Shown one piece after another: positions 1-64,000 of a stretch of 64,000 nt of DNA; the stretch's first letter is position 1; every line of letters starts with the position of its first letter. The stretch lies in the NCBI GenBank assembly GCA_965287045.1, contig CBDIYR020000001.1, forward strand, positions 8,866,001-8,930,000. Reading direction: 5' to 3'. Below the pieces are notes generated by a model. It was not told the origin of the DNA, made no database searches, and saw nothing but the letters and a program-made list of their open reading frames with translations. The stretch comes from Carcharhinus amblyrhynchos. Lineage: Eukaryota. The translations under genes were made by a program, and so were the position numbers.

Positions 1-624
1 AGAGCGGTGAAACAAAACAGTGCAGATAGATTTGCAGATATTCAAGGGTTTGATTGAATTAATAGGGTAGATAGGAGAAGCGGCGCCTGCAGAATGGGAC
101 TTCCAAAGAGCAAGCAGAGACTCGACGGGCCGAATGGCCATCACTTGTGCAGTACCATTCTGTGGATCTTTGCCAGTGCGAGTGATTTCTGTGTTAGGAG
201 TATGTCAAAATATTTACATCAATTACAGAGAGGGAGGAAATATAACATCCAAAATACTTTCATTCCTGATTTTCAATTCCCTCGGCTATAGAAGATTTAA
301 GAGTGATGAAATCGAAGTATTAAAGATGATTGAACATTTTAACATGTTATATGGGGAGAAAACTCCTGTCTCTGGTAGGGGTTTACTCATAAAATTAGAT
401 GTTGGCCATCAGAAATGCTGTCAGTATGCACCCAGTATAAAGGTCAGTGATAGCAGAGCCCAAGAAAAGTTGCAGTACATGAGGCCATTTGACCCATCTT
501 GTCAATGCCAGCCCGAGGACACCCAACTGCCCTTTCAAATCATACCTTCCCATACTGGGCCCATTGCCCTGTAACTTACAGCACTTGAGGTGCAAGAGCA
601 GGCACTTTTTAAATGAACGGTAAT

Positions 625-1080
625 AGTCTCAAGCCAAGACAGTTAGGAGGATTTTGCTCCCAGACCAAATGGTCGGGGTTACATGTAGTGTGACATGAAT
701 CCGAGATCCCGGTTGAGTCCATCCTCATTCGTGCAGAACTTAGCTTTCAGTTTCTGCCTGGCAACAGTCACGTGGTGTCCGCTCACCTGTTGTCATAGCG
801 TCTGCATGGTCTCGCCCATGTACCACACCTTGGGACATCCTTTCCTATAGCGTATGAGGTAGACAACTTTGACCGAGTCACATGAGCATGTATTGTGTAC
901 CTGGTGAGTTATGTTCTCACGTGTGATGGTGGTATCCATGTTGACTCTCCGGCATGCCGTGCAGAGGCTTCCATAGTAGGGTTGTGTGGTGTCCTGGTCG
1001 CTTTCCTCTTGAAGGCCGGGCATACATTGGAGCAATCCACATGATGTATTGGTCCCCTAACTGCCGCAGGTTGAACAACC
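625..1080 (-). mobile_element. Penelope-like retroelement fragment (GIY-YIG endonuclease region), degraded
   Basis: Minus ORF 793-1035 contains VVYLIRYRKGCPKVWYMGETMQTL, resembling the Penelope GIY-YIG motif (VVYxIxC...WYIGET); frame is broken; ends approximate. Confidence 0.7.
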
Positions 1081-1424
1081 AGAAGGAAGTAAGTCCCGCG
1101 CAACCGACAAGCACATCACAACTCTTGTTTCTTCTTGAACCTTCAAATGTTTGTCACAGATTCCTACGGCAATGAAGGGGCTAATTAATTCCCTGTGTCC
1201 ATGCCTTTCCCATTGGATAGAGCCATTCCATTAGCGTCACTCTCTCATCTCCTGCTGTGAACACATATTCCTGCAAATGTTTTTATTTAAGCAAATAACA
1301 CACTCCCTTTTTAGAGATATTTTTAATCCACATTTTCAGGAACGGTATCTATCACAGCTCACTATTCAACTTCCTTTCTGCTTGTCACCTCTGGCTATTT
1401 TCACAAAAACGATATGTCTGTCGG

Positions 1425-1532
1425 TCTGCATGCCTATCTGTCTCTCTATCTATCTATCTATCTATCTTACTATCTATCTATCTATCTGACTGTCTTGTTT
1501 ATCTGTCCGCCTGTCTTCCTATGCATCTATCT
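1425..1532. repeat. (TATC)n/(TGTC)n microsatellite
   Basis: Direct tandem tatc/tgtc units. Confidence 0.9.
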
Positions 1533-1716
1533 AAATATTTATCCACATGTCCTTAAAATTGCGCCCACCGCAAAATGATGAGCGGGGAGCAGTAGAGATC
1601 CCATTTAATCCTAATCACAAAATACTATAGATGCTGGAAAACCGAATTTAAAAAAACAGAAAGAGTGCTTGAAAAACTCAGCGGGTTTCGCAACATTTGT
1701 GAAGAGAGAACCAGAT

Positions 1717-1891
1717 GCATAGAATCCCTACAGTGCAGAAAGGGGCCATTCGGCCCATTGAGTCTGCACTGACAACAATCCCTCCCGGGCCCTATCCGTA
1801 TAGCTCCACATATTTACCCCACTAATCCCACTAACCTGTACATTGTGGGATAATTTAGCATGGCCAATCAACCTAACCCGCACATCTTTGG
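1717..1891 (-). mobile_element. HE1/V-SINE 3' fragment with CR1-derived tail
   Basis: catagaatccctacagtgcagaaaggggccattcggccc tail, shared with the other SINE copies in the window. Confidence 0.75.
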
Positions 1892-2319
1892 ACCTAATTA
1901 GGTATTGTGCGAAGTCAAATATGATTCGTCTTTGGAACACACAAGGATAATTCGTATTGCTCTTCAAATCTTTACTCTGTTTCTCTGTTAAATCGTGTTT
2001 GTTCATTTGAGCTATGTTAAAAAAAAGGAAGTGGAGGCATGAAAAGTAGCTGGAAATAAAATGAGCTTGTTCGGATGCAGGGAGAGACGGTGGTGTAGTG
2101 TTCATGCCATGGACAATTGGTGATTGGAAATAAATGATGGTCCTGCCAATGCCACCTACATCCCATGAAAGAATAAAGGACTGGCGAAACATGATGAATG
2201 TGGAGGTGGTGACGAATCCATCGGGAAATAGATTTAAGGGAGTATCTAACAAGGAAGGAGTAAATGGGGAACGAAAACATGTGGGAATGAAAACAAAATG
2301 GAAAAGTGGTGTTCAAAGT

Positions 2320-2660
2320 TATCATAAACCCTACAGTGCAGAAGAAGGCCATTCGGCACATCGGGTCTGTGGTGACAACAATCCTACTCAGGCCCTTTCC
2401 ATGTGACCCCACATATTTACCTGGCTACTCCCTGTAACCTAAGTATCCCAGCACACCAAAGTGCAATTTACCATGGTCAATCAACCTAGCCCGCATATCG
2501 TTGGTCTGTGGGAGGAAACCAGAGCATCCGGAGAAAACCCACGCAGACACGGGGAGAATGTGCACATTCCACACAGGCAATGAACCGAACTGGGAATTGA
2601 GCCCAGGTCCTTGGAGCGGTGAAGCAGCAGTGCTAACCACTGCGCCACCGTGCCGCCCTT
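2320..2660 (-). mobile_element. HE1/V-SINE (tRNA head, V core, CR1 tail)
   Basis: Reverse reads GGGCGGCACGGTGGCGCAGTGGTTAGCACTGCTGC...TCTCCCCGTGTCTGCGTGGGTTTTCTCCGGATGCTCTGGTTTCCTCCCACAG. Confidence 0.85.
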
Positions 2661-3259
2661 GTGCCACATTGCTGCCCGATGAACCCGACCAGCAATTTAC
2701 TAAGTGAAGAATGATATATTGTTTCGACTAGTTGGTATGTCATTGAATATGGGTCACAATTTTAAGATGCTCAGCAAGAGAGCTATACTGAGATGAGGAG
2801 AAACGTCTTTACTCAGAGAGTGCCTGGGATTTGGACTGGGCTGCCTGTGACAAGGGTGGAGGCGGATTCCACTGGAGGTTTCAAAAGAGAGCTGGATACA
2901 TACTTGAAAGTGATGAATTTAAAGGGTTATGCAAGTAGGACTGGAGAATGGGCCCACTTGGGTAGTTCTTTCGGGAGCCGGTGCAGTAACGATGGGCCGA
3001 ATGGCTTCCTTCCCTGCTGTAATATTCTACGAAAGGCAGTGAAAGAAAAAGAAAGAATAACAAGAATGAAAGAAATAATAAAATGACTGACAAATGGGAA
3101 GTAGGATTGCACTGAAGAAACAATAAATATTGAAAGAATCAAAAAGGAAAATGTGGCCAATGAAAGACAAAAAGATGAATGAGACAAGAACTGAAGATAG
3201 GGAGAAATGAAAATAAAATGCATGATCAGTTTTGCCCAGCCTCCACATTTCTCTGCGAA

Positions 3260-3510
3260 GAGCTGGCAGGTGCAGGGGTTCAGAGGCAGTTTTTGTCACC
3301 AAGGAGAAAATGAGAGAAGATCTCAGCGAGCCGGCCTCCAAACTGACAGCGAGGACATCTGGCACATTCCGTTAAACCACAGAGTGGAAAGTGGCCCCAT
3401 GACCTACTTCAGAAACTATGAAATACGCCTGTCAGCTTAAAGCTACACCGCATTGTTTGAAAGCTCACATCCCACCGCTTCCGTTTGACTTTTTTCCATG
3501 CAGCTGCTCA
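3260..3510. promoter_or_regulatory. Candidate TCR-beta 3' enhancer (RUNX/ETS/E-box cluster)
   Basis: CAGGTG 3267-3272, CATCTG 3356-3361, AACCACA 3375-3381, ACCGCA 3447-3452, CTTCCG 3478-3483, CAGCTG 3501-3506; about 5.4 kb 3' of the C-beta stop codon. Motif evidence only. Confidence 0.3.
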
Positions 3511-4618
3511 ATGTTTTTCTCTACAGTTCGAGTCTTGTTTTGAGTCAGTATTTTCCAGAGATGTCTGAATGACTGACGAAGTAACAATAGACATGAATTT
3601 TAATGTTAATGCACATTATCGCCTTGTGGTCAGCTTTTGCGCTCCTATAACTGCATTCTTTGACAAAGCTAAAATTATAGTTTTGCCATACTGCTAGATT
3701 ACCTTAAAGTTTTGATCTGCCTTTGCACACTGATTGCTTCCATTGTTACTGCTGGCATTCTTGTAAGCTGTGAGTTCCTGAAGTAAACTATCGGAAGTCA
3801 GTTTAGCGAGAGAGAGAGGGAGAGGGAGAGAGTAATAAAGAGCGAGACCAAGCGAAGGAAGAAGATAATAAAAGAGAAAGGGACAAAGTCAGATGGAGAG
3901 GAAGCGTGAAAAAGACAGAAAGCAAGAGTCAGAGAAAATTAGAGAGCCAGAGGACAGAGGCTGAGAGAGAGAGAGAGAAAGCAAGAGCGGGGAAAGATAG
4001 ATGATAGATAAATAAATCGACAAGAGGACAGGAAATTGAAAGAGGGAGAGAGAAAAAGAAACAGCAAGAGTGAGAGAGGTGGACAAAAAGGGTGAAAGAG
4101 GGAGAGGTAAGCAGATAGGAATAGGGTTTGGAAAAACGGAGAGAAAGACAAAATGTGAGGGTGAGAACTGCCAAGAAATATGGAGAAGAAAGAACGAAAG
4201 AGTTAGAAGGGGTTCGGGGGAAGAGGGGGGAGAGGGGAGTCCGGAAAGATGACGGAAGAGTTACTGCAATAGATTATGGAGACATAGGGAGAAAAGGGAC
4301 AGAGGGCGAGAAAACATAGAGAGTAGATGAACAGAAAAGAAAAAGTGACAATGGGGAGAACAGAAAGATGGGAAGAAGTAAGATTTAGGAAGAGAGAGAG
4401 GACGGAGGTTTATAGGCACAGAGCACTGGTGGGCAAACGGTGTAGGATGTTAGAACTGGAGGTAGATCGAGAGATACAGTGGAAATGAAAACCATCTCTG
4501 ACAGAACGTTCTGAATTCCCTAAACAGGTTCTACCTACAACTTTCCAAAACTGCTTTAGAGATTGAATTGATGTATCAATTCACAGGTTTTAAGTCGGTC
4601 CGCCTTGTGTCCAACGAG

Positions 4619-5050
4619 GGGCATACACGCGGTGGGTCGTACTTGGGCTGCTCTTGGTTGTTCGAGATTGGCCTAGTGCTTCATGTCGTTAGTGTGTATC
4701 TAAACTGGACCAGATACTGAGCAAGACGACAGCTCAATGACTATCACTGATTGCTGTGCAGACACATGGAGTTGGGCCGGTGTCTGTGGGAGTTTGCGCA
4801 TTCTCCCCGTGCTTGCGTGGGTTTTCTCCGGGTGCTCCGGTTTCCTCCCACACCCCAAATATGTGCTGTTAGGCTGATTGGCAGTAATAAATTGTCCCTA
4901 AATCAGTTTCCCTCAATGTGGATGGCCATAAAACATTATACAAAGGTCGTGGGTGGAGAGGGGGACTGGTGGTGTGGAGATGGCGGCGCGGGCTCGTTGG
5001 GCCGAAGGGCCTGTTTCCCGAGCTGTTTTTTTGTTCTTTGTTCTTTGTTT
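4619..5050 (+). mobile_element. V-SINE variant with atypical 5' head
   Basis: V-SINE core from ~4780 and CR1-type tail ggcgcgggctcgttgggccgaagggcctgtttcc...(ttgttct)n; the head is shared with the copy at 19314-19751. Confidence 0.7.
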
Positions 5051-5613
5051 TGTTTATATCAGTATTGATCACTCAGTATGATAACAAATGCTCCTTCCAA
5101 TATCTGTATGCAATGAAATGTGGTTTGATTCCAATAAATCAGGACGGTTGGCGTTGTTAACAGTCTGCAAAGACTGTACAAACTGGAAGTCATGTCTGTG
5201 GAAAAGACAGAGCAGAGTGATAGTTTTATAGAGGTATAACAGTAAACATGCAAAGGAGATCGGAACAGTGGATGAAGAGAAACATGTCAGTTTCTTGGAT
5301 TGGGTCAGAAAGAATTAATCTACAAGGTAGTCAGTAATTAGTCCAACGTGGAATTCAGTCAGAAAGGGCTGAGAATGTGGATTTCAAATCGCAGGGAAAC
5401 GCTTGAGACAAAAAAAATTTAAGGAGCATCCCGATACAGTGGTAATGAAGAAAGAAATGGGAAGATTTGTTCTTGTGGCAAAATGAAAGGGATACGGAGA
5501 GACTAGGTCGAACAGACCCATTGGTGTGGAAGAGATGAGTCTTTTGCCCCTTTCTATGGTGCTATTTTTACACATTTCTATTAAGTTAGGTCTAGGCCAG
5601 AACAGGATTCTTT

Positions 5614-6709
5614 AAATTTTCTAAACAGATTCGAGGGGCTTCACATGTTGCCAGGTCTTATGTACAGGGGGTTGGTGTGGAGCTGTTTAACGCAGAGATA
5701 CCTGCCTCTGTCCCTCTCTATGATACACCAGCCCCACAACCATATGGCTGACACTTAATTGCCCCATGAAATTACCAATTCAATTGTATTCAAGAACGTC
5801 GTTAATTAACGCATTCTCAAAAGCACTTATGAATAGGAAAATATGCTGGTTTCCCTAATGTGGCCCACTACACCCCTCCGCCACATTAAATTAAAAAAAA
5901 CACCTCCCCACTTAGAGATGTTAGTCCAATATTTGGTACCTATTCAGTTGCTTCAGATCTGTTACAGAAAAAAAGAAACAACCTCTTCAAGCTGCTTAAG
6001 TTGTTAGATAAAATTGGCAGAAAGCCCTTCAGCCATGAGGATGTTTGCATTGAAAGTGATCTTTCAAACCCCTGGAATCGGTCGCATCATAACAGGAGGA
6101 GGCAAATTATTCCTCTAGTGCAAATTATTCCTCTAGTATGGTGGTGGGGCTGGTGTATCATAGACCCCACACTCTATAAAGATGATATGTTTCCCTACCC
6201 GAGTAGATTGGATTTTACAAGTATCCTGTAGCTTCAAAGTCAACATTGCTGACGATAGATTTTTGTTCCATATTTCCAGTAAATTCTCTTAATCTAAAGT
6301 CTCCTGCTGCAATAATGTGATTTCAGCCGACATCTCTGAATTATTTACCCAGGCCACTATTATAAGACCGCTACTATCCGCCACAAGCAATTTCACTAAG
6401 AATGCTTTCTTTCGACTCCTGGTTTAGACAACTTTATCCCCAGATTCGACACAGTGAACAAAGCACCCCATCTTTTATAAATGGTATCTCCACACGAACA
6501 ATTATTCTCAGAGGCAGAAAATAATTAAATAAGTCGGAGATTCGCAACGGTAGGCCAGAGCAGTTCCTCTTTTGTTCTACGGGAGTATTGAGTGACACTG
6601 TTGAGAGAGGGACAGAGGCAGGTATCTCTGCGTTAAACAACTCCATACCAACCCCCTGTACATAAGACCTGGCAACATGTCAAGCCCCTTGAACCTGTTT
6701 AGAAGATTT
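5614..6709. repeat. Nested inverted repeats (~105 bp arms 5614-5719 / 6604-6709; 26 bp arms 5718-5743 / 6138-6163)
   Basis: Direct reverse-complement comparison with few mismatches; also an 18 bp tandem duplication caaattattcctctagt at 6103-6138. Confidence 0.9.
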
Positions 6710-6802
6710 GGATGGTGTGATTGTATCCCTGGTACGTGTTCCAGTTCTTGCGGCTGATGTACATCTAAGCCACACTTCCCCACGTTTACTTGATATTCTT
6801 TA

Positions 6803-7990
6803 ACATAAGAACATTAGAAATAGGAGCCGGAGTAGGCCATCTAGCCCTTCGAGCCTGCTCCGCCATTCAATAAGATCATGGCTGATCTGAAGTGGCTCAG
6901 TTCCACTTTCCCGCTTTCTCCCCATAACCCTTAATTCCCTTGTCTGTCAAAAACTATCTACCCGTGGCTTAAATATATTTAGCAAGGTAACCTCCGCCAC
7001 TTCAACGGGCAGAGAATTCCAGAGATTCACCGTCCTTTGAGTGAAGAAGTTCCTCCTCAACTTCGTTCTAAACTGCACCCCCCCCATTATCTTGAGGCTG
7101 TGCCCTCTAGTCGACCTCTACCCTATCCATCCCTTTCATTATCTTATACGTCTCTGTAAGATCCCCCCCCCCCCTCATCCTTCTAAACTCCAACGACTAC
7201 AGACCCAGTCTATTTAGTCTCTCTTCATAGTCTAACCCCCTCATCTCCGGTATCAGCCTAGTGAACCTCCTCTGCACTCCCTCCAAGGCCAATATATCCT
7301 TGCGCAAGTGCGGCGACCAAAACTGCACACAGTACTCCAGCTGCGGCCTCACCAGTGCCCTGTACAGTTGCAGCAAGACCTCCCTGCTTTCATATTCTAG
7401 CCCTCTCGCTATAAAGGCCAGCATCCCATTCGCCTCCTTGATCACCTGCTGCACCTGCAGACTGCGTTTTTGCGACTCATGCACAAGGACCCCCAGGTCC
7501 CTCTACACCGTAGCATGCTGCAGCTTTTTGCCCTTTAAATAGTAATCCCTCCTACTATTATTTCTGCCAAAATGGATAACCTCACATTTGCTAACATTGT
7601 ACTCCATCTTCCAGGTCCTCGCCCATTCGCTCAGCCTATCCAGATCCCTCTGCAGACTTTCCACACCCTCTGCACAATTTGCTTTTCCACTCATCTTTGT
7701 GTCATCAGCAAATGTCGTTACCCTACACTCAGCCCCCTCCTCCAGATCATCTATATAAATGGTAAATAGCTGAGGCCCCGGCACCGATCCCTGCACTCCA
7801 CTAGTCACCAACCGCCCATCAGTATAGAAACCATTGATACCAACTCTCTGCCTCCTATTAGACAACCAATCCTCTATCCACGCTAACACCTTACCCCCAA
7901 CTCCATGTCCCCTAACCTTCTGAAGCAACCTTTTGTGCGGCACCTTATCAAACGCCTTTTGAAAATCGAGAAACACCACATCCACCCCTC
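6803..7990 (-). mobile_element. CR1 LINE, 5'-truncated (RT C-terminus and 3' tail)
   Basis: ORFs DVVFLDFQKAFDKVPH...FADDTK and LYRALVRPQLEYCVQFWSP; tail (ttcttatg)n. Confidence 0.95.
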
Positions 7991-8123
7991 TGTCTACTGT
8001 CTTTGATGTTCACCTCCAGCAAACACGTATAAACAAGGTTAGCTACACATCGTTGTTTAGCAAAAGGTAAGCATGGGAGAAGATTGGAATAATTGGGAGA
8101 AGAAACTTTTTTGGCAGGAATAT

Positions 8124-8133
8124 TTTATTTATT
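8124..8133 (-). terminator. Candidate poly(A) signal(s) for TRBC
   Basis: Overlapping AATAAA hexamers on the minus strand ~710 nt after the stop codon; first canonical hexamer I found downstream. Confidence 0.45.
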
Positions 8134-8838
8134 TCTTAAACAGTGAACAAGAAGAACAAATGTATAAAGAATTACAAGCGACCTGTCAATGTCAGACGCA
8201 CTGAGAGCCCTATAACAAATGTGGCCCAAGTCTCCGTATACAATCTATGAGGAGAATTCTAAAACTAACATTGACAGTTATGCATCACTAGATAAGAGCA
8301 AAATATGTTATGGTGCACTCAGCATGATTTCAGTTACAATGTGCTTTTTGCTACTTAATAATATACACAGCTTTTTTGGACTGGCACAAGAGCTTAAGTT
8401 TCATGGAGATGTTCGAGAAGCTGGAATTGTTCAGTCTGAGATCGACTGGATCTTTTACAAATGGTGGGCATTGCACGAGGGACCAAATGGCCTCTTTTGT
8501 TAGGTTCGATGATTCTTGACAAAGATTGCAATAACACGGACTAACAAATGACCTAGAAAGAGGTTGAGAATTCCTCAAAGCCTAACCTATTTAAATACAG
8601 AAAAATGTTTTAAAAAATCAATGTCAAGATTATTAAAGTAGTTACTTCAGCAGAAAAGCTAAAACAGGACATAGATTTCTCCATTAATTTCCGGCAGCAA
8701 TGGCGCACCAATTTTTATATCAGTGTGGCCAGAGTTGATAGGATAAAAATCACCTCCATGGTTTTCGCAATATTCATATCTTCTCTCTCCTTCCTCTCTC
8801 GTGTGTTCCATTATTTGCCAATTCAAAGTGTGTGATGC

Positions 8839-8865
8839 TCAATCAAACCTTTTGCTGTAAGACGT
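8839..8865 (-). CDS. TRBC: TCR beta constant exon 4 (cytoplasmic tail TSYSKRFD*)
   Basis: Acceptor tttatcgttttctag|ACG TCT TAC AGC AAA AGG TTT GAT TGA; phase 0 matches exon 3. Confidence 0.93.
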   Translation of the reverse strand, partial: TSYSKRFD

Positions 8866-9179
8866 CTAGAAAACGATAAAGAAAAACAGTCGGCCTTACC
8901 ACCATTTTAAATGAGAATCATACTACGGAGGAAGAGGCCATTCTGTCATCCCACTGGCATTTCAATCCCGCTCCCCACAAATATAAATCTAACTACATTT
9001 TAACAGTTAGTACTTAATGTGTTTCTACTTCCTTTCTGGCAGTGCTTTCCAGATCATAACAACTCGCTGCATGAAAATACTCCCTCATCTTCTCTTTTGG
9101 TTATTTGATCTATTATTCTATATCTGTGTCCTTTAGTTACGGATCCACATATTATTTGAACCACTTCTCCTTACATACA

Positions 9180-9640
9180 CATGGATCTCAGCCATTTGCG
9201 ACCCACTTTCTGCACTTCTAACATTACCTCTCTCAGAAACATGATAGCGTTCCCCTTCTCAATTTCCACCAGCCACCACATTCAAAGGATTATTTTCACC
9301 CAACTCTAACAGGATGTCTCCACCAAACATATTTTCTTCTGCCTCCCCTGTAAGCATTCGTAAGGAGCTGTTCTCGCTTCGACATCCTGGCCCACTCTTC
9401 TGTCATGCGCAACAACTCATCACTTTCCTACTGAATCTGCAAGCATGACCCGTTACTCGGTTGTTTGCCATTTCAAATCACCACCTTGATCTCTTGATCA
9501 TTTTTTGTCCTTGCAATGTTCCAGCGAATCCCAACACAAGCTGGAAAAATCGTCTTCTAATTAAGCACTTCGCAGTCTTCGCGACTCAACGTTGAATTTA
9601 ATTTAATAACCTCAGGCCGCAAACTCTTTCCTCCATTTTG
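9180..9640 (+). mobile_element. Degraded Penelope-like fragment in the C intron
   Basis: gatagcgttcccct...ccacattcaaaggattatt resembles DRVPLVLTFHP...HIQRII-type Penelope ORF; highly decayed. Confidence 0.45.
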
Positions 9641-10304
9641 TATTTCCCCTAGAACCACCCTACATGCTGTCCTGATGTATTGCTTTCAGACCGAATGGTT
9701 GCAATGGAACGAACTGTATTCAATTGGTGCTTTCTTTTTACTTGGTGCCCTGGGTAATGGGGGTGAATATGATTTTTTTTTATTTGAGTTCTGTAGAACA
9801 TGGATCATGAACTAGATGCCACTACTATAAGGCAGCTACTTGCACATCGAACATATTCAACCCCAACTAGCCAGAATTGCCTCTGCTTGGAGTTATTGAG
9901 TCGAATAGCATAGATGATTTAATGGCAGACGATAGATAAATAGACATACATGGTAACAGAGGGTCACTGTGCTCAGGTTGGTTGTAGTGGGATGGATTAC
10001 TGTGATGTTTAAATAGAGGTGGGCACCATTTAGATTGAGATAGAGTCCATGAATCTCTTTGGACCGACTGGGTAATTTATGTGCTACCATTTTTTCATGT
10101 ATTTCCATGAATGCATAAGTGAGTTTTTCCATTAAGGTCATGTAAAATGCAACAGTTGAAATGAAAATAGAATTGATTCTTTTCTTCTGAAAATCTGTAG
10201 ACTGTCATTACATGTTTGCAGAGGTCTCCAACGATTGAATGATAACCATTCTTGTTCGTTTCAGTTTTAGAATGTATGTTTTACCATACTTAAGTTAATC
10301 TTAC

Positions 10305-10411
10305 CTTCGCCTTCCAAGCAAGAATTGAGATGAATATTCCATACAAGATGCTTTTGCCGATCAAGATCAGGTACGTCAGCTTTCCTGTAAGCATGCTTTG
10401 CATTTTTGCCT
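10305..10411 (-). CDS. TRBC: TCR beta constant exon 3 (connecting peptide and transmembrane)
   Basis: cttcacag|AG GCA...GCG AAG|gtaag; translates (E)AKMQSMLTGKLTYLILIGKSILYGIFISILAWKAK with the conserved TM lysine and Y..Y CART pattern. Confidence 0.96.
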
Positions 10412-10759
10412 CTGTGAAGCAAATATAAAGAACAACTTTGGAACTTCTGTTCTCTTAGCAAATAGAACATATCGTCATCTTTGAATCCCAGTGAATGAGT
10501 TAAATTGTAGAAATATAATATTATCCATTGAAGCGTGAAGTTGATCGAGGTCCATCTCCTTATATTAAGTCTACGCTAATATTATCTGTCCAATAATGAG
10601 CACTTCTAACTTATGTACCACCCTTCCCCCAAATACGAAGCAAGATTTTGATTGCTAACTAAAAGGTGTATGGATTGGGAGTTTGTGTAATCCATTACTC
10701 AGTAAGGAGCTTCCTCCCTTGGGGGCAATGTCATTATGCCTACTCCAGGTCGCTATAAG

Positions 10760-11030
10760 TAGTATTAGAAGAGCATCGTTTCATATGAGACTTTAGACAG
10801 ATGACATGTCTGCCCCCTCAGGTGGATGTAAGTGATCCAGCAGCAGTGCTGTGTTTTCCACTGTGCGCTGGACTTCAACTATCCCTTAGCCAATGTCACT
10901 AGAAGATTATCTGGTCACATATCTCTTGCCGTCTGGGGAGGTTAGTACCCGCAAACTAGTTTCTGTCTTCATCACATTGCAGCTGTGATTAAACCTCCGA
11001 TAGAATTCATTGGCCACAATGAATTTGAAG
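10760..11030 (+). mobile_element. DeuSINE/SacSINE1-like ancient SINE remnant
   Basis: ctcaggtggatgtaa...cactagaagattatctggtca...tcattggc core; related remnants at ~18900-19260 (-), ~30040-30200 (-) and 36050-37140 (+). Confidence 0.5.
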
Positions 11031-11249
11031 ATCCTATGTCGCCCTAAAACACTTTATTTCTCTAAAGAGCATAATTCCACCTGGGTTTTTTGTGCCACAT
11101 CTCTACGATGATCTCACAGAATGAGTTTTTTGACGTGCTACAGTGCCTTTAAGAAATGCATTTCCATCATGTTCCTCTGCAATTCATTTAAGAGGGCCTG
11201 GGCTTTTGTTTTTGTTCCCAAGCTATCTGAGCCGATATTCTTTGATTAT

Positions 11250-11955
11250 TGCTGTAATCATATAACAGGCTTTCAGTTTATTTTTAATTTGGCCTAATGC
11301 ACTGTCCTGGAATTTACAACTCCTTTGAATTGATGGGGGAAGAGTGATTGATATCTCAGGTGGAGCAGTTTTGTTTTTCACAGGAAAACTTCTCTTTCAA
11401 TTTGGCTAGTTTGAAGCTGTTAGGACTGCATACTGCAAGCAGTATTTCAGTGTCTCTCTCCCTTGTATTGGAAATTCAGCTCTTGGAGGCTAGCTAGCTA
11501 GTAGCTCGAGGCAAGGAGTGCCTGTATCTCTTGAAGTGTGCTCAAAGTATTAGGGTTGGAAGGCCTCAGCTTTTTCAACTCTCCCTCCAAATGAGTAAAT
11601 CACACAGGGTTGGAAGATCCAACATCAAATGAGCATTCTTATTTTCTGTGCTAAACCTGGGATAGTTGTATGTTTGTAAGTAGGTTAATTTGGTTCGAAC
11701 AGTACACTGGGCTTTTATGCAACATCATGGTTGTTTTCTTTCATGGTTATAATTGGTAAAAGTTCTTGCTCATTTTCTACATGTTAATTATATTCTTAAA
11801 TAAAATTTGTTTGTTGAAAGCTCCTTAGAGGATCATTTGAAGCATACATGGAGCGAAATATTTTATGTCTTCCCATGCCAAAATTCGAAGTGCACAACCT
11901 ATGATCCGGGCCGACTTCATAAAACACCGTGGAATTTCTGACCTAGATTGTAACA
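11250..11955 (+). mobile_element. Probable degraded solo LTR
   Basis: 3' block aataaaatttg...aagct...gaagcatacatggagcgaaa...tgtaaca is shared with ~13170-13860 and ~50430-51235; boundaries approximate. Confidence 0.4.
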
Positions 11956-12059
11956 GCTTTAAGACAGATGCAACTCCAGTCCCTCCACTCACTGCCAAGC
12001 CTTTCTTTTTCCTCATCACAGGGAAACATATATTCCACTGAGTTGAGTCCAGGAGATCT

Positions 12060-13145
12060 CTATTGGAAAGTCCAATTGCATTTCTTTCTTTACAAGAGTT
12101 TTATCATAAATGTAATGCTAAAGGGCATTGGATAGAGTCTCAAACAATAGACTTGAGAAAATAAAAACAGCAGGAACGTGGATACCAAATGGACTGAATA
12201 AAAGGAAGGAGATATTAATGGTCAATGGACATTTTTTTGGAGGGGGGTGGAACTGGACGAAGCTTTGTACTTGTTCTCCCCAGTGTTCATATTGAGACCT
12301 TTGCTTTTCCTGATCAATAACAATGGTCTAGATCTTGCTGTGCTGGAGACACTTTCAAAGTTTGTGGATGAACCAAAATTGGAAAGTATTTTAAAATATG
12401 AAGGGAACAATGCATAGAACTTGAAAATTATGAAGACAAGTTGCTGGGGTATCCAGATATGTGGCAGATGAGGTTCAACGTGGAGCTGTGTGAGGTAATG
12501 AGCTTTAGGTGGAAGAACATGAAGAGACGATATAAGATAAGTGGTAAAATTCTTAACTGAGGGGCATGCGCATTGATCATTGAAGATGGCAGGACAGGTG
12601 GAGAGAGAAGCTAATGAAGCATGCAGTATTGGATACAGAGTATAAAAGCAAGGGGGTTATGCCAACTTACACTGGAGATGGGATAGATCTGTACAGAGGC
12701 CAACGGTCTACAGGAAGGGCTTGGACGAAATGGAGAGAATAAATAACTTCAGTTATGATGTTCTCCGTGAAGAGAAAGAAGTTAATAGCAGATTTGATCG
12801 AAATTTTCAAAATCATGAGGAGTCTTGACAGATTAGATAGGGGGACACTGCTCCTGCACATGAAAGGATCAAGAATATACACAGTTTAAACACATTTGTA
12901 AAAGATGCAAATATGATGCAAGAAAGAAACTTGCAAGTGTTTCAGATCTGGAATGCATTGCCTGGAATTGTGTCGAGGGCAAATTCAATCGAGGCATTCA
13001 AAAGGGCTTTGAATTTTAATAGGAACAGTCTGCAGGAGTACAGGAAGGGGCAGGGGAAAGCACTAAGTCATGGTACTTATTTGGAGAGCCAGTGCAGACA
13101 CAATAGACTGAATAGCCTCCATCTGTGACCTAACGATTCTGTGAT
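12060..13145 (+). mobile_element. Old CR1 LINE remnant
   Basis: Degenerate aagtttgtggatgaaccaaaattgg (KFADDTKL-like) and CR1 3' region; many stops. Confidence 0.6.
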
Positions 13146-14528
13146 CAGTGGTGATATGGTACCTTTCAGAAATATATTTATAACTTTTTTTTGTCAGAGG
13201 CATGTTTAGAATTCAAATCTGTTTTGCAGGGTGTTGATTTGTCTAAGACAACCTGAAATATGTAGCTGGGTGAACAAGTATCCATTTTAGGCATGAAGTG
13301 CTTGTTTAAGCAGAGCTAATGCATTTGTCTTTACTTAGATTCTCGTCAGGTTTCAGAGAAGAGATTAGATTAGGTTGATGGGCAGCGTCACAGTTATGTG
13401 ATTAATGGGAGGAGGTAAGCTTATAGGAAAGAAGTATTGCTTCCGTTTCATATTTTAGAAATACAAACAGTTGCTGCCTGAGCTGTCTGAAGAAAACAGT
13501 GTCTGTTTCTCTCTCCAAAGACTTTATGAAAGCTCCAAAGCCTGCTAATCTCAGTCACAGCATGCATGCCTGTGTTCTGTTAACCGATTTTAAAGAAAGG
13601 TTTATGTCTGTTATTGTTTGAATTGGAACTATAGCAATAGATTAGCATTGCAGAATTGTATCTTGTCATGTTCATGTATTGTTCAATTTTTAAAAGATAA
13701 GTTAATTAATTTGTTATAGCTGTGTTGCGTTGTTAAATAAAATTTGTTATTATAAAAGCTTTCCAATGTGTCAGTAGAATCACGCCTGGAGTGAAATATC
13801 CTATCCTCACATTTGTTGGGCCTAGTCTGGGTGTGTAATACACCTTCCCATTTCTGCTATGATACCCTAGCAGACTGTAGTATTTTTAATAGAAAACAAC
13901 TATATCCAAATGTTGAAATGACATTTGCATTAAATAACTGTTACAATAATAATTTCAGTATTGCAATTTATGGGTTGTAATGACTTAACAACAGAGTATC
14001 ACTATCGAACGGAAGAAGACCATTCAGCTCATCCAGTCAGTGATTTTTCTTTGTAAAAATGTTCAGACTTTTCCATCTCCCTGTTATATCCCTGTAGCTC
14101 TGCAACTCCATTTTTCTCATTTTCCCATCTAATTTCCTTTTAAAATAATTCATGCCTGTGCTTCCTGGGTAGGCCATTGTCATTCCATTATCATTTTCCG
14201 CATGAAACAAATACTTCCTCAAGTTATCCTGCAGCTTTTGCCCAAGATATTATGTATGTCCCCTAGTACTTATACCATCACGTAACGTAGTAGCTTTTCT
14301 TTGTCTACGTTGTCTAAATCTAACACAATTGTTTGCATCTCCATCAGAGCTTTATTCAATCTCCTTTCCTGGAAGGACAGCAACCCCATCTTCTCCAAGG
14401 TAACCTGGCATATAAACCCTCAATCTCTGAGGTCACTTTGGTAACTCTCCTTTGCATCTTCTGAAGAAAACTCCCACTCTTCCCTATGCGTAGTACCTTG
14501 AAGCAGACAGGAGGATATGTTGACTTAC

Positions 14529-14549
14529 CTTTACTTAAACCACAGATTA
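14529..14549 (-). CDS. TRBC: TCR beta constant exon 2 (hinge, interchain Cys)
   Basis: tttctttcag|TAATCTGTGGTTTAAGTAAAG|gtaagt gives (V)ICGLSK(E); 21 nt phase 1-1 exon. Confidence 0.93.
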
Positions 14550-14844
14550 CTGAAAGAAATGGAGAAAGAAAAACGTTTTAGCACCTGGCACGTTATGGAA
14601 TTACTGCGTAGATGCAAATCATGACAGTTGTAAGTCATATTCAGTTTATTACCTTGCAACAGTCACTTAAATATGATTTTTAACATTGTTTCCCACTACA
14701 TTTGTTCTCTGTTCTTATTCATTTAGCTATTTATTGATCTACAGATTCATCTACTTGATCACTGAGAGAAGCAAAGTAACCATGCAAGATACTACTTTCT
14801 TCGAAGCTAAAGCAGAATAGCATGGGTCGCTTTAATGGTCCTAC

Positions 14845-15189
14845 CAGCAGTGACGTTAAGCACGTCCTTGTGGGTATGTGGAACTGATCCTTCAGTATAG
14901 TGTTTTACTTCACAATTGACCGTTTTGGTCCTGACCCAGTCTTGAAGCCCGAATCGCAGGCGACTGCTGATGCTGAAGGTCTTGCTCTCATTCACGAAGA
15001 TGGATTTGGGATCGGTTTGAATGCTTGTGTCATTGGCAGCCCTTTCCTTGCCATTGACAAACCAAGTGATCTGGATGTTGTCGGGGTAGAATTTAGATAC
15101 GAAGCAAACCACAGTGGCACTTTTCTTCTCTTTGATCTCATGGGGAGAGGGTTCAAAGACTGTAACTGTGGCATCCTGAACTTCATGTT
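14845..15189 (-). CDS. TRBC: TCR beta constant exon 1 (Ig C1 domain)
   Basis: cacacag|AACATGAAG...; VTVFEPSPHEIKEKKSATVVCFVSKFYPDNIQITWFVNGKE...FSISSRLR...WVRTKTVNCEVKHY; donor G|gtagg. Confidence 0.97.
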
Positions 15190-16199
15190 CTGTGTGCAAA
15201 TTAAACAGAAATAAATGGTGAGAACACGGATGAGAATGAAACCAAACTGACATTTCTTTGCGATAGAACGCTTTTGTTAGGAAACTGTGGGCATACCTAC
15301 ATCACGGGGACTGCAGCTCACCTCAACTTTCTGAAGAACAACTCAAGATAGGCAAAAATGTTTAATTAGACATAAATACATTTTAGTTTCAGATTTTAAA
15401 GGCATCAACGGGTTTCAGGAAAAAACGGGAATATGGCATTGAGCTAGCGGATCAACAATGATCATGTTGAATGGTGGAGCAGATTCGAAGGTCGAAGGGC
15501 CTTCTTGCGTTCCTAGTTTCGAAGTTTCTATATGAAAAATTAGATCATTATATGAAGTGTAATTCTTCGTGGGGAAGGAAATCTTTTTTCACGTCAATTT
15601 CAAGGTCTGATCCGGATTCATGTTTTCAGGCTAATGGACTACCATTCATTCTACCCCTGTAGAGCTCTATCCGATGTCTATTTCAGTCCATGTGATCAGC
15701 AACATAGCCATCATTTTATATGGCGATTCACTGGGTCATTCGGTCTATCATGCGAGTGCAAGCACTTTGTTGGAGGTATCACGTTTGCCTCATTTTATCC
15801 ACCTTTTCTCTTCTCTCATAATCCAGTAAGTTGGTCTCTGAATTGTTATCAATTTCCTTCAACACTAATACGATTTGATCTACTTCCATCATCATGTCCA
15901 GCAGTGCATTCTGGATCAAATAACCGACTCATTAAAAATGAATTTATTTCCCCCACTGCCTTTTTGCCCATCTTCTTAATCAGGGAGCTGCATTTTCAAT
16001 GGAAGGCATTTAATTTTGAAGTATAAAGAGATCTGGGTTTACTGTTAAATATGTTACAATTTCATTCAAGTATAAATATTCGAATTCCTAACACAGCAAA
16101 TGATTCGTAGAATTTTTAGTCTAAATAAGATTATCAATAAGCCTCGTAAACTATAACTTAAAATAATTGGATCGAAAAGGCTGAAGCTTCCAAAACTTC

Positions 16200-17450
16200 A
16201 TAACTTTTTGAATGAAGAAAGTTATCCTCATCTCAGTTTTCAATCATCTGCCCCTTATCCAAAGATTGTATCTCTATACTTTTGATTCCCTCAGCAGCGA
16301 AACAATCTCTCCGTACGTACTCCATCAAGCCCTTTCAGAGTTTAGCAGGTTTTTTTTAAGATCAGCTATCAACTTTCAAACCCCAGAAAATAAAAAATGC
16401 AAAATTTAGTTAGCTTATCAGCTTCTGAGAACCTTCTCGTCCCAGGGACCCAGTCTTTAGAACCTTTGATGTATTGCCTCCAATGCAAGTATACTATTCC
16501 TTAAATGTGGATTCCAAAACTGCATTCAATATTTCAGATGTGGCATCACCAGCAAGTTTTATTTATTGTTGTACTCTAATCTTTTTTGCGATAGATGCCA
16601 GCATGTTATTTGCCTACCATTTAGCTTGCTGCACATTTGCCCGCTTTCTGAATTCAATCTACAAGCACACTCAAGCCTTTTTGACCATCAATAGGATTAG
16701 TAAAACAACTTGGCTTGTTCTAATCTTGCTATGCTTTTGTAAGTGCATTATTAAGGCTTCTTTAATGATAGATTGCAGCATTTCCCCAACAACTGATTTA
16801 GGTTAACTGCATTGAAGTTCATTGTTTCCTGTCTCTTCTTTCTTGACAAGTCGTGTAACATTTGTCTACTACTAATACAATTTCCAAATATAAGGAACTT
16901 GAGAAAATAATAACCAGCACGCCCATTATCTCTACAGCTATCTTTTTTAGAATACTGTGATGCACTCCATCAGGCCCCTGGAATTTGTCGGATTTTAGTC
17001 TCTCTAATCTTGCTCATACCTTATTCTGTAGTATTAATTTCCTTAATCGCCTCAGTCTCGGTTGTTTTGTGTTTTTGTGAAACTCACGTCTTCTACTGTT
17101 AAGTCGGTCATAAAATATATATTTATCGTGTCTGCCATTTCATCATTCCTTATGATAATTTCTCCTCTCTCAATTTCGTTTAGTTATTCATTAACTTTTT
17201 ATATACTTTAAATCTTTATATACTTATAAAAGATCTTGCAATCTGTTAACACTCCTGGCTAGTTCGTTCTCGTACTCTACCTTTTCCCTGCGTTCCATCT
17301 CTGGTTAATCCTTTGCTGTTGTCCAAACAAGCTCAACCCTCAGACTTGCTGCTTCTCTTTTTGCGATATTGTAAGCCTCTTCTTTTAATCCAACACCATT
17401 CTTTCCTTCTGAGTGAGCCACGGACAGGTATTTCCGAATGAAATTTTATT
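16200..17450 (-). mobile_element. Old CR1 LINE remnant
   Basis: Decayed CR1 ORF2-like blocks (ccatcaggcccctggaatttg, tccaaaactgcattcaatatttc); ends approximate. Confidence 0.5.
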
Positions 17451-17494
17451 TTTTAACAAAATCTGTTTGCTAAAGATTTTGATTTTTTTTAGTT

Positions 17495-17815
17495 CATAGA
17501 AACATAGAAACCTTACAATGCAAAATGAAGCCATTCGGCCCATCTATTACGTACAGACTCTGACAGAGCATCCTACCCTGGTCCTATTCATATTACCACA
17601 TATATTTACCCCATTAATCCCCTTAACTTACACATCTTTGGACACAATTTAGAATTGGCAATAAGTTAATCTGCGCATCTTTTGGACTGTGAGAGGAAAC
17701 CAGATCACCTGGAGGAAACCCATGCAGACACAGGTAGAACCTACAAACTCCACACAGTCATCCAAGACTGGAATTCAACCTGGGTCACTTGTGCTCTGAG
17801 ATAGCATTGCTAACT
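17495..17815 (-). mobile_element. HE1/V-SINE
   Basis: Tail catagaaacatagaa plus V core. Confidence 0.8.
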
Positions 17816-18192
17816 ATTTCTGCTTACTATACATTTCCCTCCATACAGTTTCATTTATTTACACAATTAACCTTAACCAATTCTCTCCTCATGCTTACGT
17901 TTAACATTATTGTTGTGATTTGAGTATGTCTTTTTTATGTTGAACGCGAAATTAGATGGTATTATGAACTCAGTACTTCCATTGAAGATTTCTGGAGAAG
18001 TGACGACCCAGGAAGTGGTGAGGATGTGAAACCCGCTACCTGAGTGCTGGTTGAGACAATTAGCATCGATGCATTTGAGGAAGATTCTGGATAAAGATAT
18101 AATTTGGCAAGAAATATAGCAGAATGTGTTTTTGGATTAGATGAGATGGGATGAAAGTTGGTTCGCTGAAAGTTCCATGTAATTCTATGTAG

Positions 18193-18515
18193 GACAGCAG
18201 GGTGGTCAAGAGGTTAGCACCAATGTCTCACAGTGCTAGGGGCCCGGGCTCAATTGGGTAACTGTCTGTCTGTATGGAGTTTGGACATTCTCCCTGTGTT
18301 TGCGTGGGTTTCCTCTGGGTACTCCAGTTTCCTCCCACAATCCAAAAATGTGCGGGTTCGTTAATTGGCCTTGCTGAATTGAATCTGATGTGTCAGGTGG
18401 ACTAACGGTGTAAATACATTGGATTACGGGATTAGAGCCTGGGTTAGATTGTTGGCGCTGTCTCGATGGGCCAAATCCCCTCCTTCTCTACCATAGGGAT
18501 TCTATGATTTTACGA
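18193..18515 (+). mobile_element. HE1/V-SINE
   Basis: Core ttctccctgtgtttgcgtgggtttcctctgggtactccagtttcctcccac. Confidence 0.8.
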
Positions 18516-19313
18516 TTCCAATTAACATGTGTACACATTTCAGAACCATAAGGGCATGTTCTCTCTTTTAGGTTTGTTATGCTCTTCATACTCAAAATGC
18601 ATTCAACTGATTAACCGTGATGTACCCACAACTGTCAACACAATCCAGTTCCCCCTAGTAATATATTGAGTTGTCGTAGATCAGTAAAACAATATTGCAG
18701 TGAAAGATATTCGGCTCAGATATGGTGACCATTCACCTACGTGGCGTTTAACAACTGTAATATGCAAATTCATTCACTTTATTGGGATGGGAGATTGGGT
18801 TTGGAAGGTAGGTGTAAGTTAAAGGGAAAATTTATGAGCAACTTTCATGGCATCCAGCCAGAATTTATAGGAAAACAATGTACACTGTATTGAACAATAT
18901 CTAAAGTTGCAATATTATAACGCATTGGAGTCTAATTTCGCACAGTTAAGTTCCCACAACGACCATATCTTTTCTACTGATGTTGGTTGAGTGATAAATG
19001 TTGGCCCCAGAACACTGGGAAGGAATTTGCTTATCTTCCTATGACAGTCATTTCTTTTTCACCCACCCGGGAGAACTAATGGACCCTTAGCTTAATGTCT
19101 CATCTGAAGGATGTCCCTCCTACTCTCTCAGTAGTAACCTACTGACCTTCAACAGTTACGTACGCCCTCAGTACTGAACATTCGACAGTATAGTGTGCCT
19201 TCAGCACTAAAACTCCAAAAGCATTGGCCTGAATTATGGACACAAACCTCGAGCAGGACTTTGAGTCAATTACTTCTTGCTTTGAAGGGAAGAGTGCTGC
19301 GTTATACACATAC

Positions 19314-19751
19314 AAAGAACAAAGTACAACCCAGCACGGGAAACAGGCCCTTCGGCCCAACGAGCCCGCGCCACCCCCCCCCCCCCCCCCAACAAAGCAT
19401 TTTCCTACACCAACCCTGCCCTGTGTGTATGTGAATGGAACCCCTAATGTAGCCAGATTCAGGGGAGAATAGTGTAGGGTCAATTTGGTACACCAATCAG
19501 CCTAAGAGCACATCTTTGGGGTGTGGGAGGAAACCGGAGCACCCGGAGGAAGCCCACGCAACCACAGGGAGAATGCGCAAACTCCCACAGACACAGGCCC
19601 AAATCCATGTATCTGCACAGCCAGCAGTGACAGTCACTGAGCTGTTGTGGTGCCCGTCTGCTGGTCCAGGATTAAGCATACACAACGACACGAAGTACTA
19701 GGCCACTCCCGAAACCTCCAAGAGCAGCCCACGCACGACCCACCGTGTGCA
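19314..19751 (-). mobile_element. V-SINE variant with atypical 5' head (second copy)
   Basis: Reverse complement aligns with 4619-5050 over head, core and tail. Confidence 0.7.
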
Positions 19752-19829
19752 TAGATATTGAGCAACAACCTGTTTCTCAGCAAGTTGAGCTGCTGATGAC
19801 AGAACTGGGTTGACAACTGGCATGTTTAC

Positions 19830-19878
19830 CTGGAGCTATTAATTTTGTAAGATAGGCGAAATAGAGCAGAGCCTTAAG
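19830..19878 (-). pseudogene. TRBJ: Atypical/ORF TRBJ (LKALLYFAYLTKLIAP), FGxG motif lost
   Basis: 49 nt open frame, donor G|gtaaac, YF-x3-TKL spacing; 12-RSS CACCAGA-12-TGAAAACAT at 19879-19906. Confidence 0.6.
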
Positions 19879-20096
19879 CACCAGAATGCATTGTTTCTGA
19901 AAACATTTCAGTTTGTGTCGAGCCTGAATCCAAGTTTAATTTCTGTGCGAATGTTTTTCACTTGTGCGTCTTCAGTCCTATTTTCTTTTACATCCTTTCT
20001 GGCTAGTTGTCTGCATAACTTTACTGTAATCATGTTATAAATGGAACAATATCGCTATAGCCCCTTCAGATTCGCAGCTTTATGGAGAACACACGG

Positions 20097-20208
20097 ACTT
20101 TCTCCAGTTTGTCTACATACTTGAAGTCCCTCAGCCGTGTTACTATTCTCATACTTTCTCCAGTTTGTCTACATACTTGAAGTCCCTCAGCCCTGTAACT
20201 ATTCTCAT
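20097..20208. repeat. 56 bp tandem duplication
   Basis: actttctccagtttgtctacatacttgaagtccctcagcc... occurs twice head-to-tail with ~2 mismatches. Confidence 0.95.
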
Positions 20209-20287
20209 GAACCTCATCTTCAGCCTCTTTAAAGCTTTGAAACACTTCCTAATGTATGGACAAAAATTGGACATAACGCTTCAGAAT

Positions 20288-21570
20288 TGGACACACTACC
20301 ATTACCAAAAGCGAATGGTGACTTTTTTATTTTAATGCGTGAATAAGTATGACCAGAAATGTTTTATCTTTATCACTGGTAGGAGAAGGTTCGATCGTAA
20401 CTTTCAAAAGCATTGCACCTATTCTGTAAAGGACAAGGTCTAAAAACTGTTTAATTTATGTAACGCTGTTGTGATAGTGCAGAAGAAACATTCGAACATG
20501 CTCAGTACCAGAGGAAATCGGGCAGAAAAATGATGACGACTAAGTATGCATTATGTGTAGATGACCTAAATATGACAGATAAAAAAGAGAGGGTGATGAC
20601 ATGGTTCTTAATGGAGTAGAAAGACAGGAGTGGAAGTGATGTTGGGACGCTGTGAAGAAGAGAGGGAGAACGGGTATTGGGGGGTGGGGCGGCGCGTTTT
20701 CGCTGTTCAGAGTCCAGGTAGCTAACAGAAAAGCAGTTAACAGAATGAAATAGGGATCAGGCAAATAGGCCACAATTCGATAAGTGCACAAACCTTGCAA
20801 ATGCATAATATTCTGCCTCTGATAAACTACAAAGTTAATTCCTGAAATAATTGTCCCATCTCACCTGTTCGCACCGTTAAACATGTTAACGTGTGCACAA
20901 AACCCTATAATTAACTAACCGCTAAACACCAGAAATGGAAGCTTTGAAAAGTAACAAATCAAAAATAGTAACTATATAATAACTCACTCTGTACTGAAAG
21001 CTTAACTTCAACTCAATAAAACCACTTTGTGTTATTAGGACAAAGTTAACAACCTTTGTATTACAGTTATTAATTCACTTATTGTTTGCAGCACAATATG
21101 TCTATAGACTTGAGGAGTAAGTATTGGAATGTTGGTTCTTTTGGTTTATATCTTGACTAATTGGAAATGACATAACTACCGAATTTTTTCCATATCTGGG
21201 TAGCGAACCTGATGTGGGATCCCAAGGCATTTGCAGAGGGTTCAGAGCAAATCTATCGGAATAGAACCGAGGGGCTTCTGTCCTCGTGGATAGACTGGAG
21301 AAGCTTGGATTTTTATCCCCAGAACAAAAAAGGTTAAGGGGAGATTTGATAGGCGCGTTCAGAAACAACATTTGAGGTAAAATGGATAAGTTGTTTCTCT
21401 GGCAGATAAGTTGGTGACCACTGGACACACTATCATTACCAAAAGCGAGAGGTGACTTTTTTATTTTAATGCGTGAATAGGTATGACCAGAAATGTTTTA
21501 TCTTCATCACTGGTAGAAGAAGGTTCGATCGTAACTTTCCAAAGGATTGCACCTATTCTGTAAAGGACAA
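20288..21570 (+). repeat. ~150 bp direct repeat pair (20288-20437 and 21422-21570)
   Basis: tggacacactaccattaccaaaagcg...cctattctgtaaaggacaa in both copies, few mismatches; CR1-derived sequence. Confidence 0.9.
20988..21022 (-). pseudogene. Possible J relic (FY*VEVKLSVQ)
   Basis: Ends KLSVQ+A|gtgagt donor; CACTTTG heptamer-like at 21023-21029; short, has a stop, weak nonamer. Confidence 0.3.
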
Positions 21571-23035
21571 TGCTGTAGAACAAAGCTGAAAGATCGCAGG
21601 CAATGCAAATGGAATAACTCTCTCATTGAATTTACAGAGGTACGCTGGGCCAAATGAACTGTGCTGCATAATAAAAGAGATCTTGAAGCAGTTCAATTGT
21701 AATTGAAAACCCATTTGGTTCACTAACCTGAGTAAGGAAACCTTGTGTCCTTACTCAGTCCTCACCTATATGTAAGTCCTCTCCGATCCAACGTGCTTAT
21801 CTCCCAACTACTCACTGAAGCAGCCATTCCCTAGTATCTAAACCAAGTGCCAATTGTTTAAGGAACAAGCCCAGTAACTTCTGCTTCAGGTAAACAAAGA
21901 ATGGGAAATGAATGCTAACGATTTCCACATCTGAAGTTCATTTATTATACAGAGTGCAATTGTTAAGATGCTTGGTGCATTCTACTGATGTTGGCTTTAA
22001 ATCAAGGCTTTATATTATGTTTCGTCATGCGTTTAACCTCAATATTTGTGCAACTGAACTATTCTCCTGAAGAAAGGCAAGGACCGTTTTCCATCCAAAC
22101 TCTCACCTTTTAATCCCTTGACTAATCTTTGTTTATTACACACAATATTTTTGCTACATAAGAGTATTCATGACCTCGGAAACAAACGTGCTTAGATGGA
22201 ATTCAATTTACGATCTAACTGAATGGCAAATTAGGGCCAAGGGATGATGGCTCTTCTGCTCTTCTGTAGCTTGTTATGCTTAATGAGAGCAGATAACACG
22301 GATGCTACTTCCTTTTTGAAAATGTTGACAAGGATTTGCATCCGTTGTCAACTCTACAGCAGCCGTTTATTGCTGCGTTCATCTTTTACAAATACTGGGT
22401 ACTTGTCGAACCTTGCTTTTCTCTCGCCACGTCGGTGAAAATAAATACGGAACCTATCGTCCTATTTTGGTGGTGTTGGTTATGGGATACGGGGCAGCGG
22501 AGAGGGAGTGGGTGGGGTGGGGTGGGGTGGCGGGGAGGTCGGCGCCACATTCCTATTTGTCTCTGCGAAAACAGAAACCCTGATTTCAATCGAACGCTAA
22601 TTTCAAAAAGTTTTCCTCTTAATGTGAGTGTCTCCACGAGCAGGGAAATCAGTCAAAGTTACCCGGCCCTTGGCATCATAGGAGCCTACTTCAGACGTCT
22701 CAGTCTATTTCCCTCTTATTTAGCTTGGAATGCTATTATCGACATATTTTCCAAGGTGCATAGAGATATATGATTTCTTCACTGAAGATTGGAATATTGA
22801 GGGGCATTAGACGATTGCAGGATACAGCAGTAGACAATAAAATTGCTTAAATCAACACTGATGGCACACTTGACACAAAAAATTAAGTTTGTTATCAACA
22901 AAGCAATTGAACATAAGAACATAAGAAATAGGAGCAGGAGTAGGCCATCTAGCCCTTCGAGCCTGTTTTAACGATGTGATCAATCTTAACACCATGGAGA
23001 TAAACCTCACTGTACCAGAAATTATGAAATATGCT

Positions 23036-23355
23036 GGGGCGGCACGATGGCACAGTGGTTAGCACTGCTGCCTCACAGCGCCAGGGATCCGGGTTCAATT
23101 CCCAGCTTGGGTCACTGTCTGCGTGAAATTTGCACGTTCTGCCCGTGCCTGCGTGGGTTTCCTCCAGGGGCTCCGGTTTCTTCTCACAGTCCAAACATGT
23201 GCATATTAGGTTAATTGGCCATGCTAATTTGCTCCTTAGTGTCAAGAGGATTGGGAGGGTAAATATGTGTGGTTACGGGTATAGGACAGGACAAAAGTGG
23301 GATTGTTGTCGGTACTAATGGGCCAAATGGGCTCCTTCTGCACTGCTGATTCCAT
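23036..23355 (+). mobile_element. HE1/V-SINE
   Basis: ggggcggcacgatggcacagtggttagcactgctgcc head with B box gggttcaattccc and V core. Confidence 0.88.
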
Positions 23356-23564
23356 GTTTCATTTTTAAATTGCTCTTACAAATGTTAAAACGGTGATTTT
23401 ATTAAACTTACATTTTCATTACTATTCCTTTCGATCTCTCTCCCTTCCTCTTTCTTTCTCTCCCTCTTCTCCCCTCGCCCGTTTCTAATATATATTTCCC
23501 TCTGATCATGATTCTTTCTGCACCCGATTTGACTTAAAATAATCTTGCCTTTCAGTCGTCAGTC

Positions 23565-24243
23565 TTCAACTTCGTCCCCCTATATCAACGGACTGAAGTA
23601 GGAATGATCGAGAGCTTCAAGGTTTTAGGTATCCAGATCACCTGCAACCTGTACGGGTCCCCCCTTGCCGACATTGTAATTAAGAAAACCCACCAACCCC
23701 TCTACTTTCTCAGAACACTAAAGAAATTTGGCATGTCAGCTACAACTCTCGCCAACATAGATGCACCATAGAAAGCATTATTTCTGGTTGTATCACAGCT
23801 TGGTACAGGTCCTGTTCTGCCCAAGGCCGCAAGAAACTACAAAATGTCATGCATGTAGTCCAAACCACCAGGCATACCACTCTCCCATCCATTGACTCTG
23901 TCTACACTTCCAGCTACCTCGGAAAAGCAGCCATCATTATTAAGGACCCCACGCACACCGGACATACTTTCTTCTACATTCTTCCGTCGGGAAAAAGATA
24001 CAAAAGTCTGAGGCCGGGTGCCAACCGACCCAAGAACAGCTTCTTCCCTGCTGCCATCAACCTTTTGAATGGAGCCACTTTGCATTAAGTTGATCTTTCT
24101 CTGCATCCTAGCTATGACTGTAACACTACATTGCGCACTCTCTCCTTTCCTTCTCTATGCCCGGCATGCTTTGACTGTATAGCGTAAGAAACAATACTTT
24201 TCAGTGTATACTAATATATGCCGCAATGATAAATCAAATCAAT
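23565..24243 (+). mobile_element. Rex1/Babar-type LINE 3' fragment
   Basis: Encodes degenerate ESFKVLGIQIT...KKTHQPLYFLRTLKKFGMS...RCTIESIISGCITAWY; tail ataaatcaaatcaat. Confidence 0.75.
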
Positions 24244-26041
24244 CTGCTTGTTGGCCTTTGGGGAATAAAGCTGAACTATTAGAATCAGATTCGGAATTTA
24301 ATTGACCCATGACAAGAAACGATTACACGAAATGGTGTTTAGAAAGTTGAGGGGTTTCTTTCAACTCTTTTTAGCGGAATTGATAGGATGGAAGAGGAGA
24401 GGAAAACTTCCCATAGGCTGGAACCCTATCACTCCATAACATAATTAAAAACAAGCTAAGGCCATATCTTTCAGGAGCGAAACAGTTCCACGGGCAAAAG
24501 TTGCTATAAGTTTGCATCTGTCTTCCGCAAATGGCAACTCATCCCTTATTTATTAACAACCTTTACATCCCTGTTCGATTTTACTTTATGCAAACAGAAA
24601 TATTTAGGGTTCTGAGGCAAAGATGCGCATTTGGACTTGCCGAGAACATCGGCCATTATCTATTGAATGCTCGAAGAGACTGGAAAGACTAAATGGATTG
24701 ATCTAATTCCCGTATTCTTATGATTCCATATTCGTACAAATCCCATTCGAATCTATTGATAGAGTCACTATTCAATAGCTGTTCAGGTGAATCTCCCCAA
24801 ATTCGTACAATTCCAAGATTTCGTAATACATTTATATATATATTTACTGGACATTACCCTGTACGATACAGCAAATAGTTTCCTTTCAAGAATTTAGCTA
24901 ATTCATGCATTTCTCTTCATACACAGGATGAGAGTTTTGCTGGCTAGGTCAACTTTGCTGTCTGTCGATAATTGCCCTTGATAATATGATAGGAAGCCAT
25001 CTTCTTGAACCACTTCAGTCCATGTGGTATGGCCACGTCTGTGGTGCTTTAGGGAGGGATTTTTCAAGTATCTGACCAGTGACAGAGCACAAATGGTAAT
25101 AAATTTCCAAGGTAATCAATTGTTTTACATATGACCCCCTTTGGTTACAGATACTTCAGCCAATGGGCATTGCTCTGATTTTATTTTAATTAATTATTGC
25201 CGACACCTCAGTCAAAACTTTCCTTAACGTATTCTGTTCTGAGGAGAATCATTACAGCTTTTCCAGTGTGGACACCATTTGCCTTTAGAAGCATTTGTCA
25301 ACTTCGCTCCCGTAAGATATGGCTCTGATTTTTAGATCATGCTCAAGTCATTGATTATACAACATACATAGTTTGTCTCTATTACACTAATATTTCCCCA
25401 TAATATGTCGAAATCACCCTTTAGCCGGTTAAGTTCCATTGAATAAAATACAGTTTTGTCTCATCGTTCACTGTAATAATACATAGTTTGAATTCAGGTA
25501 TGATCTTTGTAACTATTCGACATAAGCTGATTGCGCAACATATTCAAAGCTTTGAGGTCCTTCCTAACTAGTGGCACCCAGAATAAGATACATTATTCCA
25601 GTTGAGACCTAGTGATTCATGAATGTTAAATATAATTTTCCTGCCTAACCTCTCTAAGTGCTTTATAAATGAACGTGCTTTCCATAATCAGTAACTCTTC
25701 ATTCTCATGTTCTTCAGTTATGATCGACTTCTGGTGCTATCTTGTGTCTACCACCGTTAAATTGATACAGGGACATTAGGAGTAGGGTAGAACATCCTGC
25801 CTCCATATTTAAGGCAGTTATCACATATTGATTACTACACACAAAATTGTTATTTCCTTCTAGGAAAAATTGGATATTCCACATGGGGCTCTGCAGCAGA
25901 AATTAATGGAACTTGAACACAAATATAATTCAGGCTGTGCTGATATATTAGACACTCGGTTCAATAGGAAGTTTTCAATAATTTTAAATTGCAATTTGAC
26001 ATATTTTCTCTGTTACCGCAATTGAACGCTATATAACTTAC

Positions 26042-26093
26042 CTAAAACAACGAGTCTTGTACCAGCACCAAATGTATAATCATAGCTTCCTGA
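26042..26093 (-). CDS. TRBJ: TRBJ segment SGSYDYTFGAGTRLVVL
   Basis: FGxG motif; donor gtaagt; 12-RSS CACTATG-12-AATAAAACT at 26094-26121. Confidence 0.96.
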
Positions 26094-26602
26094 CACTATG
26101 TTACAATGTTGTAATAAAACTGGAATCCTTTAAGCTCTCTACGCCTGAGTTAATGAACTCGGCTGGATCACATTGTATTTTGTTAAATCCAGCCATTCAT
26201 TTTCTTTTGTTAAGTTGGTTTTCCATTACATTTTATCCTTTCCTGTAGTCATATCTCTATAATTTACCACGCTCTTCCAGTTTTATCTATTCATTCCTCT
26301 CGATCTGGAGATTGAAAACCGAGGGGAGATTTGAGTTTAAAATATCCGATTTTGACTGGGGCTTTTCAGGGGAAATGCTAAGTGAAATTTTCTCCTCGTG
26401 GGAAACAAAAAAACCTAGCAGAGTAGTTTCAGAAGAAATGGTTACCCATTTGAAAGGGAAGTGAGCGGGAATTTCTTCCCTCACAAATCTTCATAATTAT
26501 CTACTTCAGAGAACTGGGGAGGCTGAGTCATTGAACATATTCAAGACAATTATACATACATTGAACTACAGGGTCTAGGGAGTTCTGGGGAACAGGGAGT
26601 TA

Positions 26603-27023
26603 AGAACATAAGAAATAGGAGCAGGAGTAGGCCATCTAGCCCTTCGAGCCTGCTCCACCATTCAATAAGATCATGGCTGATCTGAAGTGGATCAGTTCCA
26701 CTTTCCCGCTTTCTCCCCATAACCCTTAATTCACTTGTCTGTCAAAAACCTATATACCCGTGACTTAAATACATTTAGCGAGGTACCCTCCACCACTTCA
26801 ACGGGCAGAAAATTCCGGAGATTCACCACCCTTTGAGTGAAGAAGTTCCTCCTCATCTCCGATCTAAACTGCCCCCCCCCCCCCCCCCACCGCTTATCTT
26901 GAGGCTGTGCCCTCTAGTCCTGCTATCCTTTCTAAGCGGGAAGAATCCCTCTATCCTATCCATCCCCTTCATTATCTTATACGTCTCTATAAGATCCCCC
27001 CTCATCCTTCTAAACTCCAACGA
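26603..27023 (-). mobile_element. CR1 3' end, same young subfamily as 6803-7200
   Basis: Near-identical to 6803-7195 (gtaggccatctagcccttcgagcctgctcc...). Confidence 0.9.
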
Positions 27024-27350
27024 GTTAAGTGGAATTGAGTCAAGTTCAGATCAGCTATAATCTTTCTGAGTTGCAGAACAAGTCGGAATGTCAGAATGTC
27101 CTCCTCCTGCTCTAGTTTATTCTATTTTAACAATATTTCTCAATATATGGTTCTCAATTCGCCCCTCGTCCTCCCTTCAACCCCTTCCATTCCATTCAGT
27201 TAATTACTCAGTTGTTACTTCTTTAATAATACGCTTTTAAATGCCTTTCCACATTTCATATTCCGCCCCTTTCTTTAAACCGATTTGTAAAGTGCCTCAT
27301 TGAGATGAATTACCAGGTGTTAAATGATATATTATGATCAACTCGCTTAC

Positions 27351-27400
27351 CTAAGACAGTGAGTTTCGTTCCACCTCCAAAATGCAAGGGTTGATTGTAC
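27351..27400 (-). CDS. TRBJ: TRBJ segment YNQPLHFGGGTKLTVL
   Basis: FGxG; donor gtaagc; 12-RSS CACACCA-12-ACAAAAACG at 27401-27428. Confidence 0.96.
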
Positions 27401-27653
27401 CACACCATCATGCCACTTCACAAAAACGCTCCGCTATACTTACTGCTCCAAACATTGATATTTGATACAGGTCTTCACTTAGCGTGAGATAACTATAAGG
27501 TAGTGCAAATTTATGAACTAATTTGAGGCGATATCTAATTGAAATTAAATGTGCTCTGAATACTGCAGTCCTGAAAAGTTTCCCAGTATCAGTCATTCAA
27601 ATCTTCTCAAAACACACGACTCTTGCTTCAATAAAAATAAAAATCGAACTCAC

Positions 27654-27707
27654 CCAAGATTGTTAATTTCGTTCCTTCCCCAAAGTACAGAGGGTTAGTC
27701 CCGCTAG
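27654..27707 (-). CDS. TRBJ: TRBJ segment SGTNPLYFGEGTKLTIL
   Basis: FGxG; donor gtgagt; 12-RSS CACTATA-12-ACTAAAACA at 27708-27735. Confidence 0.96.
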
Positions 27708-27837
27708 CACTATACTAAACAACAATACTAAAACACACCAATGTTGATCAGATATACAGGCAGGAAGGTAAATAACCAGGTTGGCAGGTAGATAAAGCCA
27801 TGCATATAAACGTATGTTTATCTAAACATACACTTAC

Positions 27838-27887
27838 CTAAAACAGTTAATTTTGTGCCAGCTCCGAAATAGTAAATGCTGCCAGAG
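27838..27887 (-). CDS. TRBJ: TRBJ segment SGSIYYFGAGTKLTVL
   Basis: FGxG; donor gtaagt; 12-RSS CACGAAG-12-TACAAAACA at 27888-27915. Confidence 0.96.
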
Positions 27888-28529
27888 CACGAAGGTTCAT
27901 GCCTGTTACAAAACATCTAACCTTTCTGTGCTCTGTCCCCCGAGAGGATTATACATAACAATGGAAACAGAGGAACGTAGGACCAAAGGAACATGAGGGC
28001 TTAAAAACATAATACTGGAACGTGGCCTGATAGGAATACTATGAAGCCATATAGCTCATTGAGGTTGTTCTAATATTAAATTAGATCATGGCTTAACTAG
28101 GAATCAGTAAATCAGACATTTGAAATTTTCAATTGAGAATCTTCTTTCCTCAGTTCCATGCCCTCTCCTAAATCCTTCCAATTCTAACAACTTTCTGGAG
28201 GAGACATTTCAAGTATTCCACTAGACTTTATGTGAACAAAATTCTTTCTGACATTGCTCCTGACCAAATAATTTTACTGTTCTGCCCTCATTGACCAAAT
28301 CATTTTGTTTGCATCTACGTTGTTACTCGTTCTGTTTGGTTGAGAGATTCTGTCAGATATTGACTCATTTTCCACAGTGAAACGAGTTCAATATCAGCCA
28401 GTCTGCCATAGTAAACCGTGAAGTTGAAATTAATTAACCAAATTCTGATTTTTTTTCACTCCCTCCACCACCCGCATGAATTCGTAAATTGAACCAACTT
28501 TCTCTAGTATTAGGAATGTGTTCACTTAC

Positions 28530-28579
28530 CTAAAACAACCAGTTTTGTCCCACTTCCGAAATAAGCTTCACTAGCAGAA
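28530..28579 (-). CDS. TRBJ: TRBJ segment SASEAYFGSGTKLVVL
   Basis: FGxG; donor gtaagt; 12-RSS CACAGAG-12-AGCAAAATC at 28580-28607. Confidence 0.96.
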
Positions 28580-29162
28580 CACAGAGGTACAGGGCTGTAG
28601 CAAAATCCCCTCCAAGTCTGGGTTGTGACTTCAGTTTTATTGGAGCTTTTGCTATGTTAATAACCATTAAGAAACGTAGGAACATAGGGATAGGAGGAGG
28701 CCATTTGAGTCTGTCACATCATTAATGTAATTTAATCCCATCATCCATTTTTGGTTCAGCCACATTAGGCACCATTGCTTACCTCCACTTATCTACAGGG
28801 AGTTTGAAATTTTCAAACCCTCAATAGCTTTTGGGACGTAATTTCCTGACTCCCACCACTTGTTGAATTAATGGGAGTTTTCTGACATCAAACTTGAACG
28901 GCCTTTTCTAATTCAAAATGTTCTTGGACTGCCCTTGGCAACAGTGAATCTTTTCCCTCAATCTACTCTACCAATTCGTTTAGTCATTTTAAAAGCCTCG
29001 CTTACATAAACATTTCATGTTCTGCATTCATGAGAATGATAACCTCGCCCATGTATTCAGTGCTGAGCTTTTTATATCCAAGTGCTGAATATTGGCCCAC
29101 GCGATTATTTAGGTGCATCTGGACATATGCATTAATCAATAGGAAGAACGCAGTCACCTTAC

Positions 29163-29210
29163 CTAAAACTGTCAACTTCGTCCCGTCTCCGAAGTAAACT
29201 GTGTTCCCTG
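29163..29210 (-). CDS. TRBJ: TRBJ segment GNTVYFGDGTKLTVL
   Basis: FGxG; donor gtaagg; 12-RSS CACAATG-12-TCATGAACA at 29211-29238. Confidence 0.96.
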
Positions 29211-29402
29211 CACAATGTTCAATTCTAAGTCATGAACAGGTCCCTGAACTGCCCCTTCCCTACTGCGAGAGTTTACTCTGTTTAGAGATAAAGATTCACG
29301 AGGCAGGTGGACATGATTCATGTTGCATGGTTTGCAAAGTTAAACATCTTATTGATTACCGCCTAGAAGGTAAACAAGAAATAAGAGCGACATTTGACTC
29401 AC

Positions 29403-29450
29403 CCAGAACGGTTAATTTGGTTCCTTGCCCAAAATACTGCACATCAGTCG
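29403..29450 (-). CDS. TRBJ: TRBJ segment TDVQYFGQGTKLTVL
   Basis: FGxG; donor gtgagt; 12-RSS CACGGTG-12-CTCAAAAAG at 29451-29478. Confidence 0.96.
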
Positions 29451-29929
29451 CACGGTGACACCCCATCCTCTCAAAAAGGCTCAATTACTTTCCATTCTGC
29501 CCGTATCCAATCTGAATGATTCAGTTGAACTACATGAATCCCATTCTAGCCTAGATGAGTCCATGTTAATATATGAAAGCTATACTGCCCTATCTATTTC
29601 AGTTTAATCTGTGGATTCTACCTTGCCCCCCTGCAATCTGATCTCTATGGGTCAAATTTTAATCTATTAATTCTACAGCATCCTTTAGATTTGTAATTAG
29701 TCACAGGTCGTGTCTGTATTCGGAGTATGGCTGCTTCGCCATTTCTGTTTGATCCAATCGCCACAGCAGTCTCCAAGTATATTGACGGTGCATAGATCGA
29801 ATTATTGTTGCTGGAGGATGTAACAGATGTTGTCTCTTTCTAAAGAAGTGGGAACACTTGCGGATGGTCTCTCGGAAGGTTCAATGCACAACGCCAAGCA
29901 GTTAGAGAGAAAGAAGTCAAATGTCTTAC

Positions 29930-29977
29930 CTAATACTGTCAATTTGGTACCACTCCCGAAATAGACCGTTGTCCCAG
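29930..29977 (-). CDS. TRBJ: TRBJ segment GTTVYFGSGTKLTVL (D-proximal)
   Basis: FGxG; donor gtaaga; 12-RSS CACATCA-12-ACATCAACG at 29978-30005. Confidence 0.95.
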
Positions 29978-30385
29978 CACATCAGCAAGTCGATTTACAT
30001 CAACGTGGCCTGTTAGGCAATAGTGCAGTGCTTATCAATGCACAAGGAGGCATTTTGAAGGCAGTGAAATATATTTTAACAAGTGATCAGGAGCTGATTT
30101 CGCCAAGACATCACATCAAATAGCAGTGATGTGTGTGATCAGGTCATTTTTATGTTGGTTGAGCGATTAATATTGGCCAGGACACTGAAGAAGTCTGAGG
30201 ATGTAGAGTGCCTTGTGTGTTTCCACAAATAACAGAAAAAAATTCATTTTACAGAAACATGCATTGGACGGACAATTGTGTAAAGCCCTTTCCGACGCTC
30301 CTATCATTGTCACTATGAGATGTCGACCGCTTTCACTCCGCTGTCACTGATCTTCTGCTGATCTGCCAATAGGCGTGTACATCGA

Positions 30386-30424
30386 GGTTTTTGTACGGAG
30401 ACTGCATTGCATTTTATCACTGTG
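30386..30424 (-). promoter_or_regulatory. 3' D-beta 23-RSS (perfect consensus)
   Basis: CACAGTG-23 bp-ACAAAAACC on the minus strand. Confidence 0.98.
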
Positions 30425-30437
30425 TCCCCCCTGTCCC
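30425..30437 (-). CDS. TRBD: TRBD segment GGGACAGGGGGGA
   Basis: Matches the pan-vertebrate D-beta1 core GGGACAGGGGG; open in all three frames (GTGG/GQGG/DRG); flanked by 12- and 23-RSS. Confidence 0.98.
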
Positions 30438-30560
30438 CACGGTAATTTATGCTCATACAAAAAGAGCTCGAGCGGTGCAAGGCCCCGCCTCTTCATATCG
30501 TGGCTTTATTTACCATTGAGATATCGAAAACTGTTAAGATTTTTGGAAAGTGGGAGAATG
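30438..30560 (-). promoter_or_regulatory. 5' D-beta 12-RSS and candidate germline promoter (PD-beta-like)
   Basis: CACGGTA-12-ACAAAAAGA at 30438-30465 (firm); TATA-like CATAAAT in the spacer, GC box GGCCCCGCCTC at 30481-30491 and GATA cores nearby (promoter role inferred). Confidence 0.7.
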
Positions 30561-31439
30561 TTATCCAGTACCTCGTGCTTTCTTCCTTGGGAACATTGGC
30601 GGTGATTCATCTGCTGAAGCATCTTGGATAGGAACAGGAGGAGACTGTTCACCTTCATGTGCCGGTTAGGTTGGAAGCTTATTAAGCTCAATTAGCCTTT
30701 TTACAAAAGAACTGAGAAATTCATTTACAAAAGAACTGGAAGAGGTCATTCAGCCCATCCAACTTGTTCTACAGGAAGAGCAAGGTCTAGTCACTCCCTT
30801 GCACTTGTTTCACAGGAAAGCGGGGAGGAGGGAGGGAGACGAAGCCTGTCTTGAGCTTGTTGTATAAAAACGGAAGCAGGCCATTACACCAATCCCGGTT
30901 GTTGTGTAGGTAGTTGGTGGTCATTGAGATTTCAAACCTCTTGGACAGGATTAGGCATCCATTGACTTGTTACACGGGAGCAGGAGGAAGATATCCGGTC
31001 ATTAATCTTGGGACCCTTCACTTCCACCAAACTTCTTGGCTTCTTCTCTTCCTTTTTTTCCACCATTCATCCGACCTTCCCCTACCATTCTTGCTTCCTC
31101 TGCCTGTGCCCTCCCTTCATTATCTTCATTATATCTATAACGCGCTGGATGTCAGGAACTACCCGTCTCCTTCCCTCAAATAGACACAAGTCCTTTATAC
31201 GGCAAACCATGCATACTCTGTCTCAGATTTCTATTCCAACCCAGCTGTGATTTTGATGTGTAGAGTTGTTGGCATTTCTGCGCCTTTCTCTTCAAACAGT
31301 CCCGCGTCACAGCGCACCTGTCCTCAACCTAAACGATTCTGAGATCCACCATTTTGGTTTTATTGCTTAGTTGCTTAATGCACAGATAAACGTCGGGGGA
31401 GGATCCTGTTAGCATCGGTTGCAAGAAGTACCTAACAGA

Positions 31440-31880
31440 AAATGAAGAAATTGAATGAAGAAACGGAACGGAACTAGTTGTAATAAATGCGATTTTGAAA
31501 TGAGTAAAGTAAGTGCATTTCCCTTTGCTCTTTTGAAAGCAGCGCAAAGTATGAATCTATTGTTAACCTCAAATGTTACCCGGGCAAAATTGACCCAAGA
31601 ACATTTTGGTAAAACTCTACTATTTGGATCGACATTTAGAATAATGTGGACAATGATGGTATGGAGTTTACAAAAAGGGATGTGGGTCGTCAAGGCGAAT
31701 TTGCTGAAAAATTTAAAATGGAGATATTTTACCCATCTCGGCAAGCAGAACAATCTGGAACTCTATTCTCGGGAAACAAAGGGTTGATAGTGAACGAATA
31801 GAATCATTTAAAATCATGCAGCTTTCCAAAAAGGTAGACGCATCGAAGATGGTTCTATTTCTACGGGGTACAGAACTCTA
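31440..31880 (+). mobile_element. Old CR1 remnant
   Basis: Degenerate RT-like blocks (gagtttacaaaagggatgtggg, SLQ.D-like); explains ORF 31455-31787. Confidence 0.45.
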
Positions 31881-32488
31881 AATATTAGTGATTCTGGATG
31901 CTGGAATACGAACAAGACAAGAGGATTCTGGAAAAGCTTAGCAGGTCTGGTGGCATCTGTAGGGAGAGAAACAGGTTAAAGTTTCCCCCTCCTTTTGTAA
32001 GTATAAGATCATTATCGATACTTCCTGAGATTTTTTTGCCCAAGAATGGTAAGAATGTTCAAAAAGAGTGGATTGGGACAAAGAACGTCAATGCATTTTA
32101 AGAGAAATTTGGAACATGTGGTGAGGGGGCTTGGGGAGGAGGGAGCTGAACTGGGAGGATGAGGACCATTCTAAACAGTCTGTTTCTTTGCAACTGGTTG
32201 AGGCTACCTGATAGAACTCCCACCCACCAAATTATTTGCAACAAATGCTTCACTTCTAATATTGTGCATGGGATGTCGCACTAGAGGAGCCAGAGTCACC
32301 CAGGTTTACCATGGTATCGTCTGTGAAGCAGAGCTTCTCAAAGCTACCCCTTCGACAGTGCAGCTCCCCCTCAGTACTGACCCCCTTTCCCTCTGAACAT
32401 CGGTTCAAAAGGTTCAGCACTCACTCAATGCTGCCCATTCAGTAGTGAGAAGCTCCATACATACTTCCACTCAATATATCAACATGGC

Positions 32489-33184
32489 TATTGTAGGTGA
32501 AATAATATCTCTGAGACTGTTAGTGAGTCAAAATACAATGGTTTTTATTTCAAAGTCCTGGTTTTTATTCCGGAGCTTTGGGAGAACTGGTTCCAAACAA
32601 GGACTGCCAAACTTCTCATGGAACACAAATATAAGTGCGTATTTATACATCATGAGTCTTCATAACAAACGTTACACAAGCTTCCAATTCTGGTCAAAAT
32701 CTTCGATCTTCTTTCTTCAATTACAACGCCTGCGACTACTCCAGCATCTCTGTCCTTGAAGTTATTTGTGTGGTTACGGCTTCTGTCTTTGAAGTTACTT
32801 TTGTGATCGTGGCTTCCCAACCGCAGCTGTTTAACGACGTTCAATTAATACAAACAGGCAAGGCTTGCAATGTCTGCAAAATAACATTCACACCTGACCA
32901 TCTGTCTTTATATTCACATCTGACCATCTATATCCACATCTGACCATTCGTCTTTGCATTCACATCTGACCATTTGTCTTTACATCCACATCTGACCATT
33001 TGCCTTTATGAGAGTTAAAGAATGAAAGACATGGACAAGTAATTTACATTAACACTAGGAGGCATATAAGCCGGGGAAGGTCAGCCATGATGAAGGTAAT
33101 GTTTGTGATATCTTCTATGTACAAAATTCATTAACCCTTCCCCTCCTTCAAGGTACAAAGCACATTAACCCTTTCCCTACTTCA
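32489..33184 (-). mobile_element. Solo LTR
   Basis: Both termini match 36316-37008 in reverse complement; flanks ATGGC/ATGGT (5 bp TSD, 1 mismatch); internal ~25 bp cacatctgaccat minisatellite at 32890-33010. Confidence 0.75.
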
Positions 33185-34040
33185 ATGGTTTTAAGTTGAA
33201 GCTCCTGCGGTGGACACTGGACCTTGCAACATTTGTGTATGAGGCGATAGAACTGCGAACTGAGAATCTAAAGACTTCTAAAGACTCGAAGTCCTCCAAT
33301 GTATTGATGTTGATCAGTTGAGCGACGTTTACAGATAACTTGTCACGTTAAAAACCCGCAATTCAGGAAGCGGAAGTCACATACCATCCTGACTTGGAAA
33401 ACCATCGCCGTTCCTTGACTATCACTGTCTCAAAAGCCTAGATGTTCTTTAAGAGCATTGTGGGCGTACCTACACCACATGGCCTGTTCAACCCCAAATT
33501 GTCTAGGACAATTCGGAGTTGGCAATAAATTGACCTAACTAGCAACATCTACATCCTATGACCGAATAAAGAAATGACTGACTTCTTTGTTTCTTGACAT
33601 TTGATCGAGTCTTAGCCAGTTAGAGAAATTGGGTGCATTGCACATCATGGGCGGCATGTGGCGCTATTATTTCAATAATACTTGTAGTTTCGCAAATTCT
33701 GACCTTTGCATTTCTCTGCCTGTGGCCGGAGTGCTGCAATCCCTTCACTAAACCTCTCCACGTTGCAACCCTCCATAAAGATACTACTCAAACTCTAGCA
33801 AGATTCGGATCCCCGTCCCGAATAGTTCTTCATGTTACTCCAAATATGGGCTGAATTACGCTCCTTGTGACGTTTTGATCATGCAGTTTCAAATATCTAT
33901 ATCAATGCAAGTTGTGACTATTTTCTTGAAATATCATATGGATATGAATGGGAATCCTGGAAGATTTATGACACGAATAACACGAGATTAGCTCTGCGAG
34001 GATTCTATCAGTACTGTTTTCCCGCGTTTGTGACAGATAA

Positions 34041-34232
34041 AGAACAAAGAACAACACAGCACAGGAAACAGGCCCTTCGGCCCAACAAGCCCGCGCCACC
34101 ATTTTAACATCGTGAGTGCCCTCTTCTACCTATGACCTTGTCTACGCCTATTGGACTCCACAATAAAGGAATTATAACCAGATTGAAAGACTCCTAATTT
34201 AGGGACAATTTGTTAACACCAATCAGCCTAAG
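34041..34232 (-). mobile_element. SINE/CR1-type 3' tail fragment
   Basis: agaacaaagaacaacacagc...ggcccttcggcccaacaagcccgcgcc; related piece at ~41507-41640. Confidence 0.65.
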
Positions 34233-34873
34233 TTCGAAACAAATTCAACAAGGGCCTGAGAACGCTGTCGAAACGGTGCCAATGACGCTTGAGTTAAACA
34301 CATGGCACAGAATATAAAGCAATAAAGGGGTGTGTGATGAAATGGCGGCATCCAACACCTTCTGCCCTAGTACAACAAAAGCAAAACATCCCAGGTGCGA
34401 AAAATTGGAAATTGAAAGTAGGAAATGCTGGGAATATTGAACAGATCTGACAGCAGCCGCGGAGGGAGAAGCATGGATAAGATTTGAGGTCAAATCCAAG
34501 ATTCTGACAAAAGGTCGGACAATTTGAAATGTGTTAACACTTTTTTTCTGTCTCCAAAGAAAACTCTGAAAGTTTCCAACGTTTTCTGTTCTGATTTCTT
34601 CGCCACAACTTCCTGTTCCCGGTCACTCTGCCAAAATGGTTTGCAATGGCCCCACTCGCCATATTATTCTATGGTGTCGAAGGTTGCTTCATCAAGTGTC
34701 TTTTGAAAGTTTATAAAGTATTCAAAAAGGAGGACGGTGGTTGAAGGTAATGAGTTCTGCAAGAATCAAGCCACATTAGCTGAAAATGAAAGAAGCTGAT
34801 GGAATGAAATTAAAATACGAACATTATGAGGTTTTAAATATGTAATTGCGGGACAGTGGAGGTCAGGATAAAT

Positions 34874-35160
34874 GGGCGGCACGGTGGCACAGTGATTAAC
34901 ATTGCTGCCTCACAGCACCAGGGACTGGGTTCGATTCTCAGTTCGGGTCACCGTATGAGGAGTTTGCACATTCTCCCAGTGTCTGCGTGGGTTTCCTCCG
35001 GGTGCTCCGGTTTCCTCCAACAGTCCAAAGGTGTGCGGGTTATGTGGATTGTCTATGCTAAATTGCCTGATAATGTGAGGGGGACTGGTTAAGCTTAGGG
35101 CATGGGGTAATGGGGACAAGGCCCGGGTTGCATCCTTCTGCACTGTAGGATTCTATGATT
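34874..35160 (+). mobile_element. HE1/V-SINE
   Basis: gggcggcacggtggcacagtg head, gggttcgattc B box, V core, tail ggattctatgatt. Confidence 0.85.
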
Positions 35161-36315
35161 TAATGCCATCGCATTTTAAGCATCTCAGGAGCATCTTTTC
35201 TGTAGGAAGTTACTTTCATAAACAAATCGGAGCTGGAACAGCAACGACATGTAATTCAGTCTCCAAACATTTGCTCGGCATATCAATAACTAGCGATCTT
35301 AAGAATTGATGATCGATAGTTTTGTTTGCAGTATCTTGCTGAAAGGAATGATCAATACTACGTGGATTTTTGTCGCCCCCCATGCCCCCCCCCCCCCCCA
35401 CCCCCGCCCACGTCGCCAGCATTTGCAGCTCAGGCCGATTGTCAATGGACTTGTGCCTGGGCTGCCAGATCTCCGCAGCGGGTCCGACCACATCGGGGCC
35501 GGAAAACTCCGGGTTTCCTGCAGAAAGGAGTTGAAATGTGCCGTTGAGAAAAGCAGAAGTCCAAAGACTATAAGTTGTGAAATGTGGTTCCAGATATGGG
35601 GATGGAGAGTCTCAGTTGGAGAGAGTATCGGAGCACTGATAAAGTTCTCGGCACGGTGAAGCGCTGAACCTCATTCGTGAATATTACCAAAAAAGGCAAC
35701 AAGGTTGAAGAGCCCATGTTGATGAAGTCGATGACTAAATGAACGAGACTTTAGATCAAGATGGATCTTAGACAATTGAAATTGTCCTACAAGCAACTGA
35801 AATGATAAGCGCCAGCGCGCCAAACATGGAGAAACGGGGAGAGTACCTGACCTCGTTCAAATCATTACAACTTCAACCGCGTTATCCTCTGATACCTCAG
35901 GCAAAAAGCATATTTCCGGCTGTTGGTTTCTTGGTTAGTCTATAGCGTGCCGACGGTGTCAAAACGCGTTGTAGTATTCGTAATGAGAATGATACAGAAC
36001 ATCAAACTACCCTGTGTAACTGATCACTTCCTCTGATTTGTCTTTATCAGCCAACAGTGGTTCGGTGGTTGGCACCTCACAACAGAGAAAAAGATGTGTG
36101 GGTTCAAATATTACTTGAGCACACAATCAAAACTGACACTCCAAGCGCAGTACGGAGGAAATATCACACTGTGGGAAGGGGCAGGATTCATGAACTTTCT
36201 TGTGGCTGAAATGATAAACCAAGGTTCCAACTGCAGACCGAAAACATATCATGGCCGTGATTTCGAGGAAGAGGAAGGGCATTCAGTCCGGATGCCAATG
36301 AGAAACAATGCTCTT

Positions 36316-37008
36316 TGAAGTAGGGAAAGGGTTAATGGATTTTGTACCTAGAATATGTCACAAACATAACCCTTTATCATAACTGATCTTCTCAGGCTTA
36401 TGCTGCTCCTGAGAGTAATATAAGTTATATAAGTTATTTGTTCATGTCTTACATGCTTTAACTTTCAATTTTATAAAGGCAGTTTAATGTGGCTGTTATT
36501 TTGTAGACTTTGCAAATCTTACCTATTTGTATTAGTTGGACTTCGTTACACAGGTAGTAGTTTGTGATACTGGCTTTTGACAGCTGCTGATGGCAGATCG
36601 CGATCCCGGCTTTTAACAGGAAGAGTCCTTCTGGGACAGCCGTGATCGCACAAGTAACTTCAAAGACAGGGAAGCCCATACTGCTGCAGAAGGGTTTTGG
36701 ATCGTGACCGGATTGAAGACTGTGTCATGACTGCAGGACTGTAATTCCTGATTAAATCTGGGGCTGAATCAGGGCCAAGGAAAGAAGACCTGGAGGTCTG
36801 GCAGGAATTGGAACTTTGAATCATGATTACTGCTGGAGCTCATAATGTATAAATGCCCACTCGTGTTTGTGTTCTATGAGAAGTTTGGTAGTCCATTGTG
36901 AGGAACCAGTTTCTCCCAAAGCTCTGGAATAAACGCCAGAGCATTGAAATAAAAACCTCTGTACTTTGACTCACTAACAGTCTCAGAGGTTTTATTTTAC
37001 CTACAACA
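36316..37008 (+). mobile_element. Solo LTR inserted in a DeuSINE-like element
   Basis: TGAAGTAGGG...CTACAACA termini, AATAAA near the 3' end; flanks CTCTT/CTCAC; SINE sequence continues on both sides (36050-36315, 37009-37140). Confidence 0.75.
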
Positions 37009-37169
37009 CTCACTAAAATTGATCATCTGGTGTTTACCACCTTGTCCTTTGCAGGAACTTTCCATACTGTTGCTATGTTTTCCAAAATGACTATCACAAT
37101 TGCACTTCAAAAAATATTTCATTATCGGCTCTTTATCTGTGGGGATAGTCCAAGCAGGCCAAAAGTTAT

Positions 37170-37900
37170 TACAACACGTAGGCACAGAAGTAGGCCATTC
37201 AGTCCATCGACTCTGTTCTAACATTGAATGAGATCGTGACTGAACTGATGTTTTAATCCCCAACTCCCATTTTCTGGTCTCATCCCTATAACCCTCAATT
37301 TCCTTACTGATTAAAAATCTGGCAATCTCAACCTTGAACATACATAACTGTTCAGCCTCTACAGCCCTCTGTGGTAAAGCATTTCATAGATTCACTACCC
37401 ACTGAGAGAAGAAATTCCTCCTCATCTCCATCGTAAATGAGTGACCCCTTATTCTGAGCTTGCATGGTCTGGTCGTAGACAATATCAGGCCCCATACTTC
37501 GAAAAGGAGTAAAGCATCACAACACCAGACTTTAAACTTCGAAAAGGGGTAACATATTGCAATATCAACCTTAAGTTTCGGAAAGGAGCAACGGGAGATA
37601 CACAAACCTTAGGGATCATATAGCTTTACAGCAAGGAAATATGCCCTTGTCTATGCCACCCGGTTTTTGCCATTATGCTATTCCCAATTGCCCGCTTTTG
37701 GCCCATATCCCTCTACACCTATCTTGCTCATGTTACTGTATAATATTTTTTTAAAATACAAAATTGTACCCGCCTCTACTACTGCCTTTGGCAGCTCGTT
37801 CCAGACACTCACCACCCTCTGCGTGAAAAAATTGCCCCTTTGAACCCTTTTGTATCTCTCCCCTCTCACTTTAAACTTATGTCCTCTAGTTTCAGACCTC
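37170..37900 (-). mobile_element. Two CR1 3' fragments
   Basis: ORFs contain EMRRNFFSQWVVNL and TRGHKFKVRGERYK...NFFTQRVVSVWNELP. Confidence 0.85.
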
Positions 37901-40379
37901 TCCACCCCCCCACCCCCAACGTTTTCCCAGCATTTTCTCTTTAGGTTTTGGGTTCCAGCATCCGTGGTAATTTGCTTTTTTAGATCTTACTAATGACCGA
38001 CATATCATTAGCTGTAATATTTTCATTCCGCCAGAGCCACTCTTTCATGATTATTGTATTTCAAAACATCTGTTCAGAAGGATATCCCCAACGCTTGTGT
38101 GAATAAACCGAGCAATGGAAGACTCCTTTCCGGCTGTAGAATGTGGGTATGGCAGATCGAGTAATTGCTCCTGGTTAGGTGGTGACACCATATTACTAAA
38201 ATCAACATAATGTATTTGTGGTCTGTTAGCTGTTTTCCTGGGAAACTCCATGTATTCATACACCCTTTCCTGATATGCAGTTACACTGTAAGATGCATTA
38301 TCTGCTGAAGTAGCTACTGCAGTTGTTTGATGCATTGGACAACTTCTTTATTGGCATAGGGGATTCTGACGGTGCTGCTGCTGTCGCGTAGCAGTAGCTG
38401 AAGCTCTTTGAATATTATTAGGTAGCGTCGACATGGATATTCCTAATCATTGAATGTCTTCAGTGCTCGACTATCTCCTCCAGCCATTTCTGGAACTCTC
38501 TCTTGCCTGAAGGTTAAAGCCAGTTTGGCCCCAACAAACCCCCATTCCACGAAGAGATCTCTTTCTGCTCCAACCCACAACCTACAGAGTGATTAATGAT
38601 GTTATTGGATTCGAATTGGCCTAAATAAGGAGAGGTTAATTCTTAATTGGTTTGAAGGCTGCGAAAGAAATATATGATTGATCTATGTTGTGGATCAGAT
38701 TATTATGCAAATAGTTTCAGGAGTGGCCCAGAACAATGGCTCATTAGCTAACACATTGAGGGAGCTCAACCTCAGAAAACGTTTTGATTCCACTCTGGTT
38801 CAAGAACGATGCAATGTTTACATATTGGAAGTCAAGGTATTGACGTTTCAACATTGATTGATTTTAGATTTAAATTAAATGATTCCAGAAGTTCACAGGG
38901 CACGGTGCCTACTATTCCTACTATTCCAAGAACTGTCTGTTTTTTTCGTATCTCTCTTTGGCTCCATGCAATTTCTTCCCTAGTGTTTGTTGTCACCAGG
39001 ATTCGGCCCCACATTGTTAACTTTGTCTCCTAACTCAGGCCATGTAAGTATTACAGAGGACTCCAGACATGTTCACTGGTGGTGGTTAGTCGTGCACATA
39101 TTCGGCTGGCACTTTCTGTCTTTCGTCACATCAGTACGTTAACTGGAGGATGTTTTACCCAACCTTTCTAACATTGCACAATGTAGCATGATCATTTTCT
39201 AATTCATTTCTCGAGGTCATCTATTGTTATCATTTCCCATATGCCCCTAGCTGGCCCTATACAAGTGTCAATTACTTGTGGAATCACCCCCCTCATTGAA
39301 GATCATTTCTGTTACTTCTTGTTAAGGCAGAATAATGGTTGCTATGTTTCTTACCCATTTGGCCAGGGTGAGGAAATATGCTGTCATACCCTCATAATTG
39401 ATATCTTGAGTTCACCGTCTCAAAACTTAATTTAATTGGTATTAAATCAGACTCCTATCAGTGACTCTATATTTTGGAGAGTTTATTTGGAGGGTGCTAC
39501 GACCTCTTTGGTTATTCAGAATTAATTAGTTTACTATAAGACAAAGGTTATATTAGTTAAGTTGCTTTTAACCTTAAAGCTAATGAAGAAGTTCACAAAG
39601 TACGAAATAAAAATGGAATATAAGTGAGAATAGTTTTGTTATCTGCTTTGACCTCAGATAAGACACTGCGGGGTGTCCAGTTGATCTTCATTAATGCAGC
39701 TGCTTATCAAAGTGATTTTGCTTAGACAAGTACTTTGCTATAGTGAGCAATGAAAAAGTCCCGAAGGTCAGCCCCGAAGTCACTTGACTGCCGGCCTGAG
39801 TGGAGCCAGCTGAGTTTAAACGACCCGCTGCTTTTTCCCTCCACTCCCATTCTATGAGGCCTTCGGGGAGATGTATTGACGATTCCCCGTGGCCAACATA
39901 ACAGAGACATTGTCGAAACAGCACCGCCGCGTGCTTCCGCCTGGTTTCCAGTGATGAAAATGGGCCCTGAGTGCCATGCCCTCCTAAGGAATTAGAAGAT
40001 AACAAGTACGGTCGCTTAGATTAATTCTGCAGTGCATTGATATTTCAGTAAGCCGATTTTATTGGTCAATTAGTCGGCAACCTGTTTGAATAAAGCGCAC
40101 CGAAAATCCAGAGAAAATTCTACAGCACAATAGGAAGTCACCTGCATTGTGACGCATCACAATGAAACTCTCACTGCCACCCTCACCGTTTCTGCTCCTT
40201 CCCCATCGCTTAACATTAGCACGTATAGAGACAAGTCAGAACTCAACTTGCTCAACTTAAGGTTGTGTATTCCAGATGTTAAAAATCTTGCTGCGTAAAA
40301 ATGAAATCTCTTTATATCCCGAATTGACTATTTTGCCAAGTTTATTAAATCTGTAGCCATGCTGATAGCGGAATCAACG

Positions 40380-40703
40380 TTATAGAAATCATTGAAGCCC
40401 TACAGTCCCGAAGGAGGCCAATTCAGCCATCAAGTCTGCAATAACAATCCCATCCAGGCCAGATCCCTTAACCCCATACATTTTCCCGCTCTTCCCTCCA
40501 ACCTATACATCCCGGGACATTAAGAAGCAATTTAGCTTGGCCAATCAGTCTGACCCGCACACCTTTGAACAGTGGGGGGAAACTGGAGCACCCGGAGGAA
40601 ACTCACGCAAACTCCACACAGATAGTGACCCAATCCGGGAATCGAACCCAGGTCCCTGGAGTTGAGAAGCAGCAGTGCCAACCACTGTGCCACCGTGCTG
40701 CCC
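40380..40703 (-). mobile_element. HE1/V-SINE
   Basis: tRNA head, V core with deletion, CR1 tail. Confidence 0.82.
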
Positions 40704-42016
40704 CTACCTTCTTCCAACCTACGCTACTAAATTTTTGACACAGTTTTCACGGCAGTAAATTAAATAACGTGTGGAGGGAATGTGCATTACACAATCAGAT
40801 TTTGATTTCTAAACTTGCCTATTTGTCACTCGTTGACGTAAGTCAGAGACTAATTTCTTAATCGTGACCCTTGAGGGGCATAAGTAATAATGGACCCAGC
40901 AGAAAAGGATCTAAACGATGTTCGCCAGAAATGATAGCAACCCTTATGCATTCGGCATTGAAATGCGGGATGCGGCCACGTGGTTGGAAATTAAATCACA
41001 TTGAAGCTTAAATCGGTGAATAGTAAAAAGACTATAGAAAAAGCAAGGCGCCCAGCCAAAACCAAATTACTTGCGGCATAAATCAGCGACTGCATTGCCA
41101 TATGAATGATTAATACAATAGATCATCCGCCAGTCACTGTGAAGTATAGGGCGGTCACTCCTGAGTAACATGATTGGAATGAAGGAATAACACTTTTGAG
41201 GTAAGTGCATTGGTGTTCGCAGGACAGCAACACTCCTTCCTGAGAGAGCGAGCAAAGAGACAGAGGGTTTAAAAATAGATTCGAAGAAATACTCAAGCGT
41301 TTACACATAGCGAAAGAGGCGAAGAGCGAATCCAGTTATGTTGATGGCTTAGAGCAACTGGTGATCCTAATTAGGAAGAAATCCCACAACACCAGTTTAA
41401 AGTCCAAACAGGTTTATTTGTAGCAAAAGCCGCAAGCTTTCGGGACAGCCTGTCCCTTCTTCAGGTGGCTAAGAGCAGGAATGGGCCATTCGTCTCCTCG
41501 AACCTACAAAGAACAAAGAACAACACAGCCCAACGAGCCCGCGCCGCCATTTCAACATTGTGAGTCCCCTCTCAACCCATGACCCTTGCCTATGCTTATG
41601 GCATTCCATATTGGAAACCAGATTGAGGGGAGACTAATTTTCGGCCGCACGTTCCTGACTGCATCCCACCCTGCCCCATATCCCTTGACTCCCTTGCTGA
41701 TCAAAAAGCGAGTAGGTATGTGTGCATTCGATGAGAAGCCGAATCCGGACATACGGGAGAAAGGACTGGAAGAGTGACTGATGCGGCGACTTGAAGAGAG
41801 TTGGCAGAGCCTCCTGTGGTCACGTGGGTCCAAATGAAGAGCTCGTTCAAGCAGACGGGACCGGGTCGAATGGTCTTACTGTGTCATCTATGATTTCATG
41901 GTTCTCGTGGCCTGCTCTTTCACATGAGAAAGATAAATATATCGAGTTCAGACAGAAAGTTAAAGGGTTATGTCTTTTCCGGAATGAAGTATTAGATTAT
42001 TCACGAACTCTCCACC

Positions 42017-42345
42017 ATAGATAACCTACAGTGCAGGAGGAGGCCCTTCGGGACTTCGAATCTGCACCGACCACAATCCCACCCAGGCCCTGTCTCCATA
42101 TATTTTTACCCGCTAATCCCTCTAACCTACACATCTTAGGACACTAAGGGGCAATTTAGCATGGCCAATCAACCTAATCCGCGCATCTTTGGACTGTGGG
42201 AGGAAATCGGAGCACCCGGAGGAAACCCACGCAGACACGAGGAGAATGTGCAAACTCCACACAGACAGTGACCTGAGGCGGAGAATCGAACCCAGGTCCC
42301 TGGAGCTGTGAAGCAGCAGTGCTAACCACCGTGCTTCCGTGCCGC
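42017..42345 (-). mobile_element. HE1/V-SINE
   Basis: Full V core ggagcacccggaggaaacccacgcagacacg. Confidence 0.85.
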
Positions 42346-43305
42346 CGAATTCTGATAAACGATGCGTTAATAGCTTCAACGGTTGTGTAAACTGCCGTCA
42401 AGAGTGTTTCCGTGAGATGTCTGGTCTTTGCAATATGGTAAAAATTGCTGAGAAAATTGTGGCGACCTGGGTTAACAGTTTGCTGATTGTGCGGAATTGT
42501 TACACTTGCAGTAGTCAGGATAAGGCAACATTCGAAAGACTTCCTACCCACGAAATGTTTGGATAGATGAAATGAGGGCACACTGAAACTCATATCTACT
42601 GAAAGCAGTAGAATTTTCTCCACAGCTAATGGTTATCATCTGGGAGGTAGTTCTTGAATGGATGTTGGAAGCAGATTCAACAGATACTTTCAACAGGCAA
42701 GATTTATATGATGTGTAATGTTAGTGCGAGAAAGAAATGACTTGCGAAAGGTAACTGCATTGATCCCACTTTCAAACAGCAACCCCCCACCACGCTTTCC
42801 CCCGCTCCTGTGCCATATCTTTCGATGATTCTATCACAGTAAGTGCCTTTTTGTGGCTAGTGCATTAGCAGGAATACCTGTTGTGATGACCGCTTCCTCA
42901 GAAAGTGAGAACCTGTGAAATATTTATTGGCATAATTAGCAGCAATGTTTAACTCATTATCAGACACTCCGCCGATTTTCAGTCACATCATTAACCGCGC
43001 CTCATTATTTGTTGTGAAACTGTTAGGGGAAGGGAATCACTGCAGGAATGCTGAACTTCCAATAATTAGCAGTATCTGCAGGCAATCTGAAATGAAAAGG
43101 GGCAAAACTATGAATCAATTTCAATTAAATAACATAAATTTTTAATGGAAAGAATGTAAAAATGATGTTAAATGATAAACGGATAGCTAGTAAGACAGTG
43201 ATGGGAGAGATAGATCGATTGGTAATAGATGGATATATGGGGTCAATGGGCACTTACCTCGGTGGAAAGAAGACAGCCCAAGAAGCACTTAATAGCACAG
43301 AAAAA

Positions 43306-43392
43306 AAGACAGACAGACAGAAAGGTAGATAGCTAGATAGTCAGGCAGACAGATAAATAGATAGATAACTAGATAGATAGATAGATAGATAG
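43306..43392. repeat. (GACA)n/(TAGA)n microsatellite
   Basis: Tandem tetramers just beyond the proximal V RSS. Confidence 0.9.
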
Positions 43393-43445
43393 AAAAAGGC
43401 TGACATGAGAGTTCAATTGATTATAGTTACATTTTGACCCGTTAG

Positions 43446-43484
43446 GGTTTTTGTTGAGCTCTTTTATCGTTGTAAGTCACTGTG
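43446..43484 (-). promoter_or_regulatory. 23-RSS of proximal V
   Basis: CACAGTG-23-ACAAAAACC, perfect. Confidence 0.97.
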
Positions 43485-44399
43485 TTCACTCCAGGCGCAA
43501 TAATACACGGCCGACTGATTCGCCCAAAGGCTGGAGGACTCCAGGTTAAAGTGGGTGTTGTCGGGTCTACTCGCTTTGAAACCGTCCACCTCACCGGACG
43601 GACTGACTCTTTCAGCCGTGCTGGAGTAGAAAAGGTTTTGAGGTTCACGGTCAGGGTGCCATCGATACCAGTAGAAATAGCTGCTAATTGTTGCTTTATC
43701 GTAATGGCATTCGATAGTGACCTTAGTGCCCGCGGAACTGGATATAGTGGAGGGAGTCTGTTGGATCAGCACGGCCGCCGTACCTGTAAAACGGACTGTG
43801 GAAAGACAAGAGAGTTAACTTTAATATTCCCTGAATGATACAAGAGATGAGCATGAAAGTTAGATAGGGACGAAGGAAAGGGAATGTATGAGTTAGAGAG
43901 AGACAGAGTGGTGCGCAATGTAACAGAAAAAGACAGTTAACAATGAGAAACACAAGAAATATAAAATGACGAGGGGGAGCAAAACGGAAGGTAATGAGCG
44001 GGACGGAGACAGGGAGAGACATAAAAAAAAGAAAACCAAGACTAATCATTGGGATAATAGAGAGAGAGAGATAATGAGAGGGAGGGACACAAGCAGAGGC
44101 ATAGATACAAACAGACATAGGGAGTGTCAGTATAGAGAAAGAAAACAACGAGAGACCGACATAAACAGCGGAAAAAGGAGACAAGCACAGGGAGATTGAC
44201 ATACTGGCATCGTAACAGGTGTACAGAATTTGCATCTTCATAGGGTGTGAATGAACTCCAAGGCAATGGGAAGGAGAAGCTCAACTCCAAAGCAACTCAC
44301 ATTCGAAATAATAACAGCAAGGATCACTGAATCCTTACCATTCTATCCCACCTTACCAGATAACACCAGCAACAGAGCCCAGAGTTGAGACAGAGACAT
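43485..44399 (-). CDS. TRBV: TRBV (CAWS family), intact; leader 44357-44399, V exon 43485-43783
   Basis: Leader MSLSQLWALLLVLS|G; V exon TAAVLIQQTP...IEC...WYRWHPDREP...SAVYYCAWSE; canonical splice sites. Confidence 0.96.
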
Positions 44400-44492
44400 C
44401 TCCGGAAGTTGAAAGACCTGTGTGTTAACAAGGCTCACAACATTCTGAGCAGCGAATGGAATTTGCTGCCCCCATGTCCTTAACGTAAAGTA

Positions 44493-44560
44493 GTCGGATG
44501 GGAGGGGCAAATCTTTCTTTGTTTTCTCATTGGTTCGCAGAATGGGCCTTGCCATTTCCT
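44493..44560 (-). promoter_or_regulatory. Conserved V promoter module (ETS - CCAAT - GC box)
   Basis: GGAAATG...CCAATGA...GCCCCTCCCATCCGAC, repeated upstream of the leaders at 47641-47705, 49825-49891 and (degenerate) 52662-52731. Confidence 0.65.
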
Positions 44561-45109
44561 AAGTAAGAGTAGAAACTGCTAGAAATATTCAGCGGTTCCT
44601 GCACCATCTGAGCTGAAACGCTAACTTGAATTCTCTCCATGGATGTTGCCGGATCTGGTGAGCATTCCAGCCTTTTATTTCGGTTTTATCTCAGATTTCC
44701 AGCATCCTGAGTATTTTGCCTTTTCATTAATCGCTATTTCCGGGTCGGGACTAATCAGAGAACAGAAACACAGAACCATCAGCAAGAGTTCGAGATGGTG
44801 GTGGGGGGGGCGGGGGGGGGAGGGTGGAATCTGTTTAAATCAGTCAGTTGTACAACCGAGAATGAGCTGCCTGAAAGTGCGATCCAAGCAGATACAATGA
44901 TAATTAAAAAGAAAATGAATTGGGTAAAATATTTAGGGGAAATCTAAATGCAAGGATGTGAGCTTAGGATGGGGTAATTTGATAGGGGACATTCAACCAG
45001 TCTTCAACAATACTGGATAATTGCTTATAAATCCTATAGGGAATTCGGAAGCAATCTCTTTACCCAAACTGAGTGGGGGCGGGGGAGGGGTGGGGCAACA
45101 TAGAGCTAA

Positions 45110-45392
45110 AGTAATGTTTATTTATTAGTCATAGATAGGCTTACATTAACACTTCAGTGAAGTTACTGTGAAATTCCCCGAGTCGCCACAGTCTGACGCT
45201 TGTTCGGGTCAATGCATCTAACCAGCACGTCTTTCAGAATGTGGGAGGAAACCGGAACACCCGGAGGAAACCCACGCAGACACGGGGACAACGTGCAAAC
45301 TTCACACAGACAGTAAGCAAAGCCGGGTATCGAACCTGTGTCCCTGGCCAAGTGAGTCAGCAGTGCTAGCTACTGTGCCACCGTGTCACCCC
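45110..45392 (-). mobile_element. V-SINE (different tail subfamily)
   Basis: tRNA head and V core; the 3' part (ttactgtgaaattccccgagtcgcc...tttattag) differs from the HE1 tail. Confidence 0.8.
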
Positions 45393-46527
45393 ATGGCTTG
45401 TTCCATGGGCGGGGTTTCAGGCGAATAGCACTGATTGAGTCTTGGAACGCTGAATAAAAGTATGAGAAGAAAACGACCAGAAAGATATGCTGATCAGGTG
45501 ATTTGAGGAAATGTTGGAGGAGGATGATGTGGGGCTAACTGGGGGCCACTTTCAAACCACCAGACCAGGATCCATGCGTTGAATACACTTAGGTGTGGTT
45601 GGATTCCATGGTTCGAGGAAACATGTCAAAGTACTCCCTTGTTGGAAGCAGAGGCAGTTTCGCTTCTCTCATGCACCAAGAAACTGCTGGATAAGTGATT
45701 TAACGGTCTTCACCATGTTCTGAAACGGCTGTAGGGGCAGGTGCGCCACTGGGGAAGGTACCTGGAGCGATGTCTCGCATTTGCACTGTTTGAATCACGT
45801 GTGATATATTAATGGATATATTGATTTTTCCTTTCTGTGCAACTGTTTCCATCGGGAGATAAGAAAGTCGTGTACAAACCTCTAAAGTCCTTTGATAAGC
45901 AACTATGAAACATTAAGAACTGATATCGATGAGCCGGTAGCGGCACAGTAACCTCCTCTACTCGTTCACGGAATAGCTTGCTAAAAGTAACGACCAATTT
46001 AATGAGAAGAACGCCAGAACATTCGTGCATTATGCTAATAATGCAATGTCACTACCTGAAAAAGAAGAGAGCAAGAAGAGGTGGTGAAGGCCGGCTGGCA
46101 TTATCGCTCAACTATTGACCCAAAAGCTCAACTCATGTTCTGGGGACCCAGGTTTGAATCCCACCACGGCAATGGCGCAATTCAAAGTTAATCAAAAATA
46201 GCTGGAATTAAGATCCTACTGATGACTGTGAAATCATCTGCCCTCCTTAACTGATCTGGCCTACATGTGACTTCAGATCCACAGCAACGTGTTTGACTCT
46301 CAACTGCTCTCGGGCAACTAGAATAAATAAAGGTCGATTTGCTGTGCCCGTGTCCCACGAATGAACAAAATAAGATTAATTGAAATAAGTCATCATTCAC
46401 CATCTATTGTAAACTACAGGCGCACAGATAGATAGAGGCTGACAGACGCGAGGGTTCAATTGGCTATCTATATTTTGATCTGGTTGAGGGTTTTTGTTGA
46501 ATTCTTTAATCGCTGTAAGTCACTGTG

Positions 46528-47554
46528 TTCACTCCAGGCGCAATAATACACAGCCGACTGATTTGCCCAAAGGCTCGAGGACTCCAGGTAAAAATGGGTG
46601 TCGTTGGGTCTCCTCGCTCTGAAACCGTCCAGCTCACCGGGCGGATTGACTGTACTAGCCACGGAATAGAAAAGGTTCTGAGGTTCACGGTCAGGACGCC
46701 ATCGATACCAGTAGAAATAGTTGGCAGCTGTTGATTCCGCGTAAATGCATTTGATAGTGACCTTAGTGCCCGAGGAACTGGAGATAGAAGAGGGAGTCTG
46801 TTGGATCAGCACGGCCGCCGTATCTGTAAAACCGACTGTGAAAAGACAGGAGAGTTAACTCTGATATCCCCCGAATGACACAAGAAATTAGCGTGAAATA
46901 TAGANNNNNNNNNNNNNNNNNNNNNNNNNNNNNNNNNNNNNNNNNNNNNNNNNNNNNNNNNNNNNNNNNNNNNNNNNNNNNNNNNNNNNNNNNNNNNNNN
47001 NNNNNNNNNNNNNNNNNNNNNNNNNNNNNNNNNNNNNNNNNNNNNNNNNNNNNNNNNNNNNNNNNNNNNNNNNNNNNNNNNNNNNCACTGTCACCTTAAA
47101 CAAAAAAGATATTTAAATGTGAGAAACATCAGAAATATAGACCGAGGGGGAGAGCAAGAGACAGAGGGGGTTAATGAGCGGGGCACACACAGGGAGTGAA
47201 TGAACAATTCGGAAAAGCAAGAACCATCGCTGGGACAAATGAATGGAGAGGGTGAAATAATGAGAGCCAGGAAACAAGCAGAAGCACAGAGAGACAAACA
47301 GACAAAGGGAGAGTCAGCACAAAGGGAGAAAATATGAAAATCGAATGAGAACTCGAAATAAAAGTGATGGGAAAGGAAGAATGGCGGAAAAAAACAATGG
47401 CATCCTAACAGGTGCACAGAATCTGTAGTTTCCATGGGTGTGAGTACCTCCCAGGGAATTGGGACGGGATCTTCGAATCCAAATCAATTCATCGCTGATA
47501 TTCCACCTTACCAGGTAACAGCAGCAACAGAGCCCAGATCTGAAACGGAGACAT
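46528..47554 (-). CDS. TRBV: TRBV (CAWS family), intact; leader 47512-47554, V exon 46528-46823
   Basis: Leader MSPFQIWALLLLLP; V ...IKC...WYRWRPDREP...YYCAWSE; perfect 23-RSS at 46489-46527; intron spans an N gap. Confidence 0.94.
46905..47085. other. Assembly gap
   Basis: Run of N. Confidence 1.
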
Positions 47555-48782
47555 CTCCGGAGGCTGAAAGATCAGTGTGCTCGCAACACTCACAAAGTTC
47601 TGAACACTGAGTGGGATTTGCTGTCGCCATGTCCGGAATGGTCGGATGGGAGGGGCAAACCTTTTTTATTTTCTCATTGGCTCCCAGAATGGGCGTCATT
47701 TCCGAGTAAAAATAGAAAATGCGAGAAATGTCCAGCAGCTTTGAGCTCAGAAGGTAACTTCGATTCTCTGCACAGACTTTTTCCAAGATTTTCCAGTTTT
47801 CTCAGTTTTATTTCCGATTTTCAGCATCCGAGCATCTTGTTATCTCATTTATCTCCATTTCCGGGATGTGGCTTTTCCGGAACACTGGCATTACCCTGGT
47901 ACTCAGATTCAGGAGCATTCGTCAATGTACCAGATGGTTAGGATAATTTGCTTAAATCAGTCAGTTATACAACTGAGAATGAACTACCTGAAGATGTACC
48001 CCAATGGAGACCATACCTGAAGAATTGTCTCGCTTTTGCATTTTTTGAAACCTTGGCGGCAGATTTAGGGATTTAAAGGTTTCGCCTTTCTGTGGGACTG
48101 TTCCTCTCAGATTAGTGATGCTAGGGGAAGATCGGAAAGATGGACGAAATCCTGAAATGCTTTGATGAGTTAATGTGAAAATCAGGTCCTAACATCGTTA
48201 GATAACGGACTGGTCACCAGAGGACACCGATTTAAGGGAATTGACAAAAGATTCAGAGTTGCCGGTGCCTACAATCCTCCTGATTGCACTATCACCACCT
48301 GGTAAACACTCAGAATGGCGGTGCCGCAGATTCAAAACGGAGGAACGTGTTCTTTGGAAGAGCGGGTAAAAGTACAATGGAACCATTAACCTCGTTTATC
48401 CCTTCTTGGAATAAATACTTTAAAATAGCGATGATTTTAACGAGAAAAATCATCAGAACTTTCATGTATCATGTTGTAAAATATCAATAATAGAATGCCA
48501 TAATTTGAAATGAGAGAGAGCAAAAGGTTTATTGATATCAATGGAATAAATCATGATTTACCAACCCCTGTGAATTACAGGGGCGAAGATTGATGATATA
48601 CAGATAAAGACAGATAGATACATACATACATACATACATGCATTCGGACATGGATGCATACGTGTAGACATCAGACGGTGAGACACAGACGCTGACGGAC
48701 AACATGGTTTACTTGGCTGCAATTATATTTTTTCTCCTCTTCGGGTTTTTGTTGAGGGTTTACATCTATGTGAGTAACCGTG

Positions 48783-49700
48783 TACACTCCAGGCGCAATA
48801 ATACACAGCCGAGTGATTCGTCCATAGGCCCGAGGACTTCAGGTAAAAGTGGGTGTTGTTGGGCCTACTCGCGGTGAAACCATCCACCTCACCGGCGGGA
48901 AACACGTTGCTAGCGCCGTAGGAATAGAAGAGGTTCCGAGGCTCACGGTCAGGATGCCATTCGTACCAGTAGAAATAGTTGCCAGCTGCTGCTTCTGCGT
49001 AAAAGCATTCGATGGTGATTGCAGTGCCTTTGGAACTGGATATGGAAGAGGGAGTCTGTTGAATCAGCACGGCCGCCTTAACTGTAAAACCGACTGTGGA
49101 AAGACAAGGGAGTTAAATTTGATGGCACAAGAAATTAAAGTGAAAGCTAGATGGGGGTGAATCAATAAAGATAAGGTGTGCGTGAGAAAGAGAGAGAGAG
49201 ACGCACAGTTGCAGAGAAAGAGAGCAAAAATCGAGAAGCAGAAGTAACGCAGACAGAGAGGAAGAGTGAGAGAGAGACAGAAAGGCATAATGAGCGGGGC
49301 ACAGACAGGGAGAGATGGAACGACAAGAAGGGAAGCAAAAACAGTGGTTGTTATATGTAGAAGCAAAGTGAGATAATGACAGAGAGGGAAACAAGCAGAG
49401 GCACATGAGACAAACGGACAAAGGGAGGGTCGGCATAGTGAGAGAAAAGAACTAGGGACCGAGTGAGACAGAGAGAAAGGAACACAGGGACTGAGAGAGT
49501 GACGGAAAATAGCGGCATCCTAACAGTTCCAGATCATCTACAATGGGTGTGAATGAATTCCCGGAGATCGGGAGAAGAACCTCAACTCTAAAGCATCTCA
49601 ATTCGGACGCTATAACAGCGAGGATCGATGACACCTCGCCCTTCAACTCCTCCTTACCAGCCAACAGCAGCAACAGAGCCCAGAGCTGAGGCGGAGACAT
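48783..49700 (-). CDS. TRBV: TRBV (CAWS family), intact; leader 49658-49700, V exon 48783-49081
   Basis: Leader MSPPQLWALLLLLA; V ...IEC...WYEWHPDREP...YYCAWSV; 23-RSS CACGGTT-23-ACAAAAACC at 48744-48782. Confidence 0.95.
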
Positions 49701-50429
49701 CTTCCGAGGCTGAAAGAGCAGTGCGTTCACAACGTGAAACCACTGAGCCGTGCTAATGCCGAACAGCTCAGAAGTTCCGGAAACTGACTGGAATTTGCTG
49801 TTCCCATGTTATGAATGTTAACTAGTCGGATGGGAGGGGCAAACATTTTTCAGCTTTTCATTGGCTCCCAGAATACGATTCGTCATTTCCTGAATAAGAA
49901 GAGAAAATACTAGCAACATTCACCAGTTCAGGTATCAGCAGAGTTGAAACGGTAAATATGATTCTCTCCACAGATGTTGCCAGATCTGCTGAACATTTCA
50001 AACTTTTCGGTTTTTATTAAAATTCTAGCATACTTTGCATTTTTAGTAGTCTTCAATTGTGGTGCGGGGCCAATGAGGAAGAACAGTGTTATCAAATAAC
50101 TCAGAGCATTGGCAAAAATACCAGATGTCTGGGAGAATCTGTCAGTTATACAAAAGAAAATGAACTGCCTGAAATTCAGATCGAAACGGATTCAATAATA
50201 TATTTCTGAATTGAATTGGATAAAATATTGACGGGGAAACTAAATGCAGTGATGTGGGAGCGAACAGAGAATGGGACAAATTGAATAGGGGACAAGTTAC
50301 CCAGCCATCATCAATATGAGAGAATTATTTATAAATCCTGTATGGAATTCGAAAACAATGTCTTTACCAAAAGCATGGGGGCAATTTAAAACTGACTTTC
50401 ACATGTGAGGATACTGTGTCTTGAAGAAA

Positions 50430-50698
50430 CGTGTTTGGACTTTGTTCTTGTGCAATGTCTCGTGGAATAGTTATAAGCACTCGGAGCCGTCCTAACAGCC
50501 AGCATTCTGTAGTGTTGCTGCAACAACATAATTGATTCTAATGGCTAGAATGTTGGTTTTAATCTTCACTAATACTGTTGTGCTCTTCTCTCCTGGGATT
50601 TTGCAGGGTGGGGCTTAATTGGGATGATTGACAGGTATGGTCATGTGATGGCGGAATCTGGCCTTACACAGGTATTCAAGCTCAGGTGCTGCTTCAAG

Positions 50699-50747
<49 letters not shown>

Positions 50748-51235
50748 CAGTGTTTTCCCCTTCCCTTGAGTTGGATTTTCTGTGGTCTGAGTGTTGCTGC
50801 TTTGGAGGCTGACAGAGATTAGGTTTACTTCTGTGTTTTACTGCCTTGAGCATATATCCTTCTCTGAAAATTGCTGTTTGGATTTCAACAATTGGTGTTA
50901 AAACCTAAAAATCTAGCATTATGTGACCATACTTCTTTTAATGCTAACTAATTCTGTATGTTAATGGGACATTGCTGTTAAATTGGAACAACAGAGATTT
51001 GGAGGTTTATACTAGGTCACATTTAAGTATTTTAGTCGTAAAAGTTATGCTAATTATTTTCGTTATATCGTAAATGTGTCCTTAAATAAACTTTGAGCAA
51101 AGCTTCCAAGTGGGTCACTTGAATCATACCTGAAGTGAAACAACTGATACTCAGTAATCACAAACTCAAATGTAAAACCTAGGGTCTAGGCTATCTTCAC
51201 GAAACACATTGGAGTGTCTGGCCTGAGCTTTAACA
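50430..51235 (+). mobile_element. Probable solo LTR containing (TG)n(GA)n at 50700-50747
   Basis: 3' block related to 11250-11955; ends ...gcctgagctttaaca; 5' boundary approximate. Confidence 0.4.
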
Positions 51236-51600
51236 CACGGGAGGGGTTAAGGCGAATAACATTGATTCCGTAAACGGCATTCACCATATGCCCAAACAGC
51301 TGTAAAGGGTAGGTGACCCATTGACGAAGTATCTGGAATGATGTCTCGCATTTGCATTCTTCGAATCATGAGTAATATATTTATGGATTTAATTATTTCT
51401 TATTTCTGTGGAATTGTTTAACTTACAGGGGCGGAAATGGGTAAGAGATAGACAGACGGACAGGCGGATGGACGGGCGCGCGGCGAGCCGAATGATTGAT
51501 TAACACAGCGAGACACAGAGGCTGACGGACAGCAGAGTTCTGTTGGCTATAATTATATTTTGACTCCTGTTGAGGGATTTGGTCTCTGGGAGTCATTGTG

Positions 51601-52533
51601 TAAACTCCAGGCGCAATAGGACAGAGCCCAGTGATACGCCCACAGGCCAGAGGACTCCAGGTAAAATTGGGTGTTGTTAGGCCTACTCAAGTTGGAACCG
51701 TTCACCTCACCGTGCAGAATGACTCTTCCAACGAAGCGAGAATAGGAAAGGATTTGAGGCTCACGGTCAGGGTGCCATCGAAAGCAGTAGACATAGGTTC
51801 CGGCTGATGGTTCCTTGCAAATGCATTTGATGGTGAATTTACTGCCCGGGGAACTGGATGTAGAAGAGGGAGCCTGTTCGATCAACATGACCGCCATATC
51901 TGTAAAACCGACTGTAGAAAAATAAGGAAGTTAACTTCGATATCTCGTGATGGGCACATAAAATAAGCATGGAAGATAGATATAGATGAATGAAAGAGAG
52001 AGAGCGTGACTGAGTTTGTGTGTTCGTGTGTGAGAGATGCAACATTGCAGAAAATGAGAACTAAAAGTGGGAAATAGACGACATGCAAACGGACAAGATG
52101 AGAGCGAAAGAGATACACACACACACACACACACACAGAGCGGGACACAGACACAGAGTGAGGGAACTACAAAAAGGAAAGCAAGAACAATCGCTGGGAT
52201 AAAATGGAGAGAGTGAGATAATGACAGCGAGGGAAACACTCAGAGACACAGAGACAGGCGGACAAAGGGGAGTCAGTATAGAGTGAGGAAATTGTGAAAG
52301 ACCGAGAGGGACAAAAAAAACACAGGGATTGAAAGAGTTATGGAAAGAACTGTCAACATAACTGTGAATTAACCCCTGGTGAGTGGTGAATTTACCCCTG
52401 CGAAGAGGGGAGTGGAACCTCAACTCCAAAGCAGATCAACTCCGAAACAATAAAAGCGAGGAACACTGACACCTCCCCGTTTAACTCCACCTTACCAGGG
52501 GTCCGCAGTAGCAAATGCAGAGCTCAGAGACAT
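51601..52533 (-). pseudogene. TRBV: TRBV pseudogene (CAWS family); leader 52496-52533, V exon 51601-51899
   Basis: Leader is 38 nt versus 43 nt in paralogs (frameshift); conserved Trp replaced (YVYCFRW); nonamer degraded (ACAGGAGTC); V exon itself open. Confidence 0.9.
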
Positions 52534-53149
52534 TCCTGGAAGCTGAAAGATCCGCGTACTCACAACGTGAAACCACTGAGCCGTTTTATTGTAGAATATT
52601 ACAAAGTTCTCAACACTGATTGGGATTTGCTGTCCCTTTGCCCTGCATGTTAATTTGATAAATGGGAGGGGCAAATCTTTCATTCTTTTTACTCCTTCTT
52701 TTGGCTCCCAGAGCACGAATTGTTATTTCCTGAGTAAAAAAAATTATATGCCAGAAATATTCAGCTGTTTAGGCATCATCTGTTGCCACAAGTTCTAATG
52801 ATTTCCAGCTTTCGGTTTTGAATCATGTTGTCAGCATCCGCAGTAATTTGCTTTTGTATTCGTCGCCATTTCCGGTGTGGGACTTGTCAGGTAGTAAATT
52901 ATCATCTGCGAAATCGTTAGCAAAACTCAAAAGTAACTGATTGGTCGGAGAATCTGTTTAAATCAGTCAGATATGCAAGAGAGAATGGGCCGCCAGGAAG
53001 TGTGATCAAAGCAGATTCAATCATCATTTTAAAAAATAATTAGATAAATTCATGAGGGTGAACTTAACTGCAGGAATACAGGAGTGAACAGAGAGGATCA
53101 TTAGAGTGGATGTGTTAACCAACCTTCATCAATATTAGATAATTACTTA

Positions 53150-53487
53150 GACGGCACGTTGGCACAGTGGTTAGCCTCATGGCGCGAGGAACCCAGGTTC
53201 AACTCTAGTCTTGAGTGACTGTCTATGTGGAATTTGCACGATTTCTTCCGGTTTGATCCGAATGTCTAATTTCCTCTAAAGGTTTGCAGGGATTGGGTTG
53301 ATTGGCCACGCTAAATTGCCTTTAGTGTTCAAAATTGTGTAATTTAGATGGGTTAGTCTTGGTATTCAGGGATGACTGGGATTCGGGGAATAGGCCTGAG
53401 GAAGGTGATCTTCAGAGAGTCAATGGTGACTCGATTTGCTGAAATGCTTCCTTTTGCAATGTAGAAATTCTTTGATTCTATGATTCT
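53150..53487 (+). mobile_element. HE1/V-SINE, degraded
   Basis: ggcacgttggcacagtggttag head; tail gattctatgattct. Confidence 0.7.
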
Positions 53488-53829
53488 TAATTGAAAACTC
53501 TGAAGGGAATTCAGAAGCAACCTCTTTGCCCAAAGTGTGGTGACAATATAGCATTTTTATTTCTCATGTTTTCTTTTTTCTCAAATTACTAGAGAATTAT
53601 TTTCACGACCATGCGCTCAAATGGCTGTCCGGTGACTGTCTAGTGAGGAAGGTATGTAGAGATAGGTCTCACTTTTGCCATGTTTGAATCATGGGTGATA
53701 TATTTATGGGTTTAAAGGTTTATGTTTCTTTGGAATGGCTTCCTTCATGGGTTAAGGAATGATCTAAGAGACTTCTACAAAACCCTGACGTCTTTTGATG
53801 AATACACTTTAAATATCAGGAGCTAATAT

Positions 53830-54137
53830 CATTGAATCCTTGCAGTGCAGAAGGAGATTATTTGGCCGATCGCGTTTACACCAGCCGTACAACAAAGCAG
53901 CTTACCCAGGCCACCCACAGCTCTATCCGCTTATCCTCACGCATTTATCTTGCGCATATTAAGGGACCAATCCAGTTAACCTGCACATGATTAGGTCATG
54001 AGAGGAAACCAGAGCACCCAGAGGAAACGCACGCAGGCACATAGAGAATGTGCAAACTTTATCCAGTCATCAAAGACAGGATTCGAACTCGGGTTCCCAA
54101 CGCTGTGAAGCAGCTGTGCTAACCACTATGCCACGGT
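53830..54137 (-). mobile_element. HE1/V-SINE
   Basis: gaggaaaccagagcacccagaggaaacgcacgcaggcac core. Confidence 0.75.
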
Positions 54138-54509
54138 AGTATAGATGGGGAAAGGAACGATCAATGGTGGACACCAATTTTGGGATATTGGCAAAAGATT
54201 CATAACTGCAGAGTTTTGGAAATCTCCTCTGTGCGAAACATCAGTTTGAAACACTCTGAACGGCGGTACAGCAGATTCTTTGGAAACTTTGAAAAATCAG
54301 TGGGCATTCTGTACACGATCAGGAAACTCTCAGAGGCACTAATAGCCTCATCCACCATTCACGGACTCATTATTAAAAATAGCGGCTAATTAAATGAGAA
54401 GAACATTCATGGATAATGTTCTAATCTTAAAGATAGAATACCATGATCTGAACTAAAAGAGGTCAGGAAGATTAATCAAAATCAATGAAATCACAAATCA
54501 CGGTCCACC

Positions 54510-54742
54510 NNNNNNNNNNNNNNNNNNNNNNNNNNNNNNNNNNNNNNNNNNNNNNNNNNNNNNNNNNNNNNNNNNNNNNNNNNNNNNNNNNNNNNNNNNN
54601 NNNNNNNNNNNNNNNNNNNNNNNNNNNNNNNNNNNNNNNNNNNNNNNNNNNNNNNNNNNNNNNNNNNNNNNNNNNNNNNNNNNNNNNNNNNNNNNNNNNN
54701 NNNNNNNNNNNNNNNNNNNNNNNNNNNNNNNNNNNNNNNNNN
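54510..54742. other. Assembly gap
   Basis: Run of N. Confidence 1.
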
Positions 54743-54782
54743 GTGCTGTTGCTGCGCTCTGCCACCTCTTTGAATCACTGTG

Positions 54783-55075
54783 AAACTCCGGGACGAGTAA
54801 TATATGGCCGATACAACAACTTCCGTCCAGTCCCTGCCGGAGGATTTTAGATAGGTGGGCATAGTTGGGCTTCCTCGTGGTGGAACCATCAACTTCACTG
54901 GAGGGAGAGATGTTATCATAGAAAAGATCCTGCCGCTCACGGTCATGGTGTCATCCGTACCAGCAGAAGAAGTTGCCAGCATCTGCTTCTCTAGGGAGAC
55001 TTTGAATGCTGACCGGAGTGGCCAATGAACTGGAAATGGAAACAGGAGTTTGTCGGAGCAGCAAGGCATCCACAT
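54783..55075 (-). pseudogene. TRBV: TRBV pseudogene (divergent CAWS-related)
   Basis: DVDALLLRQTPVSISSS...IQSL (Cys lost)...WYG*HHDRE...; frameshift; ends SAIYYSSRS then CACAGTG at 54776-54782 with a poor nonamer; no leader found. Confidence 0.88.
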
Positions 55076-56324
55076 CTGTAAATTGGAAAGGGAAGGTGAA
55101 GAGAGAATTATAAAGCCATAAATAGAGTCTGCATTGATAAGAAGATGAAAAATAGGGGTGAAGGGGAAACACAGTGATACAGGTGTTGGGGGCGGGGCGG
55201 GGGGGGCAGCAAATGATGGATGGACAAAGACATAATGAGTGAACGAGAGAGAAAAATCCGGCAGAGGGAAATGTGCATAGAAGCACGCGCACACACGCAC
55301 AAAAACATGCGCACAAACACCCTACCCGTCATCATTAGCAACACATTTCCAAGGTGAGCATACTCATCATTAGAGCGGGGAAGACAATTCTGTTTAGTGT
55401 GTGAATTTACTGAGCAGTGTTCTTGTAGAATATCCATGTTTTGGACACGAAGTTGACTTCACAGTTTACTCGTACATCATCTGGAATATTTGGAAAAGTG
55501 AGATCAGGCTTTCTTCCTTTGTCTGGAGTGATAATTTCCGAGGCAGACCGTTCTGGAGAATCTCCTCTGAACTGTTTCTGAGGCCTTGTCATGCTTCCTA
55601 AACTAAATTGCTTGCGCTGGAGGAAATCTTTCCTAAATGTTGAAATCTGTCATCACGAACCTGGGGTCATGACCAACTGATGATTCTGATATGCACACAC
55701 TAAGCCCGAGGCGTACGCAGCTTAACTGGTTGAAGAGGCTCCTTTTCAAGTCTCTTCTTTTCGAGATACCTTCTTTTAGCCTTAACATATGGCTGTCATT
55801 GTGCGCCAGTTTTCAAGGGAGCGCATGTCTACTGTGGTGGACTACGTGTCTCAAATGGATTGTTTCATTCCGGATAGCGTCAAGCTTCATGCGCGTTATA
55901 CATTCATCCAGGCAAGTGGAGAACATTCCATAATTCTTCTAATTTGTGTCTTGAAGTGGATTGATTGTCTGTATATCACTTCGCTGCATCGGTGTTACAT
56001 AATAGACCTTCGTCGTTCAGTAATTAACGTTATTGGACAGTCATTACGACTGAATCTATCATATGTGACACAATGAAAGCAATGCAAAGGAAGAGTTGGA
56101 ATTTTGAAGGGCATCTGGGACAGATGTATTTGTTCCCTTCTCCCTTCTGATTTCCTACAGCCTTCGGTTACTTCCGTCATTCATTCTTGGTGAAATTGCA
56201 GGTGGAATCGACCGTTGAAGCGGGAAGACATTAGCGGCTGTGGCGGCTTTGATCGTGCAGTCAGTTGTAGATGTTCATCCGATTGCTTTTTTGTATTGAC
56301 ACTATCGCGATCCGCAGCTCTGTG

Positions 56325-57146
56325 CTCACTGCTTGCACAGTAATACATCGCCGAATCCGCAACCTTCACTTTCAAGATCCTCAAGGTACACTTCTTCTCC
56401 TCGGGCCGCGTAATCTTGATCTCGTTCTCGAAGTTTCCTTCGTAAGTAGCTCCAACTCCATTAGTATGATAACCCATTAGGCGGAAAGCCACGCCAGGGT
56501 ACTGCTGATACCAGAGCATCACGGTCTTGCTGCTGTCGTTTTGGTAACAATTTAATTCTGTTGCCTCGCCTTTATTCACGGCCATCTGAATTGGCCATTG
56601 GTATATCAGCTGTGCCAGTGTTTTGCCTGGAGAAATAAAGAGAATATTTACAATGCTTAAATCGTCATGGGTGACAGGAAAATGAATTTAAAAGACATTA
56701 AATGACCGGATAGACGACGAAAAAGTAGATGCTATGTAGGTAGATAGGTAATAAACAGGTAGATAGTAGCCTGATAGATAGGCAGGCACATAATTCATAG
56801 ATAATTCATAGATAGATAGATAGATAGACGAGTACTATAAGACATCTAGATTGCGGACACATGTTGAGGTCAACACAATTTTAGTAGCGATATGAAAATG
56901 TTAACACTTCTCATTTCCTCAGAAAGTTAATTAATCTAGTATGATTCTGCAAGAGATTCCGCCCACGATCATGCTCGCCCTAAAATTTAAGCATACTAAT
57001 AAAAAACGACTGCTTTTTTTATATCAGTCCAATTCGGTTGGCGTTAATAACGGAAGAAAACACAGGTGAGGTTTTAGCGTTATAAACATTGGCGAAATAC
57101 CTAGAAATGAAGAGCAGAGGAAAACAAAGAGAGCAGCTGTCTGCAT
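56325..57146 (-). CDS. TRBV: TRBV (CASS family), intact; leader 57101-57146, V exon 56325-56626
   Basis: Leader MQTAALFVFLCSSFL|G; KTLAQLIYQWP...LNCYQ...WYQQYPG...DSAMYYCASSE; 23-RSS CACAGAG-23-ACAAAAAAG at 56286-56324. Confidence 0.96.
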
Positions 57147-57216
57147 CTTACACACTGGAGGTTGAATCTGCTATTGGATCGTTTGCAGGCAGCAGTCGAT
57201 AAAACTGACTTCAGGA

Positions 57217-57620
57217 CGTGACGACAGAAGAATCTGGGTTTCCTGTTGACTCGTCAATTCCTGTATTAAGGGTTAAAACGGCACCAGTCGCCGTGCGTGC
57301 CCTGGTTGTGCAAATGGTTCATGGGGCTAGGTTCGCTTCGATAGACCCATCGAGGCAGGACCCATGTCTGGATAAAAATATTGCGAAAGGGTTGACAGGC
57401 CGAGTCGCGCACGTCTTGGGGGAGAAATAAGGTGGAGGTACCCGTAAAACCATCAAAAGTTTGATTGCCATCTCTGGTGAAGCCAAAGGTATAAAATGGC
57501 CTCCCCTTAATGGCCAAGGCAGGCTAGTACATTCCTGGAGTATTCACATCTGGGGTTAATGGCTTGCTCGCTAGCAGCTTGGGCGCCCTGTTTCTCAGGA
57601 CCGCAGCTGGGGTTGCCACA
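57217..57620. mobile_element. Probable solo LTR in the V promoter
   Basis: Termini CGTGACGAC...GTTGCCACA (imperfect inverted), flanks CAGGA/CAGAA. Confidence 0.5.
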
Positions 57621-57936
57621 CAGAATGTGATACAGTGACTAAGGCAGAGCAACAATGTAAATTGCATTGGATACAATTTATTGGTTGCTTCATACTATAA
57701 TCCAGCACTCGCCGAAAAGCTGTCGAAGCAGGTTTAAATAACTTCAGAGCCCGCTGTCGATGGAGGAAAAGTAAATACCCAGAATTGCATTCGCTCCATC
57801 AGAGAAATGACAACATTTCTGTGAGCCAACCAACAATACGTTTGGCCGCTTGCACTTATAAGTGGAACAACTTGGAGGAGGACAGATTCTCACTCACTGC
57901 CCAGAGTTTGAGAAATCCTGCAGTCAAAGAACGTTT

Positions 57937-58066
57937 CATAGAATCATAGAATCATAGAGCCCTACAATGCAGAAAGAGGCCCTTCGGCCTATCGAGTCTG
58001 CAACGAACACAATCCCACACCCGCCCCTGCCCTACAAATTATACCCACTAATCCCTCTAACCTACA
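57937..58066 (-). mobile_element. HE1 SINE tail fragment between promoter and leader of the inverted pseudogene
   Basis: (catagaat)n plus cctacaatgcagaaagaggcccttcggcc. Confidence 0.75.
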
Positions 58067-58068
58067 GG

Positions 58069-58765
58069 ATGTCTGTACTTCCGTTCTCGATTCTGTTGCT
58101 GCTGCTACCGACGAAACTGGCCTCTGATGTGTCAGTAATCTTGACTGTCATTGCCCTGCGCGCCCGATTAGGGGTTAATCCACTTTCTATGCTAATTCCA
58201 AGACGTTTTAAATTGTAGATTTCACCTCTCTGTGTTTGCCGCCTCTGTGTCTATTTGTCACTCTGTCTCCCTCTCCCTGTCACTCCGTTCCTCTCTCTGA
58301 CGATTTATCTACTAATTTCCTTCTTTAGGCTTCCTACCTTCCTTCGCCCGACTGTCTCTCAGTGCTCTGTGTGTTTCTCTCTTTATACCACTCGAGGCCT
58401 TCTGTGGCCAATCCCCTCCCCTTCGTTTTACCTGAGGTTCCCGCTATCTCCATCTGATTCTCTCATTCTACCCTTCTCTCTTTTCACCTGGTTTTCTCTG
58501 TTTATCTCTCTATCACGGCCTCGCTGCTCCGCTCTCAGTCTCACACCTCTTCTCACCCCCAGGCCTACCACTGCCTATTTTTATATCCCTTTGAAGTATT
58601 CAAAGTTTATATATCTGCCTTTTCACTCTCTGATTTACAGAAGTGGCGGCCATACTGGTCAATAGATTCCAGCTTTCATATCCAGTTCCCGGGCCACCCC
58701 AATCAGCCTCAAATGCCTTCACATTAAAGAAGATGGTAGCAGCTGGTGTTGATGGTATCTGGCCA
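58069..58765 (+). pseudogene. TRBV: Inverted TRBV pseudogene (CAWS family), 3'-truncated
   Basis: Leader-like MSVLPFSILLLLLP with the donor deleted; exon from 58641 VAAILV/fs/PAFISSSRATPISLKC...*WYL; no FR3 or RSS. Confidence 0.85.
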
Positions 58766-60495
58766 TCTCTTCTTTGAGCATAGCACTTCATTCACCCTTT
58801 TTTTTTGCTTCCAGGTTTTGACGACAATCTGTTCTTATCTCATTGAAGCCCCCTTTACTCCAGTTCATTGTCCTTTTCCATAGTCACCATAAAACTTCTA
58901 TACAGTGATCACGATCCCATATATGTTCCCTCTCTGACACTTGATGGCACATAGAGTGACACCGCAGTTATAACACAGTCGAGGCAATTCGGCCCAAGTG
59001 CCTTGTGCCATCATTTATCCTCCACATTAATCCCCTCTCACCCTACTTTATCTGAGGATATTAACATAGCAAATAATAAAGGCATCTCTGGTTTTGGATA
59101 ATTTCTTATCAAATAATACACTATCCCAGATTCTGTTGGCCCAAATCTTCCTTTGCCCGCAGAGTCGTACCCCAGTGTAATCCACGAGAGACGCTGACGA
59201 TACCCTTGGGAATCCCGAGGAAGTTTGAACTCCCGCTAGGCTAGTACCCTGCATTTGAAATCATCCGATAGACAGGTTTAAAGTTGAGAGTTCAAATTTG
59301 TCCAAGTCTCTTAGCGCAATAGCTTCTCAGGAAAAGTCAGAAGTATTAAAACCACGTTTAACTCCTGTGTAAAGATATGACGAATATTCTCCCCCACCCC
59401 CCAACACTGGACCCCTTTGCCATCCCAAATGACCTAACTCCTTCCCTTCATACCGCCGACTAATAACCAATTAACGCTACGGGCACCTGATTACACTCCA
59501 CCTCCTTACTGACCCCCTTGCTGCCAACCGTGAACAGGCCACCCTACCCCTCCGCCCCACCTCTCTTCCCGATAGAACGTACCCACAAACTAAATGCACA
59601 TAACTATCTCAGGGACATTTGAACCGAGGCCCTTACGGCAGCTAGAGGAAAAAACACGCTGGGTAAGTATAAAGCAACGGAGTGGCAGTATGATTGTGGG
59701 CGCCATACCTCGGAAGTCTGGGGCTGTAGCTATCCAATCATTTGCGTAGATTTTTGATACCGTGATACTATTTTTACTCCAACCATATTGAGTTCAAGCT
59801 ACCAGATCATTGGAGTTTAAAAATATTCATTATAAACGCTCAACAAAATGCAATGATGTATAACCTACCCAAATGCAATCTGACTGCTTGTCCATTGACC
59901 CTAGTGTCTCAACATTTGGAACATAGTTACGGAGCTCTTTCGAAAGCATGATAAGAGGAGTAATGAAGAAATGCAGAGAGAGGCAGGTAAATAAGAGAGT
60001 GGAAGGGACAAGAAGAGAAACGGGCGCGAGAGAAACAAAAGGAAAATTAAGAAAGTAGTATCTGACACACCACCAAATAAATTTAACCCGGATTTAAGAG
60101 TGAATGCCTTCGCAAGCTCTGCATTCCAAGCGAAAAAGCTTTTTGATTATCCGCGACTGACATACATTCTGCATATTGTGCGAGAATGCAACTGAGCACC
60201 CATTTTGTCAATAATTTCATTAGATTTATTCTAATGCGTAGAAATGGAACGAAGATTTGCCCGTGCACTTTAGAGTCTGGTTGGCAGCTGCTGAACATTT
60301 CCCGAATTTAACGTTAGCCTGTCCCAACAGCACGCCACCCCCCCGCCCACCTCCTCCCCACGATCCCCTGCCACACGCCGCGCCCACTCCCCAAGAGATT
60401 TCCCGGACTCTCCAAATGGTTGAAACTACCCATCACTGGAAACCTGAAATAAACCTCCCCTCCATGTCTCCTCGTCAGAAGATGTCGCAGGGAGC

Positions 60496-60503
60496 TGACG
60501 TCA
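60496..60503. promoter_or_regulatory. Perfect CRE palindrome TGACGTCA
   Basis: 660 bp upstream of the inverted V ATG; a near-CRE GGTGACGTCG lies at 60961-60970. Confidence 0.35.
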
Positions 60504-61164
60504 CGAGCAGCTATATCCTTTAATGCTCCTTGAGAAATTGATGCTGTTATTTTCTGGCCAACGACTGGATTACTAAAACATGTCAGGGGATAGTCAGTCA
60601 ACCACATTTGCCTATGGCGGATCATGCAGAAGGCAGGCCGAGTAATGATAGCAGATTTGGTTTTCTTCGATATTAGTAAAACAGACTGGCTTTTCCGGAA
60701 ATCCAGTAGTGTCATGCACATTAATACTGAAAACAGGCTCTTTATTGCAGATTTGATTCTATTTGCTGCCAGGATATGGTATGAAACCCTTGTCCATGAA
60801 TCAATTAGCCTAGCATTCTGTACTAATAGACCAGCAACATTACTACGATTCTACATTAGGATAACAAACAGCACTGTCTGCAGAGAGCTAAAGCAGGGAT
60901 CGGTAGACTAATGGATAAAATTGTTTGGCGGATCCAGACTAAATCCACCACTCGGAAGCTGGTGACGTCGGTTTAAGCTAACTTTAGAATCAGTTGGCGA
61001 AGGTCGAAACGTAAATGCGTCGAGTCGCATTAGCTCCACCCCGGAAATGACATGTTGTCCCAACCCACTATAAAGTGATCGCAAGCATTTATCCGTTGAA
61101 CAACTTAGAGGAGATATCCATTATCCAGAATTTGAGAAATCCTGCAGTTAAATACCCTTTAAAG

Positions 61165-62026
61165 ATGTATAGGTCTGGGCTCTGGGGCTTGTTGCTGCTG
61201 TTACCGGGTAAGGTGGAACTGGCCTCTGAGTTGCCAGTGAGCTTCACTGTTTTTGCGTTGCGTGTCCCAGTTAGGGGTTAACCTCCGTTCTGAGCTGCTT
61301 AACATCGCTTGAAGATGTAGATTCCCTCTGTCCTTCTTTGTTGCCATAGTCTCTGTTTGTCACTGTTTTTCTCTCCCTGCCACTCTGTTTCTCCCTTTAG
61401 GCTTCTTTGCTTATGGATTTCTCTAGTTTGACCCGACCTTCGTCCGCTTGTCTCTCAGTGTATTTCCTCTGTTCCTCCCTTTTTCTTTCCATTCATGATC
61501 TATCGATTGTTCTTGGTTTTCTCTCTGTTCCTGCCCCTCCTTCTCAGTTTGTCTTTGTTTCTCTCATTCTCGCCTGGCACTCTTTGCCTGCTTTTCTGTC
61601 TTTCTCTATCTCTATATCATTGCCTTACTCTCCCACTCTCATTCTTGTCTCAGCTCTCTTTCCCTTTCTGTCCTTGCAACCCCTCAAAGGGTGTCAAGGT
61701 TAATATCTGTCTTTTCTCTCTGTTTTACAGATGTGGCGGCGGTGCTGGTCCAACAGACTCCACCTTACATATCCAGCTCCCCGGGCACTGCAGTCAGTAT
61801 CGAATGTCATTGCATAAAAGCAATGTTTACCTCCTCTTTCAATTGGTATCGATGGCATCCTGATCGTGCTCCTCAGAACCTTTTCTACGCCTATGGCACA
61901 GAGATCACTCCCAAAGGGGAGGTGGACGGATTCACCGCCAGAAAATCGGACAACACTCACTTTTACCTGGAGTCTTCAAGCCTGCGGGCCAATCCCTCAG
62001 CCATGTATTACTGCGCCTGGAGTTTA
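61165..62026 (+). CDS. TRBV: Inverted TRBV (CAWS family), intact; leader 61165-61207, V exon 61731-62026
   Basis: Leader MYRSGLWGLLLLLP|gtaag; DVAAVLVQQTP...IECHC...WYRWHPDRAP...SAMYYCAWSL; 23-RSS CACAGTG-23-GCTAAAAAC at 62027-62065. Confidence 0.95.
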
Positions 62027-63390
62027 CACAGTGGCTCAGAAAGATGCATGAGTTCGGCTAAAAACCCAAGTGGATCCGAAAAAATAATAGGAGTTACAAC
62101 CATCTCTTTATCTATCTATCTATCTATTATCGATGTATCCAAATGTCATAAATTGCCGAACTATCAACATCTTTATTTACCTAACTAATGGCATGCATCA
62201 GGTTTCAGTATTTAGACATGTAATATAATGCTGTTTTTTTGATTTATTTTATTAACATTGAATCACCATCTCTTTTACTTAACATTATAATATACATTTT
62301 TTTAAGCATTCCATTCAGGAATTTCCGACAAGGCAGTGTCTGCATTTTACAAACAATTTTCGAGGTGGGGTAAATTGGTTAGTTCTATGGCTGAAAGAAG
62401 GGACAAGGTATAGAACAAGCAGTTACACAGCTCGCGACTATGCAATTGGGTATTTCCCAAGCTTGCCGGCCCAATACGGGGAGGCAATGGCCAAATGTTA
62501 CTATCGCTAGATTCTTAATCCAAAAACCGCTAATGCTCTAGGGGCCTGGACTCGATTCGCACCACGGCAGATGGTGGAATTTGAATTTAAGTTTAAAAGA
62601 TCAGGAATTAAGAATATATTGACCATGAAACGATTGTCAGAAAAAAAACATCTGCTTTACTAATGCCCTTTAGGGAGGGAAATCTATAATCCTTATCTTG
62701 TATGGCCTACATGTGACTTCCAAGCCATAGCAAAATTGTTGACTCTGAGCTGCCATCAGGCAACTAGGGATGGGCAATAATTGCTGGCCCAGCCAGTGAC
62801 GCACATGTCCCACGAATGAATTAAAAAAAGGCTGTTTACCACGAGGTATTCACGCTATTGCAGTCGTAACGAGAGAAATCAGAAACTGATACAATTCGAG
62901 GGAAGGACATTCCGTCCATAATGCCAGTATTTTCTTTAAGGGATCTGATCATTGCATATTCCCCTGACCTGTTCCAAATATTCCGCTTTGGATATTTCTC
63001 CGACCACATTTTAGCATTTTCTATGGAATTTGCTTCGACTGCCCTTCAGGCATTGCCAATCCACAGGGTATATTTCGTTATGGCGAAAGGTTCACTGATC
63101 TCTCACTGGTTTGCTACTGATCTCCTATGAATCGACTGAACAAGGGATTTGGGAAGGAAATTGGCCTAAAGTAGAACAACGATGAACAAGTTGATGGGAA
63201 AGTGGCCTACTCCTGCTCATACATTCCTATGTTCTCATTCTGGTTATTTTGTCATTCAACATGAAGCAATGGTCTCTGTTTAACTGTCATCCTTTCAAAT
63301 GATATCAAGTCCTTGCGCTGTTTCTCATTATCTACTATCAAAATACGCAACGATTTCCAAAATCTCTTCCAAATTTTCCCTTATTTTCAG

Positions 63391-63625
63391 TGCTCTAAAA
63401 GGAACAGATCCACCCAAACAAAGAATTGTTAACCTTGGAGACATTAAATATGCCAATTGTGATTCAGAGCCCAGAATGGCGACATCTATTCAGATACCAA
63501 TCTCTCTGCACACCTGGCCCCCGAAGACGGTTTAAACATTTGTTAAAAATCGTTAACCCACTTTTCTATCAGATTCTCTTTGTCCTTTGAACATCGTAGG
63601 TGTTCAGCACGGTGAAGAAGTTAAC
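63391..63625 (+). pseudogene. Possible relic V segment
   Basis: Polypyrimidine acceptor, then TDPPKQRIVNLGDIKYANC (FR1-like) and, in another frame, DSLCPLNIVGVQHGE (FR3-like); no YYC or RSS. Confidence 0.3.
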
Positions 63626-64000
63626 CCTTCAAATCTCGTTTTCCAGATGAAAAATTCTGCTTGAAGCCGGAAAGCAATTTAACGTGACGTAGAGCGTCAT
63701 AGAATCATAGACCACAGATCAAGGCCAATTCACTCATTGATACGGGCCAACGTTTTCAAAGACCCATTTATTATTCTCACATCATCCCGTTCCCGTTTCG
63801 CTTTCTCTCACCTTATCAAGGACATCTTTAATCCTTTCTCTCTCCTACCCTTAACCAGCTCTTCGCCATGGATACTATTTTGCACAGCCAACATTCTGAG
63901 GTAATGGATTACATATTCTCACCACTCCTTGGGCAGAGTTTGAAATTTTCCAATCCTCTGACGCCACCTCCCCAGGAAACGACTGCATGGAAAATGCCCG

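Follow-up and report, generated by a model that had tools for sequence, protein, structure and literature searches.

Humans have a single TRBV30 gene, which has Gln44, Leu50 and Asp98 and lacks a sequon. The MEL5 beta chain (PDB 3HG1), which is named as TRBV30 in PMC5887915, has CAW at positions 104-106 and no Arg75. In amniotes a clade of 3'-inverted TRBV genes is described in PMC11754216. Among sharks, the TRB locus of the bamboo shark (Chiloscyllium punctatum) has been annotated, and Supplementary Table 3 of PMC10322711 lists its TRBV11 and TRBV15 as 'F, transcribed'. The locus of Carcharhinus amblyrhynchos described here contains V-beta genes with a tryptophan at position 44 (W44), and what is novel about them narrows to one real, modest change: they form a variant branch within the known TRBV30 lineage.

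Organization of the Locus

The window, a stretch of 64,000 nucleotides, belongs to a shark TCR-beta locus. It contains the following elements besides the W44 genes:

10302..10412, minus strand: TRBC transmembrane exon
14846..15187, minus strand: TRBC Ig-domain exon
26040..29990 (cluster ends approximate), minus strand: TRBJ cluster, eight segments with FGxG
30425..30437, minus strand: TRBD, single, with a 3' 23-RSS
56325..56615, minus strand: conventional V-beta with Gln44/Asp98 and CASSE, an internal control within the W44 interval

Over 464 kb, 48 V exons with an RSS were found, 36 of them belonging to the CAW (TRBV30-like) lineage. More than half of the V exons (27/48) are inverted behind C; these include one W44 gene, in first place among them, and 19 relatives. 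The W44 subfamily has seven open genes at the locus, two of them outside the window, while the four genes treated below are all located 5' of D. As neighbours of TRBV30 or of 3'-inverted TRBV genes we presumably should expect an Eph receptor on the 3' side and a MOXD2-type gene on the 5' side; the flank anchors PF01404 and PF01082 gave no match on the 11.5 Mb contig carrying the locus, match counts being lower bounds. No remnant of a second D-J-C was found on the same contig.

The W44 Genes

Residue numbers follow the IMGT convention, W41 and C104 having served as anchors for the count. The W44 genes and their decayed relatives in the window are:

43446..44399, minus strand: W44 V-beta gene 1; V exon 43485-43783, with motifs WYRWHPDREP and LWANQSAVYYCAWS within 43485-43775; leader 44357-44399; W44 codon 43659-43661; N97-Q-S 43518-43520; consensus 23-RSS 43446-43484
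46489..47554, minus strand: W44 V-beta gene 2; V exon 46528-46823, with motifs WYRWRPDREP and LWANQSAVYYCAWS within 46528-46815; leader 47512-47554; W44 46699-46701; N97-Q-S 46561-46563; consensus 23-RSS 46489-46527
48744..49700, minus strand: W44 V-beta gene 3; V exon 48783-49081, with motifs WYEWHPDREP and LWTNHSAVYYCAWS within 48783-49073; leader 49658-49700; W44 48957-48959; N97-H-S 48816-48818; 23-RSS at 48782, heptamer CACGGTT
51601..51891, minus strand: decayed W44 member; frame open, position W41 occupied by Cys, RSS poor with 5 mismatches
54849..55067 (ends approximate), minus strand: W44-family pseudogene; first Cys lost, codon 44 a TGA, FR3 frameshift
61165..62065, plus strand (opposite to the others): W44 V-beta gene 4; V exon 61731-62026, with motifs WYRWHPDRAP and LRANPSAMYYCAWS within 61739-62026; leader 61165-61207; W44 61853-61855; 23-RSS 62027-62065 with 3 nonamer mismatches

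The intron of gene 2 partly reads N. A leader was searched for at the decayed member (51601..51891) and not found. The sequences of the W44 genes are the letters of the assembly, cross-checked by orthologues only.

All four genes have the anatomy of a functional TRBV gene, that is a leader exon (14 codons), splice sites (a GTAAGG donor and an in-phase acceptor), Cys23, Trp41, Cys104 and an open frame. Each also has an RSS with a 23-bp spacer, two of these being consensus and two imperfect, and is linked to the beta D-J-C. The WYxW motif in FR2, the altered end of FR3 and the CAWS that the sequence-only reading had reported for four genes are all present, as are the sequons in three of them (NQS, NQS and NHS); gene 4, which has an additional Cys in CDR1, has NPS and thus no sequon. 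The same reading took the Asn as a replacement of Asp. Counted from Cys104, the Asn is found at position 97, while the Asp98 position holds Gln, His or Pro, so the Asn is not a substitute for the Asp. The two decayed copies escaped that reading, and the two further open members lay beyond the window it had.

Relationship to the TRBV30 Lineage

The comparisons made support that the four genes belong to an old, conserved shark sub-branch of the lineage kept in mammals as the single gene TRBV30. The lineage was placed with a quick tree and a careful one with 49 rows hand-picked from 135. In the latter the W44 rows (12, from four sharks) group as a single clade (100/99), which is placed within the elasmobranch CAW genes (99/96). 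The W44 family groups with CAW genes from reedfish ('TRBV30' being the label of the source), sturgeon, gar, amphibian and reptile (96/89). A mammalian TRBV30 row is absent from the tree, its link being the PDB profile ranking alone, in which 5xov_J and 3hg1_E are the best single-domain matches of the W44 family profile (91 bits). The clustering, these matches and the one inverted V behind C are in agreement with the earlier suggestion of a TRBV30-related lineage. The genes share the CAW germline end and the missing Arg75 with the TRBV30 and 3'-inverted lineage, and differ from TRBV30 as a strict subgroup by W44, by His, Gln or Pro at 98, and by a CDR1 that is only 0.08-0.10 identical to any CAW group. 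No paper on the W44 subfamily was found in a literature search; the nurse-shark TCR-family and older shark cDNA literature lay outside its scope, so W44 sequences may already be published.

Features Shared with the Gln44 Relatives

Judged from the domains compared, two of the three features that appeared odd are ordinary in the TRBV30 lineage, and only the Trp at the predicted alpha contact stands out. Of the residues described as remodelled, Trp44 is a real change, while the sequon, the loss of Asp98 and CAWS are common to the Gln44 majority and to many non-mammalian V-beta. The Asn97 sequon is present in 28 of 29 Gln44 relatives, in 33 of the 48 V exons at the locus, and in 26 of 44 CAW domains from other records. 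Positions 75 and 98 are not Arg and Asp in any of the W44 (11/11), shark CAW (29/29), bony-fish CAW (7/7) or bird (3/3) rows, nor in seven of nine mammal-type rows, whereas among alpha rows the pair is usual (44/52). In the mouse 42F3 beta chain (PDB 3tf7) these positions are Gly and Gln. The Arg75-Asp98 pair is missing from bony-fish, bird and mouse V-beta domains as well. The sequon and the lost bridge are both common in V-beta outside mammals and should thus not be singled out as unusual.

Residues 75, 97 and 98 are located away from the pairing face of V domains, and a glycan on Asn97 would be found at the V-domain base rather than at the alpha interface. The long FG loop of C-beta is mammalian and missing in non-mammals (PMC4558533). 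One idea is that a putative Asn97 glycan might take the place of this loop.

Trp44, Pro50 and CDR1

What distinguishes the W44 subfamily is Trp44 together with Pro50, plus a new CDR1. Codon 44 is TGG in all seven open family members and TGA in one broken copy, while the other 41 V exons have CAA or CAG (40) or AAA (1). W44 is also retained in five records from three other shark genera, and together with the codon usage this shows that it is not due to chance. Positions 44 and 50 are Trp and Pro in 11 of 11 W44 rows, as compared to Gln and Leu in 23 of 29 relatives. While the CDR1 of the W44 genes hardly resembles that of any CAW group, the Gln44 shark CAW genes have a CDR1 identity of 0.39 to bony fish and tetrapods.

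FR2 is under purifying selection and the CDRs are diversified: among the six intact W44 genes dN/dS is 0.14 for FR2, 0.16 for FR3 (framework 0.14-0.36), 0.77 for CDR2 and 2.19 for CDR1, the pairs being non-independent and CDR1 only 11 codons long. The modelled W44 V domain has an ordinary V-set fold (pLDDT 88), and its structure matches are mostly TCR beta chains. Among these matches is 9k2r, a TRAV24/TRBV27 structure. Human TRAV24 probably has a Trp at position 44. A PDB search with the CDR1-FR2 piece returned antibody chains, and no natural W44 structure was among the five alignments listed.

Pairing with the Alpha Chain

A restricted or unusual alpha pairing, as was first suggested for these genes, finds no support in the germline data. 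The V-alpha/delta sample, 44 ten-kb stretches of one contig and not the whole alpha/delta locus, contained 85 open exons. Gln44 is found in 76 of these and Trp44 in none, while nine have Lys, His, Arg, Glu or Leu. Teleost V-beta domains carry Trp44 too. A Trp of the beta chain at the predicted alpha contact is likely to be tolerated and not a sign of a special partner. In our opinion, with a probability of roughly two in three (0.68), the W44 genes constitute an intact CAW-lineage subfamily that likely rearranges and pairs with ordinary alpha chains, Trp44 likely being accommodated by Pro50 of the same chain. Gln44/Leu50 would have become Trp44/Pro50 when FR1-CDR1-FR2 changed rapidly along the stem branch. 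The indole might then occupy the room left by the smaller residue 50, with packing instead of the Gln-Gln hydrogen bond. Functionally, the new CDR1 probably matters more, as it would widen the germline repertoire. A complex prediction for a W44 V-beta and a shark V-alpha exon, both without J strand and with alignments not used, gave a score of 0.01, which speaks neither for nor against pairing.

It is less probable, and in our view unlikely, that W44 biases pairing towards alpha/delta V domains whose residue 44 is basic or aromatic-compatible, so that a semi-orthogonal subset of receptors would arise. W44 is invariant across the clade and FR2 is constrained, and Lys44 (4), His44 (2) and Arg44 (1) do occur among the 85 exons. 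An engineered Fab with VH Q39Y and VL Q38R (PMC5297537) further indicates that V-V pairing can accommodate an aromatic side chain in place of the equivalent interface Gln, although this is an antibody in which the basic partner was designed to steer pairing. Against a bias, the non-Gln44 exons are scattered, one family holds both Lys44 and Gln44, and several seem delta-like from their longer 3' ends. No dedicated family of partners with a basic residue 44 was found in the sample. The diversified CDRs are also unlike those of an invariant receptor: a semi-invariant TCR combines conserved germline CDRs with a complementary alpha family, and here dN/dS is 2.19 for CDR1 and 0.77 for CDR2, with mostly Gln44 on the alpha side. 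Still more doubtful is the wider proposal of a natural orthogonal interface in sharks of at least three orders, where Trp44/Pro50 beta chains with the new CDR1 would prefer alpha/delta V domains with Lys, Arg or His44, mark a distinct T-cell subset and parallel the teleost Trp44 solution. As to tolerance by ordinary alpha chains, W44 is retained throughout the clade (12/12 rows, three other genera included) and may therefore be selected beyond tolerance.

Origin of the 5' Half and Intactness of the Genes

A chimeric origin, with the 5' half derived from V-alpha/delta or another V-beta family, was rejected as very improbable. Alpha-like residues are present, namely Pro50 and Tyr25 (4/7 W44 genes here, 63/83 alpha, 0/29 CAW), matches of the 5' DNA are short to every group and slightly better to alpha, and a quick tree sets the 5' half beside the CAC family, with a long-branch warning. 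The careful tree of the 5' half nevertheless keeps W44 with CAW (98/94), the stem being 0.68 as compared to 0.28 for the 3' half, and FR1 plus FR2 score CAW above alpha. Equally implausible is neutral damage in decaying copies, to which the two decayed copies and the two imperfect RSSs might point, as leaders and splice sites are intact, the framework is constrained, orthologues exist in three genera, and the likely bamboo-shark orthologues are listed as transcribed.

Comparison with Known Systems

The bamboo-shark locus (PMC10322711) shares with the one described here V genes inverted behind C, 15 of them behind its TRBC_1, and V of mixed strand before D. Counterparts of its TRBV10, 11, 15 and 16 can be recognized here from gene order and intron size, those of TRBV11 and TRBV15 being two W44 genes that agree with them in order, strand and intron span (862 vs 862). 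Gene 4 is likely the orthologue of TRBV15, the orthology being by position and intron length only since the table is without sequences. The table does not discuss W44. The bamboo shark differs in that its scaffold carries a second D-J-C, absent from the corresponding site here, and in that only two of its V fit the W44 pattern (leader length and position), as compared to seven open genes here.

Trp44 is also found in a related V-beta lineage of teleosts (Coilia, Electrophorus, Pangasianodon and Clarias). This family ends in CAA, and its sister in the tree is a Gln44 gene of sturgeon (97/95). It has Phe, Ile or Thr and not Pro at position 50, so size compensation is not general. The best tree gives the shark and teleost W44 two origins, although one origin is compatible with the AU test (p = 0.058).

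Through the W44 subfamily there is a defined and inexpensive way to test, in an early-branching jawed vertebrate, if alpha/beta pairing is steered by residues of the germline framework; W44 is also a natural interface variant for TCR engineering. If pairing is unbiased, it becomes a footnote on interface tolerance.

Among the closest known systems is human TRBV30, the best single-domain PDB match of the family profile, which shares CAW at 104-106 and the missing Arg75, and a Gln44 shark relative is identical to it at 14 of 16 residues from Cys23 through CDR1 to the start of FR2. The first inverted V behind C, a W44 gene, resembles the 3'-inverted clade of amniotes (PMC11754216) in its position. 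While the lineage is a single gene in mammals, it makes up 36 of the 48 V genes at the shark locus, on both sides of D-J-C, and one branch, W44, lost the conserved CDR1, had its FR1-CDR1-FR2 rebuilt and was then kept.

The TCR-beta locus

The 2.9-Gb genome contains the window at 8,866,001-8,930,000 of contig C38. The TCR-beta locus is found on the minus strand within the window. Residues are numbered IMGT-style from W41 and C104, and the W44 subfamily comprises V-beta genes with Trp44 and Pro50.

10302-10412 (-), C transmembrane exon (TRBC)
14846-15187 (-), C Ig exon (TRBC)
eight J segments of the minus-strand locus
30425-30437 (-), single D segment
from 43.4 kb upward, V genes
43485-43775 (-), 46528-46815 (-), 48783-49073 (-) and 61739-62026 (+), V exons of the four intact W44 genes
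51601-51891, decayed copy between intact genes, with Cys for Trp41 and a poor RSS
about 54849-55067, decayed copy between intact genes, with TGA at codon 44 and a frameshift

The best-matching named proteins, at 59-74% identity, come from Heterodontus, Scyliorhinus and Chiloscyllium and mark the genome as that of a shark. The 464 kb around the window hold 48 V exons with an RSS, of which 27 are inverted 3' of C, while mammals have one such gene and the bamboo shark 15. Thirty-six of the 48 belong to the CAW lineage, TRBV30-like genes ending in CAW; seven have Trp44 and 29 have Gln or Lys44. In the inverted cluster at C38:8,745,000-8,853,200 (stretches L008-L019) 20 of 27 V exons are of this lineage. 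The cluster also contains an atypical open V (L017:8156-8440, +) with WYVQ, a CTAHKD end and a long branch; it has leader candidates and a good 23-RSS.

The W44 genes and TRBV30

The sequence-only reading described four intact genes with remodelled conserved residues, and the four exons with these motifs were confirmed. All have leaders, splice sites and 23-RSS, two of the RSS being imperfect. An extra, unpaired Cys replaces Tyr25 at the start of CDR1 in 61739-62026, 51601-51891 and the protein records P0002 and P0089, members from three species.

The suggested relationship to TRBV30 is supported. When the PDB was ranked with a profile of 27 family members, the top single-domain chains were 5xov_J and 3hg1_E (91 bits), and the mouse V-beta domain in 3tf7 scored 63 bits; the MEL5/3HG1 beta chain is TRBV30 (PMC5887915). 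In a 49-row tree built without any mammalian TRBV30 sequence, the 12 shark W44 rows form a single clade (100/99) nested in the elasmobranch CAW genes (99/96), and these group with reedfish 'TRBV30' and with sturgeon, gar, amphibian and reptile CAW genes (96/89). Behind C, the series of inverted V genes starts with a W44 gene. Two studies describe a 3'-inverted TRBV clade spanning amniotes (PMC11754216) and several inverted V genes as common outside mammals (PMC12698447). The Gln44 shark gene L014:8269-8556 (+) shares 14 of 16 residues with human TRBV30 over a stretch that starts at Cys23, spans CDR1 and enters FR2, an unusual conservation for an antigen-facing loop.

The W44 subfamily is a variant within the known TRBV30 lineage, previously unreported as far as found: a literature search gave no account of it, nurse-shark coverage being incomplete, and orthologous proteins are already present, unnamed, in public gene sets.

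Positions 97, 75 and 98

Seen across the 464 kb, the picture drawn from the four genes changes, as most of their features are shared by relatives. The Asn said to replace a conserved Asp is present but, counted from Cys104, lies at 97; the Asp98 site itself holds Gln, His or Pro. Two of the three features considered unusual are ordinary. The Asn97 sequon is found in 33 of the 48 V exons (28 of the 29 non-Trp CAW relatives included). Outside this genome, 26 of 44 CAW domains have it, in entries for sturgeon, gar, newt, Xenopus, caecilian, lizard, skink and a single turtle record; an FR2 filter selected 31 bird-type V-beta records, and 27 of these have it as well. Residues other than Arg/Asp occupy 75/98 in all W44 (11/11), shark CAW (29/29), bony-fish CAW (7/7) and bird (3/3) rows and in 7 of 9 mammal-type rows, while 44 of 52 alpha rows have Arg/Asp. 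The mouse 42F3 beta chain, from a solved receptor, has Gly/Gln, and human TRBV30 keeps Asp98 with Arg75 absent. A salt bridge from Asp98 would lack its partner, and there is none to break.

The sequon is common in V-beta of sharks, fish, amphibians, reptiles and birds, and human TRBV30 is without it. Non-mammalian groups are described as having no long C-beta FG loop (PMC4558533); a link between the two is speculation.

What sets the W44 branch apart

Trp44 and Pro50 occur together in 11 of 11 open W44 rows, and Gln/Leu in 23 of 29 CAW relatives. The CDR1 identity of W44 genes to any CAW group is 0.08-0.10; for Gln44 shark genes the identity to bony fish and tetrapods is 0.39. Tyr25 and Pro50 look alpha-like. 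A chimeric source of the 5' half is very unlikely, since this half alone is still placed with CAW (98/94, half-domain tree). Its stem is 0.68 long versus 0.28 for the 3' half, and on these trees fast change appears to be its origin. Among W44 genes dN/dS is 0.14 in FR2, 0.16 in FR3 and 2.19 in CDR1, the last from few codons and non-independent pairs; the ratios indicate that FR2 and FR3 were purified and CDR1 diversified after the stem change. The predicted model shows an ordinary V-set fold (pLDDT 88).

Residues 44 and 50, which adjoin in the C-C' hairpin, point toward the partner domain. If the residue at 44 is larger and that at 50 smaller, the change may be absorbed within the same chain. 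This size rule is not general, since teleost V-beta domains of four genera also have Trp44, but with Phe, Ile or Thr at 50. The best tree gives Trp44 two origins in sharks and teleosts; one origin is not rejected (AU p 0.058).

The altered pairing proposed earlier could alternatively take the form of a bias toward alpha/delta V genes with a basic residue at 44. Forty-four ten-kb stretches of the alpha/delta contig gave 91 V exons, 85 of them open, with Gln44 in 76, Lys in four, His in two, Arg, Glu and Leu in one each, and Trp in none. No dedicated partner family stands out among these 85 exons, but the basic residues recall the engineered VH Q39Y / VL Q38R pair (PMC5297537), which leaves such a bias a low but appreciable probability.

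Comparison with other beta-type loci

A second complete TRB-type locus is found at C36:725,000-745,000 (L064-L065), with a C exon 56% identical to that of the window, an identical D core and five J. A multi-megabase V-beta-like array in both orientations, with CAC, CAA and CAS ends, lies on C36 at 0.75-4.13 Mb and on contig C59; no CAW genes were found among its sampled V exons. In the bamboo shark a single scaffold carries both C genes (PMC10322711); here one is on C38 and the other on C36. P0092, a Scyliorhinus torazame gene model, joins a CAW V to J and C; its C domain is 31-36% identical to either C-beta here, with nothing closer in this genome, and possibly represents a third, divergent beta-like constant gene.

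In the bamboo-shark locus 15 V genes are inverted behind TRBC_1, and a second, plus-strand D-J-C directly follows TRBV16 (PMC10322711). No second D-J-C was found at the matching place here; this difference is probably the reason why the fourth W44 gene is on the plus strand. The bamboo-shark TRBV10/TRBV11 pair corresponds to the two V genes that come last before C in this locus (intron ends 132 vs 132 and 451 vs 489), and plus-strand TRBV15 resembles the gene at 61165-62026 (span 862 vs 862, intron end 578 vs 566). The bamboo-shark W44 protein P0002 is the sister of the latter (92/79, 49-row tree). We infer W44-gene orthology to TRBV11 and TRBV15, both marked as transcribed (PMC10322711). Since these are the only two that fit the W44 pattern in the available part of the bamboo-shark table, the tandem set of three minus-strand copies seems to have arisen by local expansion at a later time. 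The layout of the locus is already given by that table (PMC10322711).
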